Source: a bacterium
GTDB lineage: Bacteria; JAJRZV01
Assembly: GCA_024275095.1 (NCBI GenBank)
Contig: JAJRZV010000050.1
Span: forward strand, 1,603 to 65,602
Direction of reading: 5' to 3'
Length of the DNA stretch: 64,000 bases
Position numbers and translations under genes: made by a program. The notes beneath the pieces are model-generated. The model saw only the letters and a program-made list of their open reading frames with translations. It was not told the origin of the DNA and did not search any database. This document shows positions 1-64,000 of this stretch, in pieces; positions within the stretch are counted from its first letter, which is position 1, and the number at the start of each line of letters is the position of its first letter.

Positions 1-146
1 AGGTTTTGAAGAAGTCATTTTCAAATCTTCCAAATGTGAAGGTTCTCAGAAAGGAAGGTATCAATGTGTACGATATTCTTAAATTTAAACAACTTATTCT
101 GCCTGTCGATGTGGTTGATTACATAAAGGAGGTTTATGCTCCGTGA
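1..146 (+). CDS. rplD: 50S ribosomal protein L4, 3' fragment (gene starts upstream of the window)
   Basis: Frame from nt 3 reads ...[40 protein letters not shown], stop TGA 144-146; sits immediately upstream of L23 as in the S10 operon. Confidence 0.6.
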
Positions 147-430
147 GGGAATACGACATCATCATCAGGCCGATTATTACTGAAAAGTCCACAATGCTGA
201 AGGAGAAGTACAACCAGGTAGCATTTGAAGTGGCTATGAATGCCAACAAAAAAGAGATTAAAGAAGCTGTGGAAAAACTCTTTAATGTAAAGGTTGTGAA
301 GGTTCGAACCATGATTATACGTGGTAAAAAAAGGCGCTTGGGGTTTTTTGAAGGTAAAAGACCCAACTGGAAAAAGGCCATTATTACCCTTGCCCCTGGT
401 TCTAAAATTGAATTCTTCGAGGGTGGATGA
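143..430 (+). CDS. rplW: 50S ribosomal protein L23
   Basis: 95-aa [19 protein letters not shown]..., GTG start overlapping the L4 stop; position between L4 and L2. Confidence 0.9.
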
Positions 431-1263
431 CGATGCCTGTAAAGAAATACAAACCCTATACTCCTTCACGGCGATATATTTCTACAGTGGATTTTTCTGT
501 GCTTACCAGAAAGGAGCCGGAAAAAAGCCTGCTCCTGCCCAAAAAGCGTTCTTCGGGTCGTAACAATCAGGGTCGCATTACTATACGGTTTCGAGGAGGA
601 GGCCACAAGCGACTTTACAGGATTATTGATTTCAGGCGGGGCAAATACGATGTGCCTGGAAAAGTAGAAGCAATTGAATACGATCCTAACCGTTCTGCAT
701 TTATTGCTCTTATTTTGTACGCGGATGGTGAGCGTAGGTACATTCTGTGTCCTGTAGGCTTAAACGTGGGCGATAGTGTTATCTCGAGTCGCTCGAGAGT
801 TGACATTCGTCCAGGTAACGCTATGCCTCTCAAGTACATCCCCACGGGAACTTTCGTACACAATGTGGAATTGAAGATTGGTAAGGGCGGACAGCTTGCG
901 CGGAGTGCCGGCGCTCAATGTCAGATAATGGCCAAGGAAAAAAGCTATGTGCTTTTGCGTGTACCTTCTGGTGAAATGCGTTATGTGCACGAGAACTGTA
1001 TGGCTACTGTAGGTCAGGTTGGTAACCTCGATCACGAAAACATCGTTATCGGGAAAGCTGGCAGGTCTCGCTGGCTCGGTCGAAGACCTCATAACCGTGG
1101 TGTATCAATGAACCCCTGTGATCATCCTCACGGTGGTGGCGAAGGGCGTGCTGGTCAGGGTAATCCTCATCCTGTAACCCCATGGGGTGTACCTACAAAA
1201 GGCTACAAGACCCGCAAGAAGGGCAAGGCTTCGGATAAATTTATCGTGAAACGGAGGAAGTGA
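427..1263 (+). CDS. rplB: 50S ribosomal protein L2
   Basis: 278 aa with the conserved L2 C-terminal block [18 protein letters not shown]; ATGA overlap with rplW. Confidence 0.95.
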
Positions 1264-1267
1264 ACTC

Positions 1268-1555
1268 ATGGGAAGGTCTCTTAAAAAGGGTCCGTATATT
1301 GATCCCAAATTGCTTAAAAAAGTGATGAAAGCAAAAGAGACAGGTGACAAACGCATGATCAAGACCTGGTCCAGACGCTCCACTATTATCCCTGAAATGG
1401 TGGGATTGACTTTTGCTGTTCATAACGGGAAAAGATTCATCACTGTGTATGTGACAGAGCAGATGGTGGGTCACAAATTAGGAGAATTTGCTCCCACGCG
1501 GACCTTCAGGGGGCATGCCGGCGACAGGAAAGCCAAAAAGGAGAAGGGGAGATAA
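1268..1555 (+). CDS. rpsS: 30S ribosomal protein S19
   Basis: 95 aa, [19 protein letters not shown]... is the canonical S19 N-terminus. Confidence 0.95.
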
Positions 1556-1558
1556 AAG

Positions 1559-1894
1559 ATGGCAGAGGCCAGAGCCATAGCAAGATATATTCGTATATCT
1601 CCTTTTAAGGCAAGACTTGTGGCTGATTTGATTCGTGGAAAGTCTGTGAATGAGGCATTTACAATTCTGACATTCACGAGGAAACGTGCTTCGAAAATTA
1701 TTGAGAAAGTTCTCAAGTCAGCAGTGGCCAATGCTTCTCAGGCGGGAGATATAGATCCTGATAATCTCTACATAAAGAAAATAACAGTAGATGAGGGTCC
1801 CACACTCAAACGGATTCGCCCCATGTCCCGGGGAAGAGCCGGGTTAATTCGGAAGAGAACAAGTCACATAACAATTGTGGTAGAGGAGAAATAG
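1559..1894 (+). CDS. rplV: 50S ribosomal protein L22
   Basis: 111 aa, [28 protein letters not shown]... Confidence 0.95.
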
Positions 1895-1902
1895 GAGGCA
1901 AC

Positions 1903-2550
1903 ATGGGCCAGAAGGTTCATCCCATAGGTTTTCGCCTGGGTATCACCAAAGACTGGAAATCCAAGTGGTTTTCGCACAAAGAGTATGCTGCACACCTGCA
2001 CGAGGATATACGAATTCGCAAGCGTATAAAGGAGAAGTACGGAACAAATGCCGGTGTCAGTCATATCGTTATTGAAAGGCGGGCTTCCACGGTAAAAATT
2101 TATATCCATACAGCGAGACCGGGAATTCTTATCGGACCAAGAGGTTCTAATATCGAGGCCTTGAAGCAGGACCTGCAGAAACTGACAGGTAAGGAGATTA
2201 TTCTCGAGATTGTTGAGATAAAGAAGCCCCAGCTGGATGCCCAGCTGGTGGCAGAAAACACGGCTCTTCAACTCGAACGACGCGTGTCTTACAGGCGAGC
2301 GATGAAGCGTGCGGTATCAGACTGTTTCAAGTTTGGTGGCGAGGGTATAAAAATTATGTGCAGCGGTCGTCTGGCAGGAGCGGAAATTGCACGCCGTGAG
2401 TGGTACATAGAGGGAAGGTTACCCCTCAATACTCTACGTGCAAATGTGGATTATGGATATGCAGTGGCGCGTACGAAATACGGTACTATAGGGGTAAAGG
2501 TCTGGATATATAAAGGTCAGATTCTGGAGAAAGGTAAACTCGTTCTCTGA
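1903..2550 (+). CDS. rpsC: 30S ribosomal protein S3
   Basis: 215 aa, [18 protein letters not shown]..., KH-domain region. Confidence 0.95.
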
Positions 2551-2564
2551 GGAGGGTTTGAGCC

Positions 2565-2990
2565 GTGTTGATGCCTAAGAAGGTAAAATATCGCAAGCAG
2601 CAAAGAGGCCGTGTCAGAGGCAAGGCTCAGAAGGGCAATCGTGTCTCTTTCGGAGAATATGGACTTCAGGTCCTGGAGCCCGGTTGGATTACTGCACGCC
2701 AGATAGAGGCAGCCCGTGTGGCTATTGTCAGATACCTCCGTAAAGGAGCTAAAATATGGATTCGCGTATTTCCAGATAAACCCGTGACCAAGAAGCCGCT
2801 TGAGACGCGAATGGGGAAAGGAAAGGGCAATGTGGAATACTGGGTGGCTCCTGTGAAGGCCGGGCGGATTATATTTGAACTCGAAGGGGCTCGTAAAGAA
2901 TTGGCGTATGAGGCATTGCGTCGTGCCGGGATGAAGATTGGTTTGAAAACTCGAGTGGTAGAAAGACTTGAGGAGGTATCAATACTGTGA
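2565..2990 (+). CDS. rplP: 50S ribosomal protein L16
   Basis: 141 aa, [16 protein letters not shown]... Confidence 0.95.
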
Positions 2991-3193
2991 TGAAGGCTCG
3001 AGAACTGAGAGAAATGTCAGATGTAGAGCTTGAAGCAAAGCTGGAGGAATTGAAGAAGGAATTGTTTAAGTTGCGTATTGAAAGATCTATTGGACAGGTT
3101 GCGAATCCCATGAGGAGACGGGATATACGTCGGGATATCGCAAGGATTAAAACCATACTCAATGAAAGAAGAAGGGGGCAGCAATCCAAATGA
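2987..3193 (+). CDS. rpmC: 50S ribosomal protein L29
   Basis: 68 aa, [29 protein letters not shown]; ATGA overlap with rplP. Confidence 0.9.
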
Positions 3194-3591
3194 GAACACG
3201 GAAGAAAGTTCTTGTTGGTACAGTTGTAAGTGACAAAATGGACAAAACCATTGTCGTGCGGGTGGAGCGCATAATGATGCATCCACGATACAAGAAGTAC
3301 ATCAAGCGTCACAAGAAATATTATGTTCATGATCCTCTCAATGAAGCCAGGGAAGATGATGTGGTCAAAATTATTGAATCGCGGCCTCTCAGTCGGTTGA
3401 AGAGGTGGAGACTGCTGGAAATTGTCAAACGCGGAGGCGTTAAGGTTGAAGTAGAAGATGTACCGGAAGAATTAAAGAAACTTGAAGGGGAAGTTAAAGA
3501 ACCAGAATCTGAGGGACAGAAAGTGGACGAAGGAAGTGAGGCCGCTGAGGGAGCCGGACAGGATGAGAGTTCAGGTGAAGAAGAGGGGTGA
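3190..3591 (+). CDS. rpsQ: 30S ribosomal protein S17 with acidic C-terminal extension
   Basis: 133 aa; S17 core ([18 protein letters not shown]...) followed by a ~45-aa Glu/Gly-rich tail. Confidence 0.9.
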
Positions 3592-3597
3592 GCAATC

Positions 3598-3966
3598 ATG
3601 ATTCAGCAGGAAACATACCTGAATGTGGCTGATAATTCTGGTGCGAAGAAAGTGTATTGCATTCGTGTGCTCGGAGGGTTCAAACGCAAATATGGTCGTA
3701 TTGGTGACATAGTGGTTGTGAGTGTGAAAGAGGCTCTTCCCAGGACGAAGGTGAAAAAAGGTGATGTGCTCAAAGCTGTTATTGTGAGGACACGAAAGGA
3801 AACGCGACGCGACGATGGGACATATATCCGTTTTGATGACAATGCCGTGGTTTTGCTCAATAATCAGCTGGAACCTCTTGGAACACGAATTTTTGGACCT
3901 GTAGCACGGGAACTTCGAGCAAAGGGGTTTATGCGCATTATTTCGCTGGCTCCGGAGGTGTTATAA
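3598..3966 (+). CDS. rplN: 50S ribosomal protein L14
   Basis: 122 aa, [19 protein letters not shown]... Confidence 0.95.
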
Positions 3967-3968
3967 AA

Positions 3969-4289
3969 ATGGCACTGCGCATTCGAAAGGGAGACCTCGT
4001 TCAGGTGATGACCGGAAAAGAGAAAGGGAGGCGCGGTAAGGTTCTTCGTGTTGATCCCGAAAAGAACAGGGTATATGTTGAAAAGGTCAACCTTGTAAAG
4101 AAACATCAGAGACCTACAGAACGGAATCCTCAGGGAGGTATTCTCGAAAAAGAAGCTCCCATTCACATTTCAAATGTAATGGTGGTGTGTCCCAAGTGTG
4201 ATAAGCCTCGTCGCTTTGGAGTAAAGTTTCTTTCTGATGGTTCAAAGGTGAGATGTTGCAAAAAATGTGGGGAGGTCTTTGAAAGCTGA
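3969..4289 (+). CDS. rplX: 50S ribosomal protein L24, C-terminus carries a CxxC...CxxC zinc-ribbon-like motif
   Basis: 106 aa; KOW region [12 protein letters not shown]...; C-terminus ...[33 protein letters not shown]. Confidence 0.9.
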
Positions 4290-4846
4290 TGGAAAGGAAA
4301 CGCGTTCCAGAACTGAAACGCATGTACGAAGAAGAAGTAGTGCCCAAATTGATGAAGGAACTCAACTACTCCAATCCTCTGCAGGTGCCCAGGTTGTATA
4401 AGGTGGTACTCAATATGGGTGTGGGTAATGCAAAGGAGAATATGAAAACGCTGGAGTCGGCTGTATATGAGCTTTCCACCATCACTGGACAGAAGGCTGT
4501 TGTTACCCGTGCTCGCAAATCAATTGCAGGGTTTAAAATTCGGCAGGGTGACCCTGTAGGAGTAAGAGTTACACTGAGAAAAACGCTGATGTACGAATTC
4601 CTTTACAGGCTCATACATGTGGCACTTCCAAGGGTAAGGGACTTTAAAGGACTGTCCACAAAGGGGTTCGACGGGAGGGGTAATTATAACTTTGGAATAC
4701 GGGAAGATATTATCTTTCCAGAGGTTGATTACAATAAGATAGATAGACCGAAAGGTTTGAACGTTACTGTTGTTACCACGGCTGAAACAGACGAAGAGGC
4801 GTACAGGCTTCTCAAGGCACTTGGATTTCCTTTTAGAGAGGTGTGA
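4289..4846 (+). CDS. rplE: 50S ribosomal protein L5
   Basis: 185 aa, typical L5 sequence; start overlaps L24 stop. Confidence 0.95.
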
Positions 4847-4848
4847 GA

Positions 4849-5034
4849 ATGGCGAGAAAGGCCCTTATTGTTAAGGCACAGCGCGAGCCGAAATTTAAGG
4901 TGAGAAAATACAATCGTTGCCCCTTGTGCGGGCGTGTGAGGGGATACCTCAGGAAGTTTCAGATGTGCAGAATTTGTTTCAGAAACCTTGCATTAAGGGG
5001 TGAAATCCCCGGTGTGAGAAAGGCCAGCTGGTGA
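4849..5034 (+). CDS. rpsZ: 30S ribosomal protein S14 type Z (zinc-binding)
   Basis: 61 aa from ATG 4849: [45 protein letters not shown] (C4 ribbon). The ORF-track start 4843 is a GTG overlapping the L5 stop. Confidence 0.9.
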
Positions 5035-5044
5035 GGTGTAGACC

Positions 5045-5440
5045 ATGATGACAGATCCTATCGCAGATATGCTCACCCGTATTAGAAACGCCTTGCAGGT
5101 TAGAAAGGAGTGCGTAGACATCCCCTCTTCAAAATTGAAGAGGCGGATAGTGGAAATTCTGAAGAATGAAGGATACATATCCAACTATGTACTTATAGAT
5201 GATGGTAAACAGGGGGTTCTCAGGGTATATCTCAAGTACGACGAGAATAATGAACCGGTAATCAAGAAGCTCATTCGAGTGAGCAAACCCGGACGACGGG
5301 TGTATGTTTCCAGAGCCAAGTTGCCCCGTCCATTAAGTGGCGTTGGTATTGCTATTATTTCTACGTCTAAGGGAATAATGTCTGACATCGAGGCCCGTAA
5401 ACTGGGCGTAGGCGGAGAAGTCATCTGCGAGGTCTGGTGA
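5045..5440 (+). CDS. rpsH: 30S ribosomal protein S8
   Basis: 131 aa, [16 protein letters not shown]... Confidence 0.95.
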
Positions 5441-5979
5441 TGTCGAAGATAGGAAAACGACCGGTAGAGCTGCCCCAAAAAGTAGTTTTTAAAGATGAAG
5501 GTGATGTGTATGTCATTGAAGGACCCAAAGGACGGTTGGAAGTTTTGAAACATGAAAAGGTGAAAGCTGAGCTTACCGATGGAAAGATTGTTGTGACGCG
5601 GCTGGACGAAACGAAATCAGCAAAAGCCATGCACGGAACAATGAGACAATTGATTGCGAACGCTGTTAAAGGAGTAAGCGAAGGTTTTGTCAAGACTCTC
5701 GAGGTGATGGGTATCGGATATCGTGTGGAACAAAAGGGCAATGATACGATTGTTCTTAGTGTGGGCTATTCCAAGCCGGTCGAGTTCAAGGCTCCTGAAG
5801 GGATAGAGTTTAAGGTTGAGGGTAGCAGGATAGAGGTTAGAGGCATTGATAAACAAAAAGTCGGTCAGGTGGCTTCTGATATAAGAGAAATCAGGCCGCC
5901 TGATCCGTACAAAGGAAAGGGGATCAGATATGTGGGCGAAATCCTGCGACTCAAGCCTGGTAAGCAGGCGAAGAAGTAA
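5437..5979 (+). CDS. rplF: 50S ribosomal protein L6
   Basis: 180 aa, [15 protein letters not shown]...; ATGA overlap with rpsH. Confidence 0.95.
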
Positions 5980-6009
5980 TGGTACCAAGCAAGTCTTTGA
6001 GGTGAGTAC

Positions 6010-6381
6010 ATGATAGGTGAGAAAGAAAAAAAATTAGAGCGGCGTTTGAGACGGAAAAAAAGAGTACGCAAAAAAATTTACGGAACCCCTGACAGGCCGA
6101 GACTGTCAGTGTACAAATCACTTAAACATATCTATGCACAAATTATAGATGATACCCAGGGAAGGACGCTGGTATTTGTTTCTACTCTGACCCCGGGTCT
6201 TCAGCTTAATAGTGCAAAACCCTGGACGGTGGAAGCAGCACGTAAAGTTGGTCTGGAACTTGGCAAACGAGCGGTTGAGAAAGGCATCAAAAAGGTTACA
6301 TTTGACAGGGGTGGATTTAAGTATCACGGGCGCATCAAAGCCGTGGCAGAAGGTGCCCGTGAGGCAGGACTTGAATTTTAA
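6010..6381 (+). CDS. rplR: 50S ribosomal protein L18
   Basis: 123 aa, ...[18 protein letters not shown]... Confidence 0.9.
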
Positions 6382-6401
6382 CATGGAAGAGGGAGGTAAA
6401 G

Positions 6402-6914
6402 TTGATGCACAATACCATCAATCCTGATGAACTTGAGCTGAAAGAAAGAGTTATTTATGTCAACCGTGTTTCCAAAGTTGTTGCAGGTGGCAAACGCTTC
6501 AGTTTTAGTGCACTTGTGGTGGTAGGTGATGAAAACGGCCACGTGGGATACGGATTGGGAAAGGCCAAGGAAGTTCCTGAGGCTGTTAGAAAGGCTATTG
6601 AAAAAGCGAAGAAGAATCTCATACGCATTCCCATTATCAATGGAACCATACCTCATTACGTGGTGGGTAAATTCTGTTCTGGCAAGGTGCTCCTTAAACC
6701 AGCAGCACCCGGAACAGGTGTTATTGCAGGCAGTACTGTCCGTGCTGTACTTGAGCTCGCTGGTGTAAAGAATGTGTTGACCAAGAGTTTACGCTCTACA
6801 AATCCACATAATCTTGTAAAAGCCACGTTCAATGGCTTGAAACAGTTACGCACCCTGCGTGATGCAGCGCGAGTCCGCGGGAAGAAACCCGAAGACCTTT
6901 TACTTAACAGGTGA
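6402..6914 (+). CDS. rpsE: 30S ribosomal protein S5
   Basis: 170 aa, ...[37 protein letters not shown]... Confidence 0.95.
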
Positions 6915-7120
6915 TAGCCGTGTCCGGAAGTACGAAAAAGGTTAAAGTCACACTTGTACGGGGAAGAGCCGGGAAAAATAAAAAAGTACTGGCAACCCTC
7001 GACTGCCTCAAGCTCAGAAAGCCGGGGTCTTCTGCTGTATTTGAGCTTACACCACCCATTAAAGGAATGCTTGAGAAAGTTGCTCATATGGTAAAAGTGG
7101 AGGAAGTAGACAATGCTTGA
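6911..7120 (+). CDS. rpmD: 50S ribosomal protein L30
   Basis: 69 aa (GTG start; alternative GTG at 6920); position between S5 and L15; ...[21 protein letters not shown]... Confidence 0.8.
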
Positions 7121-7553
7121 GATTTTAAAGCCACCACCAGGTGCAAAAAAGAAACGTAAACGGGTTGGCAGGGGAGCCGGCTCAGGACATGGTAAAACGT
7201 CCGCGCGTGGCCAGAAAGGGCAGGGGTCGCGTGCAGGTAAAGGTGTGAAACCATGGTTTGAAGGTGGCCAAACTCCCCTGTTCAGGCGCATACCCAAGAG
7301 GGGTTTTAATAACAGGTTTCGAGTAGAGTACCAGGAAGTGAATATTCGCCGATTAAACGTATTTAGAGACGGTGATGTTGTGGATAAAAAAGCGTTACTG
7401 GATAAGGGACTAATTTCTTCACTAAAGCAGCCCGTAAAAATTCTTGGTCTGGGGCATCTCAAGCGTAAAATTACTATCAAGGTAGAGGCCTGTTCTTCTT
7501 CCGCTCTTGAGAAAATCAAAGAAGCGGGCGCGGCCTTTGAGCCCATTACCTGA
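7113..7553 (+). CDS. rplO: 50S ribosomal protein L15
   Basis: 146 aa, Gly/Arg/Lys-rich N-terminus (KRVGRGAGSGHGKTSARGQKGQ). Confidence 0.9.
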   Translation: MLEILKPPPGAKKKRKRVGRGAGSGHGKTSARGQKGQGSRAGKGVKPWFEGGQTPLFRRIPKRGFNNRFRVEYQEVNIRRLNVFRDGDVVDKKALLDKGLISSLKQPVKILGLGHLKRKITIKVEACSSSALEKIKEAGAAFEPIT

Positions 7554-7568
7554 ATATTTTCTTAAAAG

Positions 7569-8879
7569 ATGAACGGCGCACTCAATATCACTAAAATCCC
7601 GGAACTGAGACGCCGCCTTCTTATGACAGCATTTATGCTGGCCATCTACAGACTCGGTGTATTTATCCCTACTCCTGGTATAGATACCGCTGTTCTTGGA
7701 GAGTTCTTCCAGCGTGCAGAGGGTACACTTTTTGGTCTTATTAATATGTTTTCTGGCGGGGCTCTCAGGAATTTTTCAATTTTCGCTTTGGGAATTATGC
7801 CTTACATTTCGGCCACCATCATCATGCAACTTTTAACAGCGGTGTTTCCTGCACTTGAGGAGTTGCAGAAAGAAGGAGAGGTGGGAAGAAAGAAAATTAC
7901 CCAGTACTCTCGATACCTTACCGTTGGTTTATGTATTTTCCAGGGATTTTTTATTGCTGTGGGACTTGAGCGCATGGAGGGTCCTGGAGGCCAGAGTGTT
8001 GTGTATCACCCTGGCTGGAATTTCCGGATTATGTCGGTCATTACTCTTACCACAGGCACTGCCTTCCTCATGTGGCTTGGAGAGCAGATTACCGAGAGGG
8101 GTATCGGTAATGGTATATCACTTTTGATTTTCGCAGGGATTGTGGCCCGAATGCCCTCGGCAACGGTAAATGTGTTCAGAATGATCCGTGCAGGGGAGCT
8201 GAGTCTGTTTACATTAATATTCCTGTTCCTTTTCATGGTATTGGTAGTTGCTGTGATTGTGTTTATGGAAAGAGCTCACCGACGCATTCCTGTACAATAT
8301 GCAAAACGTGTTATTGGCAGAAAGGTTTACGGAGGCACCAGTACTCATCTGCCATTAAAGGTTAATCCCGCAGGAGTGATTCCGCCAATATTTGCTTCTT
8401 CGTTATTGATGTTTCCCATGACCATTGCCAATTTTGGGGATTTTAAATGGCTGGAGTGGTTTCGGGTATATTTTTATCCAGGAAAACCCGTGCATGACAT
8501 TCTGTATGTTGTTCTCATCATATTTTTTACCTATTTTTACACAGCGGTAATATTTAACCCCGTGGATGTTGCAGATAATCTGAGGAAATACGGAGGCTTT
8601 ATCCCGGGTATTCGTCCCGGCAAGAGTACTGCTGATTACATTGACAGAGTGCTTTCTCGGATTACTCTATGGGGTGCATTGTACCTTTCGGCTGTGTGTG
8701 TGCTTCCGTTCTTTCTCATTAACGCGTTTAATGTGCCTTTCTATTTCGGTGGTACGGCACTTCTCATTGTCGTGGGTGTGGCCATGGATACGATGCAGCA
8801 GATAGAAGCTCATCTCATCATGCGAAATTACGAGGGCGTGATAAAGAAAACACGTGTAAGAGGGAGGAGAGGACTATAA
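7569..8879 (+). CDS. secY: preprotein translocase subunit SecY
   Basis: 436 aa polytopic membrane protein in the canonical slot after rplO. Confidence 0.95.
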
Positions 8880-9532
8880 TGGCCAAAAATGTAGTGCTTC
8901 TTGGACCTCCAGGTGCGGGAAAAGGTACGCAGGCAGAGAGAATTTCAAAGAAGTATGGACTTGTTCAGCTTTCCACCGGTGATATGCTTCGTGAGGCTGT
9001 CAAGAAAGGTACGCCTCTTGGTATGCAGGCAAAATCCTATATGGACAAAGGCGAACTTGTTCCCGACGATGTGGTAATCGGTATTGTTCGGGAAAAACTG
9101 AAAGAGCTTAAAAATGCCCCTGGAGTCCTGTTCGATGGCTTCCCGCGCACTGTTGAACAGGCTAAGGCTCTTGATTCCATGCTTGAGGAGGAGGAGCTTT
9201 CTCCTGTTATGGTCATTCAGATGGAAGTCGATGACTCAGAGATCATTGAGAGACTCACGGGAAGACGTGTTTGTGAGAAATGCGGTGCAAATTATCACGT
9301 GAAATTCAATCCTCCACAGAAAAACGGGACATGTGATGCCTGTGGAGGTCCCTTGGTTCAGAGAGCCGATGATAATGAAGAAACAGTTAGAAATCGTTTG
9401 AAAGTATATCATCAATCTACCAGTCCACTCGTTGGATATTATCGTGAAGCAGGGAAATTGAGAGTTGTTGGTGGAAGTGGTTCCATAGATGAGGTTTTTT
9501 CCAGGATCGACAGCATCCTTTCCTCTGTATGA
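8879..9532 (+). CDS. adk: adenylate kinase (zinc-binding LID)
   Basis: 217 aa, P-loop LLGPPGAGKGTQA; LID C4 motif CEKCGANYH...CDACGG. Confidence 0.95.
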   Translation: MAKNVVLLGPPGAGKGTQAERISKKYGLVQLSTGDMLREAVKKGTPLGMQAKSYMDKGELVPDDVVIGIVREKLKELKNAPGVLFDGFPRTVEQAKALDSMLEEEELSPVMVIQMEVDDSEIIERLTGRRVCEKCGANYHVKFNPPQKNGTCDACGGPLVQRADDNEETVRNRLKVYHQSTSPLVGYYREAGKLRVVGGSGSIDEVFSRIDSILSSV

Positions 9533-10281
9533 TTGTGTTGAAGACCGAAAAGGAGTTGAAGTACATGGCAATTGCCGGGCAGGTGGTGGCTGAAGTGTTG
9601 AGAGTGGTAAGTGAAAAGGTGAGTGATGGTGTTCCTGCGAGTACCTTTGATGAGCTTGCGGAAAAAGTAACTGCCAAGATGGGAGCTGTTCCAGCCTTTA
9701 AAGGATATAGAGGTTACCCTGCTTCAATATGTGTCTCTGTAAATGACGAGGTCGTTCATGGCATTCCTTCCAGGGAGAAAGTTGTTAAAGAGGGTGATAT
9801 TGTCAGTTTTGATTTTGGTGCAATTTACCGGGGGTATTATGCCGATGCAGCGGTGACAGTGCCGGTAGGGAACATTACCGAAAGGGCCAGACGTTTGATC
9901 CAGGTGACCGAAGAGTCATTTTGGGAGGCATTCAAGTTTATGCGGGAAGGTTACTCTGTGGGAGATATCTCAAATGTTGTCCAGAAATATGTCGAAAGTC
10001 ACGGGTTTTCAGTGGTTAGAACTTTCGTAGGACATGGAATAGGGAAAAGTTTGCATGAAGAGCCTCAGGTGCCTAACTTTGGTAAAAGGGGTACGGGGCC
10101 AAGGCTTCGCAGGGGTATGACTCTCGCTGTTGAACCAATGGTTAACGAGGGACACTGGCGTGTAAAAATTGAAAAGGATGGATGGACGGCGAGGACAGAG
10201 GACGGTTCACTTTCTGCGCATTACGAGCATACAGTTGTTATCACGGATGGTGAGCCGCTTATTTTGACTAAAAAGAAATGA
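9529..10281 (+). CDS. map: type I methionine aminopeptidase
   Basis: 250 aa, pita-bread fold sequence (HGIGKSLHEEPQV...). Confidence 0.95.
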   Translation: MIVLKTEKELKYMAIAGQVVAEVLRVVSEKVSDGVPASTFDELAEKVTAKMGAVPAFKGYRGYPASICVSVNDEVVHGIPSREKVVKEGDIVSFDFGAIYRGYYADAAVTVPVGNITERARRLIQVTEESFWEAFKFMREGYSVGDISNVVQKYVESHGFSVVRTFVGHGIGKSLHEEPQVPNFGKRGTGPRLRRGMTLAVEPMVNEGHWRVKIEKDGWTARTEDGSLSAHYEHTVVITDGEPLILTKKK

Positions 10282-10320
10282 TAGGATATAATTGAAAGAT
10301 TAAAGGAGGATTGGGTTAGA

Positions 10321-10548
10321 TTGGCACGTAAGGATAATCTTGTTGTAGAGGGTACAGTTATTGAGCCGTTGCCGAATGCGATGTTCAGAGTGGAACTCGA
10401 GAATGGGCACAGAATTCTTGCTCATGTTTCAGGAAAAATGAGGATGTATTACATAAAAATTATGCCAGGTGACAAGGTGGTTGTAGAACTTTCCCCTTAC
10501 GACCCCAATCGTGGTCGCATTATCTACAGGGGGAGTAAGAGTTCCTGA
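10321..10548 (+). CDS. infA: translation initiation factor IF-1 (apparent TTG start)
   Basis: 75 aa [40 protein letters not shown]...; AAGGAGGA 10 nt upstream of TTG 10321. Confidence 0.9.
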
Positions 10549-10561
10549 AAGAGGTGTTTTC

Positions 10562-10675
10562 ATGAAGGTGAGACCTTCGGTAAAACGCATGTGTAGCAAG
10601 TGTCGTATTATTCGGAGGCATGGCAGGGTAAGGGTGATATGTCCCAATCCCAAACACAAACAGCGTCAGGGTTGA
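10562..10675 (+). CDS. rpmJ: 50S ribosomal protein L36
   Basis: Not in the ORF track (37 aa). Hand-translated: [37 protein letters not shown], the C/C/C/H zinc-ribbon L36. Confidence 0.85.
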
Positions 10676-10686
10676 AGGGGGTAAAA

Positions 10687-11055
10687 ATGGCCAGAGTGGC
10701 TGGAGTTGACATTCCTGATAACAAGAAAATCTGGGTGGCACTTACATATATTTATGGTATTGGAAAATACAGAGCGTTTAAAGTCCTGGAAATGGCTGGT
10801 GTCTCACCTGATCGCAGGACCAGAGAACTCAGCGGAGAGGAAATTGCAAAAATTAACAAGGTAATTACCGAGAACTACAAGGTAGAAGGTGACCTGAGAA
10901 AAGAAGTAACCATGAATATCAAGCGTCTTATTGATATAGGGTGTTACAGAGGGCTCCGGCATCGTCTCGGTCTTCCTGTAAGAGGGCAACGTACAAGAAC
11001 CAATGCCCGCACCCGTAAGGGTCCCAGGCGGCGCATTGGAACCAAGAAAAAATAA
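10687..11055 (+). CDS. rpsM: 30S ribosomal protein S13
   Basis: Internal ATG of ORF 10600-11055 gives [26 protein letters not shown]..., the canonical S13 N-terminus (122 aa). Confidence 0.9.
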
Positions 11056-11082
11056 TAAACGTATTGAAGGAGGAGTGCTCCT

Positions 11083-11484
11083 ATGGCTGCAAAACCCAGG
11101 CGTCGGCGAAAAGGTGGAAGAAAGAAAATAAAAAAAGTGGTGGAAGAAGCCAACGTTTACATACAGTCCACTTTTAACAATACCATCGTTACTGTAACGG
11201 ATGCAGAAGGCAATACTCTCTGCTGGTCTTCAGGAGGAGTGATTGGATATAAAGGTTCGCGCAAGGGCACACCTTTTGCTGCGCAGATGGCGGCGGAAGA
11301 TGCGGCACAAAAGGCAAAAGATTTTGGAGTAAAACGCATTAAGGTGTTTGTTAAAGGCCCGGGGTCGGGTAGAGAAACAGCCATCCGGGCACTTCAGGCA
11401 TCGGGACTAAAAATTACATTTATAAAGGACATCACGCCCATTCCTCACAATGGTTGTCGTCCACCGAAAAGACGGAGAGTTTAA
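11083..11484 (+). CDS. rpsK: 30S ribosomal protein S11
   Basis: 133 aa, ...[21 protein letters not shown]... Confidence 0.95.
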
Positions 11485-11495
11485 AGGAGGTTTTC

Positions 11496-12125
11496 ATGGC
11501 TGTTGACCACAGTCCTGCCTGTAAAAAATGCAGAAGGGAAGGGATCAAGCTCTATCTTATAGGTACGCGCTGTTATACGGACAAGTGCGCGATGGAGCGG
11601 CGGCCTTACCCCCCGGGGCAGCATGGTCTGACGGGGCGCATCAGATTTTCGGACTATGGAGTGCGATTGAGAGAAAAGCAGAAGGTGAAACGAATTTACG
11701 GGGTGCTGGAGAGGCAGTTCAGACTCACATTTGAAAGGGCGCGCAGGCAACGGGGAAACATCGGGGAGAATTTCCTCATTCTTTTAGAAAGGAGGCTGGA
11801 TAACGTGGTGTACAGGCTGGGTTTTGCACGGTCACGGCGTGAAGCTCGTCAAATTGTAAGTCATGGCCATGTGCTCGTTAACGGTAGAAAAGTCAACATT
11901 CCTTCCTATACGGTACGCGAGGGTGACGTGATTGAACTTGATGATAAATTGAAAAAGGTGGAGTGGCTGGAGGAGGCATTTGAACTCGCGGAACGCCGGG
12001 TGGTGTCGGAATGGCTGGAGGTGGATATAGAACGCCGCAGGGGGGTTGTCAAATCACTGCCTCGCAGGGACCACATCACCTATCCCATTAATGAAAGTTA
12101 TATTGTCGAGCTTTATTCACGCTGA
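11496..12125 (+). CDS. rpsD: 30S ribosomal protein S4 (zinc-finger type)
   Basis: Start at internal ATG 11496 (GGAGG upstream; removes the overlap with rpsK): [36 protein letters not shown]..., 209 aa. Confidence 0.9.
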
Positions 12126-12182
12126 TAACTTTTCTGGAGTTTAGAAATATAATTGAGGGTCAGGTAAAAAGGAGGTTAAAAC

Positions 12183-13208
12183 ATGAAGGATGTGAAAACC
12201 CTCGGGCTTGTAGTTCCAGAGATTATTAAAGTTGAAAAAAACAGTTATTCTCGAACCTATGGAAAATTTTATGCAGAGCCCCTTGAAAGGGGATTCGGTA
12301 CCACTATCGGTAATGCTTTGCGTCGTATATTGCTCTCATACATAAAAGGTGCAGCGGTTACTGCGGTGAAAATTGAAGGTGCTGAACACGAGTTTACCTC
12401 TCTGCCCGGAGTATACGAGGATGTGACGGACATCATTCTCAACATCAAGCAAATTCGTATTGCTTACGACCGTGATGAAGAAAAAGAAATGAGGCTGGAT
12501 ATGTCGGGAGAGGGAGAGGTGCTTGCTGGTGATATTCAACATGATGATAGCATCAGAATTGTAAATCCAGACCTTCACATTGCCACACTTGAAAAAGATG
12601 GAAAACTTAACATTACCATGAAGGTAAAGACAGGCCGTGGGTTCATGCCCGCAGAAAGAAACAAAAGTGATGACCTTCCAGTGGGATACATTGCTATTGA
12701 CTCGATTTTTTCTCCCGTAACCAAGGCTGTATTCCGTGTGGAAAACATGATGTATGCCGGGCGAGCTGACTATGACCGTTTGATACTGGAGATATGGACA
12801 GACGGAACCGTAACCCCTGAAAGTGCGCTCAGACAGGCGAAGGATATTCTTCTGCGGCATGTGGACGTGTTTGAAAATATTGAATCAATGGAAGAGGATG
12901 AAGGAGATCTCTACGAAAAGCAGCGTCGCGAGAAGGTGAGGCGCTTGATGAGCCACCTGCTCAAACCGGTGAGCGAACTGGAACTTTCTGTGCGCTCGGC
13001 CAATTGCTTGAAGTCGGCAGGAATCAAGCAGATTAAAGACCTGGTTGTCAAGTCTGAATACGATTTGCTTAAAACCCCTAATTTCGGCCGTAAATCCCTC
13101 AGCGAGATTAAGGATGTTCTTTCGACCATGGGTTTGAGGCTCGGAATGACCCAGGAAGAAGTGGATATTATTCTCAAAGAGGGTGAGCGGCTGGAAATAA
13201 AGGAGTAG
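12183..13208 (+). CDS. rpoA: DNA-directed RNA polymerase alpha subunit
   Basis: 341 aa with N-terminal assembly domain and alpha-CTD (...[24 protein letters not shown]...). Confidence 0.95.
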
Positions 13209-13212
13209 TGCC

Positions 13213-13749
13213 ATGCGTCATCGAAAGGGATACAAAAAACTGGGAAGACCCACCCAGCATCGAATGATGATGTTTCGGAATATGGTAACATCCCTTATTC
13301 TCCAGGAGCGCATTGTGACAACAGTTGCCAAGGCCAAGGAAGCGCGCAAATTTGCCGACAAAATGATTACCCTTGCTAAAGACGGCTCACTGGAGTCACG
13401 TCGCCGGGCCCATGCTTTTCTCATGCGTAAAGACGCGGTGCGTAAACTTTTTGATGAACTTGCTGAAAGATATAAGGAAAGAAACGGTGGCTACACCAGG
13501 GTTATTCGACTGGGATGGCGAAGAGGAGACGGGGCAGAACAGGCGATCCTTGAGCTGGTTGACAGGGTTGAAAAGCCCAAAAAGAAAGAGGAGAAGCCAG
13601 AAAAGAAAACTCCCAGGAAGACGAAGGTTAAAGCAAAAGCTAAGGAAAAGAAAGCAGAGGTAAAACCTGAAGAAGAGAAAAAACCTCGCGAGAGCGAGGA
13701 GAAGAAGCGGCGTCGCTGGAGATGGTTCTTTAAGAAGAAGGGCACGTAA
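13213..13749 (+). CDS. rplQ: 50S ribosomal protein L17 with ~60-aa Lys/Glu-rich C-terminal tail
   Basis: 178 aa; L17 core MRHRKGYKKLGRPTQHR... followed by KPKKKEEKPEKKTPRKTKVKAKAKEKKAEVKPEEEKKPRESEEKKRRRWRWFFKKKGT. Confidence 0.9.
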   Translation: MRHRKGYKKLGRPTQHRMMMFRNMVTSLILQERIVTTVAKAKEARKFADKMITLAKDGSLESRRRAHAFLMRKDAVRKLFDELAERYKERNGGYTRVIRLGWRRGDGAEQAILELVDRVEKPKKKEEKPEKKTPRKTKVKAKAKEKKAEVKPEEEKKPRESEEKKRRRWRWFFKKKGT

Positions 13750-14853
13750 GGATTTGACTAGACTTTTTGTACACTTTTGAAAAGTACCTCCGGGATCTGG
13801 TCTCATGTATGAAAGCCTCCCATGATGTCAAGAAATAATTCGTTCAAGGTTTTTCTTAAGGGACTGTTATCACCTCTATATTTTGTTTCGGTGAATCACT
13901 TTTTGGCTCGTATGCCATATTCACGGCAATACATGTATGCGTCCTTAGAAGGACAAGAGCATTTTATGCGGGGGAGCTTCCCAATCATTTATCGGGTTAA
14001 AAAACGAGTTTCTAAAGGCAAATAAAAGTGCATTTTTTACCCATCAAGACCTCGGGCATGCTCCGCCGGAGAAATTATATCTCATAAACCTTTCAATATC
14101 ATAAGGAGATTTTTCCTTAAGCACGAAGAAGGAAGCTTTAACAAGTTCATGAGCGAGTGCGAGGGAGGCTTTTGCGTATTCTTTGGCTTTTTCATATTTT
14201 CATAAGAGTTTTTTGCATTGGCCCGGAAAAAAGCGAAACATTTTCTCTGAAAAAATATGAGAGACCTTCTTCTCATGTGTACATCTCCTGGATAGATGTT
14301 TTACATCCTGTCACACCTGAGTCAAAGCTTATTTTCCCTGTTCACTGTGAAGAGATTTAGTGAGATAAATCTCAGCCGGAGTTATGAGCCCAGATGATGA
14401 GCAGGGTTTTCGCCGATTAAACCCTGGAGAACCGTTCCCGGTGATACTGAATACCTCCTCGCTGCTTCTTCCACCGATAGCTTTCTTTTTAAAACACAAG
14501 CACGATCTCAAGTTTCTGCTCCAACGGTATTTCTGCTCTCCTGCCCGTGGCTCACTTCCTCCTTTGAAACTGTTTTTATTTTATCCCTGGCGGGCCATGA
14601 ACCTGCTCCGAAAGTCTCACTTATCAAATGTTCCGGTTTAGGTGAGGCAATACATCCGGCAATGTGTGAGTGGCGTGGGTCGTTGAGCATCCGGGAATGA
14701 ACGGAAACCATTGTAAGGCAGATGCCCAGTTGTAAGTAGTGACGGAGGATTTTTTGTACTTTTTCGAAAAACAGGAAGAAGTGACGCATTGCGTTGTCTC
14801 CTGAGGTTTTTATCTGGTAGTATAAAAACAACTTTTTGCGCGGGGGGTAACTT

Positions 14854-16086
14854 ATGGTTGTGGTGAGTGCAGAAGAGGCAATAGAAGAAATACGCAAAGG
14901 TAATATGGTGATTCTTGTTGACGACGAGGACCGTGAAAATGAAGGTGACCTCTGCATTGCTGCAGAAAAGGTGACACCTGAGGTTATAAATTTTATGGCC
15001 AAGTATGGCCGAGGTCTTATCTGCTTGGCCCTTACGGAAGAACGTTGCCGGGAGCTGGACCTCAAGCCAATGGTTACGGATAACACTGCTCCATTTCAGA
15101 CAGCCTTTACTGTATCGATAGATGCAAGGGAAGGCACCACCACCGGAATTTCCGCTTATGATCGCGCTCTCACCATTAAAAAAGCAGTGGATCCGAATGC
15201 CAGACCTTCGGATTTTGTACGGCCGGGTCACGTTTTTCCACTTATGGCCAGGAAAGGGGGTGTGCTGGTTCGGGCAGGTCAGACGGAAGGGTCTGTAGAT
15301 CTCGCAAGGCTTGCTGGCCTCACTCCCGCTGCGGTGATATGCGAGATTATGAAAGATGACGGCACCATGGCTCGCATGCCGGATCTGGAGAAATTTGCAA
15401 AAGGGCACGGGCTGAAGATTGTTACTATTGAAGAGATTATTCGCTATCGTCTGAAAACGGAAAAATTTGTACGTCGCGTGGTGGTATCGCGACTTCCCAC
15501 CTCAGATTACGGAGAATTCACCGTGATTGCGTATGAAAACGACATTGATACTTCCGTACACGTGGCCTTGGTGAAGGGAGAGGTTCGTGAAGATGAGCCG
15601 GTACTTGTACGCGTTCATTCTGAATGTCTTACCGGGGATGTTTTCGGCTCGTCGCGTTGTGATTGCGGCCCTCAACTGCGCAGGGCTATGGAACTTATCG
15701 CGGAGGAAGGTAAGGGTGTTCTTCTTTACCTTCGCCAGGAAGGCAGAGGCATCGGACTTGTAAACAAACTCAAGGCCTATAATCTCCAGGATGAGGGTCT
15801 GGATACAGTGGAGGCTAACGAAAGGCTCGGTTTTCCTCCTGACCTGCGGGATTACGGTATCGGTGCCCAGATTCTCGTGGATGTGGGAGTGAGAAAGATG
15901 AAGCTCATGACCAACAACCCGCGCAAGATCGTGGGACTGGAAGGATATGGGTTGACAGTGGTGGAGCGGGTTCCCTTGGAGGTATGTCCCACGGAAGAGA
16001 ACATGAAGTATATAATTGCAAAGAAGGAGAAACTTGGTCATCTTATAGATATTGAAAGCCTGAAGAAAAAGGCTTCCAAAAAATGA
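14854..16086 (+). CDS. ribBA: bifunctional 3,4-dihydroxy-2-butanone-4-phosphate synthase / GTP cyclohydrolase II
   Basis: 410 aa; DHBP synthase N-half ([14 protein letters not shown]) and GTP cyclohydrolase II C-half ([18 protein letters not shown]). Confidence 0.95.
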
Positions 16087-16096
16087 GGAGGTTGCG

Positions 16097-16594
16097 GTGA
16101 AAGGAGTGAACATCATAGAAGGTGGTTTTGATGCACGCGGCCTGAAGTTTTGCATTATTTCCAGCCGCTTCAATCATTTTGTCACAGACAGGCTGGTGGA
16201 GGGCGCGCTCGATGCGATTGTAAGACACGGGGGGAGGATAGAAGATGTGGATGTTGTACTTGTTCCCGGCTCGCTGGAGTTGCCTCTTGCTGCAAAGAAA
16301 GCTGCCCTGAGCGGTCGCTACGATGCAGTGGTGGCACTGGGAGCAGTGATCCGTGGTGATACGCCCCATTTCGAATACGTGGCGTCCCAGGCAGCAAAAG
16401 GGATAGCGCAGACGGCCCTGGATACAGGGGTTCCCGTGATATTTGGTGTTATCACGGCTGACGATGTCCAGCAGGCCATTGAGCGTGCAGGCACCAAGGC
16501 AGGCAACAAGGGATTCACGGCTGCAATGAATGCCATCGAAATGGCCAACGTAATGAAAAAGCTGAATACACGTAGAACAAAGAAAGGGAATTAA
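16097..16594 (+). CDS. ribH: 6,7-dimethyl-8-ribityllumazine synthase
   Basis: 165 aa, KFCIISSRFNHFVTDRLVEGALDAI... typical lumazine synthase. Confidence 0.95.
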   Translation: MKGVNIIEGGFDARGLKFCIISSRFNHFVTDRLVEGALDAIVRHGGRIEDVDVVLVPGSLELPLAAKKAALSGRYDAVVALGAVIRGDTPHFEYVASQAAKGIAQTALDTGVPVIFGVITADDVQQAIERAGTKAGNKGFTAAMNAIEMANVMKKLNTRRTKKGN

Positions 16595-16602
16595 TTGTTC
16601 GT

Positions 16603-18459
16603 TTATGGCGGCGGCATAAACTGGTCGTCAGCAGGATACAGATTGATTCGCAGTGCATACCTTAGAGCTTCATAGCCATCACTCGTGACGATATAGAACC
16701 GCCAGGTGAAGCTGTCTTCGGGAGACGTTTCGTCGCGTATGCGCACCTGTTGCTGGGCAGGATACACGCAGGCAGCAAGGTGCACGGTTGAATGGTCCAT
16801 TATCAGGTACGTGTTCTCACCAAGGGCGATTAATCCGTTCACAAGGGGTATGCATATATGGTCAAAGTCGAAGTTTCCCAGTGGAAACTGTACGAGATTT
16901 TCTTCGAGAAGGGCGGGTGAATATTCTACATAGCTTAGTGAAAAAGGGAAGGTTACGGACACTTCCCGATCGGTACCCTTGTTAACATTTAGTGTTACTG
17001 AATAAATATCCTGCTGCGTGGTACATCTTGAAACAGCCAGGGCATAATCGCGACTCGTTGTGACCAGTGAATATACCGGGAAAGAGGACGCAATTTCGAA
17101 TTCACTTTCTTCCAGGCAGTATTTCGGCAGGTCGGGTCTGATGTCCTGGTATGTACTTTCTGAAAACATCGTCGATATTTTTTGTGCCAGTAATTTTGCT
17201 GTTTTTTCAGCTTCTGCAGAGTGATAAAGGCTGTAGTTGACTTCCGTATAGGCAGGATTCCAGCCGGTTGAGTCACTGACTTCGGCCTTGAGCTGGTGCC
17301 GCCAGGCATCCCGGAGCATGTTTTTCCATTCCTCTGATACTGCTGCGCCGCTTGCCTCTGCATATTCCAGTGCCTGTTCGGCCTTCATCAGAGCGCGCCG
17401 ACTTTTCCAGTTCGCCACGCGGACAACATTGTCCATTTCGGTTCCGCCGAAAAGTCCTATGCCACCCATCCAGAGAAAAAGATTGTCTGAATACACCGGT
17501 CGCCAGTCTCCGTCAAAGACCAGAGGGAAAGGTCGTGGTTCAACACCAGCATCCAGAACGGTGTTCACATATTCTGAAATAGTTGCGATGGTATACCCTT
17601 CAGCTTCATAGGCCGATAGGCGTTCCTCGAATTCTTTAAAGTTTTCTTCGCGTGCTTTGAAACCGATAATAAAGTAGGGTGGGATGTCCCCTGTAGCCAG
17701 CAGTTCCCCGTCGTCGTAGTAGGCCCATCTCACTGAATAAGTCGTACCGTTAATTTCAAAGTCCAGGTTTTCAGGAGCTATGATGACGTATACGTTTCCT
17801 CGCTGGTAGAGAGGGTGGATGAAGGTTGTATCAGAAGAATAGTGGTACCTGAAAAGTCCGCGTGGAAAAGCAGCGATCCGGTATCCTTTTTCAGCCATGA
17901 AGTCCAGAGTGCCCAGCCCGAATTGGCCTTCCTGGGTGAAAACCACATCGCTGAAGGGCAAACACAACTCGCGTGAAAGGTCCATATTGAGCTTCCATGA
18001 CCATTCCATGTCTTCCCTTGGGAATGCCAGGTAGAGCTGATCGCTGTAGTGAAAGCTCATGAGCTCCACCTGGCCTCTTTCAACAAGAGTTTCCAGCTTT
18101 TTCAACACCTCGGGGTGACGCTCGGCCATTACTTCCAGCATGTAACCCTGAAGTTCAATGTTGGCTTTCCACCGTGGATGTTTCAGGTAAAAGTCAAGCA
18201 CCGGCTCAAAACTCTCGCGCACGATGAGGTCTTCCATGATTTCATTGGACACGGTATCACCGCCTTCACCGGTAAGTCCTCCTGCAATGTACTGGATGTT
18301 GAAGTGAAATAGAGAAAGTACGAAATGTGTACTGTCCGTTTTTTCAGTGTTGGCTCGAATGCCCCATGTTGCACACTCTTTGTTCGAACATCCCTGCACA
18401 GTAGAAAGGATGACAATGAGAAAATATGCCACTGGTATTGATAAGTTCGTTTTTTTCAT
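16603..18459 (-). CDS. exported (probable lipoprotein) glycoside-hydrolase-like protein of the GH38/GH57-type (beta/alpha)7-barrel family
   Basis: Start placed at internal ATG 18459 (MKKTNLSIPVAYFLIVILSTVQGC = signal peptide plus Cys); downstream FHFNIQYIAGG and RGQVELMSFHYSDQLYLAFP resemble GH57/GH38 N-terminal catalytic blocks. Family assignment from memory only. Confidence 0.5.
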   Translation of the reverse strand: MKKTNLSIPVAYFLIVILSTVQGCSNKECATWGIRANTEKTDSTHFVLSLFHFNIQYIAGGLTGEGGDTVSNEIMEDLIVRESFEPVLDFYLKHPRWKANIELQGYMLEVMAERHPEVLKKLETLVERGQVELMSFHYSDQLYLAFPREDMEWSWKLNMDLSRELCLPFSDVVFTQEGQFGLGTLDFMAEKGYRIAAFPRGLFRYHYSSDTTFIHPLYQRGNVYVIIAPENLDFEINGTTYSVRWAYYDDGELLATGDIPPYFIIGFKAREENFKEFEERLSAYEAEGYTIATISEYVNTVLDAGVEPRPFPLVFDGDWRPVYSDNLFLWMGGIGLFGGTEMDNVVRVANWKSRRALMKAEQALEYAEASGAAVSEEWKNMLRDAWRHQLKAEVSDSTGWNPAYTEVNYSLYHSAEAEKTAKLLAQKISTMFSESTYQDIRPDLPKYCLEESEFEIASSFPVYSLVTTSRDYALAVSRCTTQQDIYSVTLNVNKGTDREVSVTFPFSLSYVEYSPALLEENLVQFPLGNFDFDHICIPLVNGLIALGENTYLIMDHSTVHLAACVYPAQQQVRIRDETSPEDSFTWRFYIVTSDGYEALRYALRINLYPADDQFMPPP

Positions 18460-18523
18460 GTTTAAGCATTTTAACAAGAAAGGATGTTTCCATGAAGAAG
18501 TGATGGTGTATAGCTCAGGGTCT

Positions 18524-19714
18524 TTAAAGTCCGTACTCCCTGAGAAATGACTGAATGATGAGAACGGCGGATGCGCTGTGCACGACCCGTTTTCGACGCG
18601 TGCGCCTGGTGTGGCTGAGTAAAAGAGATGCATCCTTGGAAGTTAAAGATTCGTCAAAAGGAAATACTTTTATCTCTTTTCCAAGACGTCCCTGCAGGCG
18701 CTTTATAAATCGTAAATGTAGTGTTTCCTGCGAGGTATCATTAAATTCCCTGTTGTAGGGTACACCCACTACTACTGTGCAGGTGCGCTTTACCTTAGCA
18801 AGAGAAGCAATTTTTGTTAAAGCCTCTTTCCTGCTGTGCACGTCTATCGGGTTGAGAGGATACGGAGGAAGCTCCGGTTTTTCCTGAAGGGCGATGCCGA
18901 TGTGTCGTTCACCGAGATCCACAGCCATCACGGGAAAACGGAAAAAGTATCCCCAGTGAAAGGGAGGATAATCAGTGTGTGAGTGAATAATGCGTTCGCC
19001 TGCAGTGATGATATTGGTACTCAGGTAATGTGCTGTGAAGAATGCAGGAAGAGACGGCAGTCTCAGACGGGGGGTGAGACGGAGTTCTTCAACAAGTTTT
19101 AGAAGATGCTCTTCATCCTTTTGTGCTACGGCTCCTCCGTCACTGATTCCGGCTGAAGCAAGCAGCTCTTTGTACAGCTCTTCTGATATAACCCGCCTCC
19201 ACGACGAAAACGGCATTGAAAGTGTTACCTCAGCAGATGTAAAGGCTTTGAGAAGAGAGATTATGTGTCCGGTAGAAGGAATGTTCGAGGGAGGTGGTTC
19301 AAATACGAACTCCTGCACGGATTCCAGCAAGCTCCTCGCATGTTTCACAAGCTGTTGAAGGTGGGAGACTTTTATGGAGGAAAGAATTTTTATGCTGAGT
19401 GAGATAGGTACCGGATTGAGGATGCTTGCTGCAGAAAGGATTTTTTTGCAAGTTTCCATATCAGTGAGGGGTATGCCAAGTGATACGGAAGATATGTACT
19501 GCTTGATTGCACCAGGGATTTTGAAGCATTCAGTGTGTATTTGCAGAACAGGAAGCAGTCCATTTTTCAGAATGCCTTGTGCTTGCTCGAGAAGCGTATG
19601 CCCGGGAGTCGTGGAGCTTGTTTTCGGAAGTTTTTTGTTTGTAGCCCCCGGGATTACAGGGGCTGTGTGTAATTGATACGTGAAAAAACGTTTCGATGAC
19701 ATCTCAATCGCCAT
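18524..19714 (-). CDS. ruvX: Holliday-junction resolvase-like RuvX/YqgF domain (C-terminal 134 aa) preceded in frame by an uncharacterised ~260-aa N-terminal region
   Basis: C-terminal part MAVDLGERHIGIALQE...VVVGVPYN...HSASAVLIIQSFL matches YqgF/RuvX; the same frame stays open 786 nt upstream with no stop and no SD before the internal ATG at 18928. Confidence 0.6.
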   Translation of the reverse strand: MAIEMSSKRFFTYQLHTAPVIPGATNKKLPKTSSTTPGHTLLEQAQGILKNGLLPVLQIHTECFKIPGAIKQYISSVSLGIPLTDMETCKKILSAASILNPVPISLSIKILSSIKVSHLQQLVKHARSLLESVQEFVFEPPPSNIPSTGHIISLLKAFTSAEVTLSMPFSSWRRVISEELYKELLASAGISDGGAVAQKDEEHLLKLVEELRLTPRLRLPSLPAFFTAHYLSTNIITAGERIIHSHTDYPPFHWGYFFRFPVMAVDLGERHIGIALQEKPELPPYPLNPIDVHSRKEALTKIASLAKVKRTCTVVVGVPYNREFNDTSQETLHLRFIKRLQGRLGKEIKVFPFDESLTSKDASLLLSHTRRTRRKRVVHSASAVLIIQSFLREYGL

Positions 19715-19817
19715 TTTAACGTAGATTTAAGGGTTATTATACAGACTCTTCTCTGGCGAGGTCGTAAACCTTTCGAAAAAAATAAGGTTTGAAAATTACC
19801 GACTTTTCGTACAGAAC

Positions 19818-20900
19818 TTAAATAATTCCTTCTTCTTCCAGTGCCTCACGTACCTTTTTTTTGGTGTCTGCGAGACGCTCTTCCATATAACGGGTTACCG
19901 TGTCCATGATGGTTGGATACATGAGTAATATTTCCTTAAACCGCTCTTTTTCGATTTTCATAAGTTCGGATTTTTTCAATGCTGTAACTGTCGCTGTGGT
20001 TTTGTCATCGGTAAGAAGAGCTATTTCGCCGAAGAAATCTCCTTCTCTGAGTTCAGCCAGCCTTACTCGTTTGCCTCCACCGATGCCTCTCGATACAACA
20101 AATGCTCCGCTCCGGATCACGTAAAAAGCTTCTCCTGGAGTTCCCTCAATGATTACATGGTCTCCTTTTTCTACCTTCACCAGTACGAATCGCTTGGCAA
20201 TTTCCTGAAGGTCGTCTTCGTTCAGATCGCGGAACAGGGGGATGTTTGAAAGTGTCGGTAGAAATACATGGTGGAAATAGAGATTTTCAACGTATTTTTG
20301 AACCTGCGGATATTTGCGGGATATTTCTTTAAGGTGTTTTTCACTGACTTCCAGGACTTCGCAATCGCTTTCCGCCATCACAGAAGCGGGCAGGGGTGTT
20401 TTGGCAAAGAAGGAGTACTGGCCTATAAAGGACCCTGGTCCCAGCGTTTTGAGCACGCGCACCTCACCATTTTCGCTTTTTTCCACCCGCGCCTCTCCAG
20501 AGGTCAGGAGATAAATCGCCTTTGCCCTTTCTCCCTGTTCAAGTATCACATCCCCTGCGGGAAAAACATGCCTGTTGAGATGGCGAAGAACATCAATAAA
20601 TTCTTCGTTAGAAAGTGAAGAGAAGAACAGGATTTTGGGTATCTTGAGAGGTTTCTTTTTCGGTGTTTTTTCTTCTGCTGGCTCTTTTGCTTCCTCTGCA
20701 CCTTCCGCCGTAATTTCTTCTACGGCTGGTTCTGGCGGGCTTCCGGTGAGCATTTTTATGAGGTCTTCAACGCGGGGATCATCCGGCTTGAGGTCATAAA
20801 GAATCTTGCTGAGTGAAAGTGCCTGGGGAACGAAACCCTTGTTGTAATACGCAAAGGCAACATCCAGATATTTTTCAAAGGCCTCTTCCACTTTTTTCAA
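19818..20900 (-). CDS. protein with two cyclic-nucleotide-binding (CAP-like) domains, TPR-like N-terminus; ORF begins at TTG immediately after an in-frame TAA
   Basis: 360 aa; two cNMP-binding beta-barrel segments (…FGEIALLTDDKTTATVTA… and …FIGQYSFFAKTPLPASVMA…); no HTH. Confidence 0.7.
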   Translation of the reverse strand: MKKVEEAFEKYLDVAFAYYNKGFVPQALSLSKILYDLKPDDPRVEDLIKMLTGSPPEPAVEEITAEGAEEAKEPAEEKTPKKKPLKIPKILFFSSLSNEEFIDVLRHLNRHVFPAGDVILEQGERAKAIYLLTSGEARVEKSENGEVRVLKTLGPGSFIGQYSFFAKTPLPASVMAESDCEVLEVSEKHLKEISRKYPQVQKYVENLYFHHVFLPTLSNIPLFRDLNEDDLQEIAKRFVLVKVEKGDHVIIEGTPGEAFYVIRSGAFVVSRGIGGGKRVRLAELREGDFFGEIALLTDDKTTATVTALKKSELMKIEKERFKEILLMYPTIMDTVTRYMEERLADTKKKVREALEEEGII

Positions 20901-20912
20901 GCGGTGGAGGCA

Positions 20913-21054
20913 TTAGGCCACCTTCATCTGAATTTTGAGGTCCTCTTTTTTGAGCTTTTCGGCCTGGCGGAAAAGTTCGAGTGCTTTTTCATATTTCCCC
21001 TTCATGAAATGTTTATAAGCATCGTCAATAATTTTTCCTGCAGACTTTGCCATT
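20913..21054 (-). pseudogene. orphaned TPR-like N-terminal segment of the downstream cNMP-binding gene, separated from it by a frameshift in a G5 run and an in-frame TAA
   Basis: Minus strand: ATG 21054 with GGAGG 9 nt upstream reads MAKSAGKIIDDAYKHFMKG then stops. After a 1-nt shift at the G5 run (+ strand C-run 20997-21001) the reading continues KYEKALELFRQAEKLKKEDLKIQMKVA-TAA(20915-20913)-CLHRL-TTG, in frame with the 360-aa ORF. Confidence 0.35.
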
Positions 21055-21155
21055 TTTTTCATCCTCCTTGATAATGTTTAAATTTTATTGGACCTGTCCT
21101 CCCACTCAACGAGAACCATTTTACTACAAACTTTGTGTAAGAACACTGTATAATC

Positions 21156-21560
21156 ATGCCTGTGAAAAATTACGTTGATCATATTGCCTGGGCTCTCCGT
21201 GGTAAAGATAAGCACTCGTTAGGTGCGTTTGTAAACGAACATACAAAGTGGACGAGGGATGAAAAGCGACGTCTTGAAATTGGTTTTTTTCGCGCAGGTG
21301 GGAACGGAGCGGTGGAGTTTCTGGTACCCCAGGAAGGGGAGGGTACTGTGTCACGTTTTCTTGAGAAAAGGGGACCCGGATTTCACCATGTGTGCATAGC
21401 AGTTCCTGATGTGTATGAAGCATTCCACACCCTCAGTTCTGCAGGAGTAGAAGTCATCGGAGAACCTGAGCTCGGTGCTGAGGGACGACCGGTATTTTTT
21501 GTACACCCACGGGAGACAGGTGGAATTCTTCTGGAGTTCATTCAGGCGGAAGAAGATTAG
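21156..21560 (+). CDS. VOC-family protein, methylmalonyl-CoA epimerase-like
   Basis: 134 aa, ...VDHIAWAL... and ...FHHVCIAVPDVYEAFHTL...GEPELGAEGRPVFFVHP... typical glyoxalase/epimerase fold. Confidence 0.7.
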   Translation: MPVKNYVDHIAWALRGKDKHSLGAFVNEHTKWTRDEKRRLEIGFFRAGGNGAVEFLVPQEGEGTVSRFLEKRGPGFHHVCIAVPDVYEAFHTLSSAGVEVIGEPELGAEGRPVFFVHPRETGGILLEFIQAEED

Positions 21561-21594
21561 TAATATAGTTTATTTAGTCTCATGGAGGTGAGCA

Positions 21595-22398
21595 ATGGCT
21601 TTGCTGGAAGGTAAAGTGGCTGTAGTTACCGGTGCCGGACGCGGCATCGGCCAGGCAACCGCTGTAACATTTGCCCGCGAGGGGGCACTCGTGCTTGCTT
21701 CAGATATTGATGAGGAGCCGCTCCAGGAGACAAAGAAACTGATCGAGGAGGCCGGTGGGAAAGTTTTGTGTGTAAGGGCAGATGTGAGGTCTCGCGAAGA
21801 TTGTGAAAATATGATGAAAAAGGCTGCAGAGGAACTGGGAAGCGGTGCCATTGACATTCTTGCCAATATCGCTGGTATTACGCGCGATAGAGTCATTCAT
21901 AAAATGTCAGATGAAGACTGGGATTTTGTGATAGATGTGAACCTGCGGGGTACGTTTAACTGCATACGGGCAGTAGCACCGTATATGCGTGACGTGGCCA
22001 AAAAGGAAGTTGCAGAGGGCAAGGAATATCATCGTAAAATTATCAACACTGCGTCAACAGCTGCACTCAGGGGTAATCCTGGACAAATTAACTATACTGC
22101 CGCAAAGGGGGGCATCATTGGTATCACCCGTACAGTTGCCCGTGAGTGGGGGCCGTTTTATATTAATTGTAATTGTGTGGCTCCTGGTCTTACCGCCACA
22201 CGGCTTACACAGCCCAAGAAAAAAGGTGATGAGTACGGGATACCCGAAGAGTTGTTAAAGCGAACGATAGAGTCAATTCCTTTCAAGCGTGCTGGTACTC
22301 CTCAGGAACTTGCGAATGTATACCTTTTTCTCGCTTCTGACCTTTCCAATTACGTGACCGGGCAGGTTATAAATGTATCAGGAGGACTTGTAATTTGA
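21595..22398 (+). CDS. short-chain dehydrogenase/reductase, 3-oxoacyl-ACP reductase-like
   Basis: 267 aa, TGAGRGIGQA Rossmann motif, NIAGI and Y-x3-K catalytic region (YTAAKGG). Confidence 0.85.
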   Translation: MALLEGKVAVVTGAGRGIGQATAVTFAREGALVLASDIDEEPLQETKKLIEEAGGKVLCVRADVRSREDCENMMKKAAEELGSGAIDILANIAGITRDRVIHKMSDEDWDFVIDVNLRGTFNCIRAVAPYMRDVAKKEVAEGKEYHRKIINTASTAALRGNPGQINYTAAKGGIIGITRTVAREWGPFYINCNCVAPGLTATRLTQPKKKGDEYGIPEELLKRTIESIPFKRAGTPQELANVYLFLASDLSNYVTGQVINVSGGLVI

Positions 22399-22829
22399 GA
22401 AAGGACTCTGTAAGTAAGCCTGAGTTTGGCCCGTTCTTTTACAAGGTGTGTGCGGAAAAGTCGCGGGAAATTGCGCTTGCGATGAGGTGTTTTAATCCTG
22501 TTTTTACCAGTATCACCTACACAAAAAAAGGAAAATGCTCGAATCCCATTCATCCGTGTATGGTTCACGTGTTTGTGAGAGATGCACTGGAAAGTGCGCT
22601 TTCCTGGGAAGGCTTGCCCGTACTGCGTACGACCCTGAGAAATGCAGGGCAGGACATCCGTTTTTTCAGAGTTCTGAAAGACCAGGACGTGGTAGCAACC
22701 ACAGCACGCATTGAGTCGGTAAGGCGCTTGCCCGGACGCGTTATTGTTCGCATTCTGACTCAAACAACGCTTCATCCCAACGGAGAACAAGTAGCTGAGG
22801 GAATGTGGGAATATGAAAGCAAACAGTAG
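22395..22829 (+). CDS. hotdog-fold protein (MaoC-like N-terminal-type subunit)
   Basis: 144 aa, overlaps SDR stop by 4 nt; paired with the next MaoC-like gene as in two-subunit (R)-hydratases/dehydratases. Confidence 0.5.
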   Translation: MRKDSVSKPEFGPFFYKVCAEKSREIALAMRCFNPVFTSITYTKKGKCSNPIHPCMVHVFVRDALESALSWEGLPVLRTTLRNAGQDIRFFRVLKDQDVVATTARIESVRRLPGRVIVRILTQTTLHPNGEQVAEGMWEYESKQ

Positions 22830-22841
22830 AGAGGGTTAAAA

Positions 22842-23258
22842 GTGGCAGCTCGTACCTGTCTTGATCTCATGCGCGGTCAGGAGTTTCAGGTTGAGGTAGA
22901 GGTGGACCGGTATCGTGGCCTGTATTTTGCCAGCGCGGTGGGAGAATATCATCCTCTCTATATGGATGAAGGTCTTGCCAGAGCCCTGGATATGCCTTCA
23001 TCACCACTTCCCCTCTCGTACCTCACGTCTGTTCTCATGACCTATCTTATTGAATGGGCTGGTGACCCTACATGTATCGTTGAACTTCACGTTAAAACAA
23101 AATCCCTCGTGTTTCCCGGTGATGTCATCAGAATTAAAGGCCGCGTTGTATGGAAGAGTAAAAAGAAAGTAAAGGTTCTTTTTCAGGTTACCAATCAGGA
23201 GGGCAAGGATATTACGTCCTCTTGCTGGGCAATGCTGGAGTTTAACGATAGGGGCTGA
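22842..23258 (+). CDS. MaoC-like (R)-specific enoyl-CoA hydratase / dehydratase hotdog protein
   Basis: 138 aa, ...AVGEYHPLYMDEGLARALD...VFPGDVIRIKGRVVW... typical MaoC dehydratase. Confidence 0.6.
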   Translation: MAARTCLDLMRGQEFQVEVEVDRYRGLYFASAVGEYHPLYMDEGLARALDMPSSPLPLSYLTSVLMTYLIEWAGDPTCIVELHVKTKSLVFPGDVIRIKGRVVWKSKKKVKVLFQVTNQEGKDITSSCWAMLEFNDRG

Positions 23259-23925
23259 GGATTACCACTTTTGTTTTCGCGAGTTTGCGGAACGTTTCTG
23301 CATCCTCTGCGGTGCCTATAATGTCTCCCCAGTGCATGGGAATGGCGACGGCGGGTTTAATGGTGTTTGCAGCTTCTGCTGCCTCCCGGGCATCCATGGT
23401 GTATGTACCCCCTACAGGCAGGAGCGCAATGTCGACCTTGATGTTTTTCATTTCCGGGATAAAGTCAGTATCGCCGGCGTGATAAATTTTTACCCCATTC
23501 ACCGTGATGATGAACCCCACATATTTACTGGAGCGAGGATGAAAGAACTTGGCTATGTTGTAGGCAGGGACTGTTTCAATGGTGATGCCTTTCTTCTCGT
23601 ATTTCTGGCCCGGGATTACATGCGTCACATCACCGCTGAGTTTGGAAGCACATTTGCCCCCGGCGAGTATGGAGGTGTTTTTTGTCTGGATTTTCCTGAC
23701 GTCTTCAGGTGAGCAGTGGTCATAATGGTCGTGAGTGATCAGGATGATGTCTGCAGGTGGAAGGCCTGTTTTTAATTTCCAGGGATCAATGTAAATGACT
23801 TTTCCGTAATTGATGAGAAAGGAAGCGTGTCCGAGCCATGTAATTTTTTGAAGGACCTGGTCCACCATTTTGCCACCCCCCTTTGAAGAAGCTGCGATAA
23901 TCAACGCAGCCAGAAGGGTTTTCAT
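23242..23925 (-). CDS. secreted metallo-beta-lactamase-fold hydrolase
   Basis: 227 aa with signal peptide MKTLLAALIIAASS; HxHxDH motif (ITHDHYDHCS). Confidence 0.7.
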   Translation of the reverse strand: MKTLLAALIIAASSKGGGKMVDQVLQKITWLGHASFLINYGKVIYIDPWKLKTGLPPADIILITHDHYDHCSPEDVRKIQTKNTSILAGGKCASKLSGDVTHVIPGQKYEKKGITIETVPAYNIAKFFHPRSSKYVGFIITVNGVKIYHAGDTDFIPEMKNIKVDIALLPVGGTYTMDAREAAEAANTIKPAVAIPMHWGDIIGTAEDAETFRKLAKTKVVILSPYR

Positions 23926-23929
23926 GCTT

Positions 23930-25051
23930 TCACCCCCCTGCCATCATGTTTGCAAATTCGTCGAAAATGTCCGTAGAGTCGTGAGGACCCGGTGCTGCTT
24001 CTGGATGATATTGAACAGAATATGTATTGAGATCCTTTACCTGGATACCTTCTACCGTCAAGTCATTGAGATTAATGTGGGTAATCTGGGCACCAATTCG
24101 CCGTGCATCTTCAGGGGATACAGCAAATCCATGGTTCTGGGAGGTAATCTTGATGCGACCTGTGCGTTCGTCACGGACAGGATGGTTGATTCCGTGATGC
24201 CCGAATTTTAACTTATAAGTTTTCATGCCCAGTGCAAGAGACATGATCTGGTGTCCCAGACAAATGCCGAAAATGGGTAATTTCCCCAGCAGCTTTTTTA
24301 CGTTTTCAATTCCATACGATACCGCAGCAGGATCGCCAGGACCGTTGGAAAGAAACAGACCATCAGGTTTGAGTTCAAGCACCTTTTCTGCAGGCCAGTT
24401 TGCTGGTACCACTGTAACCGCCATTCCTTTTTTCCGCATGAGTCGCAGAATGTTCCATTTAATTCCGAAATCGTAAGCTACAACCTTGAATCGGACAGGA
24501 GGAGCTTCCATTTCTTTATGCAGTCCCGTGCTGACATCATCCCACTGGTATGACTCCTGTGTTGTTACATCTTTGACCAGGTCGAGTCCTACAATGGATG
24601 GAGTACGGTTCAAAATTTCACGCAGTTCTTCAGGATTTTTTCCCGTGCTATCCAGCACAGCGTTCATGGCACCTTTTTCGCGGATGCGAAGGGTTATGGC
24701 GCGCGTATCTACGTCCTCAATGCCCGGAATGCCGTGCTCTTCCAGAAGTTTTCCGAGGCTCTTGTGTGACCGCCAGTTTGAGGGTTCCGGATTGTATTTT
24801 CGCACCACGAACCCTTCGAGGTGAATTCCTGCAGATTCCACGTCTAGGTTGTTTGTACCGTAGTTCCCAATTTCAGGGTAGGTCATAACCACAATTTGGC
24901 CCCTGTAGGATGGATCGTAGAGAATTTCCTGGTACCCGACCATTCCGGTATTAAATATGATTTCACCTGCTGCAGTTCCCCGGGCGCCGAAGGGTTTACC
25001 TTCAAAAAGCGTCCCATCTTCCAGCATAAGCAGCGCCTTTTGTGAATGCAT
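23930..25051 (-). CDS. carA: carbamoyl-phosphate synthase small (glutamine amidotransferase) subunit
   Basis: Start at internal ATG 25051 (MHSQKALLMLEDGTLFEGKPFGA..., GAGGG SD upstream); GATase triad region GICLGHQ. Confidence 0.9.
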   Translation of the reverse strand: MHSQKALLMLEDGTLFEGKPFGARGTAAGEIIFNTGMVGYQEILYDPSYRGQIVVMTYPEIGNYGTNNLDVESAGIHLEGFVVRKYNPEPSNWRSHKSLGKLLEEHGIPGIEDVDTRAITLRIREKGAMNAVLDSTGKNPEELREILNRTPSIVGLDLVKDVTTQESYQWDDVSTGLHKEMEAPPVRFKVVAYDFGIKWNILRLMRKKGMAVTVVPANWPAEKVLELKPDGLFLSNGPGDPAAVSYGIENVKKLLGKLPIFGICLGHQIMSLALGMKTYKLKFGHHGINHPVRDERTGRIKITSQNHGFAVSPEDARRIGAQITHINLNDLTVEGIQVKDLNTYSVQYHPEAAPGPHDSTDIFDEFANMMAGG

Positions 25052-25223
25052 ACTCACCCTCGGAATAAGTGCTTTTATTAACTCAAAAAGGATTTTAACA
25101 GAAAGATGCATTCAGGCATAGAGATGATTTGCAGATTTGAAAAGGACGGCCTGGTGATAGCACCAGATTGGATTCGGATTTCGGGATTAAAGAGGCGTGT
25201 GTATGGTAATATTACACTTAACC

Positions 25224-28394
<3,171 letters not shown>

Positions 28395-28408
<14 letters not shown>

Positions 28409-28910
28409 TCAGCATCTGGAAAACAAACTCCGTCGTGTCGAATTGCTCGTTTTGGATGTGGATGGTGTGCTCAGTGACGGCCGGATTTACATCAGTGACG
28501 ACGGTCGTGAAATCAAAGCTTTTGACGCTCGTGATGGTCTTGCTATTGTGGCTTTGAAAAGGCGAGGCGTTGAAGTTGCCGTAATTTCAGGTCGCTACTC
28601 CAGGGCGGTGGAGATTCGCTGTTCTGATCTGGGAGTAGAACTCCTGTTTCAAGATGTCTCGGATAAGCTGGATGTGCTTAAAAAGATTCTCAAGCAATGC
28701 AACCTGTCCCCTGAAAGTGCAGCGGCGATGGGAGATGATATTAACGATATTTCCATGATGAAGTATTGCGGCGTGTGTGCTACCGTGCCGGAAGCTCATC
28801 CTGCCGTGCTGGAAGTGGCAGATTATGTCACTTCGCGCGCTGGCGGTCGGGGAGCAGTGAGGGAATTTTCCGAACTCATCATGAAAGCCAAAGGTATGTG
28901 GAAATATTGA
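28395..28910 (+). CDS. kdsC: KDO 8-phosphate phosphatase (HAD superfamily)
   Basis: ...RRVELLVLDVDGVLSDGRIY...GDDINDI... HAD-IIIA motifs; start uncertain (GTG 28395 or ATG 28341). Confidence 0.75.
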
Positions 28911-29767
28911 ATACAGGCCCCTCTCTTACAAAGCGCATCAGACGCAGTGTTGCGTACAGTCTGATAAGAATGTTTGTATTTTTTTTCAGGCTTCTGCCGC
29001 TCGAATTTGCTTGCAGGCTGGGCCGTTTGGCGGGCGAGGTCGCCTGGATGGTATTTCGTCGTGAAAGAAAGAAGGGCATTGAGAATTGTATCCGCAGTGA
29101 CAAGGCCCCTGATGAGGCCCGGAAGATTGTAAAAGCGGCTTTTGCACGTGTGGGCTGGAAGGTGGTTGAAGCTGTAAACGTGAAAAGGATTCTTACTCTG
29201 CCGTCCTTGAGCATTCAGGCGGAAGGTGAGCATCTGTTGAGAGCACTGGCTTGTTCCGGAGGAGGTATTGCATTTACAGCCCATTACGGCAACTGGGAGC
29301 TCCTTGCTGCCTGGGCCGTGGCCACCGGACTGCCGCTTACTGTTCTCGCACGGCCTCTTTACGACCCCAGGCTTTCACAATGGGTTCGCAAAGAAAGAGA
29401 AAACATCGGCGTGGAAACACTTTACGCAGAGGGTTCAGCGTATTTGCGTAAAGTGCTCGAGGCACTGCGTCGTGGACGAATCGTTGCTGTACTTCCAGAT
29501 GCCAGACCTTACGGAGACAGGGTGTGTGAGGTATCTTTTCTCGGCGGCTCTATGGTGTTGCCTCTCAGTCCTTTCAAGCTCGCCTTGAGAAATCAGAACA
29601 GGCCGGTTGTTGCTTTTATAAGGCAGGATGGGTGGTCTTTCAGATATCATATTTTAGTACGTAAAATAGAAGGAAGCAGCCCTGAGGAACTGGCGCAGAA
29701 TTACGCCTGCCATCTGGAGGAGGTAGTAAAGGAGAAGCCCGAGGATTGGATATGGTGGCTGAGATAA
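28898..29767 (+). CDS. lipid A biosynthesis acyltransferase (LpxL/HtrB family)
   Basis: ORF 28766-29767 trimmed to GTG 28898; ...FFFRLLPLEFACRLGRLAGEVAWMVFRRERKKGIENCIRSD... resembles the HtrB/LpxL N-terminus; sits between kdsC and lptCAB. Confidence 0.7.
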   Translation: MEILNTGPSLTKRIRRSVAYSLIRMFVFFFRLLPLEFACRLGRLAGEVAWMVFRRERKKGIENCIRSDKAPDEARKIVKAAFARVGWKVVEAVNVKRILTLPSLSIQAEGEHLLRALACSGGGIAFTAHYGNWELLAAWAVATGLPLTVLARPLYDPRLSQWVRKERENIGVETLYAEGSAYLRKVLEALRRGRIVAVLPDARPYGDRVCEVSFLGGSMVLPLSPFKLALRNQNRPVVAFIRQDGWSFRYHILVRKIEGSSPEELAQNYACHLEEVVKEKPEDWIWWLR

Positions 29768-30252
29768 TTTTATGTGCTCTGATAGGTGGTGGCCAGCCCT
29801 CTTTTAGTGCACTTTCAACAATTAAAAATGCCAAGAGCACCAATGGTTCCATTACACTCATACGTCATGAAAAGGCTGTTGTGAGGCTTCGCTTCCAGGA
29901 GGCTACCTTCAACAGTGAACAAAATTCTGTGCATCTTCGACGGGTTACAGGTGAGGCACAGCTGGAAAAAATGAAGAACAGAGTTCTATCGTTTGTTTTG
30001 CCCGAGATTCTTATTAAGCCTCAGGATAAAGCAGCCACTGTTTTGGGGAATTTAGAGATTTATCTCGAGCAATATTCAGCACGATGTACATCGCCGGTTG
30101 TTAAACACGCGAAGGAAAAGTGGGTAATCAATGGCGCATGTGTTCTGTCTGCCCCTGATGGCTCACGTGGCAGCTGTGCCCACATGGTGTATGACAGGGG
30201 AAAGGCGACTGTTTCGTGTGAAGGAGGGGTGGATATTAATTATGTCCCGTAA
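29746..30252 (+). CDS. LptC-like protein (putative)
   Basis: 168 aa with short N-terminal hydrophobic segment, directly upstream of and overlapping lptA; assigned by position only. Confidence 0.35.
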   Translation: MDMVAEIILCALIGGGQPSFSALSTIKNAKSTNGSITLIRHEKAVVRLRFQEATFNSEQNSVHLRRVTGEAQLEKMKNRVLSFVLPEILIKPQDKAATVLGNLEIYLEQYSARCTSPVVKHAKEKWVINGACVLSAPDGSRGSCAHMVYDRGKATVSCEGGVDINYVP

Positions 30253-30745
30253 GCAACCGGTCAAAATTGTATTGTTGTTGCTTCTGGTGATGTTTGCTTT
30301 TCAAAGTCGTGCACTCGCGGCTGTTGAAAAAGATAAAGATAAAGATAAGGTGGCCTTACCTTTTGAAAAAGCACCTGTTGAGATAAAGTCAAAGAAGGTT
30401 ACATATCATTTGAAAGAAAAGAAAGTGCTGTTTGAACAGGAAGTGATTGTTCGTCAAAGAGACCTTGTCATATATGCCGACAAGGCGTTTGCGTTTCTGG
30501 ATTCCAATAACGAAATTGAAAAGATCGTGCTCACTGGCCTCGTAAAGGTTGTCAAAGGAGACGTGGTGCTGGTGTCCACAAAGACTGTATATCTGAGGAA
30601 GGAGGGTCTCATTATCATTACCGGTGAGCCTCGAGCATGGAAAGGAAAAGATTTTCTGGAAGGAGAACGTATTACCTATGACCTGAACACAGGAGAGCTC
30701 AGGTTGGAAAATGCGAGTATCACCATTAACGAGGTAAAGCCCTGA
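30242..30745 (+). CDS. lptA: LPS export periplasmic protein LptA (OstA-like)
   Basis: Internal ATG 30242: MSRKQPVKIVLLLLLVMFAFQSRALA signal peptide, then an OstA-like beta-jellyroll sequence. Confidence 0.7.
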   Translation: MSRKQPVKIVLLLLLVMFAFQSRALAAVEKDKDKDKVALPFEKAPVEIKSKKVTYHLKEKKVLFEQEVIVRQRDLVIYADKAFAFLDSNNEIEKIVLTGLVKVVKGDVVLVSTKTVYLRKEGLIIITGEPRAWKGKDFLEGERITYDLNTGELRLENASITINEVKP

Positions 30746-31461
30746 TGCTTGAAGGTATTGACCTTAAAAAATCATTCGGTCGAAAGGTCGTTGTTCAGGA
30801 CGTAAACGTTCGAATTCCCCGTGGAATGGTGGTGGGTCTTCTCGGGCCTAACGGTGCAGGCAAAACGACCACTTTTCGGATGATTGCCGGTTTTTTACAA
30901 CCAGATACAGGGACTGTGTTGCTGGATGGTAAGGACATTACAACACGTGAGGTTCATGAGAGAGCCCTGCTCGGGATTACATATCTTTCCCAGGAGCCTT
31001 CTGTATTTAGAGGGTTAAGTGTCGAGGACAACATCATAGCCGTTCTTGAATTTCACGGGTACAGTCGTAAAGACGCAGTGAAAAAAGCGTGGGAACTTCT
31101 CGAACAGTTCGGTCTCCGCGGTAAGGAGAAACAGAAAGCATGGAGCCTCTCGGGCGGAGAGAGGCGACGACTGGAGGTGGCAAGGGCAATTGCGATAGAA
31201 CCCAAATATATTTTGATGGACGAGCCTTTCACGGGAATAGACCCAATCATGGTGGCAGAGCTGAAAACTATCATCCAGCAGCTTGCTCAGATGAACATAG
31301 GAGTGTTAATTTCTGACCACAACGTTCGGGATACTTTGAGTATTTGCAACAAAGCGTATATAATAGCTAATGGTATGATTATTGCTAAAGGGACATGCGA
31401 CGAGCTTGTTAACCATCCGGACGTGCGCAGGTATTACCTGGGTGAGGACTTTGAGATGTGA
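30745..31461 (+). CDS. lptB: LPS export ABC transporter ATP-binding protein LptB
   Basis: 238 aa, Walker A GPNGAGKTT, signature LSGGERRRLEVARA, Walker B ILMDEP. Confidence 0.9.
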   Translation: MLEGIDLKKSFGRKVVVQDVNVRIPRGMVVGLLGPNGAGKTTTFRMIAGFLQPDTGTVLLDGKDITTREVHERALLGITYLSQEPSVFRGLSVEDNIIAVLEFHGYSRKDAVKKAWELLEQFGLRGKEKQKAWSLSGGERRRLEVARAIAIEPKYILMDEPFTGIDPIMVAELKTIIQQLAQMNIGVLISDHNVRDTLSICNKAYIIANGMIIAKGTCDELVNHPDVRRYYLGEDFEM

Positions 31462-32894
31462 CCATGGACCAGAGACTTTCACTTAAGCAGTCTTTAAAAC
31501 TTCAACAAAAACTTATACTTACGCCCCAACTGCGCCTTGCGCTCGAGATCCTACAGATGAATCGCTTGGAACTCGAAGAGTCCATTTTTCAGGAACTGGA
31601 AGTTAATCCCTTTCTGGAAGCGGAAACGCCCGCTCCTGAGGAAGGGTCCCAGCATGAAGAAAACCCTCCGGTAGACCACGTTGCAGAACTTGAGCACCTT
31701 TCAAATTTGCTTGAAGAGGGCTTCAGGTCCTACCATGCCGAACAAACTGCGTTTCATTATGGCGGTGCCGAAGAAGACGAGGAAGAACGCGTGGACCCAT
31801 TGAGTCTGGCTACCCACACGGAAACGCTGAGCGAACACTTGGCTTGGCAGCTTCAGATGAACGATTTTTCATCGTATGAAGTAAAAATCGGTGCCGAGAT
31901 TATCGGCAACCTGGACTCTGACGGTTATCTGAGGGTAGAGCCTGAGGAGATTGCAAACGGACTGGGTGTTCCTCTCGAGGATGTTGAAAATGTGAGGCGG
32001 CGGATTCAGGAATTTGATCCTCCCGGTGTGGCCTCACGCAATCTTTCAGAGTCTCTCGCTGTTCAGCTTAAGGTTTCGAAGCTGGGAGACGAAATAGAAA
32101 TGAGAATGGTTACAGAACTTCTTCAGTATACTTTGAACCGGAATACCGAACAGCTGAAAAAGGTCCTGAAGGTTGACGATGACCGCTTGCGGAGGGCATA
32201 CGAAATTATTTCTCACCTTGATCCCAAGCCGGGCCGTAATTTTTCGACCACTCCGGTAGAAGCTGTGATTCCAGATTTAAAGGTGGTTCAGAAAGGAGAC
32301 GATTTCGATGTGATCCTCATGGACGAACGCATACCGCGATTGAGATTGTCTTCACACTACCGTAAATACTTGCAGGCTGCAAAAGATAACCCTGATATTG
32401 CAAAATTTCTTCTCGAGCGTTATCAGCGGGCCCAGGGGATTATTAAAGGAATTTTTCAGAGAAATGACACGCTGCTCAAGGTGGGTCGCAGCATCGTGAA
32501 ATTTCAAAAGGAATTCATGCTTCAGGGGCCTGAACACATGACACCCCTGACCCTGAAAGATGTTGCAGCTGATGTGGACATGCACGAGTCTACCATCAGT
32601 CGCATCACCACGAATAAGTGGATTGATACACCCTGGGGCATATTTCCTCTCAAGCACTTTTTTTCCAGCAAGGTCCGGGGTGCTGGGGGTGAAACACATT
32701 CTTCCATTGCAGTGAAGGAGAAAATCAAAAAACTGATTAAATATGAAGACCCGGCACGCCCCCTCAGTGACGATGAAATTGCACGTCGGTTGAAAAGCGA
32801 GGGTATCAACATCGCGCGAAGAACCGTGGCCAAATATCGTGATGCGCTGGGTATACCTTCATCATCACAGCGCAGGCGCTTAAAATCCGGGTAG
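31458..32894 (+). CDS. rpoN: RNA polymerase sigma-54 factor
   Basis: 478 aa; C-terminal RpoN box ARRTVAKYRDALGIPSS and an acidic N-terminal region. Confidence 0.9.
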   Translation: MTMDQRLSLKQSLKLQQKLILTPQLRLALEILQMNRLELEESIFQELEVNPFLEAETPAPEEGSQHEENPPVDHVAELEHLSNLLEEGFRSYHAEQTAFHYGGAEEDEEERVDPLSLATHTETLSEHLAWQLQMNDFSSYEVKIGAEIIGNLDSDGYLRVEPEEIANGLGVPLEDVENVRRRIQEFDPPGVASRNLSESLAVQLKVSKLGDEIEMRMVTELLQYTLNRNTEQLKKVLKVDDDRLRRAYEIISHLDPKPGRNFSTTPVEAVIPDLKVVQKGDDFDVILMDERIPRLRLSSHYRKYLQAAKDNPDIAKFLLERYQRAQGIIKGIFQRNDTLLKVGRSIVKFQKEFMLQGPEHMTPLTLKDVAADVDMHESTISRITTNKWIDTPWGIFPLKHFFSSKVRGAGGETHSSIAVKEKIKKLIKYEDPARPLSDDEIARRLKSEGINIARRTVAKYRDALGIPSSSQRRRLKSG

Positions 32895-32903
32895 CAGGAT
32901 GTT

Positions 32904-33287
32904 ATGGGTGTAAAGATTTTAGGGTCAGAGAGGGGCTATTCCAAGGTTACAAATTTTTTCCTGATAGTAGTTATTGCACTTGGTATATATGTCGCCTGGA
33001 TTGTGGCCCCACCTTTTATGCACAACTCGACCATTAAGGGCAATATGAAAGAGGCCCTTCGAGAGGTGGTTAAATACATGGACGAGAATGAAACACGTTA
33101 TTATTTGATGAAAAAACTTGACCTCTGGGGCATAAGATATAACCCTGAAACCATATACGTATGGGATGAAGAAGGATACCGTCATGTGGAAATGACCTAC
33201 AGTGAGCCCATCACTTTTTTCGGTCAATGGACGTTTGAGTTGACGTTTCATCCTAAAATTGCCATCAAACTTTTACGACGACATTAA
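32904..33287 (+). CDS. hypothetical membrane-anchored protein
   Basis: 127 aa, N-terminal TM FFLIVVIALGIYVAWIVAPPF; no family recognised. Confidence 0.4.
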   Translation: MGVKILGSERGYSKVTNFFLIVVIALGIYVAWIVAPPFMHNSTIKGNMKEALREVVKYMDENETRYYLMKKLDLWGIRYNPETIYVWDEEGYRHVEMTYSEPITFFGQWTFELTFHPKIAIKLLRRH

Positions 33288-33289
33288 GG

Positions 33290-33826
33290 ATGCCAGAAAA
33301 AATCATTATTCAACGGGCAGAATTTGAAAATACGCTTCGGCGCATGGCGTATGAACTCGTGGAGAAATGCGGAGGCCTGGAAAATGTCGTTCTGGTAGGT
33401 GTGCACCGCGGCGGTGTGTGGCTTGCCTACCGCATTGCTACGATTATTCAAGCAGAAAGGGGGCACGAATTGCCCCGAGGAGAGCTGGACATCAACCTCT
33501 ACCGGGATGACCTCAGCCGCATTGGATATCATCCTGAAATCAGGCGGACGGAAGTTCCGGTACCCATTGATAATGCTTTCGTTGTGCTCGTGGATGATGT
33601 TATATACACCGGGCGGACAGCGAGAGCTGCACTGGATGCACTTATGGATCTGGGAAGGCCCCAGAAGGTTCTATTATGCGTGATGGTGGATAGAGGGGGC
33701 AGGGAACTCCCTATTCAGCCAGATATATACGGGGTGAAAGTTCCGGTAGACAGCACCGGATTAATCGAGGTACGCTTTCGTGAAATTCACGGGGAAGATG
33801 CTGTGGTCGTGAGGCCGAGGTCATGA
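33290..33826 (+). CDS. pyrR: bifunctional pyr operon regulator / uracil phosphoribosyltransferase PyrR
   Basis: 178 aa, PRTase motif VVLVDDVIYTGRTARAAL. Confidence 0.9.
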   Translation: MPEKIIIQRAEFENTLRRMAYELVEKCGGLENVVLVGVHRGGVWLAYRIATIIQAERGHELPRGELDINLYRDDLSRIGYHPEIRRTEVPVPIDNAFVVLVDDVIYTGRTARAALDALMDLGRPQKVLLCVMVDRGGRELPIQPDIYGVKVPVDSTGLIEVRFREIHGEDAVVVRPRS

Positions 33827-34749
33827 GTTTTCCCGAAAGGGGACTGATAGGCATAAGAGCGTTGCGCAGGGAAGATATCGAGCTGATACTCAGAACAGCT
33901 CGCTCAATGAAAGACATTAGCAAACGGGATGTAAAAAAGGTACCGGCATTGCGTGGAAAAACCGTGGCCAATCTTTTTTTTGAACCTTCAACACGCACGA
34001 GAACTTCCTTTGAACTTGCTGCCAAGCGCCTGAGTGCGGACGTGGTCAACTTTTCACCTTCGGGAAGCAGTATGGCCAAGGGCGAGCTGATGCTCGATAC
34101 GGTGAAGAATATTCTTGCCATGAACGTGGATGCCCTTGTTATACGTGCCAAACCAGAAGGTGCCTGTGAATTCATATCGCAACACGTGGATGTGCCGGTT
34201 ATCAATGCAGGTGATGGAATGCACGAACATCCCACCCAGGCACTTCTCGACGCCCTCACAATGGAGGAGCAGTTCGGCACACTTGATGGCCTCAAGGTGC
34301 TCATTGTAGGAGATATACTTCATAGCCGTGTGGCCCGTTCCAACATTTATCTTCTCAAGAACTTTGACATCGAAATCCGCGTGTGCGGACCGCCCACACT
34401 CATACCCCGAGGAATAGAGAGTATGGGGGTTAAGGTGTTTTATCATCTCCAGGAAGCACTTGAGGGTGTGAATGTTATTATGATGCTTCGAATTCAAATG
34501 GAACGCATGCAGGGAGGACACTTTCCGAGTATTCACGAATATTCAAAATTCTGGGGTCTCACCGCAGAGATTCTTGACCGGCATGCACCTCCAGATGCGG
34601 TGGTCATGCATCCCGGTCCGCTCAATCGGGGCGTGGAAATTACCCCTGACGTGGCGGATGGTGCTCGTTCGGTAATACTCTATCAGGTGGAGAACGGTGT
34701 GGCTGTGCGTATGGCTGTTCTGTACCTTGTTGTGGGCGGAGGGCGATGA
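33823..34749 (+). CDS. pyrB: aspartate carbamoyltransferase catalytic subunit
   Basis: 308 aa, STRTR carbamoyl-phosphate motif (FFEPSTRTRTSFE), HPTQ. Confidence 0.95.
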   Translation: MSFPERGLIGIRALRREDIELILRTARSMKDISKRDVKKVPALRGKTVANLFFEPSTRTRTSFELAAKRLSADVVNFSPSGSSMAKGELMLDTVKNILAMNVDALVIRAKPEGACEFISQHVDVPVINAGDGMHEHPTQALLDALTMEEQFGTLDGLKVLIVGDILHSRVARSNIYLLKNFDIEIRVCGPPTLIPRGIESMGVKVFYHLQEALEGVNVIMMLRIQMERMQGGHFPSIHEYSKFWGLTAEILDRHAPPDAVVMHPGPLNRGVEITPDVADGARSVILYQVENGVAVRMAVLYLVVGGGR

Positions 34750-36041
34750 CGGCGATTGTTCTCAAAAAGGGGCGTGTGATTGACCCCTCTCAGCATCTGG
34801 ACACAGAACGGACGGTCATTATTCGCGATGGACGAATTTCGGGAATATACCCACCAGGTGATGAACCTCCTGTTGAGGAAGATGTGCTCGAGTTCAATGT
34901 GGACGGCCTTGTGGTATGTCCAGGTTTTATTGACCTGCACGTTCATCTGCGCGATCCCGGTGAGGAATGGAAAGAGGATATTGCTTCTGGAACCCTTGCA
35001 GCGGCACGCGGGGGATTTACCACTGTTGTAGCTATGCCCAATACGATACCTCCAAATGATACTCCTCAGGTTACTGCTTACATCGTGAGGAGGGCACGTG
35101 AGGTAGGGCATGTACGGGTTGTTCCTGCAGGCCGCATTGTTCGTGCTGATGGCACAGCTCTATCGCCCTTTGGAGAGATGGTGGAAGCGGGCGCGTGTGC
35201 GTTTACGGACGATGGTTCCTGGACGAGTGACGCACAGCTTATGGAACGGGCGATGGAGTATGCGAAAGCATTTGGGGTTCCACTCCTGTCACACCCCGAA
35301 GAGCCGGCTCTTTCCTGCGGTGGCCAGATCAACGAGGGACAAATGTCACTTCTTCTTGGTCTGAAGGGCATTCCCTCGCAGGCTGAAGAAGTTGCTGTCT
35401 TCCGGGATATTAAATTAGCTGAACTTACGGGTGGTCATCTTCACCTGCAGCATATTTCTACAAAGGGTTCTGTTGAACTCGTGAAGCTCGCCAAAGAAAA
35501 AGGCATGAAAAACATTACATGCGAGGTAACTCCTCACCACTTCAGCCTTACGGAAGAAGCTGTTGAAGGGTTTAATACCAGTGCAAAGGTGAAACCGCCT
35601 TTGCGTACAGAAGATGATCGCCAGGCTCTTCTTCTGGGGCTCAGGGACGGCACTATAGATTGCATTGCCACGGATCATGCGCCCCACTCCGAACTCGAGA
35701 AAAAACGAGAGTTCAACGAAGCAGCTTTTGGTATTTCGGGACTGGAGACAGCATTGCCCCTTTCTTTGAATCTTGTTCGCAATGGTCACATCTCCCTTTC
35801 CCGATTGGTGGAACTTCTCTCTGTCAATCCAGCCCGCATTATCTCTTCCAGGGGAGGCACACTCAAACCAGGTGCACCTGCTGACGTGACGGTTTTCGAT
35901 CCCGACCTCGAATGGGAGGTGACACCGGAAGCTCTTGCCTCAAGAGGTAAAAACACTCCCTTTCTCGGTAAAAAGTTGCGCGGGCGTGTGGTAATCACCA
36001 TTGTAGAAGGCAGGATTGTTCATTCCGTGTTGAAGGTGTGA
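34746..36041 (+). CDS. pyrC: dihydroorotase
   Basis: 431 aa, amidohydrolase motifs (PGFIDLHVHLRDPG, ...DHAPH...). Confidence 0.9.
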   Translation: MTAIVLKKGRVIDPSQHLDTERTVIIRDGRISGIYPPGDEPPVEEDVLEFNVDGLVVCPGFIDLHVHLRDPGEEWKEDIASGTLAAARGGFTTVVAMPNTIPPNDTPQVTAYIVRRAREVGHVRVVPAGRIVRADGTALSPFGEMVEAGACAFTDDGSWTSDAQLMERAMEYAKAFGVPLLSHPEEPALSCGGQINEGQMSLLLGLKGIPSQAEEVAVFRDIKLAELTGGHLHLQHISTKGSVELVKLAKEKGMKNITCEVTPHHFSLTEEAVEGFNTSAKVKPPLRTEDDRQALLLGLRDGTIDCIATDHAPHSELEKKREFNEAAFGISGLETALPLSLNLVRNGHISLSRLVELLSVNPARIISSRGGTLKPGAPADVTVFDPDLEWEVTPEALASRGKNTPFLGKKLRGRVVITIVEGRIVHSVLKV

Positions 36042-36348
36042 TTGAAGGTGTGAGAATAAGAGCGCTTTTCAGTTCCAGGCAGTGTAGAACGTTAACCGCG
36101 AAGCAGCCTTGGTAATTTTGATAATATAACCGAGCGATTATTGGCAGTTGTTTCTCCCGGGGAACCCATGCTTTTTTATGTGATTTCATAATCCCTGTGT
36201 GTGTTTGCAGGAGAAGGCCTGTCTGCATTGCTTGAGTTAGCCTTTTGATTTCAGAAGGCAAGCCGGACCAGAACGGGACTTGAAAGCAGCGGAGCATTAA
36301 AGTATGTTGGGTGAGCGTATTTAACCTGGACGTGATGGAGAGAGGAAA

Positions 36349-37809
36349 ATGAAAGAATTGCTGTTCATGTCAGGCAGAGAGATAGCACGACGTATTCAGA
36401 ACATGGAGATCACATCTGTGGAGGTGACACAGGTTCACATCGAGGCCGTAAAGAAGGTCAACCCCTTACTTAATGCAGTCGTGGCTGACCGTTTTGAAGA
36501 GGCATTGAGGGAAGCCGAAAGAGCCGATGAGCAGGTAAGGTCCGGCGACATGGAGTCTCTTCCCCCCTATCACGGGGTGCCGTGTACGGTTAAGGAATCC
36601 ATTGGTGTGAAGGGTTTACCTCAGACCGGAGGTGTATATTATCGCAAGAAGTATGTTTTGGAAAATGACCCACCTGTTGTTTCACGGTTGCGTTCAGCCG
36701 GAGTTATCGTGATGGGCGTAACAAATGTGCCTGAACTTTGCATGTGGATGGAAACAAGCAATACGTTTTACGGTCGCACACGTAATCCATACAATCCGGA
36801 TCGAATTGTTGGAGGAAGTTCAGGTGGAGAAGGAGCCATTATCGGTGCCGGAGCTTCTCCTTTTGGACTTGGCTCGGATATTGGCGGTTCCATTCGCATG
36901 CCTTCATTTTTCAACGGGATATTTGGACATAAACCTTCAGGTGGACTTGTGCCAAATACCGGACAGTTTCCAAACGCAGAAAATGAAGCTCTTTTTTATC
37001 TAAATATCGGTCCCATGGCTCGTCGAGCCGAAGACCTTATGCCCCTCCTCCGTCTTATTGCCGGCCCGGATGGTCAGGACCCGGTGTGCCGGGAGATACC
37101 TCTTGGAGACCCTGAAACTGTAAACATATCGACACTCCGGGTTATCAGTGTTCCGGATAACGGCCGAACACCTGTAAGCAGGGACCTCCGGGAAGCTCAG
37201 AAAAAGGCAACACAGTACCTGAGCACTCGGGGTGCATCAGTGAAAGAAATGCGCATTGAAGAACTGAAGAGTTCACTCGCCATCTGGAGTTCAATGCTTA
37301 CTGCAGCAGAAGGTACGCCTTTTGGAGTTCTCATGGGGAACGGTAAGAGAATTAACGCGCTGCTCGAGCTTCTCAAGTGGGCTCTGCGTGTATCTGAACA
37401 TACGTTTCCGGCCATTATGCTTAGCATCTTTGAACGTTTTACAGAACTTAACAGAAAAAAAATGGAACGGTTTGTGGAGGAGGGCAGAAATCTCAGAAAG
37501 CAACTTGAAGAGCTCATGGGAGAAAACGGGGTAATACTTTATCCACCTTACTCAAGGCCTGCACCACGTCATCACATGCCTTTACTCACGCCTTTTCACT
37601 GGGTTTACACAGCCATTGTCAACGTCATGGGATTTCCGGCGACTCAGGTGCCTTTGGGACTTAATAGAGACGGCCTTCCGGTGGGGGTTCAGGTAATTGC
37701 TGCTCATGGGAATGACCATCTCGCCATTGCCGTAGCGATGGAGCTCGAGAAGGGCTTTGGAGGATGGGTACCACCGCCCATTTTTCGCGAGAAAATTCTT
37801 CAAGAATAA
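36349..37809 (+). CDS. amidase (amidase-signature family, GatA-like)
   Basis: 486 aa, GGSSGGEGAIIGAGASPFGLGSDIGGSIRMPS amidase signature. Confidence 0.8.
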   Translation: MKELLFMSGREIARRIQNMEITSVEVTQVHIEAVKKVNPLLNAVVADRFEEALREAERADEQVRSGDMESLPPYHGVPCTVKESIGVKGLPQTGGVYYRKKYVLENDPPVVSRLRSAGVIVMGVTNVPELCMWMETSNTFYGRTRNPYNPDRIVGGSSGGEGAIIGAGASPFGLGSDIGGSIRMPSFFNGIFGHKPSGGLVPNTGQFPNAENEALFYLNIGPMARRAEDLMPLLRLIAGPDGQDPVCREIPLGDPETVNISTLRVISVPDNGRTPVSRDLREAQKKATQYLSTRGASVKEMRIEELKSSLAIWSSMLTAAEGTPFGVLMGNGKRINALLELLKWALRVSEHTFPAIMLSIFERFTELNRKKMERFVEEGRNLRKQLEELMGENGVILYPPYSRPAPRHHMPLLTPFHWVYTAIVNVMGFPATQVPLGLNRDGLPVGVQVIAAHGNDHLAIAVAMELEKGFGGWVPPPIFREKILQE

Positions 37810-37816
37810 CAGATGT

Positions 37817-38803
37817 TTATCCTCTCTTGAGTATCACCTGAAGTTTTTCTGCGTACTTTCGACTTTCTTCATCAGCGGTAATAAATTCTATCTGCGCGGG
37901 TGAGCTTACACCGAGTCCCAGTTCCACGGCCCGCTTTATCTGGTCTTGCTGAAAAACGGGGGTATTCATAATGTGGCGGTTACTGCCGAGAAACTTGAGC
38001 ACTGCCAGCCCCGCTGCATCTATGGCAACGCGATCTGTACCCGCGAGTATAATATCACCATGCTTGAGTTCGCCTTTTTCCGGGCCACCGTCCGTGAACA
38101 CGTCCACCCCGTCCATGACAATGATGTGTGGTGTAAAGGCGGTATTAATTTCGGCAATCATCTTTCGCATACTGAAAACAGATGCGTGAAGTTCGGGCAT
38201 GTACGATTTTTTTACCGCACCTACCGCGAGCTTGAGCGACATCGTAAACACGCCACCGAAGCGATGGGTTTTCAGGCACGGTGTCCAGATAAGTGCCTCT
38301 GCTTCGACGACGGGCCTTGCAATTTTGAACCCGTTAATCCAGTGACCTGAAGGGGGGTTAATTTTTATCCAGTCGTTCTCTTCTAAATTATCGAAATTAA
38401 TGATTTTTGCATTGTACCTTTGGGCAAGGGGGTATATTCTCTTTTTTTTCAACACGCTTTCGGTGGTAATGAGTCCAGCGAACCCGCTTCTTTCACCGAT
38501 GGCCAGTGACCGTGCTCCCATATCCCTGGCCACTTCCATTAATGCCTCGAGCACACGATCGTGAGTGGACGCTGGTGGTGGGTCAGCGCTGTTGAAATTG
38601 GGCTTAATAAGGACATTTTTTGATTTAAGCGGATTAATTCCGAGGAGTTCTACAGCCTTTTTGACGCCGTGTTTTCTGTCCCGCGTTTTTACCAGGGCTA
38701 TCCGGGATACCCTGATTCTTTCCTGTTTTACAGCTGAGGCGAAGACCTCTTTTGCCCACAGGATGGCTCCTGCTGAGGTGGTAAGGAATTCGCGTCGATT
38801 CAT
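37817..38803 (-). CDS. Tat-signal DUF362-like protein
   Basis: 328 aa, MNRREFLTTSAGAILWA twin-arginine signal; rest resembles DUF362 as recalled. Confidence 0.55.
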   Translation of the reverse strand: MNRREFLTTSAGAILWAKEVFASAVKQERIRVSRIALVKTRDRKHGVKKAVELLGINPLKSKNVLIKPNFNSADPPPASTHDRVLEALMEVARDMGARSLAIGERSGFAGLITTESVLKKKRIYPLAQRYNAKIINFDNLEENDWIKINPPSGHWINGFKIARPVVEAEALIWTPCLKTHRFGGVFTMSLKLAVGAVKKSYMPELHASVFSMRKMIAEINTAFTPHIIVMDGVDVFTDGGPEKGELKHGDIILAGTDRVAIDAAGLAVLKFLGSNRHIMNTPVFQQDQIKRAVELGLGVSSPAQIEFITADEESRKYAEKLQVILKRG

Positions 38804-39088
38804 GAAAATAATTATACCTTTTCTGTACGAGAGAGGGAGCCAGAAAATCCAGGGAATATGAAAGATTGAAAATGTACTGCCAGGTAGAAATTTAATTGAA
38901 GCTGGATCAGAAAAAAATCAAAAAATTGATTCCTGTCATATGTTTGCATTTTATGTACTTCAATTTCATTTCCGTGACTACCAGGGGTATTTATATATAA
39001 TTATTAAATTGCGGTTTTTTAAAAAAATTGAATTGAGAGGTTTTTTGTGATAAAAAAGTAAGAATTCAACTCAAGGAGGTATCCTTTC

Positions 39089-39388
39089 ATGAGTGAGAAA
39101 AAACTCAATTGCTGGGAATTCATGAAGTGTGGACGTGAGCCAGGAGGTTCTAAGGTTCACGAGCTGGGTGTTTGTCCTGCAGCTACTGCTGAGAAGGCGG
39201 ACGGTCTCAACGGAGGTAAAAACGGTGGACGTATTTGCTGGGCCATAGCAGGCACTATTTGCGGCGGGAAAATTACAGGTACATTTGCACAAAAGAAAGA
39301 GACCTGCCTCAAGTGCGAGTTTTACAAGCGTGTGCGCAAGGAAGAGGGTATTTATTTTCAGGTGCTCATGCCTGGTCAGACAGCATAA
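39089..39388 (+). CDS. small cysteine-rich protein with duplicated CW...CG motif (two-CW-like)
   Basis: 99 aa, strong SD AAGGAGG; MSEKKLNCWEFMKCGREPGG...GVCPAA...GGRICWAIAGTICGGK...CLKCEFYKRV; 7 Cys; isolated between AT-rich intergenic DNA and a convergent gene. Confidence 0.6.
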   Translation: MSEKKLNCWEFMKCGREPGGSKVHELGVCPAATAEKADGLNGGKNGGRICWAIAGTICGGKITGTFAQKKETCLKCEFYKRVRKEEGIYFQVLMPGQTA

Positions 39389-39390
39389 AC

Positions 39391-40752
39391 CTACAGGCCG
39401 ATTTCCTGTTTGAGTTTGTTGAGTGACTGTTTTATGGCTTCTTCCGGATAGGCATAATCTTCCAGTTTTCCGGCAAGGTAGCTTTCATAGGCTGCCATGT
39501 CGAAGTGGCCATGACCTGAAAGATTGAAGAGAATTACCCGCTCTTTGCCTTCCTCTTTTGCTTTAAGTGCTTCATCTATTGCGGCTTTTACTGCATGGGC
39601 GGTTTCAGGTGCAGGTATAATCCCTTCTGTCCGTGCAAATGTAACGGCTGCTTCGAATACCTCGCGCTGGTGATATGCTGTTGCTTCAATGATGCCGTCA
39701 CTGTACAGCCGGCAGAGCAGTGGCGCGTCTCCGTGATAGCGGAGACCTCCCGCGTGAATGGCAGGAGGAACAAAATCATGCCCCAGGGTGTACATCTTGA
39801 GCAAAGGAGTAAGTTTGCCCGTGTCTCCGAAGTCGTATGTGTATTCTCCTTTGGTGAGAGTTGGACACGCTGCAGGTTCTACCGCGAGCAATCTCACATC
39901 GCGTCCGTTAATTTTGTCTCTGGCAAATGGAAATGCAATACCCGCAAAATTGCTTCCACCTCCGACACACCCGATAACCACATCGGGGTAGTCACCTGTT
40001 ATCTCCAGCTGTTTTTTTACCTCCAGGCCGATGATGGTCTGGTGAAGCAGTACATGGTTGAGCACGCTGCCCAGGGAATACTTTGTGTCATCGTGGGTGG
40101 CAGCATCCTCGATGGCTTCTGAGATGGCGATGCCGAGACTTCCGGGGGAGTCTGGATTCTGCTGGAGAATTTGGCGTCCTGCGTTGGTTTTATCTGATGG
40201 TGATGGAATTACGCTGGCACCCCATGTTTCCATGAGCACTCGACGGTAAGGTTTCTGACCGTAACTGACTTTCACCATGTAAACTGTGATCTCTAAACCA
40301 ATGAGCGCCCCTGCCATGGCAAGGGCACTTCCCCACTGTCCGGCTCCGGTTTCAGTGGTCAGGCGCCTCACACCTTCTTTTTTGTTGTAATAGGCCTGTG
40401 CAACGGCTGTGTTGGGTTTGTGACTTCCGGCTGGGGAGACGCTTTCATTTTTGTAATATATGCGCGCAGGAGTGCCGAGGTGCTTCTCCAGGTTCAGGGC
40501 CCGGTGCAGAGGGGTTGGTCTCCACAGGGCGTAGATGTCAAGGATTTCTTCAGGTATGGGAATTTCGCGCTGGGTGGAGACTTCCTGCTCGATGAGTCCC
40601 ATGGGGAAGATAGGAGCAAGGTCGTCTGGCCCGGCCGGCTGTTTTGTTTGGGGGTTGAGAGGTGGCTCAGGTGGTGTGGGCATGTCCGGGATGATGTTGT
40701 ACCAGAATCGTGGAATCTCGCTCTCTTTAAGTAAAATTTTTCTCTGGGACAT
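39391..40752 (-). CDS. TrpB2-type tryptophan synthase beta-chain-like PLP enzyme
   Basis: 453 aa; long TrpB2-type N-terminus (…[40 protein letters not shown]…) and GGGSN PLP-binding loop. Confidence 0.9.
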
Positions 40753-40861
40753 TTTTGTACCTCCCGCGGAAAAGTGCCGTAATAATAGCAGATGAAGAGC
40801 CTACTGTGAAAGGGTTTGAAGTATTTTTTCTATTAGGTTGAAGAAAATTCCCGGGGTATTC

Positions 40862-40890
40862 TTGACAAAATTCCTAAGAAATTGTTAAAA
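40862..40890 (+). promoter_or_regulatory. candidate sigma70-type promoter for the moeB/dsrEFH/tusA operon (weak -10)
   Basis: TTGACA (40862-40867), 17-nt spacer, TTAAAA (40885-40890), 11 nt before ATG 40902; in the divergent intergenic region between trpB2 and moeB. Confidence 0.2.
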
Positions 40891-40901
40891 AGGCCCTCAC
40901 C

Positions 40902-41711
40902 ATGAAACTCGATTTTACAGAAGAACAGATCAAGCGATACGCACGGCACATTATCCTTCCGGAAGTGGGAGGAGTGGGCCAGAAGAAACTTCTTTCTTCG
41001 AGGGTACTGGTAGTGGGTGCGGGAGGACTTGGTTCACCCGCGGCATATTATCTTGCGGCAGCTGGGGTGGGAACCATAGGTATTGTGGATTTCGATACCG
41101 TGGAGCTGTCCAATCTTCAACGGCAGATCCTCCATTCCACGTCCCGCCTGGGGATGAGTAAGGTTGAATCTGCAAAGAAGACCATAGAAGATTTGAATCC
41201 TGACGTGAAGGTGATAATTCATCAGGAAATGCTCACCAGCGAGAACATCTTTGATGTTATTGATGCATACGATATTGTTGTTGATGGAACGGATAATTTC
41301 CCGGTGAGGTATCTTCTTAACGACGCATGTTATTTTCGGAAGAAACCCCTTGTTCACGGAAGCGTATTTCGTTTTGAAGGCCAGGCGACGGTTTTTAAGC
41401 CGGATGATGGACCGTGTTACCGCTGCCTTTATCCTGAACCTCCTCCCCCCGGGATGGTGCCATCATGTCAGGAGGCGGGAGTACTGGGTGTGCTCCCCGG
41501 TGTGATCGGAGTGATTCAGGCAACCGAGACAATTAAGCTCGTCCTTTCCACCGGTAGACCTCTCATCGGTCGGCTGCTGATTTACAATGCACTTGATATG
41601 GAGTTCAGGGAACTGCAGTTAAGGAGACATTCTCAGTGTCCATTGTGTGGCGAGAATCCCACCATTACAGAGCTTATTGATTATGAAGAATTCTGCCAGG
41701 TCCGGATTTAA
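40902..41711 (+). CDS. ThiF/MoeB-family E1-like adenylyltransferase with C-terminal CxxC...CxxC
   Basis: 269 aa, nucleotide-binding VLVVGAGGLGSPAAYYLAAAGVG, two CxxC pairs (CYRC...CPLC); no rhodanese domain. Confidence 0.85.
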   Translation: MKLDFTEEQIKRYARHIILPEVGGVGQKKLLSSRVLVVGAGGLGSPAAYYLAAAGVGTIGIVDFDTVELSNLQRQILHSTSRLGMSKVESAKKTIEDLNPDVKVIIHQEMLTSENIFDVIDAYDIVVDGTDNFPVRYLLNDACYFRKKPLVHGSVFRFEGQATVFKPDDGPCYRCLYPEPPPPGMVPSCQEAGVLGVLPGVIGVIQATETIKLVLSTGRPLIGRLLIYNALDMEFRELQLRRHSQCPLCGENPTITELIDYEEFCQVRI

Positions 41712-41713
41712 AC

Positions 41714-42025
41714 ATGAGACGACTCGGCATTCTTCTCACGCGTTCACCGGAACAGGGAGAGTTTTCACTTGCACTGAGACTCGCGCGCACAGCCCTGAAA
41801 AAAGGTGTTGATGTTCAGCTTTTTCTCATGGGAGAAGGTGTATACGGGCTTTTGCATTCTGAAATTCAAAAGCTTGCAGCCGAGGGCGTGCGCATTATGG
41901 TGTGTCGTTACAGTGCAGAAAGAAAAGGAATACCCCGGGATTTTTACGGGAATGTGGACTCTGGCAGTCAGTATGACCTTTCCCATATGGTAGCACAATG
42001 TGATCGTTTTATTCCTCTCACGTGA
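41714..42025 (+). CDS. DsrE/TusD-like sulfur relay protein
   Basis: 103 aa; ...GVRIMVCRYSAERKGI... and C-terminal ...QCDRFIPLT align with TusD active-Cys and C-terminal motifs. Confidence 0.7.
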   Translation: MRRLGILLTRSPEQGEFSLALRLARTALKKGVDVQLFLMGEGVYGLLHSEIQKLAAEGVRIMVCRYSAERKGIPRDFYGNVDSGSQYDLSHMVAQCDRFIPLT

Positions 42026-42345
42026 GGTTTTACATGGCAAAAAACGTTGTAGTGGTAATACGTGATCATCCATTGTCTGGAGACTCCTTCAGCGAGGGAC
42101 TTCGCATGAGTGTTGGTATGACCATTGCGGGTAATCGTGTAACAGTAATATTGCCGGAAGGTTCTGATACTGATCCACGACCCGAAAAGGTGGGCCTCGG
42201 AGAGATAGACATGCACTTTGAAGGTCTCAGTGAGTTAAAAGTGACGGTATTGACCCGGGGAATATGCTCTGAAAGAGCGCGCATGATTGACCACATTGAA
42301 TTTAGAAATATTTTGGACACCAGCGATGTCATCATATTCTGGTGA
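42022..42345 (+). CDS. DsrF/TusC-like sulfur relay protein
   Basis: 107 aa, DsrE/F-family fold; 4-nt overlap with the previous gene. Confidence 0.65.
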   Translation: MRFYMAKNVVVVIRDHPLSGDSFSEGLRMSVGMTIAGNRVTVILPEGSDTDPRPEKVGLGEIDMHFEGLSELKVTVLTRGICSERARMIDHIEFRNILDTSDVIIFW

Positions 42346-42607
42346 ACACAACAGAACCCTCTTTATTGTGAAAAGGGTATTCGGCCATAAGGGTGAATTT
42401 GTTAAGCAACTTATGCGTTCAGGAGATATAGTTGTTCTCTCAATGGAAGGTGTTTCAGAGTTGCAAGGGAAGTGGCCTGAAGGTGTGACTCTAAGGGTTG
42501 TAAAAGAGGATGCTGAGGCTGCAGGGATTGAATGCAGTGATATGATTGTAAAAATGGAAGAGCTGGTGGAATTGATTTTCAGCTGTCGTAAAGTTGTTAT
42601 CTGGTAA
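42326..42607 (+). CDS. DsrH/TusB-like sulfur relay protein
   Basis: ORF 42287-42607 trimmed to internal ATG 42326 (MSSYSGEHNRTLFIVKRVF...), ~93 aa, third member of the DsrEFH triplet. Confidence 0.55.
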   Translation: MSSYSGEHNRTLFIVKRVFGHKGEFVKQLMRSGDIVVLSMEGVSELQGKWPEGVTLRVVKEDAEAAGIECSDMIVKMEELVELIFSCRKVVIW

Positions 42608-42617
42608 GGAGGTGGAT

Positions 42618-42863
42618 ATGAGAAAGAAGGTGAAAGTGGATGATGAGATAGACATACGTGGAGAAGTATGTCCGTACACCTTTGTGAAGGCAAAAGTGGC
42701 TTTGGAGCAGCTTCCATCAGGAGCTGTCTTGAAGGTTATACTGGACCATCCACCAGCACGTGAAAACGTACCGCGTAGCATGAAAAGTGAGGGCCATGAA
42801 ATTATTGAAATAGAAAATATCAATGATACAGATTTTTATATTCTTATTCGCAAAAAGAAGTGA
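42618..42863 (+). CDS. tusA: TusA-like sulfurtransferase
   Basis: Internal ATG 42618 after GGAGG; MRKKVKVDDEIDIRGEVCPYTFVKAKVALEQL carries the TusA CPxP-type motif. Confidence 0.75.
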   Translation: MRKKVKVDDEIDIRGEVCPYTFVKAKVALEQLPSGAVLKVILDHPPARENVPRSMKSEGHEIIEIENINDTDFYILIRKKK

Positions 42864-42933
42864 GATGTTGCAGAATTTTTATTACAGGAAAAGTAGCATC
42901 TGGCACACCCCATAAGAGAAAATAGTTAAAATA

Positions 42934-43887
42934 GTGGAAGAGTTGAAAAAAATCAGGGTGGTTTTTTACGGCAGTCCTGCGGAGGCTGTGCCTGTGCTGG
43001 AATCTTTATGGAAAGATGGAGATGTAGAAGTTTGTCTTGTTGTGACAAAGGAAGATGCACCGCGAGGGAGAGGCCTGAAACTCCAACCCACTCCTGTCAA
43101 AACCTTCGCCGTTGAAAAGGGTATTCCTGTGTTGACCCCTCGTAAACTCTCGGACCGCGAATTTATCAATAAGATAGAAACTCTTGCTCCTCACGTTGGT
43201 GTATGTGCAGCTTTTGGGCGCATTGTTCCGGTAGAAGTGATAAACGCACACCAGAAAGGAATTGTAAACATTCATCCATCACTCCTCCCACGGTGGCGTG
43301 GTGCAGCGCCGGTTCAGAGAGCCATTGAAAATGGGGACACTGTTACAGGAGTTACCTTTATGTTGATGACAGAGGGCCTCGATGAAGGACCGATCCTTTA
43401 TCAGGAAAGCACGGAAATTGCACCTGATGAAACAGCCCGGGAGCTTTTTCAGCGGTTGATGAATGCGGCTGCGGAGAGGATATGTTATGTGATCAGGGCA
43501 TACATGGCCGGACGGCTTAAACCCGTGCCCCAGGAGGGTGATGTTTCCTATGCCCGAAAAGTGGAAAAGGGAGAGGGCCTTATCTGCTGGGAAGAACCAG
43601 CCCGTAAAATTTACAATAAACTCAGAGCTTTTACACCGTGGCCCGGTGTTTACACCGTGTTTCAGGGCAAGCGTTTGAGAATTCACCGTGGCAGCGTGGT
43701 GGAGAATGTTGTGGTTGATTGCGGGAGACCCGGCGAAATTGTAAAAACTGCATCTGAAGGCATAGATGTGCAAACAGGGAGAGGATTGTTTAGAATAACG
43801 GAACTTCAGATGGAGGGCAGGAAAAGAATTACCGCCGATGAATTCTTACGTGGATACAGAATCAGGAAAGGAGATACGCTGGGTTGA
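42934..43887 (+). CDS. fmt: methionyl-tRNA formyltransferase
   Basis: 317 aa, GTG start; formyltransferase N-domain (...IHPSLLPRWRGAAPVQRAI...). Confidence 0.95.
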   Translation: MEELKKIRVVFYGSPAEAVPVLESLWKDGDVEVCLVVTKEDAPRGRGLKLQPTPVKTFAVEKGIPVLTPRKLSDREFINKIETLAPHVGVCAAFGRIVPVEVINAHQKGIVNIHPSLLPRWRGAAPVQRAIENGDTVTGVTFMLMTEGLDEGPILYQESTEIAPDETARELFQRLMNAAAERICYVIRAYMAGRLKPVPQEGDVSYARKVEKGEGLICWEEPARKIYNKLRAFTPWPGVYTVFQGKRLRIHRGSVVENVVVDCGRPGEIVKTASEGIDVQTGRGLFRITELQMEGRKRITADEFLRGYRIRKGDTLG

Positions 43888-45244
43888 GGGACCTTCTGGC
43901 GACATCGCCAGAAGGCTTGCCCTTGATGCGGTGAATGTTATTCTTGCGGGCCGTGGTGATTCGGATCGTACCGTTGACCGCTTTATACGTCGTTATCGTC
44001 TTAAAGGGCACACACGCTCGTTTTTCACCAATCTGGTATACGGCACGGTGAGGATGAAGGGTGCACTGGATTACGTTCTCGAGCTTTATTCCAGGCGCAA
44101 AATGGAAAAAACTGAAGATGTGTTTGCCAACATTTTGCGCCTGGGAGCTTTCCAGATTCTGTATACTGATGGAGTACCACCCTATGCCGCTGTTGATGAG
44201 TCAGTGGAACTTGCGCGGACAGTAAGCAGAGAGTGGGCCGCTGGAGCCGTCAACGCGATTCTGCGGAGGGTAGCAGCGGAGAAGGCGCTTATCCGCTGGC
44301 CATCTCCTGATAAGGGTCTCGTAGAACACATAGCGTTTGTGCATTCCTACCCCCGGTGGATGGTGGAAAGATTGATTCAGCAGTACGGGCCGGATGAAGC
44401 ACACGCACTCGCCAGGGCAATGAATGAAATACCTGTACTGACCATCAGGGTCAATACTCTGCGCAAGGCCCCGGAGTACGTGTATAAAATCCTCAGAAGG
44501 AAGTATGGAAATGTCCAGAAGGGGCGATACCTTAAAGAGGCCATCAGGCTTGAAGGAGTCAGCGTGACAGATCTTGTATACTACCTGAAGAAAGGTTCTT
44601 TCCACGTTCAGGATGAAGGCTCCATGCTGGTGAGCCTTCTTGTGAAGCCTCGAAGTGGCTTGCACATTCTCGATATGTGTGCGGCTCCTGGAGGAAAAAC
44701 GTCATATATCGCCGCACTCACGGATAACAGAGCGAGAATATGGGCAGCAGATAGAAACTGGAAGCGCTTGCAGGCCATGAAGAAACACATGAAAGAGCTG
44801 GGGGTGCGGGTGGGAAAGTACGTTTATGCAGACATGACGGGTATACCCCATGAATTAAAAGGAAAAAAATTTCACCGCATTCTCATTGATGCACCATGCA
44901 GTGGTACAGGAACCATCAGGCGCAACCCGGAAATCAAATGGAGAGCCTCTGTTGAAGAACTCGAGAAGCTCGCGGGAATTCAACTGAGACTTTTGAAAAA
45001 CGCTTTGAAAATGCTGCGTGATGACGGATTTATTGTGTACGTCACATGCAGTATATTGAGTGACGAGAATGAGAAGGTGATTGAACAGTTAATGGAAGAT
45101 GAAAAAGTGGAACTGGTAACGCCTGATTTTGGGTCCTCGGAGCTGAACAAACAGTTGCTGGGAGAGGAATCTTACTATGTGAGACTTCTTCCCCATCGTC
45201 ATGGTACCGACGGTTTTTTTGCTGCTGTATTGAGGAGGAGATGA
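43838..45244 (+). CDS. rsmB: 16S rRNA (cytosine967-C5)-methyltransferase RsmB/Sun
   Basis: 468 aa, NusB-like N-domain and SAM MTase (DMCAAPGGKT, ...DAPCSGTGT...); start overlaps fmt by 50 nt, not certain. Confidence 0.85.
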   Translation: MNSYVDTESGKEIRWVEGPSGDIARRLALDAVNVILAGRGDSDRTVDRFIRRYRLKGHTRSFFTNLVYGTVRMKGALDYVLELYSRRKMEKTEDVFANILRLGAFQILYTDGVPPYAAVDESVELARTVSREWAAGAVNAILRRVAAEKALIRWPSPDKGLVEHIAFVHSYPRWMVERLIQQYGPDEAHALARAMNEIPVLTIRVNTLRKAPEYVYKILRRKYGNVQKGRYLKEAIRLEGVSVTDLVYYLKKGSFHVQDEGSMLVSLLVKPRSGLHILDMCAAPGGKTSYIAALTDNRARIWAADRNWKRLQAMKKHMKELGVRVGKYVYADMTGIPHELKGKKFHRILIDAPCSGTGTIRRNPEIKWRASVEELEKLAGIQLRLLKNALKMLRDDGFIVYVTCSILSDENEKVIEQLMEDEKVELVTPDFGSSELNKQLLGEESYYVRLLPHRHGTDGFFAAVLRRR

Positions 45245-45894
45245 TGGTATTTGTGGCACCCAGCATTCTTTCAGCTGACTTTTCGTGTCTCAAGGAAGAC
45301 ATACGGCGTGTGGAAGAGGGAGGTGCTGATTTCATCCACGTGGATGTGATGGATGGACGTTTCGTGCCGAACATCACCGTTGGCGTTCCGGTGGTGAAGT
45401 CTTTGAAGAGCATCACTTCTCTTCCGCTGGATGTACACCTTATGATTGAAGAACCCGACAAGTACATAAACGCTTTTGCTGAGGCAGGTGCTCACGTGAT
45501 TACTGTTCACCAGGAAGCGTGTACGCACCTGCACAGGACAGTCACGAATATCAAAGAGCTTGGTGTAAAAGCCGGGGTTGCCCTCAATCCTGCCACGCCT
45601 GTGGAGCTCCTGGATGACATACTTGAAGAGGTGGACCTCGTTCTCATTATGCTGGTGAACCCGGGCTTTGGTGGGCAGAGCATGATCACCAGTGCCCTGA
45701 AGAAAGTGATGCGTCTTAAAAGGATAAAGAAAGAAAAACGCCTTCCTTTTCTTATCGAAGTTGACGGCGGAGTGAAAGTGGAAAATGCACACCAGGTGGT
45801 AGAAGCTGGAGCGGAGATTATCGTGTCAGGTTCAGGAATATTTAATACAAAGAATCCTGCTGATGCTGTGCGTACTTTGAAAAGCCTTGGGTGA
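45241..45894 (+). CDS. rpe: ribulose-phosphate 3-epimerase
   Basis: 217 aa, APSILSADF...HVDVMDGRFVPN... Confidence 0.95.
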   Translation: MMVFVAPSILSADFSCLKEDIRRVEEGGADFIHVDVMDGRFVPNITVGVPVVKSLKSITSLPLDVHLMIEEPDKYINAFAEAGAHVITVHQEACTHLHRTVTNIKELGVKAGVALNPATPVELLDDILEEVDLVLIMLVNPGFGGQSMITSALKKVMRLKRIKKEKRLPFLIEVDGGVKVENAHQVVEAGAEIIVSGSGIFNTKNPADAVRTLKSLG

Positions 45895-46588
45895 AGCCAG
45901 CGTACCCAGTGGTGCCCTTTTTGTTGTGGCCACTCCTATAGGTAACCTTACGGATATATCTCAAAGAGCTCTTGATGTTTTGAAGAAGGTGGATTTTATC
46001 GTATGCGAAGACACGCGGGTGACCAGACGGCTGCTCACTTATTTTGGAATAAAAAACAAACCACTGTATTGTTTTCATCAGCATTCTTCTGTCCACAAGC
46101 TCTCAAAAATTGTGGAACGACTCGAAAGAGGTGAAAGGGGAGCGCTTGTTACTGATGCAGGAACTCCCGGAATTTCTGATCCCGGCAGGCCGCTTGTACG
46201 CGAGTGTATTCGAAGGAACATCGCCGTTCACCCTGTGCCTGGCCCTTCGGCAGTGATGGCTGCGCTTATGGCATCGGGAGCAGAGTGCGGTAGAGGATTC
46301 GTGTTTGCAGGATACCTTCCCTCCACACGGCGCAAAAAACGCAAAACTCTGGAAGCACTGGCCCGGGAGAAAAGGCCTGTTGTGGTTTTTGAGTCCCCAC
46401 ATCGTCTGTTAGAGACCCTGGATATGCTTGTGGACATTATGCCGGATAGAGAGATTTGCGTGTGTCGTGAGATGACAAAAATGTACGAAGAATTTATAAG
46501 AGGATGTCCCGAAAACGTGAAGACGCGTCTTCAGGGAACGGTACGTGGGGAATGCACCTTGGTGTTCATGGAAAAAAGGGGGGCATAG
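45887..46588 (+). CDS. rsmI: 16S rRNA 2'-O-methyltransferase RsmI
   Basis: 233 aa, tetrapyrrole-methylase fold, LFVVATPIGNLTDIS... Confidence 0.9.
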   Translation: MGEASVPSGALFVVATPIGNLTDISQRALDVLKKVDFIVCEDTRVTRRLLTYFGIKNKPLYCFHQHSSVHKLSKIVERLERGERGALVTDAGTPGISDPGRPLVRECIRRNIAVHPVPGPSAVMAALMASGAECGRGFVFAGYLPSTRRKKRKTLEALAREKRPVVVFESPHRLLETLDMLVDIMPDREICVCREMTKMYEEFIRGCPENVKTRLQGTVRGECTLVFMEKRGA

Positions 46589-46658
46589 AAAAAAATTCCC
46601 CATGGCGTGCGCTTGTGTCTCATGGTATATTTAATGCAACATTTTTCAGGAGGCTGGA

Positions 46659-47507
46659 ATGGGTATCCTTTCCTTTATTTGGTGGGTTATTGTTCTCATT
46701 ATCAAGATAGATATACTGATGGTGGTGCTCACATGTCTGGTGGGTGTTTATGAGCTCAGGAACGACTCTGAACTTTCGGAAAAGGTGGGATGGCTGGATG
46801 TGGCATTTGGTCTTCTCAGCGAGATTTTCGCGTCACTTTTCAATCTTTTTGTGTTCCCCTTAGGTTATTTCCGCATTGAAAAATGGTTCAGGGCGTATGT
46901 CGACGAAGGCGTGGTTGACGCGCCCGTGCTTCTTCTGCACCCGTATTTTGGAAATCCGACCAATGTGTGGTTCCTCCTGTTTCGATTCCGCAAGTCCGGG
47001 TTCAACAATGTTTTTACCATTTCTTTACGGCCCCGCCTGGCCGGTCTTGACCAGTTTCTCCAGCAGGTTGATGATAAGGTTACGCAGATTCTTGAAAGGA
47101 CAGGTGCTTCTAAAATAGCCCTTGTTGGACACAGCATGGGAGGCCTGCTGGCACGGATGTACGCGCTGGAAAACCCTGACAGGGTTTTTGCAGTTGTAAC
47201 TGTTGGTGCTCCCCATCGCGGCTCTAAACTTGCCGTTTTTGGGCTCGGGAGATGTGCCAGGGACATGGAACCGGGAAGTTCAATTATTCAGGAAATCGAA
47301 GGTAAGTATCCGGATGTTCCGTTTCTCTCCGTGTATTCACCAGTGGATAACCTTGCATTACCGCAGCGCACAGCGATTGTGCCCGAGGATGGACTCCGGG
47401 TGAATTATGAGGCACCGTGCGTGGGACATCTTGCCATGATGTTTACACCCTCTGTGGCTGATGCCATAGTGGGATTCGTGAGAAGTAAAGCGCAGCCCGG
47501 TGAGTGA
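46659..47507 (+). CDS. membrane-anchored alpha/beta-hydrolase (lipase-like, GHSMGG)
   Basis: 282 aa, two N-terminal TM helices, nucleophile elbow GHSMGG; first gene of a 4-gene overlapping operon. Confidence 0.6.
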   Translation: MGILSFIWWVIVLIIKIDILMVVLTCLVGVYELRNDSELSEKVGWLDVAFGLLSEIFASLFNLFVFPLGYFRIEKWFRAYVDEGVVDAPVLLLHPYFGNPTNVWFLLFRFRKSGFNNVFTISLRPRLAGLDQFLQQVDDKVTQILERTGASKIALVGHSMGGLLARMYALENPDRVFAVVTVGAPHRGSKLAVFGLGRCARDMEPGSSIIQEIEGKYPDVPFLSVYSPVDNLALPQRTAIVPEDGLRVNYEAPCVGHLAMMFTPSVADAIVGFVRSKAQPGE

Positions 47508-48384
47508 TTTTCCAAGCCTGATTTTTATCACTGGTAAGGGCGGCGTAGGCAAGACCACCGTTGCCCTGTCCGTGTGTCTCGCCCTCGCCCGGAAGGGCAG
47601 GAAAGTCATGTACATTGAATGGGGACGCAACAATGCGTCTTCAGCTTTCTGGAACAGGCGTGTTCGACCTTACGAGCGTGTACGGGTACAGGAAAATATA
47701 GAAGCATTTCGCATTACTCCTGATAAGGCAATGGAAGAGTATGTAAAAATTCGGTTGCGCAGCCCGTTACTTTATTATCCCTTTCTCCGCAGCAAAGTCT
47801 GGAAAGGTTTTTCACAGACAATGCCGGCGCTTAAAGAGTCCGTAATTCTCGGTAAACTCTGGTTTATGATTTACGGTGAGGGACAATTCAGTGATGTGGA
47901 GGTATTTGTGTTTGACGGTCCATCTACCGGAGTGGCTACCGGTATGATAGATGTGCCTTATCGCATGAAAGAGGCTTTTGTAGTGGGACCAATGCGCGCG
48001 GAGGCTCAGAAGCTTATTGACCTGCTGGAGGCTCCCGGCACGGTTTTCTGGGTGGTTACGTATGGTGAAGAACTGGCAGTGGAAGAATGCCTGGAATTTG
48101 TTGAATATATTCGACCAAAGCAGTACAGAATCATATTCAACAGATATTACACCATGGATGTTAACACACATGAACTGGGAAAGCTTGAGGGGTCTCTTCG
48201 AGAACGCGCCAGGGGGGTCATTGATTATTATTCATTTCGCAAAAAACTTATTGATCATCATCTGAAGCGGCTTCAGGATTTCAATCCCCTCATAGTGCCG
48301 AATGTGTTTCATGCATTTGACATGAAAGAAATTGTTCAATGGACGTCACAGACGTTTGAGGAGGAGAGAGTATGGACAGGTTAA
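47500..48384 (+). CDS. ArsA/Get3-family ATPase, single-domain (half-size)
   Basis: 294 aa, deviant Walker A ITGKGGVGKTTVA, switch-II-like FDGPSTGVATGM; no arsB/arsD/arsR nearby. Confidence 0.75.
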   Translation: MSDFPSLIFITGKGGVGKTTVALSVCLALARKGRKVMYIEWGRNNASSAFWNRRVRPYERVRVQENIEAFRITPDKAMEEYVKIRLRSPLLYYPFLRSKVWKGFSQTMPALKESVILGKLWFMIYGEGQFSDVEVFVFDGPSTGVATGMIDVPYRMKEAFVVGPMRAEAQKLIDLLEAPGTVFWVVTYGEELAVEECLEFVEYIRPKQYRIIFNRYYTMDVNTHELGKLEGSLRERARGVIDYYSFRKKLIDHHLKRLQDFNPLIVPNVFHAFDMKEIVQWTSQTFEEERVWTG

Positions 48385-49205
48385 GAATAGGCACTGCTGG
48401 AGTACCTCACTCAGCAAAGAAACGGGATTCGATCTCGGGAATAAAGCGCATTCACGAACTGGGCTTGGACGCCATGGAACTCGAGTTTGTTCGTGGAGTG
48501 AAAATGAAGGCCTCTGTCGCGGAAGAAGTACGCCGGATCGCGGATGAATACGACGTAAGGCTGACCGTTCACGCTCCTTATTATGTAAACCTGGCATCAG
48601 AGGAAAAGAACAAACGTGAAGCGAGCATCAAGCGCGTGGTGGACTCTGCCGAGGTTGGACAGCTCTGTGGAGCTGTATCTGTAACATTTCACGCTGGTTA
48701 CTACGGGAAAAATCCGCAGGCGGCAGGTGAGCTTATAAGGGAGGGGATCCTGCAAGTTCTTGAGCAACTATCAGGATGTTACATCACCATCAGCCCGGAG
48801 ACCACAGGGAAACCTTCTCAATACGGGACACTTGAAGAATTATTGAATATAAGTCGTGAACTGCGCGTTGGTCTGTGTGTTGATTTTTCCCATCTTTATG
48901 CACGGAGCCTGGGAGCCATTAACGGGAAGGATGCTTTTCGCAAGGTCATAAAACAGGTAAAAAAGGTTCTTGGCCCACGAGTAGTTAAAAATATGCATAT
49001 CCACGTTTCCGGAATGGAGTTTTCAAGCAAGGGAGAGGTCAGACACCTCAATTTTCGCGAGTCAAGTTTTGATTACGTGGGACTTGTTGACGCACTGGTA
49101 GAAGAGAAGGTGACAGGGATTGTTATCATTGAAAGTCCAAATCTGGAAGAAGACGCCCTGCTTTTTAAAGACCTTTATACAAAATTTTCAGGTGGCCGTG
49201 TCTGA
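48372..49205 (+). CDS. xylose-isomerase-like TIM-barrel protein (AP endonuclease family 2 / sugar-phosphate isomerase-like)
   Basis: 277 aa, IGTAGVP...ELGLDAMELEF... resembles the Nfo/TIM-barrel family; overlaps the ArsA-like gene by 13 nt. Confidence 0.55.
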   Translation: MDRLRIGTAGVPHSAKKRDSISGIKRIHELGLDAMELEFVRGVKMKASVAEEVRRIADEYDVRLTVHAPYYVNLASEEKNKREASIKRVVDSAEVGQLCGAVSVTFHAGYYGKNPQAAGELIREGILQVLEQLSGCYITISPETTGKPSQYGTLEELLNISRELRVGLCVDFSHLYARSLGAINGKDAFRKVIKQVKKVLGPRVVKNMHIHVSGMEFSSKGEVRHLNFRESSFDYVGLVDALVEEKVTGIVIIESPNLEEDALLFKDLYTKFSGGRV

Positions 49206-50544
49206 AAAGCCTTCACACAGCCTGAAAGAAGGGAATGTTTTTTTTACCGTATCAGCGGTTATTTTTCTTCTGCTGATTGTCCTTGATATTTCGCGGATTC
49301 CCGATATGCGGGCCAACGCCCATCGCGCCCTTGCCGATGTTGCGGTTTTAAGTATTTGCTTCGTGTATTTGTACGTCCGCCGTCCGCTTCCCGGATGGGC
49401 TGTGTTGTTGGTGGTACTGGTGGTCAAATTCATTTCATATACCGGGAGGCACCAGGTTTTGTCCGGACCACCTGTCCCTTATATGATGACTATGGAAGCG
49501 GCAACTCTCGTGCTTTTCTTCATTCTCAATAGAATTGACGATTTGATCATATTCGGTCTGCACCCTATACCTGTTCTTTTATCCGGCAGTACAGGCAATA
49601 TTTATGTTGTTTCACTCATGCTTCTTCGCTGCGGCTGGGCACTTTCTGCGAAACGCCAGCGTATAGCCGGCGTGCTTTCACATTTTTTTTACGGTGCAGG
49701 TGCCATAATGTCGCTGCCTGCATTTTTGATTACGCCGCTTGTTGTAAAGGGAAAAAGAAGAATTTTGTTAACACTGGGTATTACTGTTGTCGGAAGCGGC
49801 TTGATATTTTTTTCAGGCCATACCCCTCCGTGGGTGCTTCATTTAACCGGGTATTTTAAAGGAGAAACATGCGCATCCCTTGCGGGTGAAATATTTGGGT
49901 CGATGGGCTTCCGTTACTATCCTGCTATCGGGGCTCTTGCAGTGCTTGCAGCGCTTGTGGGTAACTCGTCACGCTCACGCGAACAGGATGTGCTGCCTCT
50001 TTACCTGATGTTTGCTCCGTTTATGGGCGGTGGACTTGAGGGTGTTAGCTTGTACGGTTTTTTTAGCCAGGAAAAAAGCCTTGTTTATTTCAGTTTCTCT
50101 TTCCTCTTGCTGCTGGGAGCAGGTGAGTGGCCGCAGGGGCTGTGTCACCCTCCGGTTCCGTATCTCATCATGATGTTTTTGCCACTGCTGGTTGTATATG
50201 TAATATCGCGGTTTCCCGGGTGTTTCCCGGGTCCGCGCGGGAAACAGTACGACGTGACATTTCAACTGGAAGGAATGTGCATTGAAAAAGCAGCGAAAAA
50301 GTACCTGAAAAGAATGATGGAGGAGGGCCTGGAAGGGAAAAGTATACCTGAGAGCGAGTATGAAGTGCTCCGGGAATTTGTGGAAACAGCAGATTTCAGA
50401 ACTCTCAGAAGCAGTTACCCGGTGCTTGATGGGAGCAAATCGGTGAAAGTGAAACTTTTTCAGAAGAAGCAACGTTTATATATAAAGGTGGAGGAGACAG
50501 ACGGTGGGGTTCAGGAGATTCCTGTTTTGAAAAAAAAGACTTGA
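49198..50544 (+). CDS. large polytopic membrane protein with C-terminal soluble domain, unknown function
   Basis: ORF 49120-50544; start placed at in-frame GTG 49198 overlapping the previous stop; many hydrophobic helices and a ~100-aa charged C-terminal domain. Confidence 0.45.
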   Translation: MSEKPSHSLKEGNVFFTVSAVIFLLLIVLDISRIPDMRANAHRALADVAVLSICFVYLYVRRPLPGWAVLLVVLVVKFISYTGRHQVLSGPPVPYMMTMEAATLVLFFILNRIDDLIIFGLHPIPVLLSGSTGNIYVVSLMLLRCGWALSAKRQRIAGVLSHFFYGAGAIMSLPAFLITPLVVKGKRRILLTLGITVVGSGLIFFSGHTPPWVLHLTGYFKGETCASLAGEIFGSMGFRYYPAIGALAVLAALVGNSSRSREQDVLPLYLMFAPFMGGGLEGVSLYGFFSQEKSLVYFSFSFLLLLGAGEWPQGLCHPPVPYLIMMFLPLLVVYVISRFPGCFPGPRGKQYDVTFQLEGMCIEKAAKKYLKRMMEEGLEGKSIPESEYEVLREFVETADFRTLRSSYPVLDGSKSVKVKLFQKKQRLYIKVEETDGGVQEIPVLKKKT

Positions 50545-50616
50545 CAGGGAGGGTGTTGATAAATATTAGAATGTGTATATGTGTTTTGTGTGAAAACATA
50601 CCTTAGGGGGTGAAGC

Positions 50617-51720
50617 ATGAGAAAAGTAAGTATTTTCATGGCGGTTGCCATGGTGCTGGTAATGGGTTGCGAAAAACTGGCAAAGGTAAAACAGGAAAAT
50701 GCCACACCCGTGGCAACTGTTCAGGGCATTGTAACAGATGAATTCCAGTCTCCCATTGCAAATGCCAATGTGAAAATTTTGATAGAGGGAGTGTGGAGAG
50801 AGGGGTATGTGACCGACGAGCAGGGTGTGTTTGTTATTCCTGATATTCCAGCCGGATCTGTCTACACTGTGGAAATTGATGCTTCGGGTTATTTCACTGT
50901 ACAGTTCTCCGTGAACGTGCCCCTTCCTTCCAATTTCTTCCCCACAGGCAATCAGGTCTTGGACCTGGGTAACATCATTCTTTTCCATGACAATGGAGGG
51001 TTGAAAGGGTGTTTTACCATCCAGTTGCCCAATGCGACCAATCCGTGGCCTGCAACAAATGCAACCGTTGTACTTACGGTTAATCAGCTTGGTTCTAACA
51101 GCGTGGTCATCACCGGCATTCAGGCAGATGCAAACGGGTGTTTTGACATTGCTCCTACATCCGGAAGGTTACCGGCATCCAGTTTTGGGAATGTAACGGT
51201 CAATATTCTTGCAGTGAAGCAACAGGAGTACGTTGTTGGAACAACCGGTAGTGTAACAGTGCCGTATTCCTGGACGCTCAACAACCTCCCTCTGACTCCC
51301 GATCTGACAACCTACCTGGGATACAATACCATGACGCAAAACTGTGCTTACGCAGGAAATCCGATTATTGTTAACCTCACCCAGAATTTTGACCGCTGCA
51401 ACCCCATTGATGGATCGTGCCTCAAGAATTCCTCCGCGAACAATTCCGGAACCGGAATTACCGATAACAAGGTGATAAGGCTGAACGTAAAGTTTGACCA
51501 GGTGATGGATATGAGCACTTCTCCTAACTTCAGTTGCGATGGATGCGCAGGAGTTGTCACGTGGGGCTGGTACTGGTCGAACGATTTTGAAGGATACTTT
51601 CTCATTGAATTCGTCGCAGGCTCTGATGACTCGGGCCAGGCATATAAGATTACAGCCAATGGCAGCGCTGCTAACTACTGTGGCAACCTCTTGCAGACAT
51701 ACAACGGCGTTTTTAAATGA
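50617..51720 (+). CDS. lipoprotein with carboxypeptidase-regulatory-like domain, unknown function
   Basis: 367 aa, MRKVSIFMAVAMVLVMGC lipobox; ...VKILIEGVWREGYVTDEQGVFVIPDIPAGSVYTVEIDASGYF... transthyretin-like domain. Confidence 0.5.
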   Translation: MRKVSIFMAVAMVLVMGCEKLAKVKQENATPVATVQGIVTDEFQSPIANANVKILIEGVWREGYVTDEQGVFVIPDIPAGSVYTVEIDASGYFTVQFSVNVPLPSNFFPTGNQVLDLGNIILFHDNGGLKGCFTIQLPNATNPWPATNATVVLTVNQLGSNSVVITGIQADANGCFDIAPTSGRLPASSFGNVTVNILAVKQQEYVVGTTGSVTVPYSWTLNNLPLTPDLTTYLGYNTMTQNCAYAGNPIIVNLTQNFDRCNPIDGSCLKNSSANNSGTGITDNKVIRLNVKFDQVMDMSTSPNFSCDGCAGVVTWGWYWSNDFEGYFLIEFVAGSDDSGQAYKITANGSAANYCGNLLQTYNGVFK

Positions 51721-51738
51721 GACGGACCCAGTGCTGTC

Positions 51739-52863
51739 GTGAAAGCGCCTAAGCTGATTCCTGTAGTGATTGTTTTTGCGCTGGTGGGAGGATTGCCTCC
51801 CACCAGTTTTTCTGCATGGGCAAAAACGAAGAAGCCCAGATCTAAGGTCAGATATGTTGTGGTGGATGGAGAGAGGTGGAGTGTTGCTGTTAAAAACAGG
51901 GTTTTTAAGGTAAGGGTTGAGGGGCCTGCCCGTGTAGAGGTGCGTGTGAGAGCCCTTGCATCCCGTAGGAAGATGAAGAACAGGCCGTTTAACGTGAAGC
52001 TTGCGACACCTGAAAAGCGGATGAATTTAAACGTACCCGTTTTGGAAGTACCCGCGGGTATTCGTTATGCAGGTTTGAAGCGTTCTGTTCCAACACGCGC
52101 TATTTCCCTTATAAAGGACGTTGATATACCCGCCGGAATGCATGTTATCTCGCTGGTCCCGGAACGGACATGTCTTGTACAGGTAAAGGTCAGAAAGGTA
52201 CCTGCTCGCAAGAGAGAAGCACCGTCAGTGACTGCAGAAAAGAAAGGTTCTTTTCTCAACGTCAAAGCAGGCGCAGGCCCGTTATATTTTTCCCAAACAG
52301 GCTTCACATCTCCGGGCTTTAACCTGTGGGGCCAGGTGTATCTCCGTTCATTTTCTCCCCGGTTACAACTGGGAGGAACCATTGAGTACATGTTTTATCA
52401 GGCCGCGTACTTTTACCAGGACCCCGCCACAGTATCTTTTTATCCTCGCACTGCAGTGGTCAACGAGAGTCGAATAACGTTTTCTGCCACGGGTGATGTG
52501 TCACTTGTACGGTCTTCCACGTTTAAATTTTCACTTGGTGGAGGATATACAGGAGATTATTTCCTGAACAATTTTTCGAGAATTAATTTTCAAGGCATTG
52601 TTGCCCGGGGGAGGGTATTTCTGAATGTGAGTCCCACATGGATATTTAACACGGGCGCATCTGTGGCATTTCGTCTTGGAGGTACATCCTACACGCCTGC
52701 ATTTGAAGGTTTACCGCGCCTGCGTGTACGTGTTCCTCTTGTACTGAGCATTCCTCTTCGTTGGAACAATGTGAACATGCGGGTGGGTTATCGTTTTGAG
52801 TATCTGGATTTTGAATACAGTAGTCGGTTCTACAATGTGTTGATGCTGGCCCTGGCCATTTAG
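51739..52863 (+). CDS. exported (possibly outer-membrane) protein, unknown function
   Basis: 374 aa, signal peptide MKAPKLIPVVIVFALVGG; C-terminal half rich in alternating aromatic/Gly beta-strand-like segments. Confidence 0.4.
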   Translation: MKAPKLIPVVIVFALVGGLPPTSFSAWAKTKKPRSKVRYVVVDGERWSVAVKNRVFKVRVEGPARVEVRVRALASRRKMKNRPFNVKLATPEKRMNLNVPVLEVPAGIRYAGLKRSVPTRAISLIKDVDIPAGMHVISLVPERTCLVQVKVRKVPARKREAPSVTAEKKGSFLNVKAGAGPLYFSQTGFTSPGFNLWGQVYLRSFSPRLQLGGTIEYMFYQAAYFYQDPATVSFYPRTAVVNESRITFSATGDVSLVRSSTFKFSLGGGYTGDYFLNNFSRINFQGIVARGRVFLNVSPTWIFNTGASVAFRLGGTSYTPAFEGLPRLRVRVPLVLSIPLRWNNVNMRVGYRFEYLDFEYSSRFYNVLMLALAI

Positions 52864-52931
52864 ATAGAAACGTAAAGAACGGCTCGCACGGATTATTTTA
52901 TTTGTTTTTTCGAAGCTTCGATAGTGAGAGG

Positions 52932-54425
52932 TTAGAGAATTGCAAGTACCCCTTCTGCAGCGTGATACCCTGCAGCCATAGCGGTGAGCATGGGGTTGAC
53001 TCCCGTGGGATAGGGAAAAATGCTGGTATCAGCAACAAATATTCTTTCACTGTAACGGAGTGACAGATCAGGTCTCACCGGATAACGCTCGGGGTTCTCT
53101 CCCGCACAGCATGTGCCCTGTGGATGGGCGGAGTATATGAATCCCTTCCCTTTTCTGAAAGAGATCGTATGTTCGTTTATTTCTTTTTCTCGTCTGTAAC
53201 GAATACCACCAGATGCGAGGATTACCACTTCCTTAGCACCTGAACGCAGCAATCCCCGAGCACATATAGCCACACCTCTGACAATACCTGTTTCGTCATC
53301 CGGAGCGAGATTGTAGAAAGGAAAGGGCCGATCGGCCCAGTGCGTGATAAAGCCCGAATGTGAATCGTATCGCTGAACAATAAACATGCTCATGTGACGG
53401 TACCTTTTCATGAGCTGCAGGTGTTCGGCGGGAGTGCCGGGTAATGCCACAGAGGTTGTTACCGGTAGCAGAAACATGCTTTCTATAACACATCCTGTTT
53501 CTTCAAAGAAGCTGTCGCAGTAGCCCTGCATTGGTATTCCGTCAAATCCATCCACAGTTTCTTCATGAATTCCAAATACAATGGCTGTGGGGTGTGTATA
53601 AAATCCTTTTCCTATACGCCCGTGTGGGTCTGGATGATCTGACATAAAAAGCAGCAAAGGGGTAAAGAGAGCTCCACATGAGATAACAACGGTACGGGCG
53701 GAGATGTGAAAGTAGGATATAGGAGAACCGTACTGGTCAATGAGTTGGCCTTTCACGTGGACGCGGCCATTCCTTTCTTTTACTTCTGTAGCTTTTGCAC
53801 CACAAAAGACTGTCAGGCCATTTTTCAACCCCTCAGGTATAAAGGTCATATCTGTTGACCTTTTCTTAAATGTAGGGCATCCGGTAATGCATGTGCCGCA
53901 ACCGTCACATCCAGGAGCATTTCTGCGCATGAGCTCGGGGGTGCCACCTGCTGCTTTCATGGCTTCCATGAAAATTTCACCGTTGCGATTGAGCATGTTC
54001 TCCGGTACTGGTCCTACTTTAAGTAGCTGTTCAATATCATCGTAATATTCGTCGAGTTTTTTCTCGGCCCAGCCGAGTCCTGCTTTGATCCATTTTTTTC
54101 GATGCTTTTGCGGCATCCTGAGAGCGCACGCCTGGTTGATGCGGGATGCTCCTCCTAAGGTCCGGCCCATAAGTACGGGTATGGGGGGATCGCCCATTGC
54201 TGCTGTAAGTCCGCCATCCCGGTAAAAGTGTATAAGAGCAAATGCTTCATCTCGTCCGTGGTATGTATATGAATGGTGCCAGCCTTCCTCCAGGAGGTAC
54301 ACTTTTTTACCAGCCATGGCCACCCGATAGGCACACGCTGCTCCTCCTGGTCCTGACCCAATTATTACTGTATCAGGTGTGGTATCAATAAAGGGGTGTT
54401 TGATAGTAAATGAGTCAAGAATCAC
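52932..54425 (-). CDS. GMC-family FAD-dependent oxidoreductase
   Basis: 497 aa, VIIGSGPGGAACAYRVAMAGKKVYLLEEG dinucleotide fold, GMC-like C-terminus. Confidence 0.8.
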   Translation of the reverse strand: MILDSFTIKHPFIDTTPDTVIIGSGPGGAACAYRVAMAGKKVYLLEEGWHHSYTYHGRDEAFALIHFYRDGGLTAAMGDPPIPVLMGRTLGGASRINQACALRMPQKHRKKWIKAGLGWAEKKLDEYYDDIEQLLKVGPVPENMLNRNGEIFMEAMKAAGGTPELMRRNAPGCDGCGTCITGCPTFKKRSTDMTFIPEGLKNGLTVFCGAKATEVKERNGRVHVKGQLIDQYGSPISYFHISARTVVISCGALFTPLLLFMSDHPDPHGRIGKGFYTHPTAIVFGIHEETVDGFDGIPMQGYCDSFFEETGCVIESMFLLPVTTSVALPGTPAEHLQLMKRYRHMSMFIVQRYDSHSGFITHWADRPFPFYNLAPDDETGIVRGVAICARGLLRSGAKEVVILASGGIRYRREKEINEHTISFRKGKGFIYSAHPQGTCCAGENPERYPVRPDLSLRYSERIFVADTSIFPYPTGVNPMLTAMAAGYHAAEGVLAIL

Positions 54426-54437
54426 AGTAAGTTTTTA

Positions 54438-55583
54438 TTACACCAATTTCCCCAGAATATCCATAAATTCGGAAATTGTGGTGCTGTGTTTGTCAAATTT
54501 AAACATTGACTGCAGCCGGTTCATGATCCCGTCCGCTGAAATAAAGTCGGCAATAAGTGTTACTTTCGCAAGCGAGAGAGAGGAGACGACCTTTCTTATG
54601 CGAAAACCTGCTTCTATTTCAGCATGAAATTCTGATGCAAACGCTGTTGTTACAGAACGCAGGTCACTTTGACCTCTGTGAAAAACGCGCATGAGTTCAC
54701 AAGCGAGAATTTCTGCGGATTTCATCCCGAACGATATGCCGCCGCCGGTGGTGGTTTTGACAAGTCCCGCCGCCTCTCCTGCAAGGGCAATGCGCCCTTT
54801 CGCAGCAAGGGGAGAAAGTCCCTGATTGATACGTCTTTTGAGAGGGCGAAAGTTTTTCTCGTTTCCGTTTATGTTGTGGCGCCTCAGGAATTCTTTAAAT
54901 ACTGCAAGAGGGGCATTGCCGGGTGTGAGTATACCTGTGCGGTATTGTGATTTTTTTTCAGGGATGATCCAGCCAAATCCCGACCCGAGTAATGATGGAG
55001 CATAATATACAAGCGTGTATTCGTCCTTCCATAAGCCCGGTAGTATCTGGTGAAACCCTGTGAATTGAACAGGTGGAGGCTTGAGCCCTGAACGCACTGC
55101 GAGCGTATTATCTGAGCCTGTAGCAAGCACTACAAAACGAGCCTTTATCAATTTCTGGCGCTCCTGATGGCGATATGTAATGTACACACAATGCTTGTTC
55201 TCAAGAACTCCTTCTGTACGCGCCTCTGTAACGATTTTTGCTCCATGGCACAGCGCACGCTGTTCTAAGTGATGATTGAAGCCTTCTCTGTCGATGATTA
55301 CACCTGCGGAATGGCTGATATCAACAAAGTATTCTTTCCCATTTTCCAGAAGCACCTTTACGCCGCCCATTTTTTTTCGTATTAAATGGGCGGGAATGTC
55401 GTACTCGTGTACGGTATTGAGGCTGATGACGCCTGCACATGCGACATCGGAACTCACACTCTTTTTTCGTTCAATTACACATACTTCCAGACCCTTTTCT
55501 GCCAGCAGTCCTGCAAGGTGAAGTCCGGTTGGGCCTGCTCCGATAATGACAACATCATAAAGTGACGAAGGAACTGTAACCAT
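54438..55583 (-). CDS. geranylgeranyl-reductase-family FAD-dependent oxidoreductase
   Basis: Internal ATG 55583 (GGAGG SD): MVTVPSSLYDVVIIGAGPTGLHLAGLLAEKGLEVCVIE..., 381 aa. Confidence 0.75.
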   Translation of the reverse strand: MVTVPSSLYDVVIIGAGPTGLHLAGLLAEKGLEVCVIERKKSVSSDVACAGVISLNTVHEYDIPAHLIRKKMGGVKVLLENGKEYFVDISHSAGVIIDREGFNHHLEQRALCHGAKIVTEARTEGVLENKHCVYITYRHQERQKLIKARFVVLATGSDNTLAVRSGLKPPPVQFTGFHQILPGLWKDEYTLVYYAPSLLGSGFGWIIPEKKSQYRTGILTPGNAPLAVFKEFLRRHNINGNEKNFRPLKRRINQGLSPLAAKGRIALAGEAAGLVKTTTGGGISFGMKSAEILACELMRVFHRGQSDLRSVTTAFASEFHAEIEAGFRIRKVVSSLSLAKVTLIADFISADGIMNRLQSMFKFDKHSTTISEFMDILGKLV

Positions 55584-56109
55584 TGAGTATAACCTCCGCT
55601 GCTTGTTCAAAATTTTCACAAATATGGTCAAATACTTCACGAGCATTCTTCTCATCCGGAGTTTTGGGACCTGTTTTCACAAGGATTGTTGTAACTCCTG
55701 CCCTCTTTCCTGCGAGTCCGTCTTCGATGCGGTCGCCAATCATAAAGGAATTTCGAGGGTCAGCGCCTGCATCTTTTAACGCTTTTTCCACCAGCAAAGG
55801 AGAAGGTTTGCGACACCTGCACCCCTCATCGGGAGTGTGGGGACAGAAGTAAAAGCGGTCTATGGTGATCCTGTACTTGGACAGAAGCATGCTCAATGCT
55901 TCATTGAAACAGTGCATCTCTTTTTCTGTATAAATGCCGCGACCGATCCCCGACTGATTGGTCACTACTGTAAAACGAAATCCTGCTCTTTGCAACAAAA
56001 TTAATCCTTTTATAACTCCGGGTAAAACTTGAAGTTCTTCTACCCTGTACGTGAACCCCGTATCTTTGTTAATCGTGCCGTCTCTGTCGAGGATAACAAG
56101 CTTCTTCAT
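55555..56109 (-). CDS. gmhB: D-glycero-D-manno-heptose-1,7-bisphosphate phosphatase (HAD-IIIA)
   Basis: 184 aa, ILDRDGTIN...VVTNQSGIGRG...CxC zinc site (CPHTPDEGCRCRKP). Confidence 0.75.
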   Translation of the reverse strand: MKKLVILDRDGTINKDTGFTYRVEELQVLPGVIKGLILLQRAGFRFTVVTNQSGIGRGIYTEKEMHCFNEALSMLLSKYRITIDRFYFCPHTPDEGCRCRKPSPLLVEKALKDAGADPRNSFMIGDRIEDGLAGKRAGVTTILVKTGPKTPDEKNAREVFDHICENFEQAAEVILNGYSSFVTL

Positions 56110-56711
56110 GTGGATTCCTCTATGTGTTCGTCAATGTAACGGCACAGTGCATGTATGAGGAATAGATGGGCTTCCTGTACAAGCGCCGTTTCTTCCGAGG
56201 GCACGCGAATGATATGCAGACCCCTTGGACATCGCGTGCGCTCTGGTTGAAAACTGTGACCGGTAAAAAGTGCGGTTTTCATTTGAAGTTTTCCTGCTTC
56301 TTCCAGTGCCATCAGTATGTTGGGGCTTCTACCAGAGGCGGAAAAAGCAATAAGCATATCCTCTGGATTACCCAGTGCTTTTATCTGAACGGCAAATATT
56401 TGTTCATAACTTTTATCATTAGCAACTGCCGTGATTATCGCGGGGTCTGTGGAAAGGGCTATGCATGGAACGTGTTGCCTTTTCCTTTGAAATCTCCAGA
56501 CAAGCTCTGACGCAAGGTGAGATGCCTGAGCAGCGCTGCCTCCATTTCCACACGTGAGAATTTTCCGGCCTTTGAGAATTGTCTCGAGCACAGCATTGCA
56601 TAGTGTTGAGAAATCTTCTTCTATGCAGGAAAGCTGTTGAATTACGTTTATGTGATTGTTTATCAGGTGCGTCAATTCAAGATTTTTCATTTTTATTTTC
56701 TTTCGTGTCAT
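56106..56711 (-). CDS. gmhA: phosphoheptose isomerase (SIS domain)
   Basis: 201 aa, ...ILTCGNGGSAAQASHLASEL...; ATGA overlaps on both sides. Confidence 0.85.
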   Translation of the reverse strand: MTRKKIKMKNLELTHLINNHINVIQQLSCIEEDFSTLCNAVLETILKGRKILTCGNGGSAAQASHLASELVWRFQRKRQHVPCIALSTDPAIITAVANDKSYEQIFAVQIKALGNPEDMLIAFSASGRSPNILMALEEAGKLQMKTALFTGHSFQPERTRCPRGLHIIRVPSEETALVQEAHLFLIHALCRYIDEHIEEST

Positions 56712-59470
56712 TTAAAGTAAAAATCCACAATCGGCCTTAATGCTTCTACAGTACATAAATTATGATGGCATTTTACCTCAGCTGCCTTTTCTCCTGCCAT
56801 GTTTATTGCGCGGGCAAAGCTGGCTCCCCGGGGAAGCTGTACTTTTGCGCTCTGGAGGCCTTCGGCAAATCCGGGGAAGAGTATCCGGAGCCTGAAAGCA
56901 TTATTTGTGGGCATGAGTGATGTGGCGATCCCATCGCCGTACACGGAAACAAACCCGTTTTCTTTCTCTGGTGCTGAATACATACCGAGTAATTTTTCGT
57001 ATGCAGGTTCTCCGTTAAAGGCTATTGCGGCTTTCCATGCCGCTACATGATCGAATGTCTGACGGGGCACGATGCGAAGGGTGCGCGTGTAGGTTCCGGA
57101 ACTCGAGGCATAAAATGTGGGCACGGTGAGAAGGCGGCACTTTTCCAGGCTCACGTTTCTCAGGATTACCGCTTCTATACTTCCGTCTTCCTCGTAATGC
57201 CAGGCCTGAATGCCCCGGTTGAGGATCAGCACGTTTCCATCTGCATTTCCAAAGGCAACCCATTCTGATGACGGCCAGAAGGTGGGGTTGAATATTTTTT
57301 GGGACACTCGCTTGACCTGTCCAAAAGGAGCTGAAAACCACGCCTCGTCCACAGGTGATTGTACAGATAGCTGGAGCGTGACCGTTGTCCCTTCATAGGC
57401 CCGGCCCGAAACTTCCAGGTCCAGGTATTTCTGGTAAGCATAAAAATGATATTCAACCGTTACACCAAGGTCCTGATACTCGATTTTTACTGTAATGCGG
57501 CTTTTTCCTGCCTTGACCGTTATATTTTGCTGTGCTTCTGAGGGTTTCTTTGAGAGCTGAAATGTGCAGCCTTCCATCTCGTGCCCGAATTCCCAAGGTC
57601 CTCCATCATCCTTGTAAGAGGCGGGATAGAACGAGCTGTCACCAAGATACTCATGACCTTCAGAGTCTTCAAGTGACCTGAGGGCCCAGAAAGGCTCGGA
57701 GGTGAATTCGGCTTTCAGGTAAGGGGTGGATACGCGGATTTCGTTATATGAGGCTGAGGTGGAAGGAGAACCATTACGGTAGTAGGTGATGGTGATGGGA
57801 GAGGGTACAGTGGTTGCAAGAAGTTTGACTTTTTTATAACCATACGCAGGGACGTCAAGTACATCAGCTTCGTATATATTGGCAAATGTGCCGCTCGTGG
57901 TTTTTACTGAGTAACGGTAATCTGCTGGTACGGTAACAGAAGCCCCGTTTACGTAAAATGTGGCAGCGGTGAATTGTGACAGTTCCTGACCCTGGGAATA
58001 CGTGATTAACTGAGCATGTATTGAGGAAGTAACTCCCGCGGGATTAAACACGACCGCTTCGTTTCCCACAGGTGAAAGTTCTATCCATCCGCTGGTGGCA
58101 AGGCGCGAAAGAAAGTGACGGGCTGTTTGGGAAGCTAAGGAGTTCAGGTTTTCCAGCCAGGGGAGTTGCTCGGTTTCAAACACAGGGTCCGGACTTGTGC
58201 CTGTAATAAAATCGTGGTGATTCGTAAAGGAGTTTTTCCACCACAAATCCTTTATTTCTTCGGCGCGGTCTTCACGTGAAGCCGCTCCGAAAAAGATCGC
58301 CTCTGTTCTCAATGCCTCCATGGTCAGGAGAAGGTAAAGGTTTTCACGCGCCATGTCCTTGATTTCCGGCCTTGAGGCGTAAAACCCCATAAAGTATGGA
58401 TTGAGATCTGCTGTCATTACCGGGATCTCATCCCTGTGTTCCCACACGAGCTCCCCGTAATCCTGAAAAGAGGCAAGCACAACATAGGTTCCTGTTGAGG
58501 GGTACCGGTACTCGTTCCACCATTTTACGTACAGGTCGAGTCCTTTTTTGGGCATTTCAAAATCACATCCTATGGGAATAAATATGTAGGGCGTGGGTGA
58601 TAGGGGTTGCATGAGATTGATAAGGTGTTGCATTTCTTCGAGTACCAGTTTTTTGTTGGTGGAGCCGGGCGTGAATACGTTGTTTACCACTGATATTGGT
58701 ACCCCGCTGTCAATGCTTCCACCGAGGCAGTAGAGATTGTAAGGCATCCAGTGTGCGACGACCTCTCCACCCATGGGACCACGCCACAGAAAATCTGCAG
58801 AACCTGAATTTTTCAGGATCCATGCGGTGGAATATGGAACGGGGTCAAGGGACTCAAGTCCCATTACCTGCTGGATAGCCTCGTCCAGTTCGGAAGTGGT
58901 ACCGTCTATTCGCGCGAAGGCGACTGATCTGTAACCCATGTAGGAAAGAATATCCGGCAGGGTTGGGGTATGGCCGAATGAATCGGGGAGCCACGCTGCG
59001 GATATGTTTACCTTTTCTATGTGTTCTGCAAGCCACTGCATTCCCATTTCGTAGTCCATGAGGAGGGACTCACCGGAAGGAAGCAGTGTATCTGGAGATG
59101 TAAATCCTCCTCCTATTATGCGGAATTTGCCTCTCGCAACAGCACTTTTAAGTACGTCCCGGTATTCCGGGTGGTCTTCGTAAAACTTTTTCAAGAAGGC
59201 AAGAATGCCTGCTGTGTAGACATAATTGCTACGCGTATTTACCAGCTCCAGTGCGCTGATATATATGTTTTCGACGACTTTTTCGTAGTAGTCTTCAAAT
59301 GTCATGAGCCAGTCCGGATCAAGATGAGCCGTCTGCTGGAGGATTACAACGGTTTTCGCACTGTCGGGAACGCCGAGCCGATGCCTGATTTCTTTTTCCT
59401 TGCCGGTGCCGCCGCATGATGAAAGGAGAAGGAGAGTCACGAGAGCTGAAATTCCATATTTGATTTTCAT
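56708..59470 (-). CDS. GH38-like alpha-mannosidase-family lipoprotein
   Basis: 920 aa, MKIKYGISALVTLLLLSSCGG lipobox; N-terminal QQTAHLDPDWL and WLPDSFGHT match GH38 metal-site and catalytic blocks. Confidence 0.7.
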   Translation of the reverse strand: MKIKYGISALVTLLLLSSCGGTGKEKEIRHRLGVPDSAKTVVILQQTAHLDPDWLMTFEDYYEKVVENIYISALELVNTRSNYVYTAGILAFLKKFYEDHPEYRDVLKSAVARGKFRIIGGGFTSPDTLLPSGESLLMDYEMGMQWLAEHIEKVNISAAWLPDSFGHTPTLPDILSYMGYRSVAFARIDGTTSELDEAIQQVMGLESLDPVPYSTAWILKNSGSADFLWRGPMGGEVVAHWMPYNLYCLGGSIDSGVPISVVNNVFTPGSTNKKLVLEEMQHLINLMQPLSPTPYIFIPIGCDFEMPKKGLDLYVKWWNEYRYPSTGTYVVLASFQDYGELVWEHRDEIPVMTADLNPYFMGFYASRPEIKDMARENLYLLLTMEALRTEAIFFGAASREDRAEEIKDLWWKNSFTNHHDFITGTSPDPVFETEQLPWLENLNSLASQTARHFLSRLATSGWIELSPVGNEAVVFNPAGVTSSIHAQLITYSQGQELSQFTAATFYVNGASVTVPADYRYSVKTTSGTFANIYEADVLDVPAYGYKKVKLLATTVPSPITITYYRNGSPSTSASYNEIRVSTPYLKAEFTSEPFWALRSLEDSEGHEYLGDSSFYPASYKDDGGPWEFGHEMEGCTFQLSKKPSEAQQNITVKAGKSRITVKIEYQDLGVTVEYHFYAYQKYLDLEVSGRAYEGTTVTLQLSVQSPVDEAWFSAPFGQVKRVSQKIFNPTFWPSSEWVAFGNADGNVLILNRGIQAWHYEEDGSIEAVILRNVSLEKCRLLTVPTFYASSSGTYTRTLRIVPRQTFDHVAAWKAAIAFNGEPAYEKLLGMYSAPEKENGFVSVYGDGIATSLMPTNNAFRLRILFPGFAEGLQSAKVQLPRGASFARAINMAGEKAAEVKCHHNLCTVEALRPIVDFYFK

Positions 59471-60396
59471 TTTCTCACGTACCTTCCATCACCTGTTTTT
59501 TCTATGAGCCCTTTTTTCAACAACCTTTGCATGTGTTTTTCTATCATCTGGGCCTCCATAAAGTTAATCATGAAATCATTTTTCATGCCGCTTTTACCGT
59601 ATATAGGGTGCAGGTTGAGCAGAGAATTCAAATCCATCGGCTTTTTCAAAAGTTCCAGAAACATTTCATCCCTTTGCTGAATGATATTTTGATACCGCCG
59701 AATTTCTTCTTCCAGTTCCTCTGCGTAAACCACCCATCTTTCGTGTGCGGTTACCACGTATCGTGGTGACATTTGGCGAATTTTTTCGAGGGTAGCAATG
59801 AAGTCTTCTATACTGGAACAGGCGTTTCCGTACCAGGGTCCGAAGTCGGTAAAGTCCACGTCGGCGGTGAAGAGCAGGTTGTATTCGGGAATGAGGAAAC
59901 CTGAATGACCTTTTGTGTGGCCGGGCAGATGTACGACCTGCAGAGTGACAGACCCAAGGGAGAAGGAGTCTCCGTCTTTGTAAAAGTTGTGAACTTCCGG
60001 CATGCGCCAGCTACGGCTTTCCAGACGCTTAAACCATTGAGTTTCGTAAGGTGACCCCAAAATTCCTGTATGTTGGGCCAATCCTTCAATACCGGAGAAA
60101 GCGAGCCGGTCTGGTGCCGGTGCATAGAATTCACAGTGAAAGAGCTGGTGATACCTGATATGGTCAGTGTGATAGTGGGTGAAAAGTAACATTTCAGTTC
60201 GAGAAGTAATTGCTTCTATTGCACTCCGGGATGAATGGGGGTCAACGACAACTACTCTGTCTTCTCCGATGACGAGTGTATTGCAGTAAGGGTACCGCCC
60301 CGTGTTGTCTCCCCTGAGTATGAGCAGACCGGGAGCCTCTATTTTCTCCTCCGATATAATGAGTTCACCATTGTGTACAGCGGTTCTGCACATCAT
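59467..60396 (-). CDS. metallo-beta-lactamase-fold hydrolase
   Basis: 309 aa, HYHTDHI motif; ATGA overlaps both neighbours. Confidence 0.7.
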   Translation of the reverse strand: MMCRTAVHNGELIISEEKIEAPGLLILRGDNTGRYPYCNTLVIGEDRVVVVDPHSSRSAIEAITSRTEMLLFTHYHTDHIRYHQLFHCEFYAPAPDRLAFSGIEGLAQHTGILGSPYETQWFKRLESRSWRMPEVHNFYKDGDSFSLGSVTLQVVHLPGHTKGHSGFLIPEYNLLFTADVDFTDFGPWYGNACSSIEDFIATLEKIRQMSPRYVVTAHERWVVYAEELEEEIRRYQNIIQQRDEMFLELLKKPMDLNSLLNLHPIYGKSGMKNDFMINFMEAQMIEKHMQRLLKKGLIEKTGDGRYVRK

Positions 60397-60914
60397 TTTT
60401 CTCCCGGGGTATAAGCAATCCCTCTCTTTTCAAGCGCTTCTTTCCACGCTTCAACCATTCTTTCATCTATATCTACAAAAATGATGTCCAGGTTTTCAGG
60501 TTGAACCTCGCTGATTGCTTTTATCATAGCATTTGCAGAGTCTGCATGTGAAACACCTCCAACACCTGTGCCCATTCCCGGGACGGCGATACTTTTGAAC
60601 CCGTTTTCGACCGCTACCCGCAACGCAGCCGCTGTGGCTTTCTTGATTTTTTCGGGTGTTGACGGCATGGCCGGTTGTTCCATCGTAGGGGCATGTATAA
60701 TACCTTTAAAGGGAAGTGACCCTGCTGTTGTCAGTACTGCCCGGCCTACAGGCGTGGGCCCCTTTTTCACGGCTTCCTCTTCTATCTCTTTGCCACCAGC
60801 GCGTTTTATTACCCCTGCAACACCACCCCCCATGTAACCCATGGAATTGGCGGCATTGACGATAACGTCCGCTTCAACCTCCAGGATGCTCCCTTTAACA
60901 ACCCTTATTTTCAT
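60393..60914 (-). CDS. macro-domain protein (ADP-ribose / O-acetyl-ADP-ribose processing)
   Basis: 173 aa, ...ADVIVNAANSMGYMGGGVAGVIKRAGG... canonical macro motifs. Confidence 0.85.
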   Translation of the reverse strand: MKIRVVKGSILEVEADVIVNAANSMGYMGGGVAGVIKRAGGKEIEEEAVKKGPTPVGRAVLTTAGSLPFKGIIHAPTMEQPAMPSTPEKIKKATAAALRVAVENGFKSIAVPGMGTGVGGVSHADSANAMIKAISEVQPENLDIIFVDIDERMVEAWKEALEKRGIAYTPGEK

Positions 60915-61921
60915 TGCACGGACCTCCTCAACTCTTCAAGTTTGTCACGGGCAGCGCCCGATTTCAAAACTTCTTCCATTAAGGCCAGGCCGTCTTCCAG
61001 CGAAGCGGCGAGACCTGCCGCCAGTGCAGCGAGACCTGCATTGATAAGGAAGAATTCTACGCGTGCAGGTTGCCCCTTTCCTGATAGTAAATCAATGATG
61101 ACCTCTGCACTTTCACCGGGAGATCGAACCCTCAGTTCTTCAATGTCGCGTTTTCTGAATCCGTACTCTTCGGGCCTGATGGTGTATTCGTTTTCAATGC
61201 CTTCGATGCGGGACCATACAGTTGACGGCCCTGTAACAGAGGCTTCGTCAAGGCCACTGCCGTGAACTATCAGGAGTCGCTGGAAAGGGATATGCGAAGC
61301 TGCTTTAAAGATTTTTTCTGCGGTGTAACCGTCGAATACCCCGATGAGCTGACAGGTAGCACCCGCTGGATTGGTCAGAGGGCCCAGTATGTTGAAGATC
61401 GTTCTTGTGCCGAGAGATCGTCTTACCGGCATGGCGTGCTTCATGGCAGGGTGATAAAGCGGGGCGAATAGAAATGTATATCTGTACTCGTTGAGCTGGC
61501 GCGCAGCTTCTTCCGGAGGATTTTCAATGGGAACACCGAGAGCTTCCAGTACATCCGCGCTGCCGGTGCGTGAAGACACTGACCGGTTCCCGTGTTTGGC
61601 CACCTTTGCTCCCGCTGCAGCCAGAGCTATGGACACGGCTGTGGATACGTTGAATGTTCCTGTGCCGTCTCCCCCTGTTCCACAGGTGTCGCATACTGTA
61701 AACTCGCCGGTGTCCACTTTAAGTGCTGCATTCCTCATTGCCATAGCTGCTCCCGCAATCTCATCCGGACTTTCCCCTTTCATTCGCAGGGCAGTGAGCA
61801 CAGCAGAGATTTTTGCCTCGTCCAGTTCTCCTGACATGATAGAGGAGAACAGGTCTCTGGATTCTGTGAAGGAAAGATTTTCTTTGTTAAAAAGTTTTTC
61901 AAGGATTTTTGAAAATTCCAT
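60911..61921 (-). CDS. trpD: anthranilate phosphoribosyltransferase
   Basis: 336 aa, DTCGTGGDGTGTFNVSTA...KHGNRSVSS TrpD signature. Confidence 0.9.
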   Translation of the reverse strand: MEFSKILEKLFNKENLSFTESRDLFSSIMSGELDEAKISAVLTALRMKGESPDEIAGAAMAMRNAALKVDTGEFTVCDTCGTGGDGTGTFNVSTAVSIALAAAGAKVAKHGNRSVSSRTGSADVLEALGVPIENPPEEAARQLNEYRYTFLFAPLYHPAMKHAMPVRRSLGTRTIFNILGPLTNPAGATCQLIGVFDGYTAEKIFKAASHIPFQRLLIVHGSGLDEASVTGPSTVWSRIEGIENEYTIRPEEYGFRKRDIEELRVRSPGESAEVIIDLLSGKGQPARVEFFLINAGLAALAAGLAASLEDGLALMEEVLKSGAARDKLEELRRSVQ

Positions 61922-61923
61922 CT

Positions 61924-63060
61924 TTATCGCTCCTGAAGATATTTGCGAATGCGCTTAAAACCTTCTTTTATTTTATCTTCAGAAACAGAATATGAAAAAC
62001 GTAGATGCCCTTCCGAAACTTCGCCGAAATCCACGCCGGGTGTCACTGCGACATGAGCTTTTTCCAGAAGTTCAAAAGCTCCTTCCAGGGAGCGGGGGAA
62101 AAGTTTTTTTACATTAACGAGAAAGTAGAAAGCTCCGCTTGGACGATATCTCACTTCAAACCCCGTATTGATCAACTCTTCGTACATGATGTCTCGACGT
62201 TTCATGTATTCATGTTTAACTTTTTCTACAAAATTTTTACCTTCTCTCAAAGCAACAATCCCTGCGTGCTGAACAAAGGCATTGGTGGAGATAAAAAAGT
62301 TTTGCTGCATTTTCTGGACGGCGTCGAGGTAGGGCCTGGGAACGATGAGGTAGCCCAATCTCCAGCCTGTCATGGCATAGGCCTTGGAAAATCCGTTGAC
62401 CACAAAGGCGTCTTCTGAAAAGCACAGGGCCGAAGTAACCTCGGTTCCGTAGTTGAGACCGTGATAGATCTCGTCCGAAATGATCGTGGGGCCGAGGTTG
62501 CAGATTTCCTTCAACACATCTTCCGGAATCACTGCTCCTGTTGGATTGGCCGGTGAGTTGATGATAATGGCACGCGTGCGAGGTGTAATATGTTTTTTGA
62601 GCAGCGAGGGGTTGGGTATATATCCTTCATCCTCTCGTAATGGTACACGCCGGATCTTCCCGCCCAGAAATCTGACAAAGTTGTGATAACATGGATATCC
62701 AGGATCGGTGATAATAACTTCTTCATTTTCATTGAGAAGGCAGCCGAATGCCAGCAACATGGCAGGTGATGTTCCAGGCGTGACCACCACACATTCAGGG
62801 TCCACATGGACACTGTAGGTGGTGGCATAATGGCGCGCAATTTCCTCCCTTAATTCCTGAATTCCCAAACTGTGAGTGTAACGTGTCTCACCTCTTTCTA
62901 CAGCTTCCCGTAATGCGATGACCACCTCTGAAGGTGTATCGAAGTCGGGTTCTCCCACTTCCATGTGGACAATATCCACCCCCTGTTTTTCCAGCTCCTG
63001 GGCTCTCTCGAGAACGTCCATCACTTTAAAAGTGGTCATATGCTTAAGATGGGCTCTCAT
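61924..63060 (-). CDS. class I/II PLP aminotransferase (aspartate/aromatic type)
   Basis: 378 aa, ...NSPANPTGAV... and SKAYAMTGWRLGY (PLP lysine region). Confidence 0.85.
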   Translation of the reverse strand: MRAHLKHMTTFKVMDVLERAQELEKQGVDIVHMEVGEPDFDTPSEVVIALREAVERGETRYTHSLGIQELREEIARHYATTYSVHVDPECVVVTPGTSPAMLLAFGCLLNENEEVIITDPGYPCYHNFVRFLGGKIRRVPLREDEGYIPNPSLLKKHITPRTRAIIINSPANPTGAVIPEDVLKEICNLGPTIISDEIYHGLNYGTEVTSALCFSEDAFVVNGFSKAYAMTGWRLGYLIVPRPYLDAVQKMQQNFFISTNAFVQHAGIVALREGKNFVEKVKHEYMKRRDIMYEELINTGFEVRYRPSGAFYFLVNVKKLFPRSLEGAFELLEKAHVAVTPGVDFGEVSEGHLRFSYSVSEDKIKEGFKRIRKYLQER

Positions 63061-63169
63061 GATTTCTGGCCTCCTTAAAGACTCTCATGTGCACGTTTTA
63101 CTATATTTTTATACTTTACTCTCGTCTGTGGCCGTAATATAAAAAGCACAATCTGGGGAGGAGGGACAA

Positions 63170-64000
63170 ATGATCAGTATGTGGGCTCTACTGGCATCTT
63201 CACTTCTTGTTGCCACTCCCTCGTTCAACGTGAACGGTGATGCGCGTTTGGCCGGGGGTTACATTTCTCATCCATCGGCTGTGGAACCTGCCGGTGGTGG
63301 AGAAGGGGATAAACGCTTTGTAGAAATGCGCGTAAGGGTTGATCCTGAAATACACTTTTCTTCTTCGCTCACGCTTCATGTATCAGCAGATATTGCTTCC
63401 AATATTCATTACGGAAGTACCGGTTTTAATTCTACAGGTGACAGTGTGAATTTTTATCTCCGCAGGGCTTATATCAAATGGCGTACTCCTGTGGGATTAC
63501 TGGAAATAGGGCGGATGCCCAATCACTGGGGACTTGGTGTTTTTGTTAACAGTGGAGACGGTTATGATACCCCTTTCGGAATAAAACGTTATGGTGACAC
63601 GGCAGACAGAATTGTCTTTGCAACCAAACCCCTCGGGCCGGAGTCGCACCTGATCGTGGCAATTGGTTACGATAAAGTATCGGAAGAAAGGATTATTAAC
63701 CCGCAGGATGACGCAGATGACTGGCTGGCCGTGCTTTTTTATAAAACACGCACGGTTGAAACGGGCACATATGCCGTCGTTCGTGTCCAGAACAGTACGC
63801 GCACAAAACTTTTTATCCCTGATTTTTTTGCGCGTGTACATTTGCCCGGCGAAGCTGTAGGTTTAAACACTTTGCGGTTCCTGAGATTTGAGACAGAGGC
63901 GGTTGTAATTATGGGGAGTACGCAAGCCGCTCCTTCGGTCAATGATGGTTTGATAAAAAGAGATGCGTTTATGGTTGGCGCTGCCGGGCGTTTTTCGGCA
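63170..64000 (+). CDS. exported protein, possibly outer-membrane porin-like; runs off the 3' end of the window
   Basis: Hand-translated (not in ORF track, no stop): GGGGAGGAGGG SD, MISMWALLASSLLVATPS signal peptide, ...LRRAYIKWRTPVGLLEIGRMPNHWGLGVFVNSGDGYDTPFG... Confidence 0.4.
   Translation, partial: MISMWALLASSLLVATPSFNVNGDARLAGGYISHPSAVEPAGGGEGDKRFVEMRVRVDPEIHFSSSLTLHVSADIASNIHYGSTGFNSTGDSVNFYLRRAYIKWRTPVGLLEIGRMPNHWGLGVFVNSGDGYDTPFGIKRYGDTADRIVFATKPLGPESHLIVAIGYDKVSEERIINPQDDADDWLAVLFYKTRTVETGTYAVVRVQNSTRTKLFIPDFFARVHLPGEAVGLNTLRFLRFETEAVVIMGSTQAAPSVNDGLIKRDAFMVGAAGRFSA

Follow-up and report, generated by a model that had tools for sequence, protein, structure and literature searches.

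Organization of the nine-gene string

The stretch of bacterial DNA analyzed here (64 kb; the window) carries on its minus strand, from 63060 to 52932, nine open reading frames (ORFs) that encode, in order, an aminotransferase (AT), TrpD, a macro-domain protein (Macro), a metallo-beta-lactamase-fold hydrolase (MBL), a GH38-family glycoside hydrolase (GH38), GmhA, GmhB, a geranylgeranyl-reductase-family flavoprotein (GGR) and a GMC-family FAD oxidoreductase (GMC). Reading of the sequence and its ORFs bears out the coordinates and tight packing given in the original prediction, all eight junctions being 12 nt or less, and Pfam and NCBIfam profiles confirm all nine of its family calls. Its description of the junctions as all ATGA-type or short overlaps was slightly overstated: the five consecutive junctions from TrpD→Macro through Macro→MBL, MBL→GH38 and GH38→GmhA to GmhA→GmhB are 4-nt ATGA overlaps, and GmhB→GGR overlaps by 29 nt if GGR starts at Met25 (55583; 101 nt if its longest ORF is used), but AT→TrpD (+2 nt) and GGR→GMC (+12 nt, with a GTG start for GMC) are gaps.

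Upstream, the string is separated by a 109-bp intergenic region (63061..63169) from a divergent plus-strand gene of the TIGR04551 family starting at 63170, and this region presumably holds the promoters of both; downstream, it is bounded by a convergent plus-strand gene ending at 52863. The evident internal promoters or terminators that had been named as evidence against coupling were not found: promoter-like matches inside the string (14 versus a shuffled expectation of 16.8) do not exceed chance, terminator-like matches (20 versus 15.0) were likewise counted as not above expectation, and an Rfam search returned no matches. With no conspicuous promoter or terminator inside the string, the nine genes are likely to be co-expressed, which could in itself be functional.

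The packing is only mildly above chance, because 27 of the 40 same-strand junctions in the rest of the window, a background that rests on crude gene calls, are also 12 nt or less, placing eight out of eight near expectation (0.68^8 ~0.05). ATGA overlaps are somewhat enriched (5/8, versus 7/40 background junctions of exactly −4). The window has further co-directional runs, of 11 to 20 or more genes, and the neighboring 11-gene string (fmt-rsmB-rpe-methylase-hydrolase-ATPase-AP_endonuc2; region 42934-52863) is equally heterogeneous.

Protein families encoded by the string

We propose that the string would comprise three blocks: block A, with the PLP aminotransferase, TrpD and Macro; block B, with the same Macro, a LACTB2/glyoxalase-II-like MBL and an exported GH38 alpha-mannosidase-type lipoprotein; and block C, with GmhA, GmhB, GGR and a 3Fe-4S-type GMC dehydrogenase.

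The block A aminotransferase (61924..63060, 378 aa), preceded by AAGGAGG 7 nt ahead of its start, is of class I/II (Pfam Aminotran_1_2, 194.5 bits) and scores best in NCBIfam against PRK08960, below the cutoff (389.5 versus 554 bits). TrpD catalyzes the second step of tryptophan synthesis, and the protein at 60911..61921 (336 aa), with its GTGGDG and KHGNR motifs, is by its profile scores a true TrpD (TIGR01245, 382.4 bits; cutoff 199). Its identity with the TrpD2 paralogue, raised as a point to check, is rejected, the YbiB/TrpD2 models falling far below their cutoffs. Macro (60393..60914, 173 aa), which links blocks A and B, is a stand-alone macro domain (Pfam Macro, 114.7 bits; NF001666, 236.3 against a cutoff of 246) predicted to bind ADP-ribose or hydrolyze its derivatives; in a PADLOC search its similarity to the macro domain of DarG was only generic, and DarT is absent.

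In block B, MBL (59467..60396, 309 aa; Pfam Lactamase_B, 37.8 bits) resembles glyoxalase II and LACTB2, with a HYHTDH motif and a C-terminal extension, and matches the PDB sequences 2xf4, 4ad9 (LACTB2) and 2zo4. The 920-aa GH38 (56708..59470) combines Glyco_hydro_38N (119.4 bits), Alpha-mann_mid (42.4 bits) and GH38C (24.1 bits; cutoff 25) domains. It had been described as a GH38-like lipoprotein, and this is upheld by its intact catalytic motifs (H49/D51, D163 and H418-H419-D420), which, like the lipobox Cys19, are invariant among 27 homologues, and by an AF2 model (pLDDT 86) that matches the mannosidases of S. pyogenes and E. faecalis over its full length (TM 0.74-0.76). Since Macro and MBL lack signal peptides and GH38 has a lipobox, they are predicted to act in different compartments, MBL in the cytoplasm and GH38 after export.

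Block C opens with a GmhA-like sedoheptulose-7-phosphate isomerase (56106..56711, 201 aa; SIS_2, 73.7 bits), whose best models are GmhA yet under cutoff (169.9/276 and 138.5/209). It aligns with P. aeruginosa GmhA (1x92; E = 8e-39) across the GNGGS, SxSGxSxN and QExH motifs. The GmhB-like HAD-IIIA heptose-1,7-bisphosphate phosphatase (55555..56109, 184 aa) falls short of PRK08942 (165.5 versus 178), passes TIGR01656 (137.4 versus 84) and TIGR01662 (109.3 versus 44.6), and has the DRDGT and CPH...CRCRKP motifs.

The GGR start at Met25 (54438..55583, 381 aa) has an upstream GGAGG and coincides with that of the 381-aa NCBI-source protein P0247. The protein scores 159.1 against TIGR02032 (cutoff 158.8), its top PDB match is the Thermoplasma digeranylgeranylglycerophospholipid reductase 3oz2, and Cys49, FxW and KTTTGGGI are invariant in its homologue alignment. 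GMC (52932..54425, 497 aa; GMC_oxred_N, 123.2 bits; GMC_oxred_C, 43.4 bits) has a Cys173-x5-Cys179-x3-Cys183 triad that is invariant in 40-50 homologues. The 3Fe-4S ligands of the alpha subunit of Burkholderia cepacia FAD-GDH are Cys212/218/222 (PMC6719666); given the equal spacing, we predict a 3Fe-4S-type cluster in GMC. Its AF2 model (pLDDT 95.9) has cholesterol oxidase, fructose dehydrogenase and the B. cepacia alpha subunit as nearest folds. We infer a polyprenyl substrate for GGR and a sugar or lipid-alcohol substrate for GMC.

Separate loci for the blocks in relatives

The related contig sets are only three, all short or metagenomic. Three contigs of sample SRR27730023 (L001, L004 and L086) probably represent one genome, an assignment made by composition alone, as they share the sample, a GC content of 39-43% and a tetranucleotide r of 0.96-0.97. 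In L004, the TrpD gene (55% identical) comes after a divergent HIT/cyclase/IleRS group and has a 4-nt overlap with dnaX-recR-POR. In L001, which ends upstream of Macro, Macro-MBL-GH38 (72/48/50% identical) is followed by an NAD_binding_8-type FAD gene, not gmhA. In L086, GmhA-GmhB-GGR-GMC (43/52/39/54% identical; overlaps of 4/4/11 nt) forms a free-standing operon with a divergent FGE-sulfatase gene before it and a GGDEF regulator after it. A closer relative (L005; TrpD 64% identical) has AT-TrpD-Macro intact, the genes overlapping by 4 nt; its Macro is 79% identical, and a fragment upstream of TrpD is 80% identical to the AT C-terminus. Operon conservation in relatives had been proposed as the check on the predicted coupling, and in the SRR27730023 organism the genes in fact lie at separate loci, the outcome for which compact genome packing had been the stated reading.

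Wider surveys of GH38 and GGR homologues show other company for both. The GH38 family occurs mainly in Myxococcota metagenome-assembled genomes without a conserved neighborhood: each neighbor family recurs in at most 12 of the 82 loci, and the other eight genes are absent within 10 kb of GH38 in 80 loci from other species. The GGR subfamily is accompanied by a Bac_transf phosphoglycosyl transferase gene in 50 of 81 metagenomic loci (control, 0/86), directly adjacent on the same strand in about 42 of the 50, and in 14 also by BBP2_2 porin and Poly_export genes. Neither GMC nor GmhB genes were found near GGR in 80 homologue loci, which include a GmhA-like gene in two and a macro gene in four; no Bac_transf gene is present in the window or L086.

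A probable composite of three blocks

Because relatives keep the three blocks at different loci, we favor, with a probability of about 0.72, a lineage-specific joining of independently conserved blocks through compact packing, rather than one sugar-lipid pathway. The nine genes would be read from 63061-63169 as one transcript, probably polycistronic, along which the tight junctions would allow translational coupling. The suggestion that TrpD and the aminotransferase are passengers is upheld.

The original prediction of one glycoconjugate (heptose/isoprenoid) system, in which GH38, GmhA/GmhB, GGR, GMC and perhaps Macro and MBL would be translationally coupled, is largely refuted and now appears very improbable. 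The contiguity of the genes, their ATGA overlaps and the lack of evident internal signals speak for it, as do a distant GH38 locus (L003), which has an amine-oxidase-type FAD gene at a distance of about 3 kb and a GMC-like gene at about 7 kb (30% identical), and the FAD gene that follows GH38 in L001. However, this last gene belongs to a family other than GGR and GMC, and GH38 alone is exported, the other proteins having no signal peptide. In the SRR27730023 relative, GH38 and block C are found on separate contigs, each among unrelated neighbors, and none of the 80 GH38 loci from other species has a GmhA, GmhB, GGR, GMC, Macro or MBL gene. We consider equally slight the chance of a nucleotide or ADP-ribose salvage module, in which Macro would free ADP-ribose or ribose phosphates, MBL would act on a nucleotide or thioester, and the PRPP-dependent TrpD would draw on the products: Macro adjoins TrpD in two genomes (window, L005) and the LACTB2-like MBL in two (window, L001), always overlapping, but TrpD in L004 has no adjoining macro gene, unrelated GGR loci have macro genes nearby as well (4/80), as expected of a common small gene, and we know of no chemistry joining the three families.

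The remaining interest lies in the conserved GmhA-GmhB-GGR-GMC block, which may encode a separate pathway. That it is a self-contained, uncharacterized envelope pathway with the other five genes as unrelated passengers seems to us unlikely, if clearly less so than the foregoing alternatives. GmhA/GmhB would yield heptose, either phosphorylated or free; the Fe-S GMC would oxidize this sugar or a polyprenol alcohol; and GGR would saturate isoprene units of the polyprenyl carrier. The result would be a glycolipid or glycan that bears heptose and is built on a partly saturated carrier. This is consistent with the order and tight overlaps common to the window and L086 at 39-54% identity despite wholly different flanks, the Bac_transf association of the GGR subfamily, the invariant triad of GMC and the presence of both sugar dehydrogenases and cholesterol oxidase among its nearest folds, and the divergence of GmhA/GmhB, both below the NCBIfam curated equivalog cutoffs in both genomes. 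Against it, the block is seen in two genomes only, the GGR-homologue loci show almost none of its partners, Bac_transf is missing from the window and L086, and in these genomes genes that are clearly unrelated, TrpD and dnaX for example, overlap as well. A kinase (HldE/HddA) that the block lacks is needed to make the known substrate of GmhB, and the LPS genes of the window offer a conventional explanation for GmhA/GmhB.

Those genes form a cluster (kdsB-pyrG-kdsA-kdsC-lpxL-like-lptA-lptB-rpoN), and as the organism carries such Kdo/LPS genes, GmhA/GmhB, which catalyze the first and third steps in nucleotide-heptose synthesis, would most simply supply LPS (core) heptose. As originally noted, the nine-gene string has no HldE/HldD or heptosyltransferase gene, and neither do the annotated ORFs of the window. 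This is not odd, since E. coli has gmhA, gmhB, hldE and hldD at separate loci and the LPS cluster gives the heptose a destination; with this separate cluster and a lone TrpB2-like gene in the window, heptose and trp genes both appear scattered across the genome. A role outside LPS is possible for GmhA/GmhB, given their scores below the curated cutoffs in both genomes.

Comparison with known systems

Relative to the ADP-L-glycero-D-manno-heptose pathway (GmhA, HldE, GmhB, HldD), the window has GmhA/GmhB-like enzymes with catalytic and Zn-loop motifs alongside Kdo/LPS genes, but its gmhA/gmhB, besides their sub-cutoff scores and missing partners, share an operon with the genes of two flavoproteins, for which we know of no precedent among LPS heptose genes. 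GGR reaches the family cutoff and keeps the conserved Cys, FxW and GxGI of the geranylgeranyl reductases (the DGGGPL reductase 3oz2, archaeal dolichol omega-reductases and mycobacterial MenJ). It belongs to a bacterial subfamily whose members adjoin polyprenyl-phosphate sugar transferases in EPS loci, whereas here it lies between GmhB and a GMC dehydrogenase.

GMC shares its fold and a Cys-x5-Cys-x3-Cys at the equivalent loop with the catalytic subunits of 3Fe-4S FAD dehydrogenases (FAD-GDH alpha, 6a2u; Gluconobacter fructose dehydrogenase, 7w2j), which are among its top structural neighbors. In contrast to them, it is only 15-17% identical, lacks a Tat or signal sequence and an adjoining gene for a hitchhiker (gamma) or cytochrome c subunit, and has a fourth cysteine (C176) giving a ferredoxin-like CxxCxxCxxxCP. 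Similarly, GH38 shares the full-length fold and the invariant metal and nucleophile motifs of the bacterial alpha-mannosidases (SpGH38, 2wyh; E. faecalis, 5kbp), but is only ~15% identical to them and is a lipoprotein; we know of no characterized member of its family.

As a whole, the string is akin to the mixed-function polycistronic strings of compact bacterial genomes, with co-directional genes, 4-nt start/stop overlaps, unrelated neighbors and an order reshuffled between relatives, a packing habit that recurs at 42934-52863 and in TrpD-dnaX-recR of the relative. It differs from these in that all three of its sub-blocks are conserved in one relative or more, so that it is not a random assortment of single genes.

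Organization of the nine-gene string

The minus-strand segment 52932-63060 carries nine ORFs coding for proteins of 378, 336, 173, 309, 920, 201, 184, 405 (381 from Met25) and 497 aa, namely a PLP aminotransferase (AT), TrpD, a macro-domain protein (Macro), an MBL protein, a GH38 lipoprotein, GmhA, GmhB, a geranylgeranyl-reductase-family flavoprotein (GGR) and a GMC-type FAD oxidoreductase (GMC); Pfam and NCBIfam searches confirmed all nine family assignments. As read from the sequence, AT and TrpD are spaced by +2 nt, the five successive junctions from TrpD through Macro, MBL, GH38 and GmhA to GmhB are ATGA overlaps, the GmhB-GGR junction lies at -29 nt, and GMC, whose start codon is GTG, follows GGR at +12 nt. 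For GGR, two observations favor Met25 (55583) as the start, namely a GGAGG upstream of it and the 381-aa protein of the NCBI source. Upstream, the string is limited by a divergent gene of the TIGR04551 family that starts at 63170, with 109 intergenic bp between them; downstream, the limit is a convergent gene ending at 52863. The divergent neighbor (63170-64000, plus strand) codes for a signal-peptide protein with a partial TIGR04551 match (85 bits versus a cutoff of 300) and extends past the window end. Consensus scans of the string showed no excess of promoter-like or terminator-like matches over shuffled sequence, and Rfam gave no matches at the gathering threshold in the window or at E <= 1 in the cluster, indicating that there is no leader or riboswitch. 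Thus, the ORFs and junctions bear out the nine-gene minus-strand string of the original prediction, with small corrections to its junction list.

Against the background of the window, such packing is not very special. By crude gene calls, the rest of the window has 40 same-strand junctions, of which 27 measure 12 nt or less and 7 are exactly -4; the five consecutive ATGA overlaps exceed this background rate. Apart from that run, tightly packed co-directional stretches of unrelated genes are the normal state of this genome. Indeed, the nine-gene string adjoins a second ‘mixed operon’, an eleven-gene plus-strand string of unrelated functions at 42934-52863, whose members include fmt, rsmB, rpe, a tetrapyrrole-type TP_methylase, an alpha/beta hydrolase, an ArsA-like ATPase, an AP_endonuc_2 protein, an unknown protein, a CarboxypepD_reg-domain protein and another unknown. 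Most of its junctions (-50, -4, -8, +70, -8, -13, -86, +72 and +18) are likewise overlaps. In a compact genome, ATGA overlaps and co-direction are by themselves no sign of a shared pathway.

Relatives split the string into three blocks

All window proteins are singletons in a collection of 15 billion proteins, pointing to few relatives, and exact look-up of the GH38 protein returned no indexed contig. The relatives that were recovered are nevertheless informative. The contig of a closer relative (L005; TrpD 64% identical) retains AT-TrpD-Macro with 4-nt overlaps. Three further contigs, all from sample SRR27730023, carry other parts. One (L001) has Macro-MBL-GH38 (72, 48 and 50% identical), followed by an NAD_binding_8-type FAD enzyme instead of gmhA. 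On another (L004), TrpD (55% identical) comes after a divergent HIT/cyclase/IleRS group and overlaps dnaX-recR-POR. The third (L086) bears a free-standing GmhA-GmhB-GGR-GMC operon (43, 52, 39 and 54% identical), whose genes overlap by 4, 4 and 11 nt; on one side of it is a divergent FGE-sulfatase gene and on the other a GGDEF regulator. The GC content of these three contigs is 39-43%, and their tetranucleotide frequencies correlate at 0.96-0.97 with one another and at 0.85 with the window; by composition, they probably derive from one organism.

The original prediction had suggested that the nine genes might represent one translationally coupled heptose/isoprenoid glycoconjugate system, with trpD and the aminotransferase riding along. 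The comparison speaks against this: TrpD, Macro-MBL-GH38 and GmhA-GmhB-GGR-GMC lie on three separate contigs of SRR27730023 amid unrelated flanks, whose genes lack equivalents in the rest of the window. The string therefore breaks into separately conserved AT-TrpD-Macro, Macro-MBL-GH38 and GmhA-GmhB-GGR-GMC blocks. More generally, comparison with even a few relatives can resolve an apparent unit of this kind into the modules that are real.

TrpD, the macro-domain protein and the MBL protein

TrpD is a genuine anthranilate phosphoribosyltransferase rather than a TrpD2 paralog, settling a point that had been left for checking: it scores 382.4 bits with TIGR01245 (cutoff 199) and falls far under the cutoffs of the YbiB/TrpD2 models (NF006005, 65.8 versus 185). 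Its matches are phylogenetically scattered, and the TIGR04551-family gene, the Myxococcota-centered GH38 family and the sample code REYS20, taken to be vent-derived, give only weak hints of taxonomic position. A lone gene at 39391-40752 on the minus strand codes for a TrpB2-like PLP enzyme (TIGR01415, 696 bits; PRK12391, 765 bits); further trp genes are absent from its vicinity, showing that this genome disperses its trp genes.

Macro nearly attains equivalog status for an ADP-ribose-binding family (236 bits versus a cutoff of 246). We also considered a DarTG or anti-phage defense role, which is rejected at the level tested: PADLOC reported a similarity to DarG (61.8 bits) that is confined to the macro domain, gave no matches for the other eight string proteins, and neither a DarT toxin nor other defense components were found beside Macro. 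The MBL protein (59467-60396, minus strand) is glyoxalase-II/LACTB2-like, and its C-terminal ~90 aa, which lie outside Pfam coverage, align to the C-terminal part of LACTB2 (PDB 4ad9). In-frame ATG codons occur at both 60396 and 60393, and the 309-aa form is absent from the protein collection, so that the source annotation probably takes another start.

A widespread family of predicted GH38 lipoproteins

The 920-aa protein matches the Pfam GH38 N-terminal (119.4 bits, cutoff 25), middle (42.4, cutoff 31.1) and, at the borderline, C-terminal (24.1, cutoff 25) domains. Its AlphaFold model (pLDDT 86) superposes across its whole length on the Streptococcus pyogenes and Enterococcus faecalis GH38 mannosidases (2wyi and 5kbp; Foldseek TM 0.74-0.76 over ~980 aligned columns). 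H49, D51, D163 and H418-H419-D420 do not vary among 27 homologs and belong to the His/Asp, PDSFGH and HHD motifs; we take their catalytic roles, including metal binding and that of the nucleophile Asp, to be those of the equivalent residues of dGMII. On its domains and modeled fold, the protein is a full GH38 enzyme, for which alpha-mannosidase activity is only predicted, no characterized protein being closer than ~15% identity. The N-terminus, MKIKYGISALVTLLLLSSC, reads as a signal peptide with a lipobox cysteine, Cys19, invariant across the family, and by these motifs we predict a lipoprotein.

When an alignment was used to scan a single genome for each GTDB species, where a single-protein query matched nothing, 248 loci were recovered. 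The best 80 of these, at 28-40% identity, are mainly from Myxococcota/Polyangia MAGs, with a few from Binatia, Chloroflexota and Actinomycetota. The putative GH38 lipoprotein family, as defined by its invariant lipobox cysteine and catalytic motifs, is thus widespread; it has no characterized member and no conserved gene neighborhood. Homologs of the other eight string genes are absent within 10 kb at all of the best 80 of the 248 loci, and de novo clustering, whose neighbor clusters are dominated by spurious high-GC ORFs, found no recurrent neighbor family beyond 12 of 82 loci. Three metagenomic contexts are also unrelated. One ENA metagenome contig (L003, 8001-18820) has a 33% identical GH38 homolog with an amine-oxidase-type FAD gene ~3 kb away and, ~7 kb away, a GMC-like gene 30% identical to the window GMC and possibly split into several ORFs. 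This GMC-like neighbor, the sole such case among 83 GH38 loci, is probably due to chance.

The GmhA-GmhB-GGR-GMC block

The heptose enzymes of this block are divergent. GmhA misses its curated equivalog cutoffs (PRK13936, 169.9 versus 276; TIGR00441, 138.5 versus 209.45), as does its counterpart on L086, and GmhB falls short of its own (PRK08942, 165.5 versus 178; TIGR00213, 125.8 versus 149.6) while passing the HAD-IIIA and histidinol-phosphatase-domain models. For both, the best model matches are heptose models, and GmhA aligns to the solved GmhA 1x92 (E = 8e-39) with its GNGGS, SxSGxSxN and QExHxxxIH active-site segments in register. An assignment of GmhA as DiaA was rejected, since GmhA models outscore it (169.9 versus 123.1) and the top PDB matches are GmhA.

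Neither the cluster nor the ORFs annotated across the 64-kb window include a gene for an HldE/HddA kinase, nucleotidyltransferase, HldD or heptosyltransferase. In E. coli, gmhA, gmhB, hldE and hldD occupy four separate loci; hence, the lack of hldE in the cluster is not anomalous. Moreover, a plus-strand LPS/Kdo cluster at 25197-32894 encodes KdsB, PyrG, KdsA, KdsC (TIGR01670, 171 bits versus 107), a lipid A acyltransferase, a possible LptC, LptA, LptB and RpoN, which marks the organism as a diderm with Kdo-containing LPS and thereby provides a conventional destination for heptose. On L086, an HpnA-like SDR and a Lar_N protein are encoded at 8166-10564 (minus strand), ~2.5 kb downstream of the four-gene operon and on the opposite strand; the SDR was rejected as HldD, scoring 264 bits with TIGR03466 (cutoff 367) against 42.7 bits with heptose_epim.

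GMC contains both Pfam GMC domains and has a confident model (pLDDT 95.9), whose nearest folds are cholesterol oxidase, Gluconobacter fructose dehydrogenase and the FAD glucose dehydrogenase (BcGDH) alpha chain from Burkholderia cepacia, with 8jej, 8grj and 6a2u as fold neighbors. Its C173, C179 and C183 (C-x5-C-x3-C), invariant in the family, have the spacing of the BcGDH alpha 3Fe-4S ligands Cys212/218/222 (PMC6719666), and an equivalent cluster is predicted here. Taken together, the modeled fold and ligand triad suggest that GMC fits the 3Fe-4S-containing GMC dehydrogenases of the FAD-GDH alpha type. However, unlike those systems, neither the window nor L086 has a gene for a Tat hitchhiker gamma subunit or multihaem cytochrome c adjacent to GMC. 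The family with this triad is large, numbering 780 representatives (50% identity, E <= 1e-30), and many of its members are extended by 150-310 aa at the N-terminus; one member has a weak Gluconate_2-dh3 match, another is fused to an SDR/epimerase domain, and none appears to be characterized.

GGR barely reaches the TIGR02032 cutoff (159.1 versus 158.8), with C49 and KTTTGGGI invariant and a Thermoplasma lipid reductase as its best solved relative. An alignment-based scan of metagenomes yielded 80 loci at 26-34% identity, none with a GMC or GmhB gene and two with a GmhA-like gene; the four-gene block is therefore so far confined to the lineage of the window and L086. Outside this lineage, the closest GGR relatives show a strong association: 50 of 81 loci have a gene for a Bac_transf phosphoglycosyl transferase (polyprenyl-phosphate sugar-1-phosphate transferase), as against 0 of 86 unrelated control loci. 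In ~42 of them the two genes are co-directional immediate neighbors, with Bac_transf upstream (~30) or downstream (~12) of GGR; L089 (2335-4195), L090 (585-3971) and L092 (~8001) are examples. In 14 of the loci with Bac_transf, the next gene downstream encodes a BBP2_2 beta-barrel, and a Poly_export/SLBB gene comes 1-8 kb farther downstream. The literature that we searched contained no description of the GGR/Bac_transf association and nothing relevant on GGR with GMC and GmhA or with PEP-CTERM/sugar transferases. As neither the window nor L086 has a Bac_transf gene, the link of the window GGR to this association is indirect.

Discussion

We favor, with a probability of roughly 0.7, a composite string: three independently conserved blocks of unrelated functions, probably co-transcribed, in a tightly packing genome. 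Under this composite reading, GmhA and GmhB would feed LPS synthesis, and the GGR and GMC flavoproteins would take envelope lipids or sugars as substrates. A single glycoconjugate system that includes the GH38 enzyme could draw on the ATGA run; the dispersal of the blocks in SRR27730023 and the barren GH38 neighborhoods make it highly improbable. A self-contained pathway of the GmhA-GmhB-GGR-GMC block accords better with its free-standing occurrence on L086; set against the LPS/Kdo cluster and the narrow distribution of the block, we regard it as unlikely. The nine-gene unit as such is of little importance and offers nothing much new, each gene coming from a known family and the operon form being ordinary.

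Two leads do emerge, namely the four-gene block, which brings together heptose-phosphate enzymes, a GGR-family flavoprotein and a putative iron-sulfur GMC dehydrogenase, and the wider GGR subfamily, with its strong association with polyprenyl-phosphate sugar transferases. The block might constitute an undescribed bacterial envelope pathway, in which the divergent GmhA/GmhB would supply a heptose to be joined with a polyprenyl carrier, GGR would partly saturate this carrier, and the 3Fe-4S GMC would oxidize the carrier alcohol or a sugar; we hold this to be a long shot. If true, bacteria would possess glycan carriers that are dolichol-like and partly saturated, with the wider GGR subfamily beside phosphoglycosyl transferases in EPS loci serving the same role across many phyla. 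For that subfamily, the gene adjacency itself points to a bactoprenol-carrier reductase encoded within EPS loci. Archaeal GGR paralogs saturate dolichol phosphate (PMC5088576), which makes a polyprenyl-chain substrate a reasonable proposal for the Bac_transf-associated enzymes. Should they indeed saturate bactoprenol, the textbook account of bacterial glycan carriers as fully unsaturated (PMC5088576) would need qualifying.
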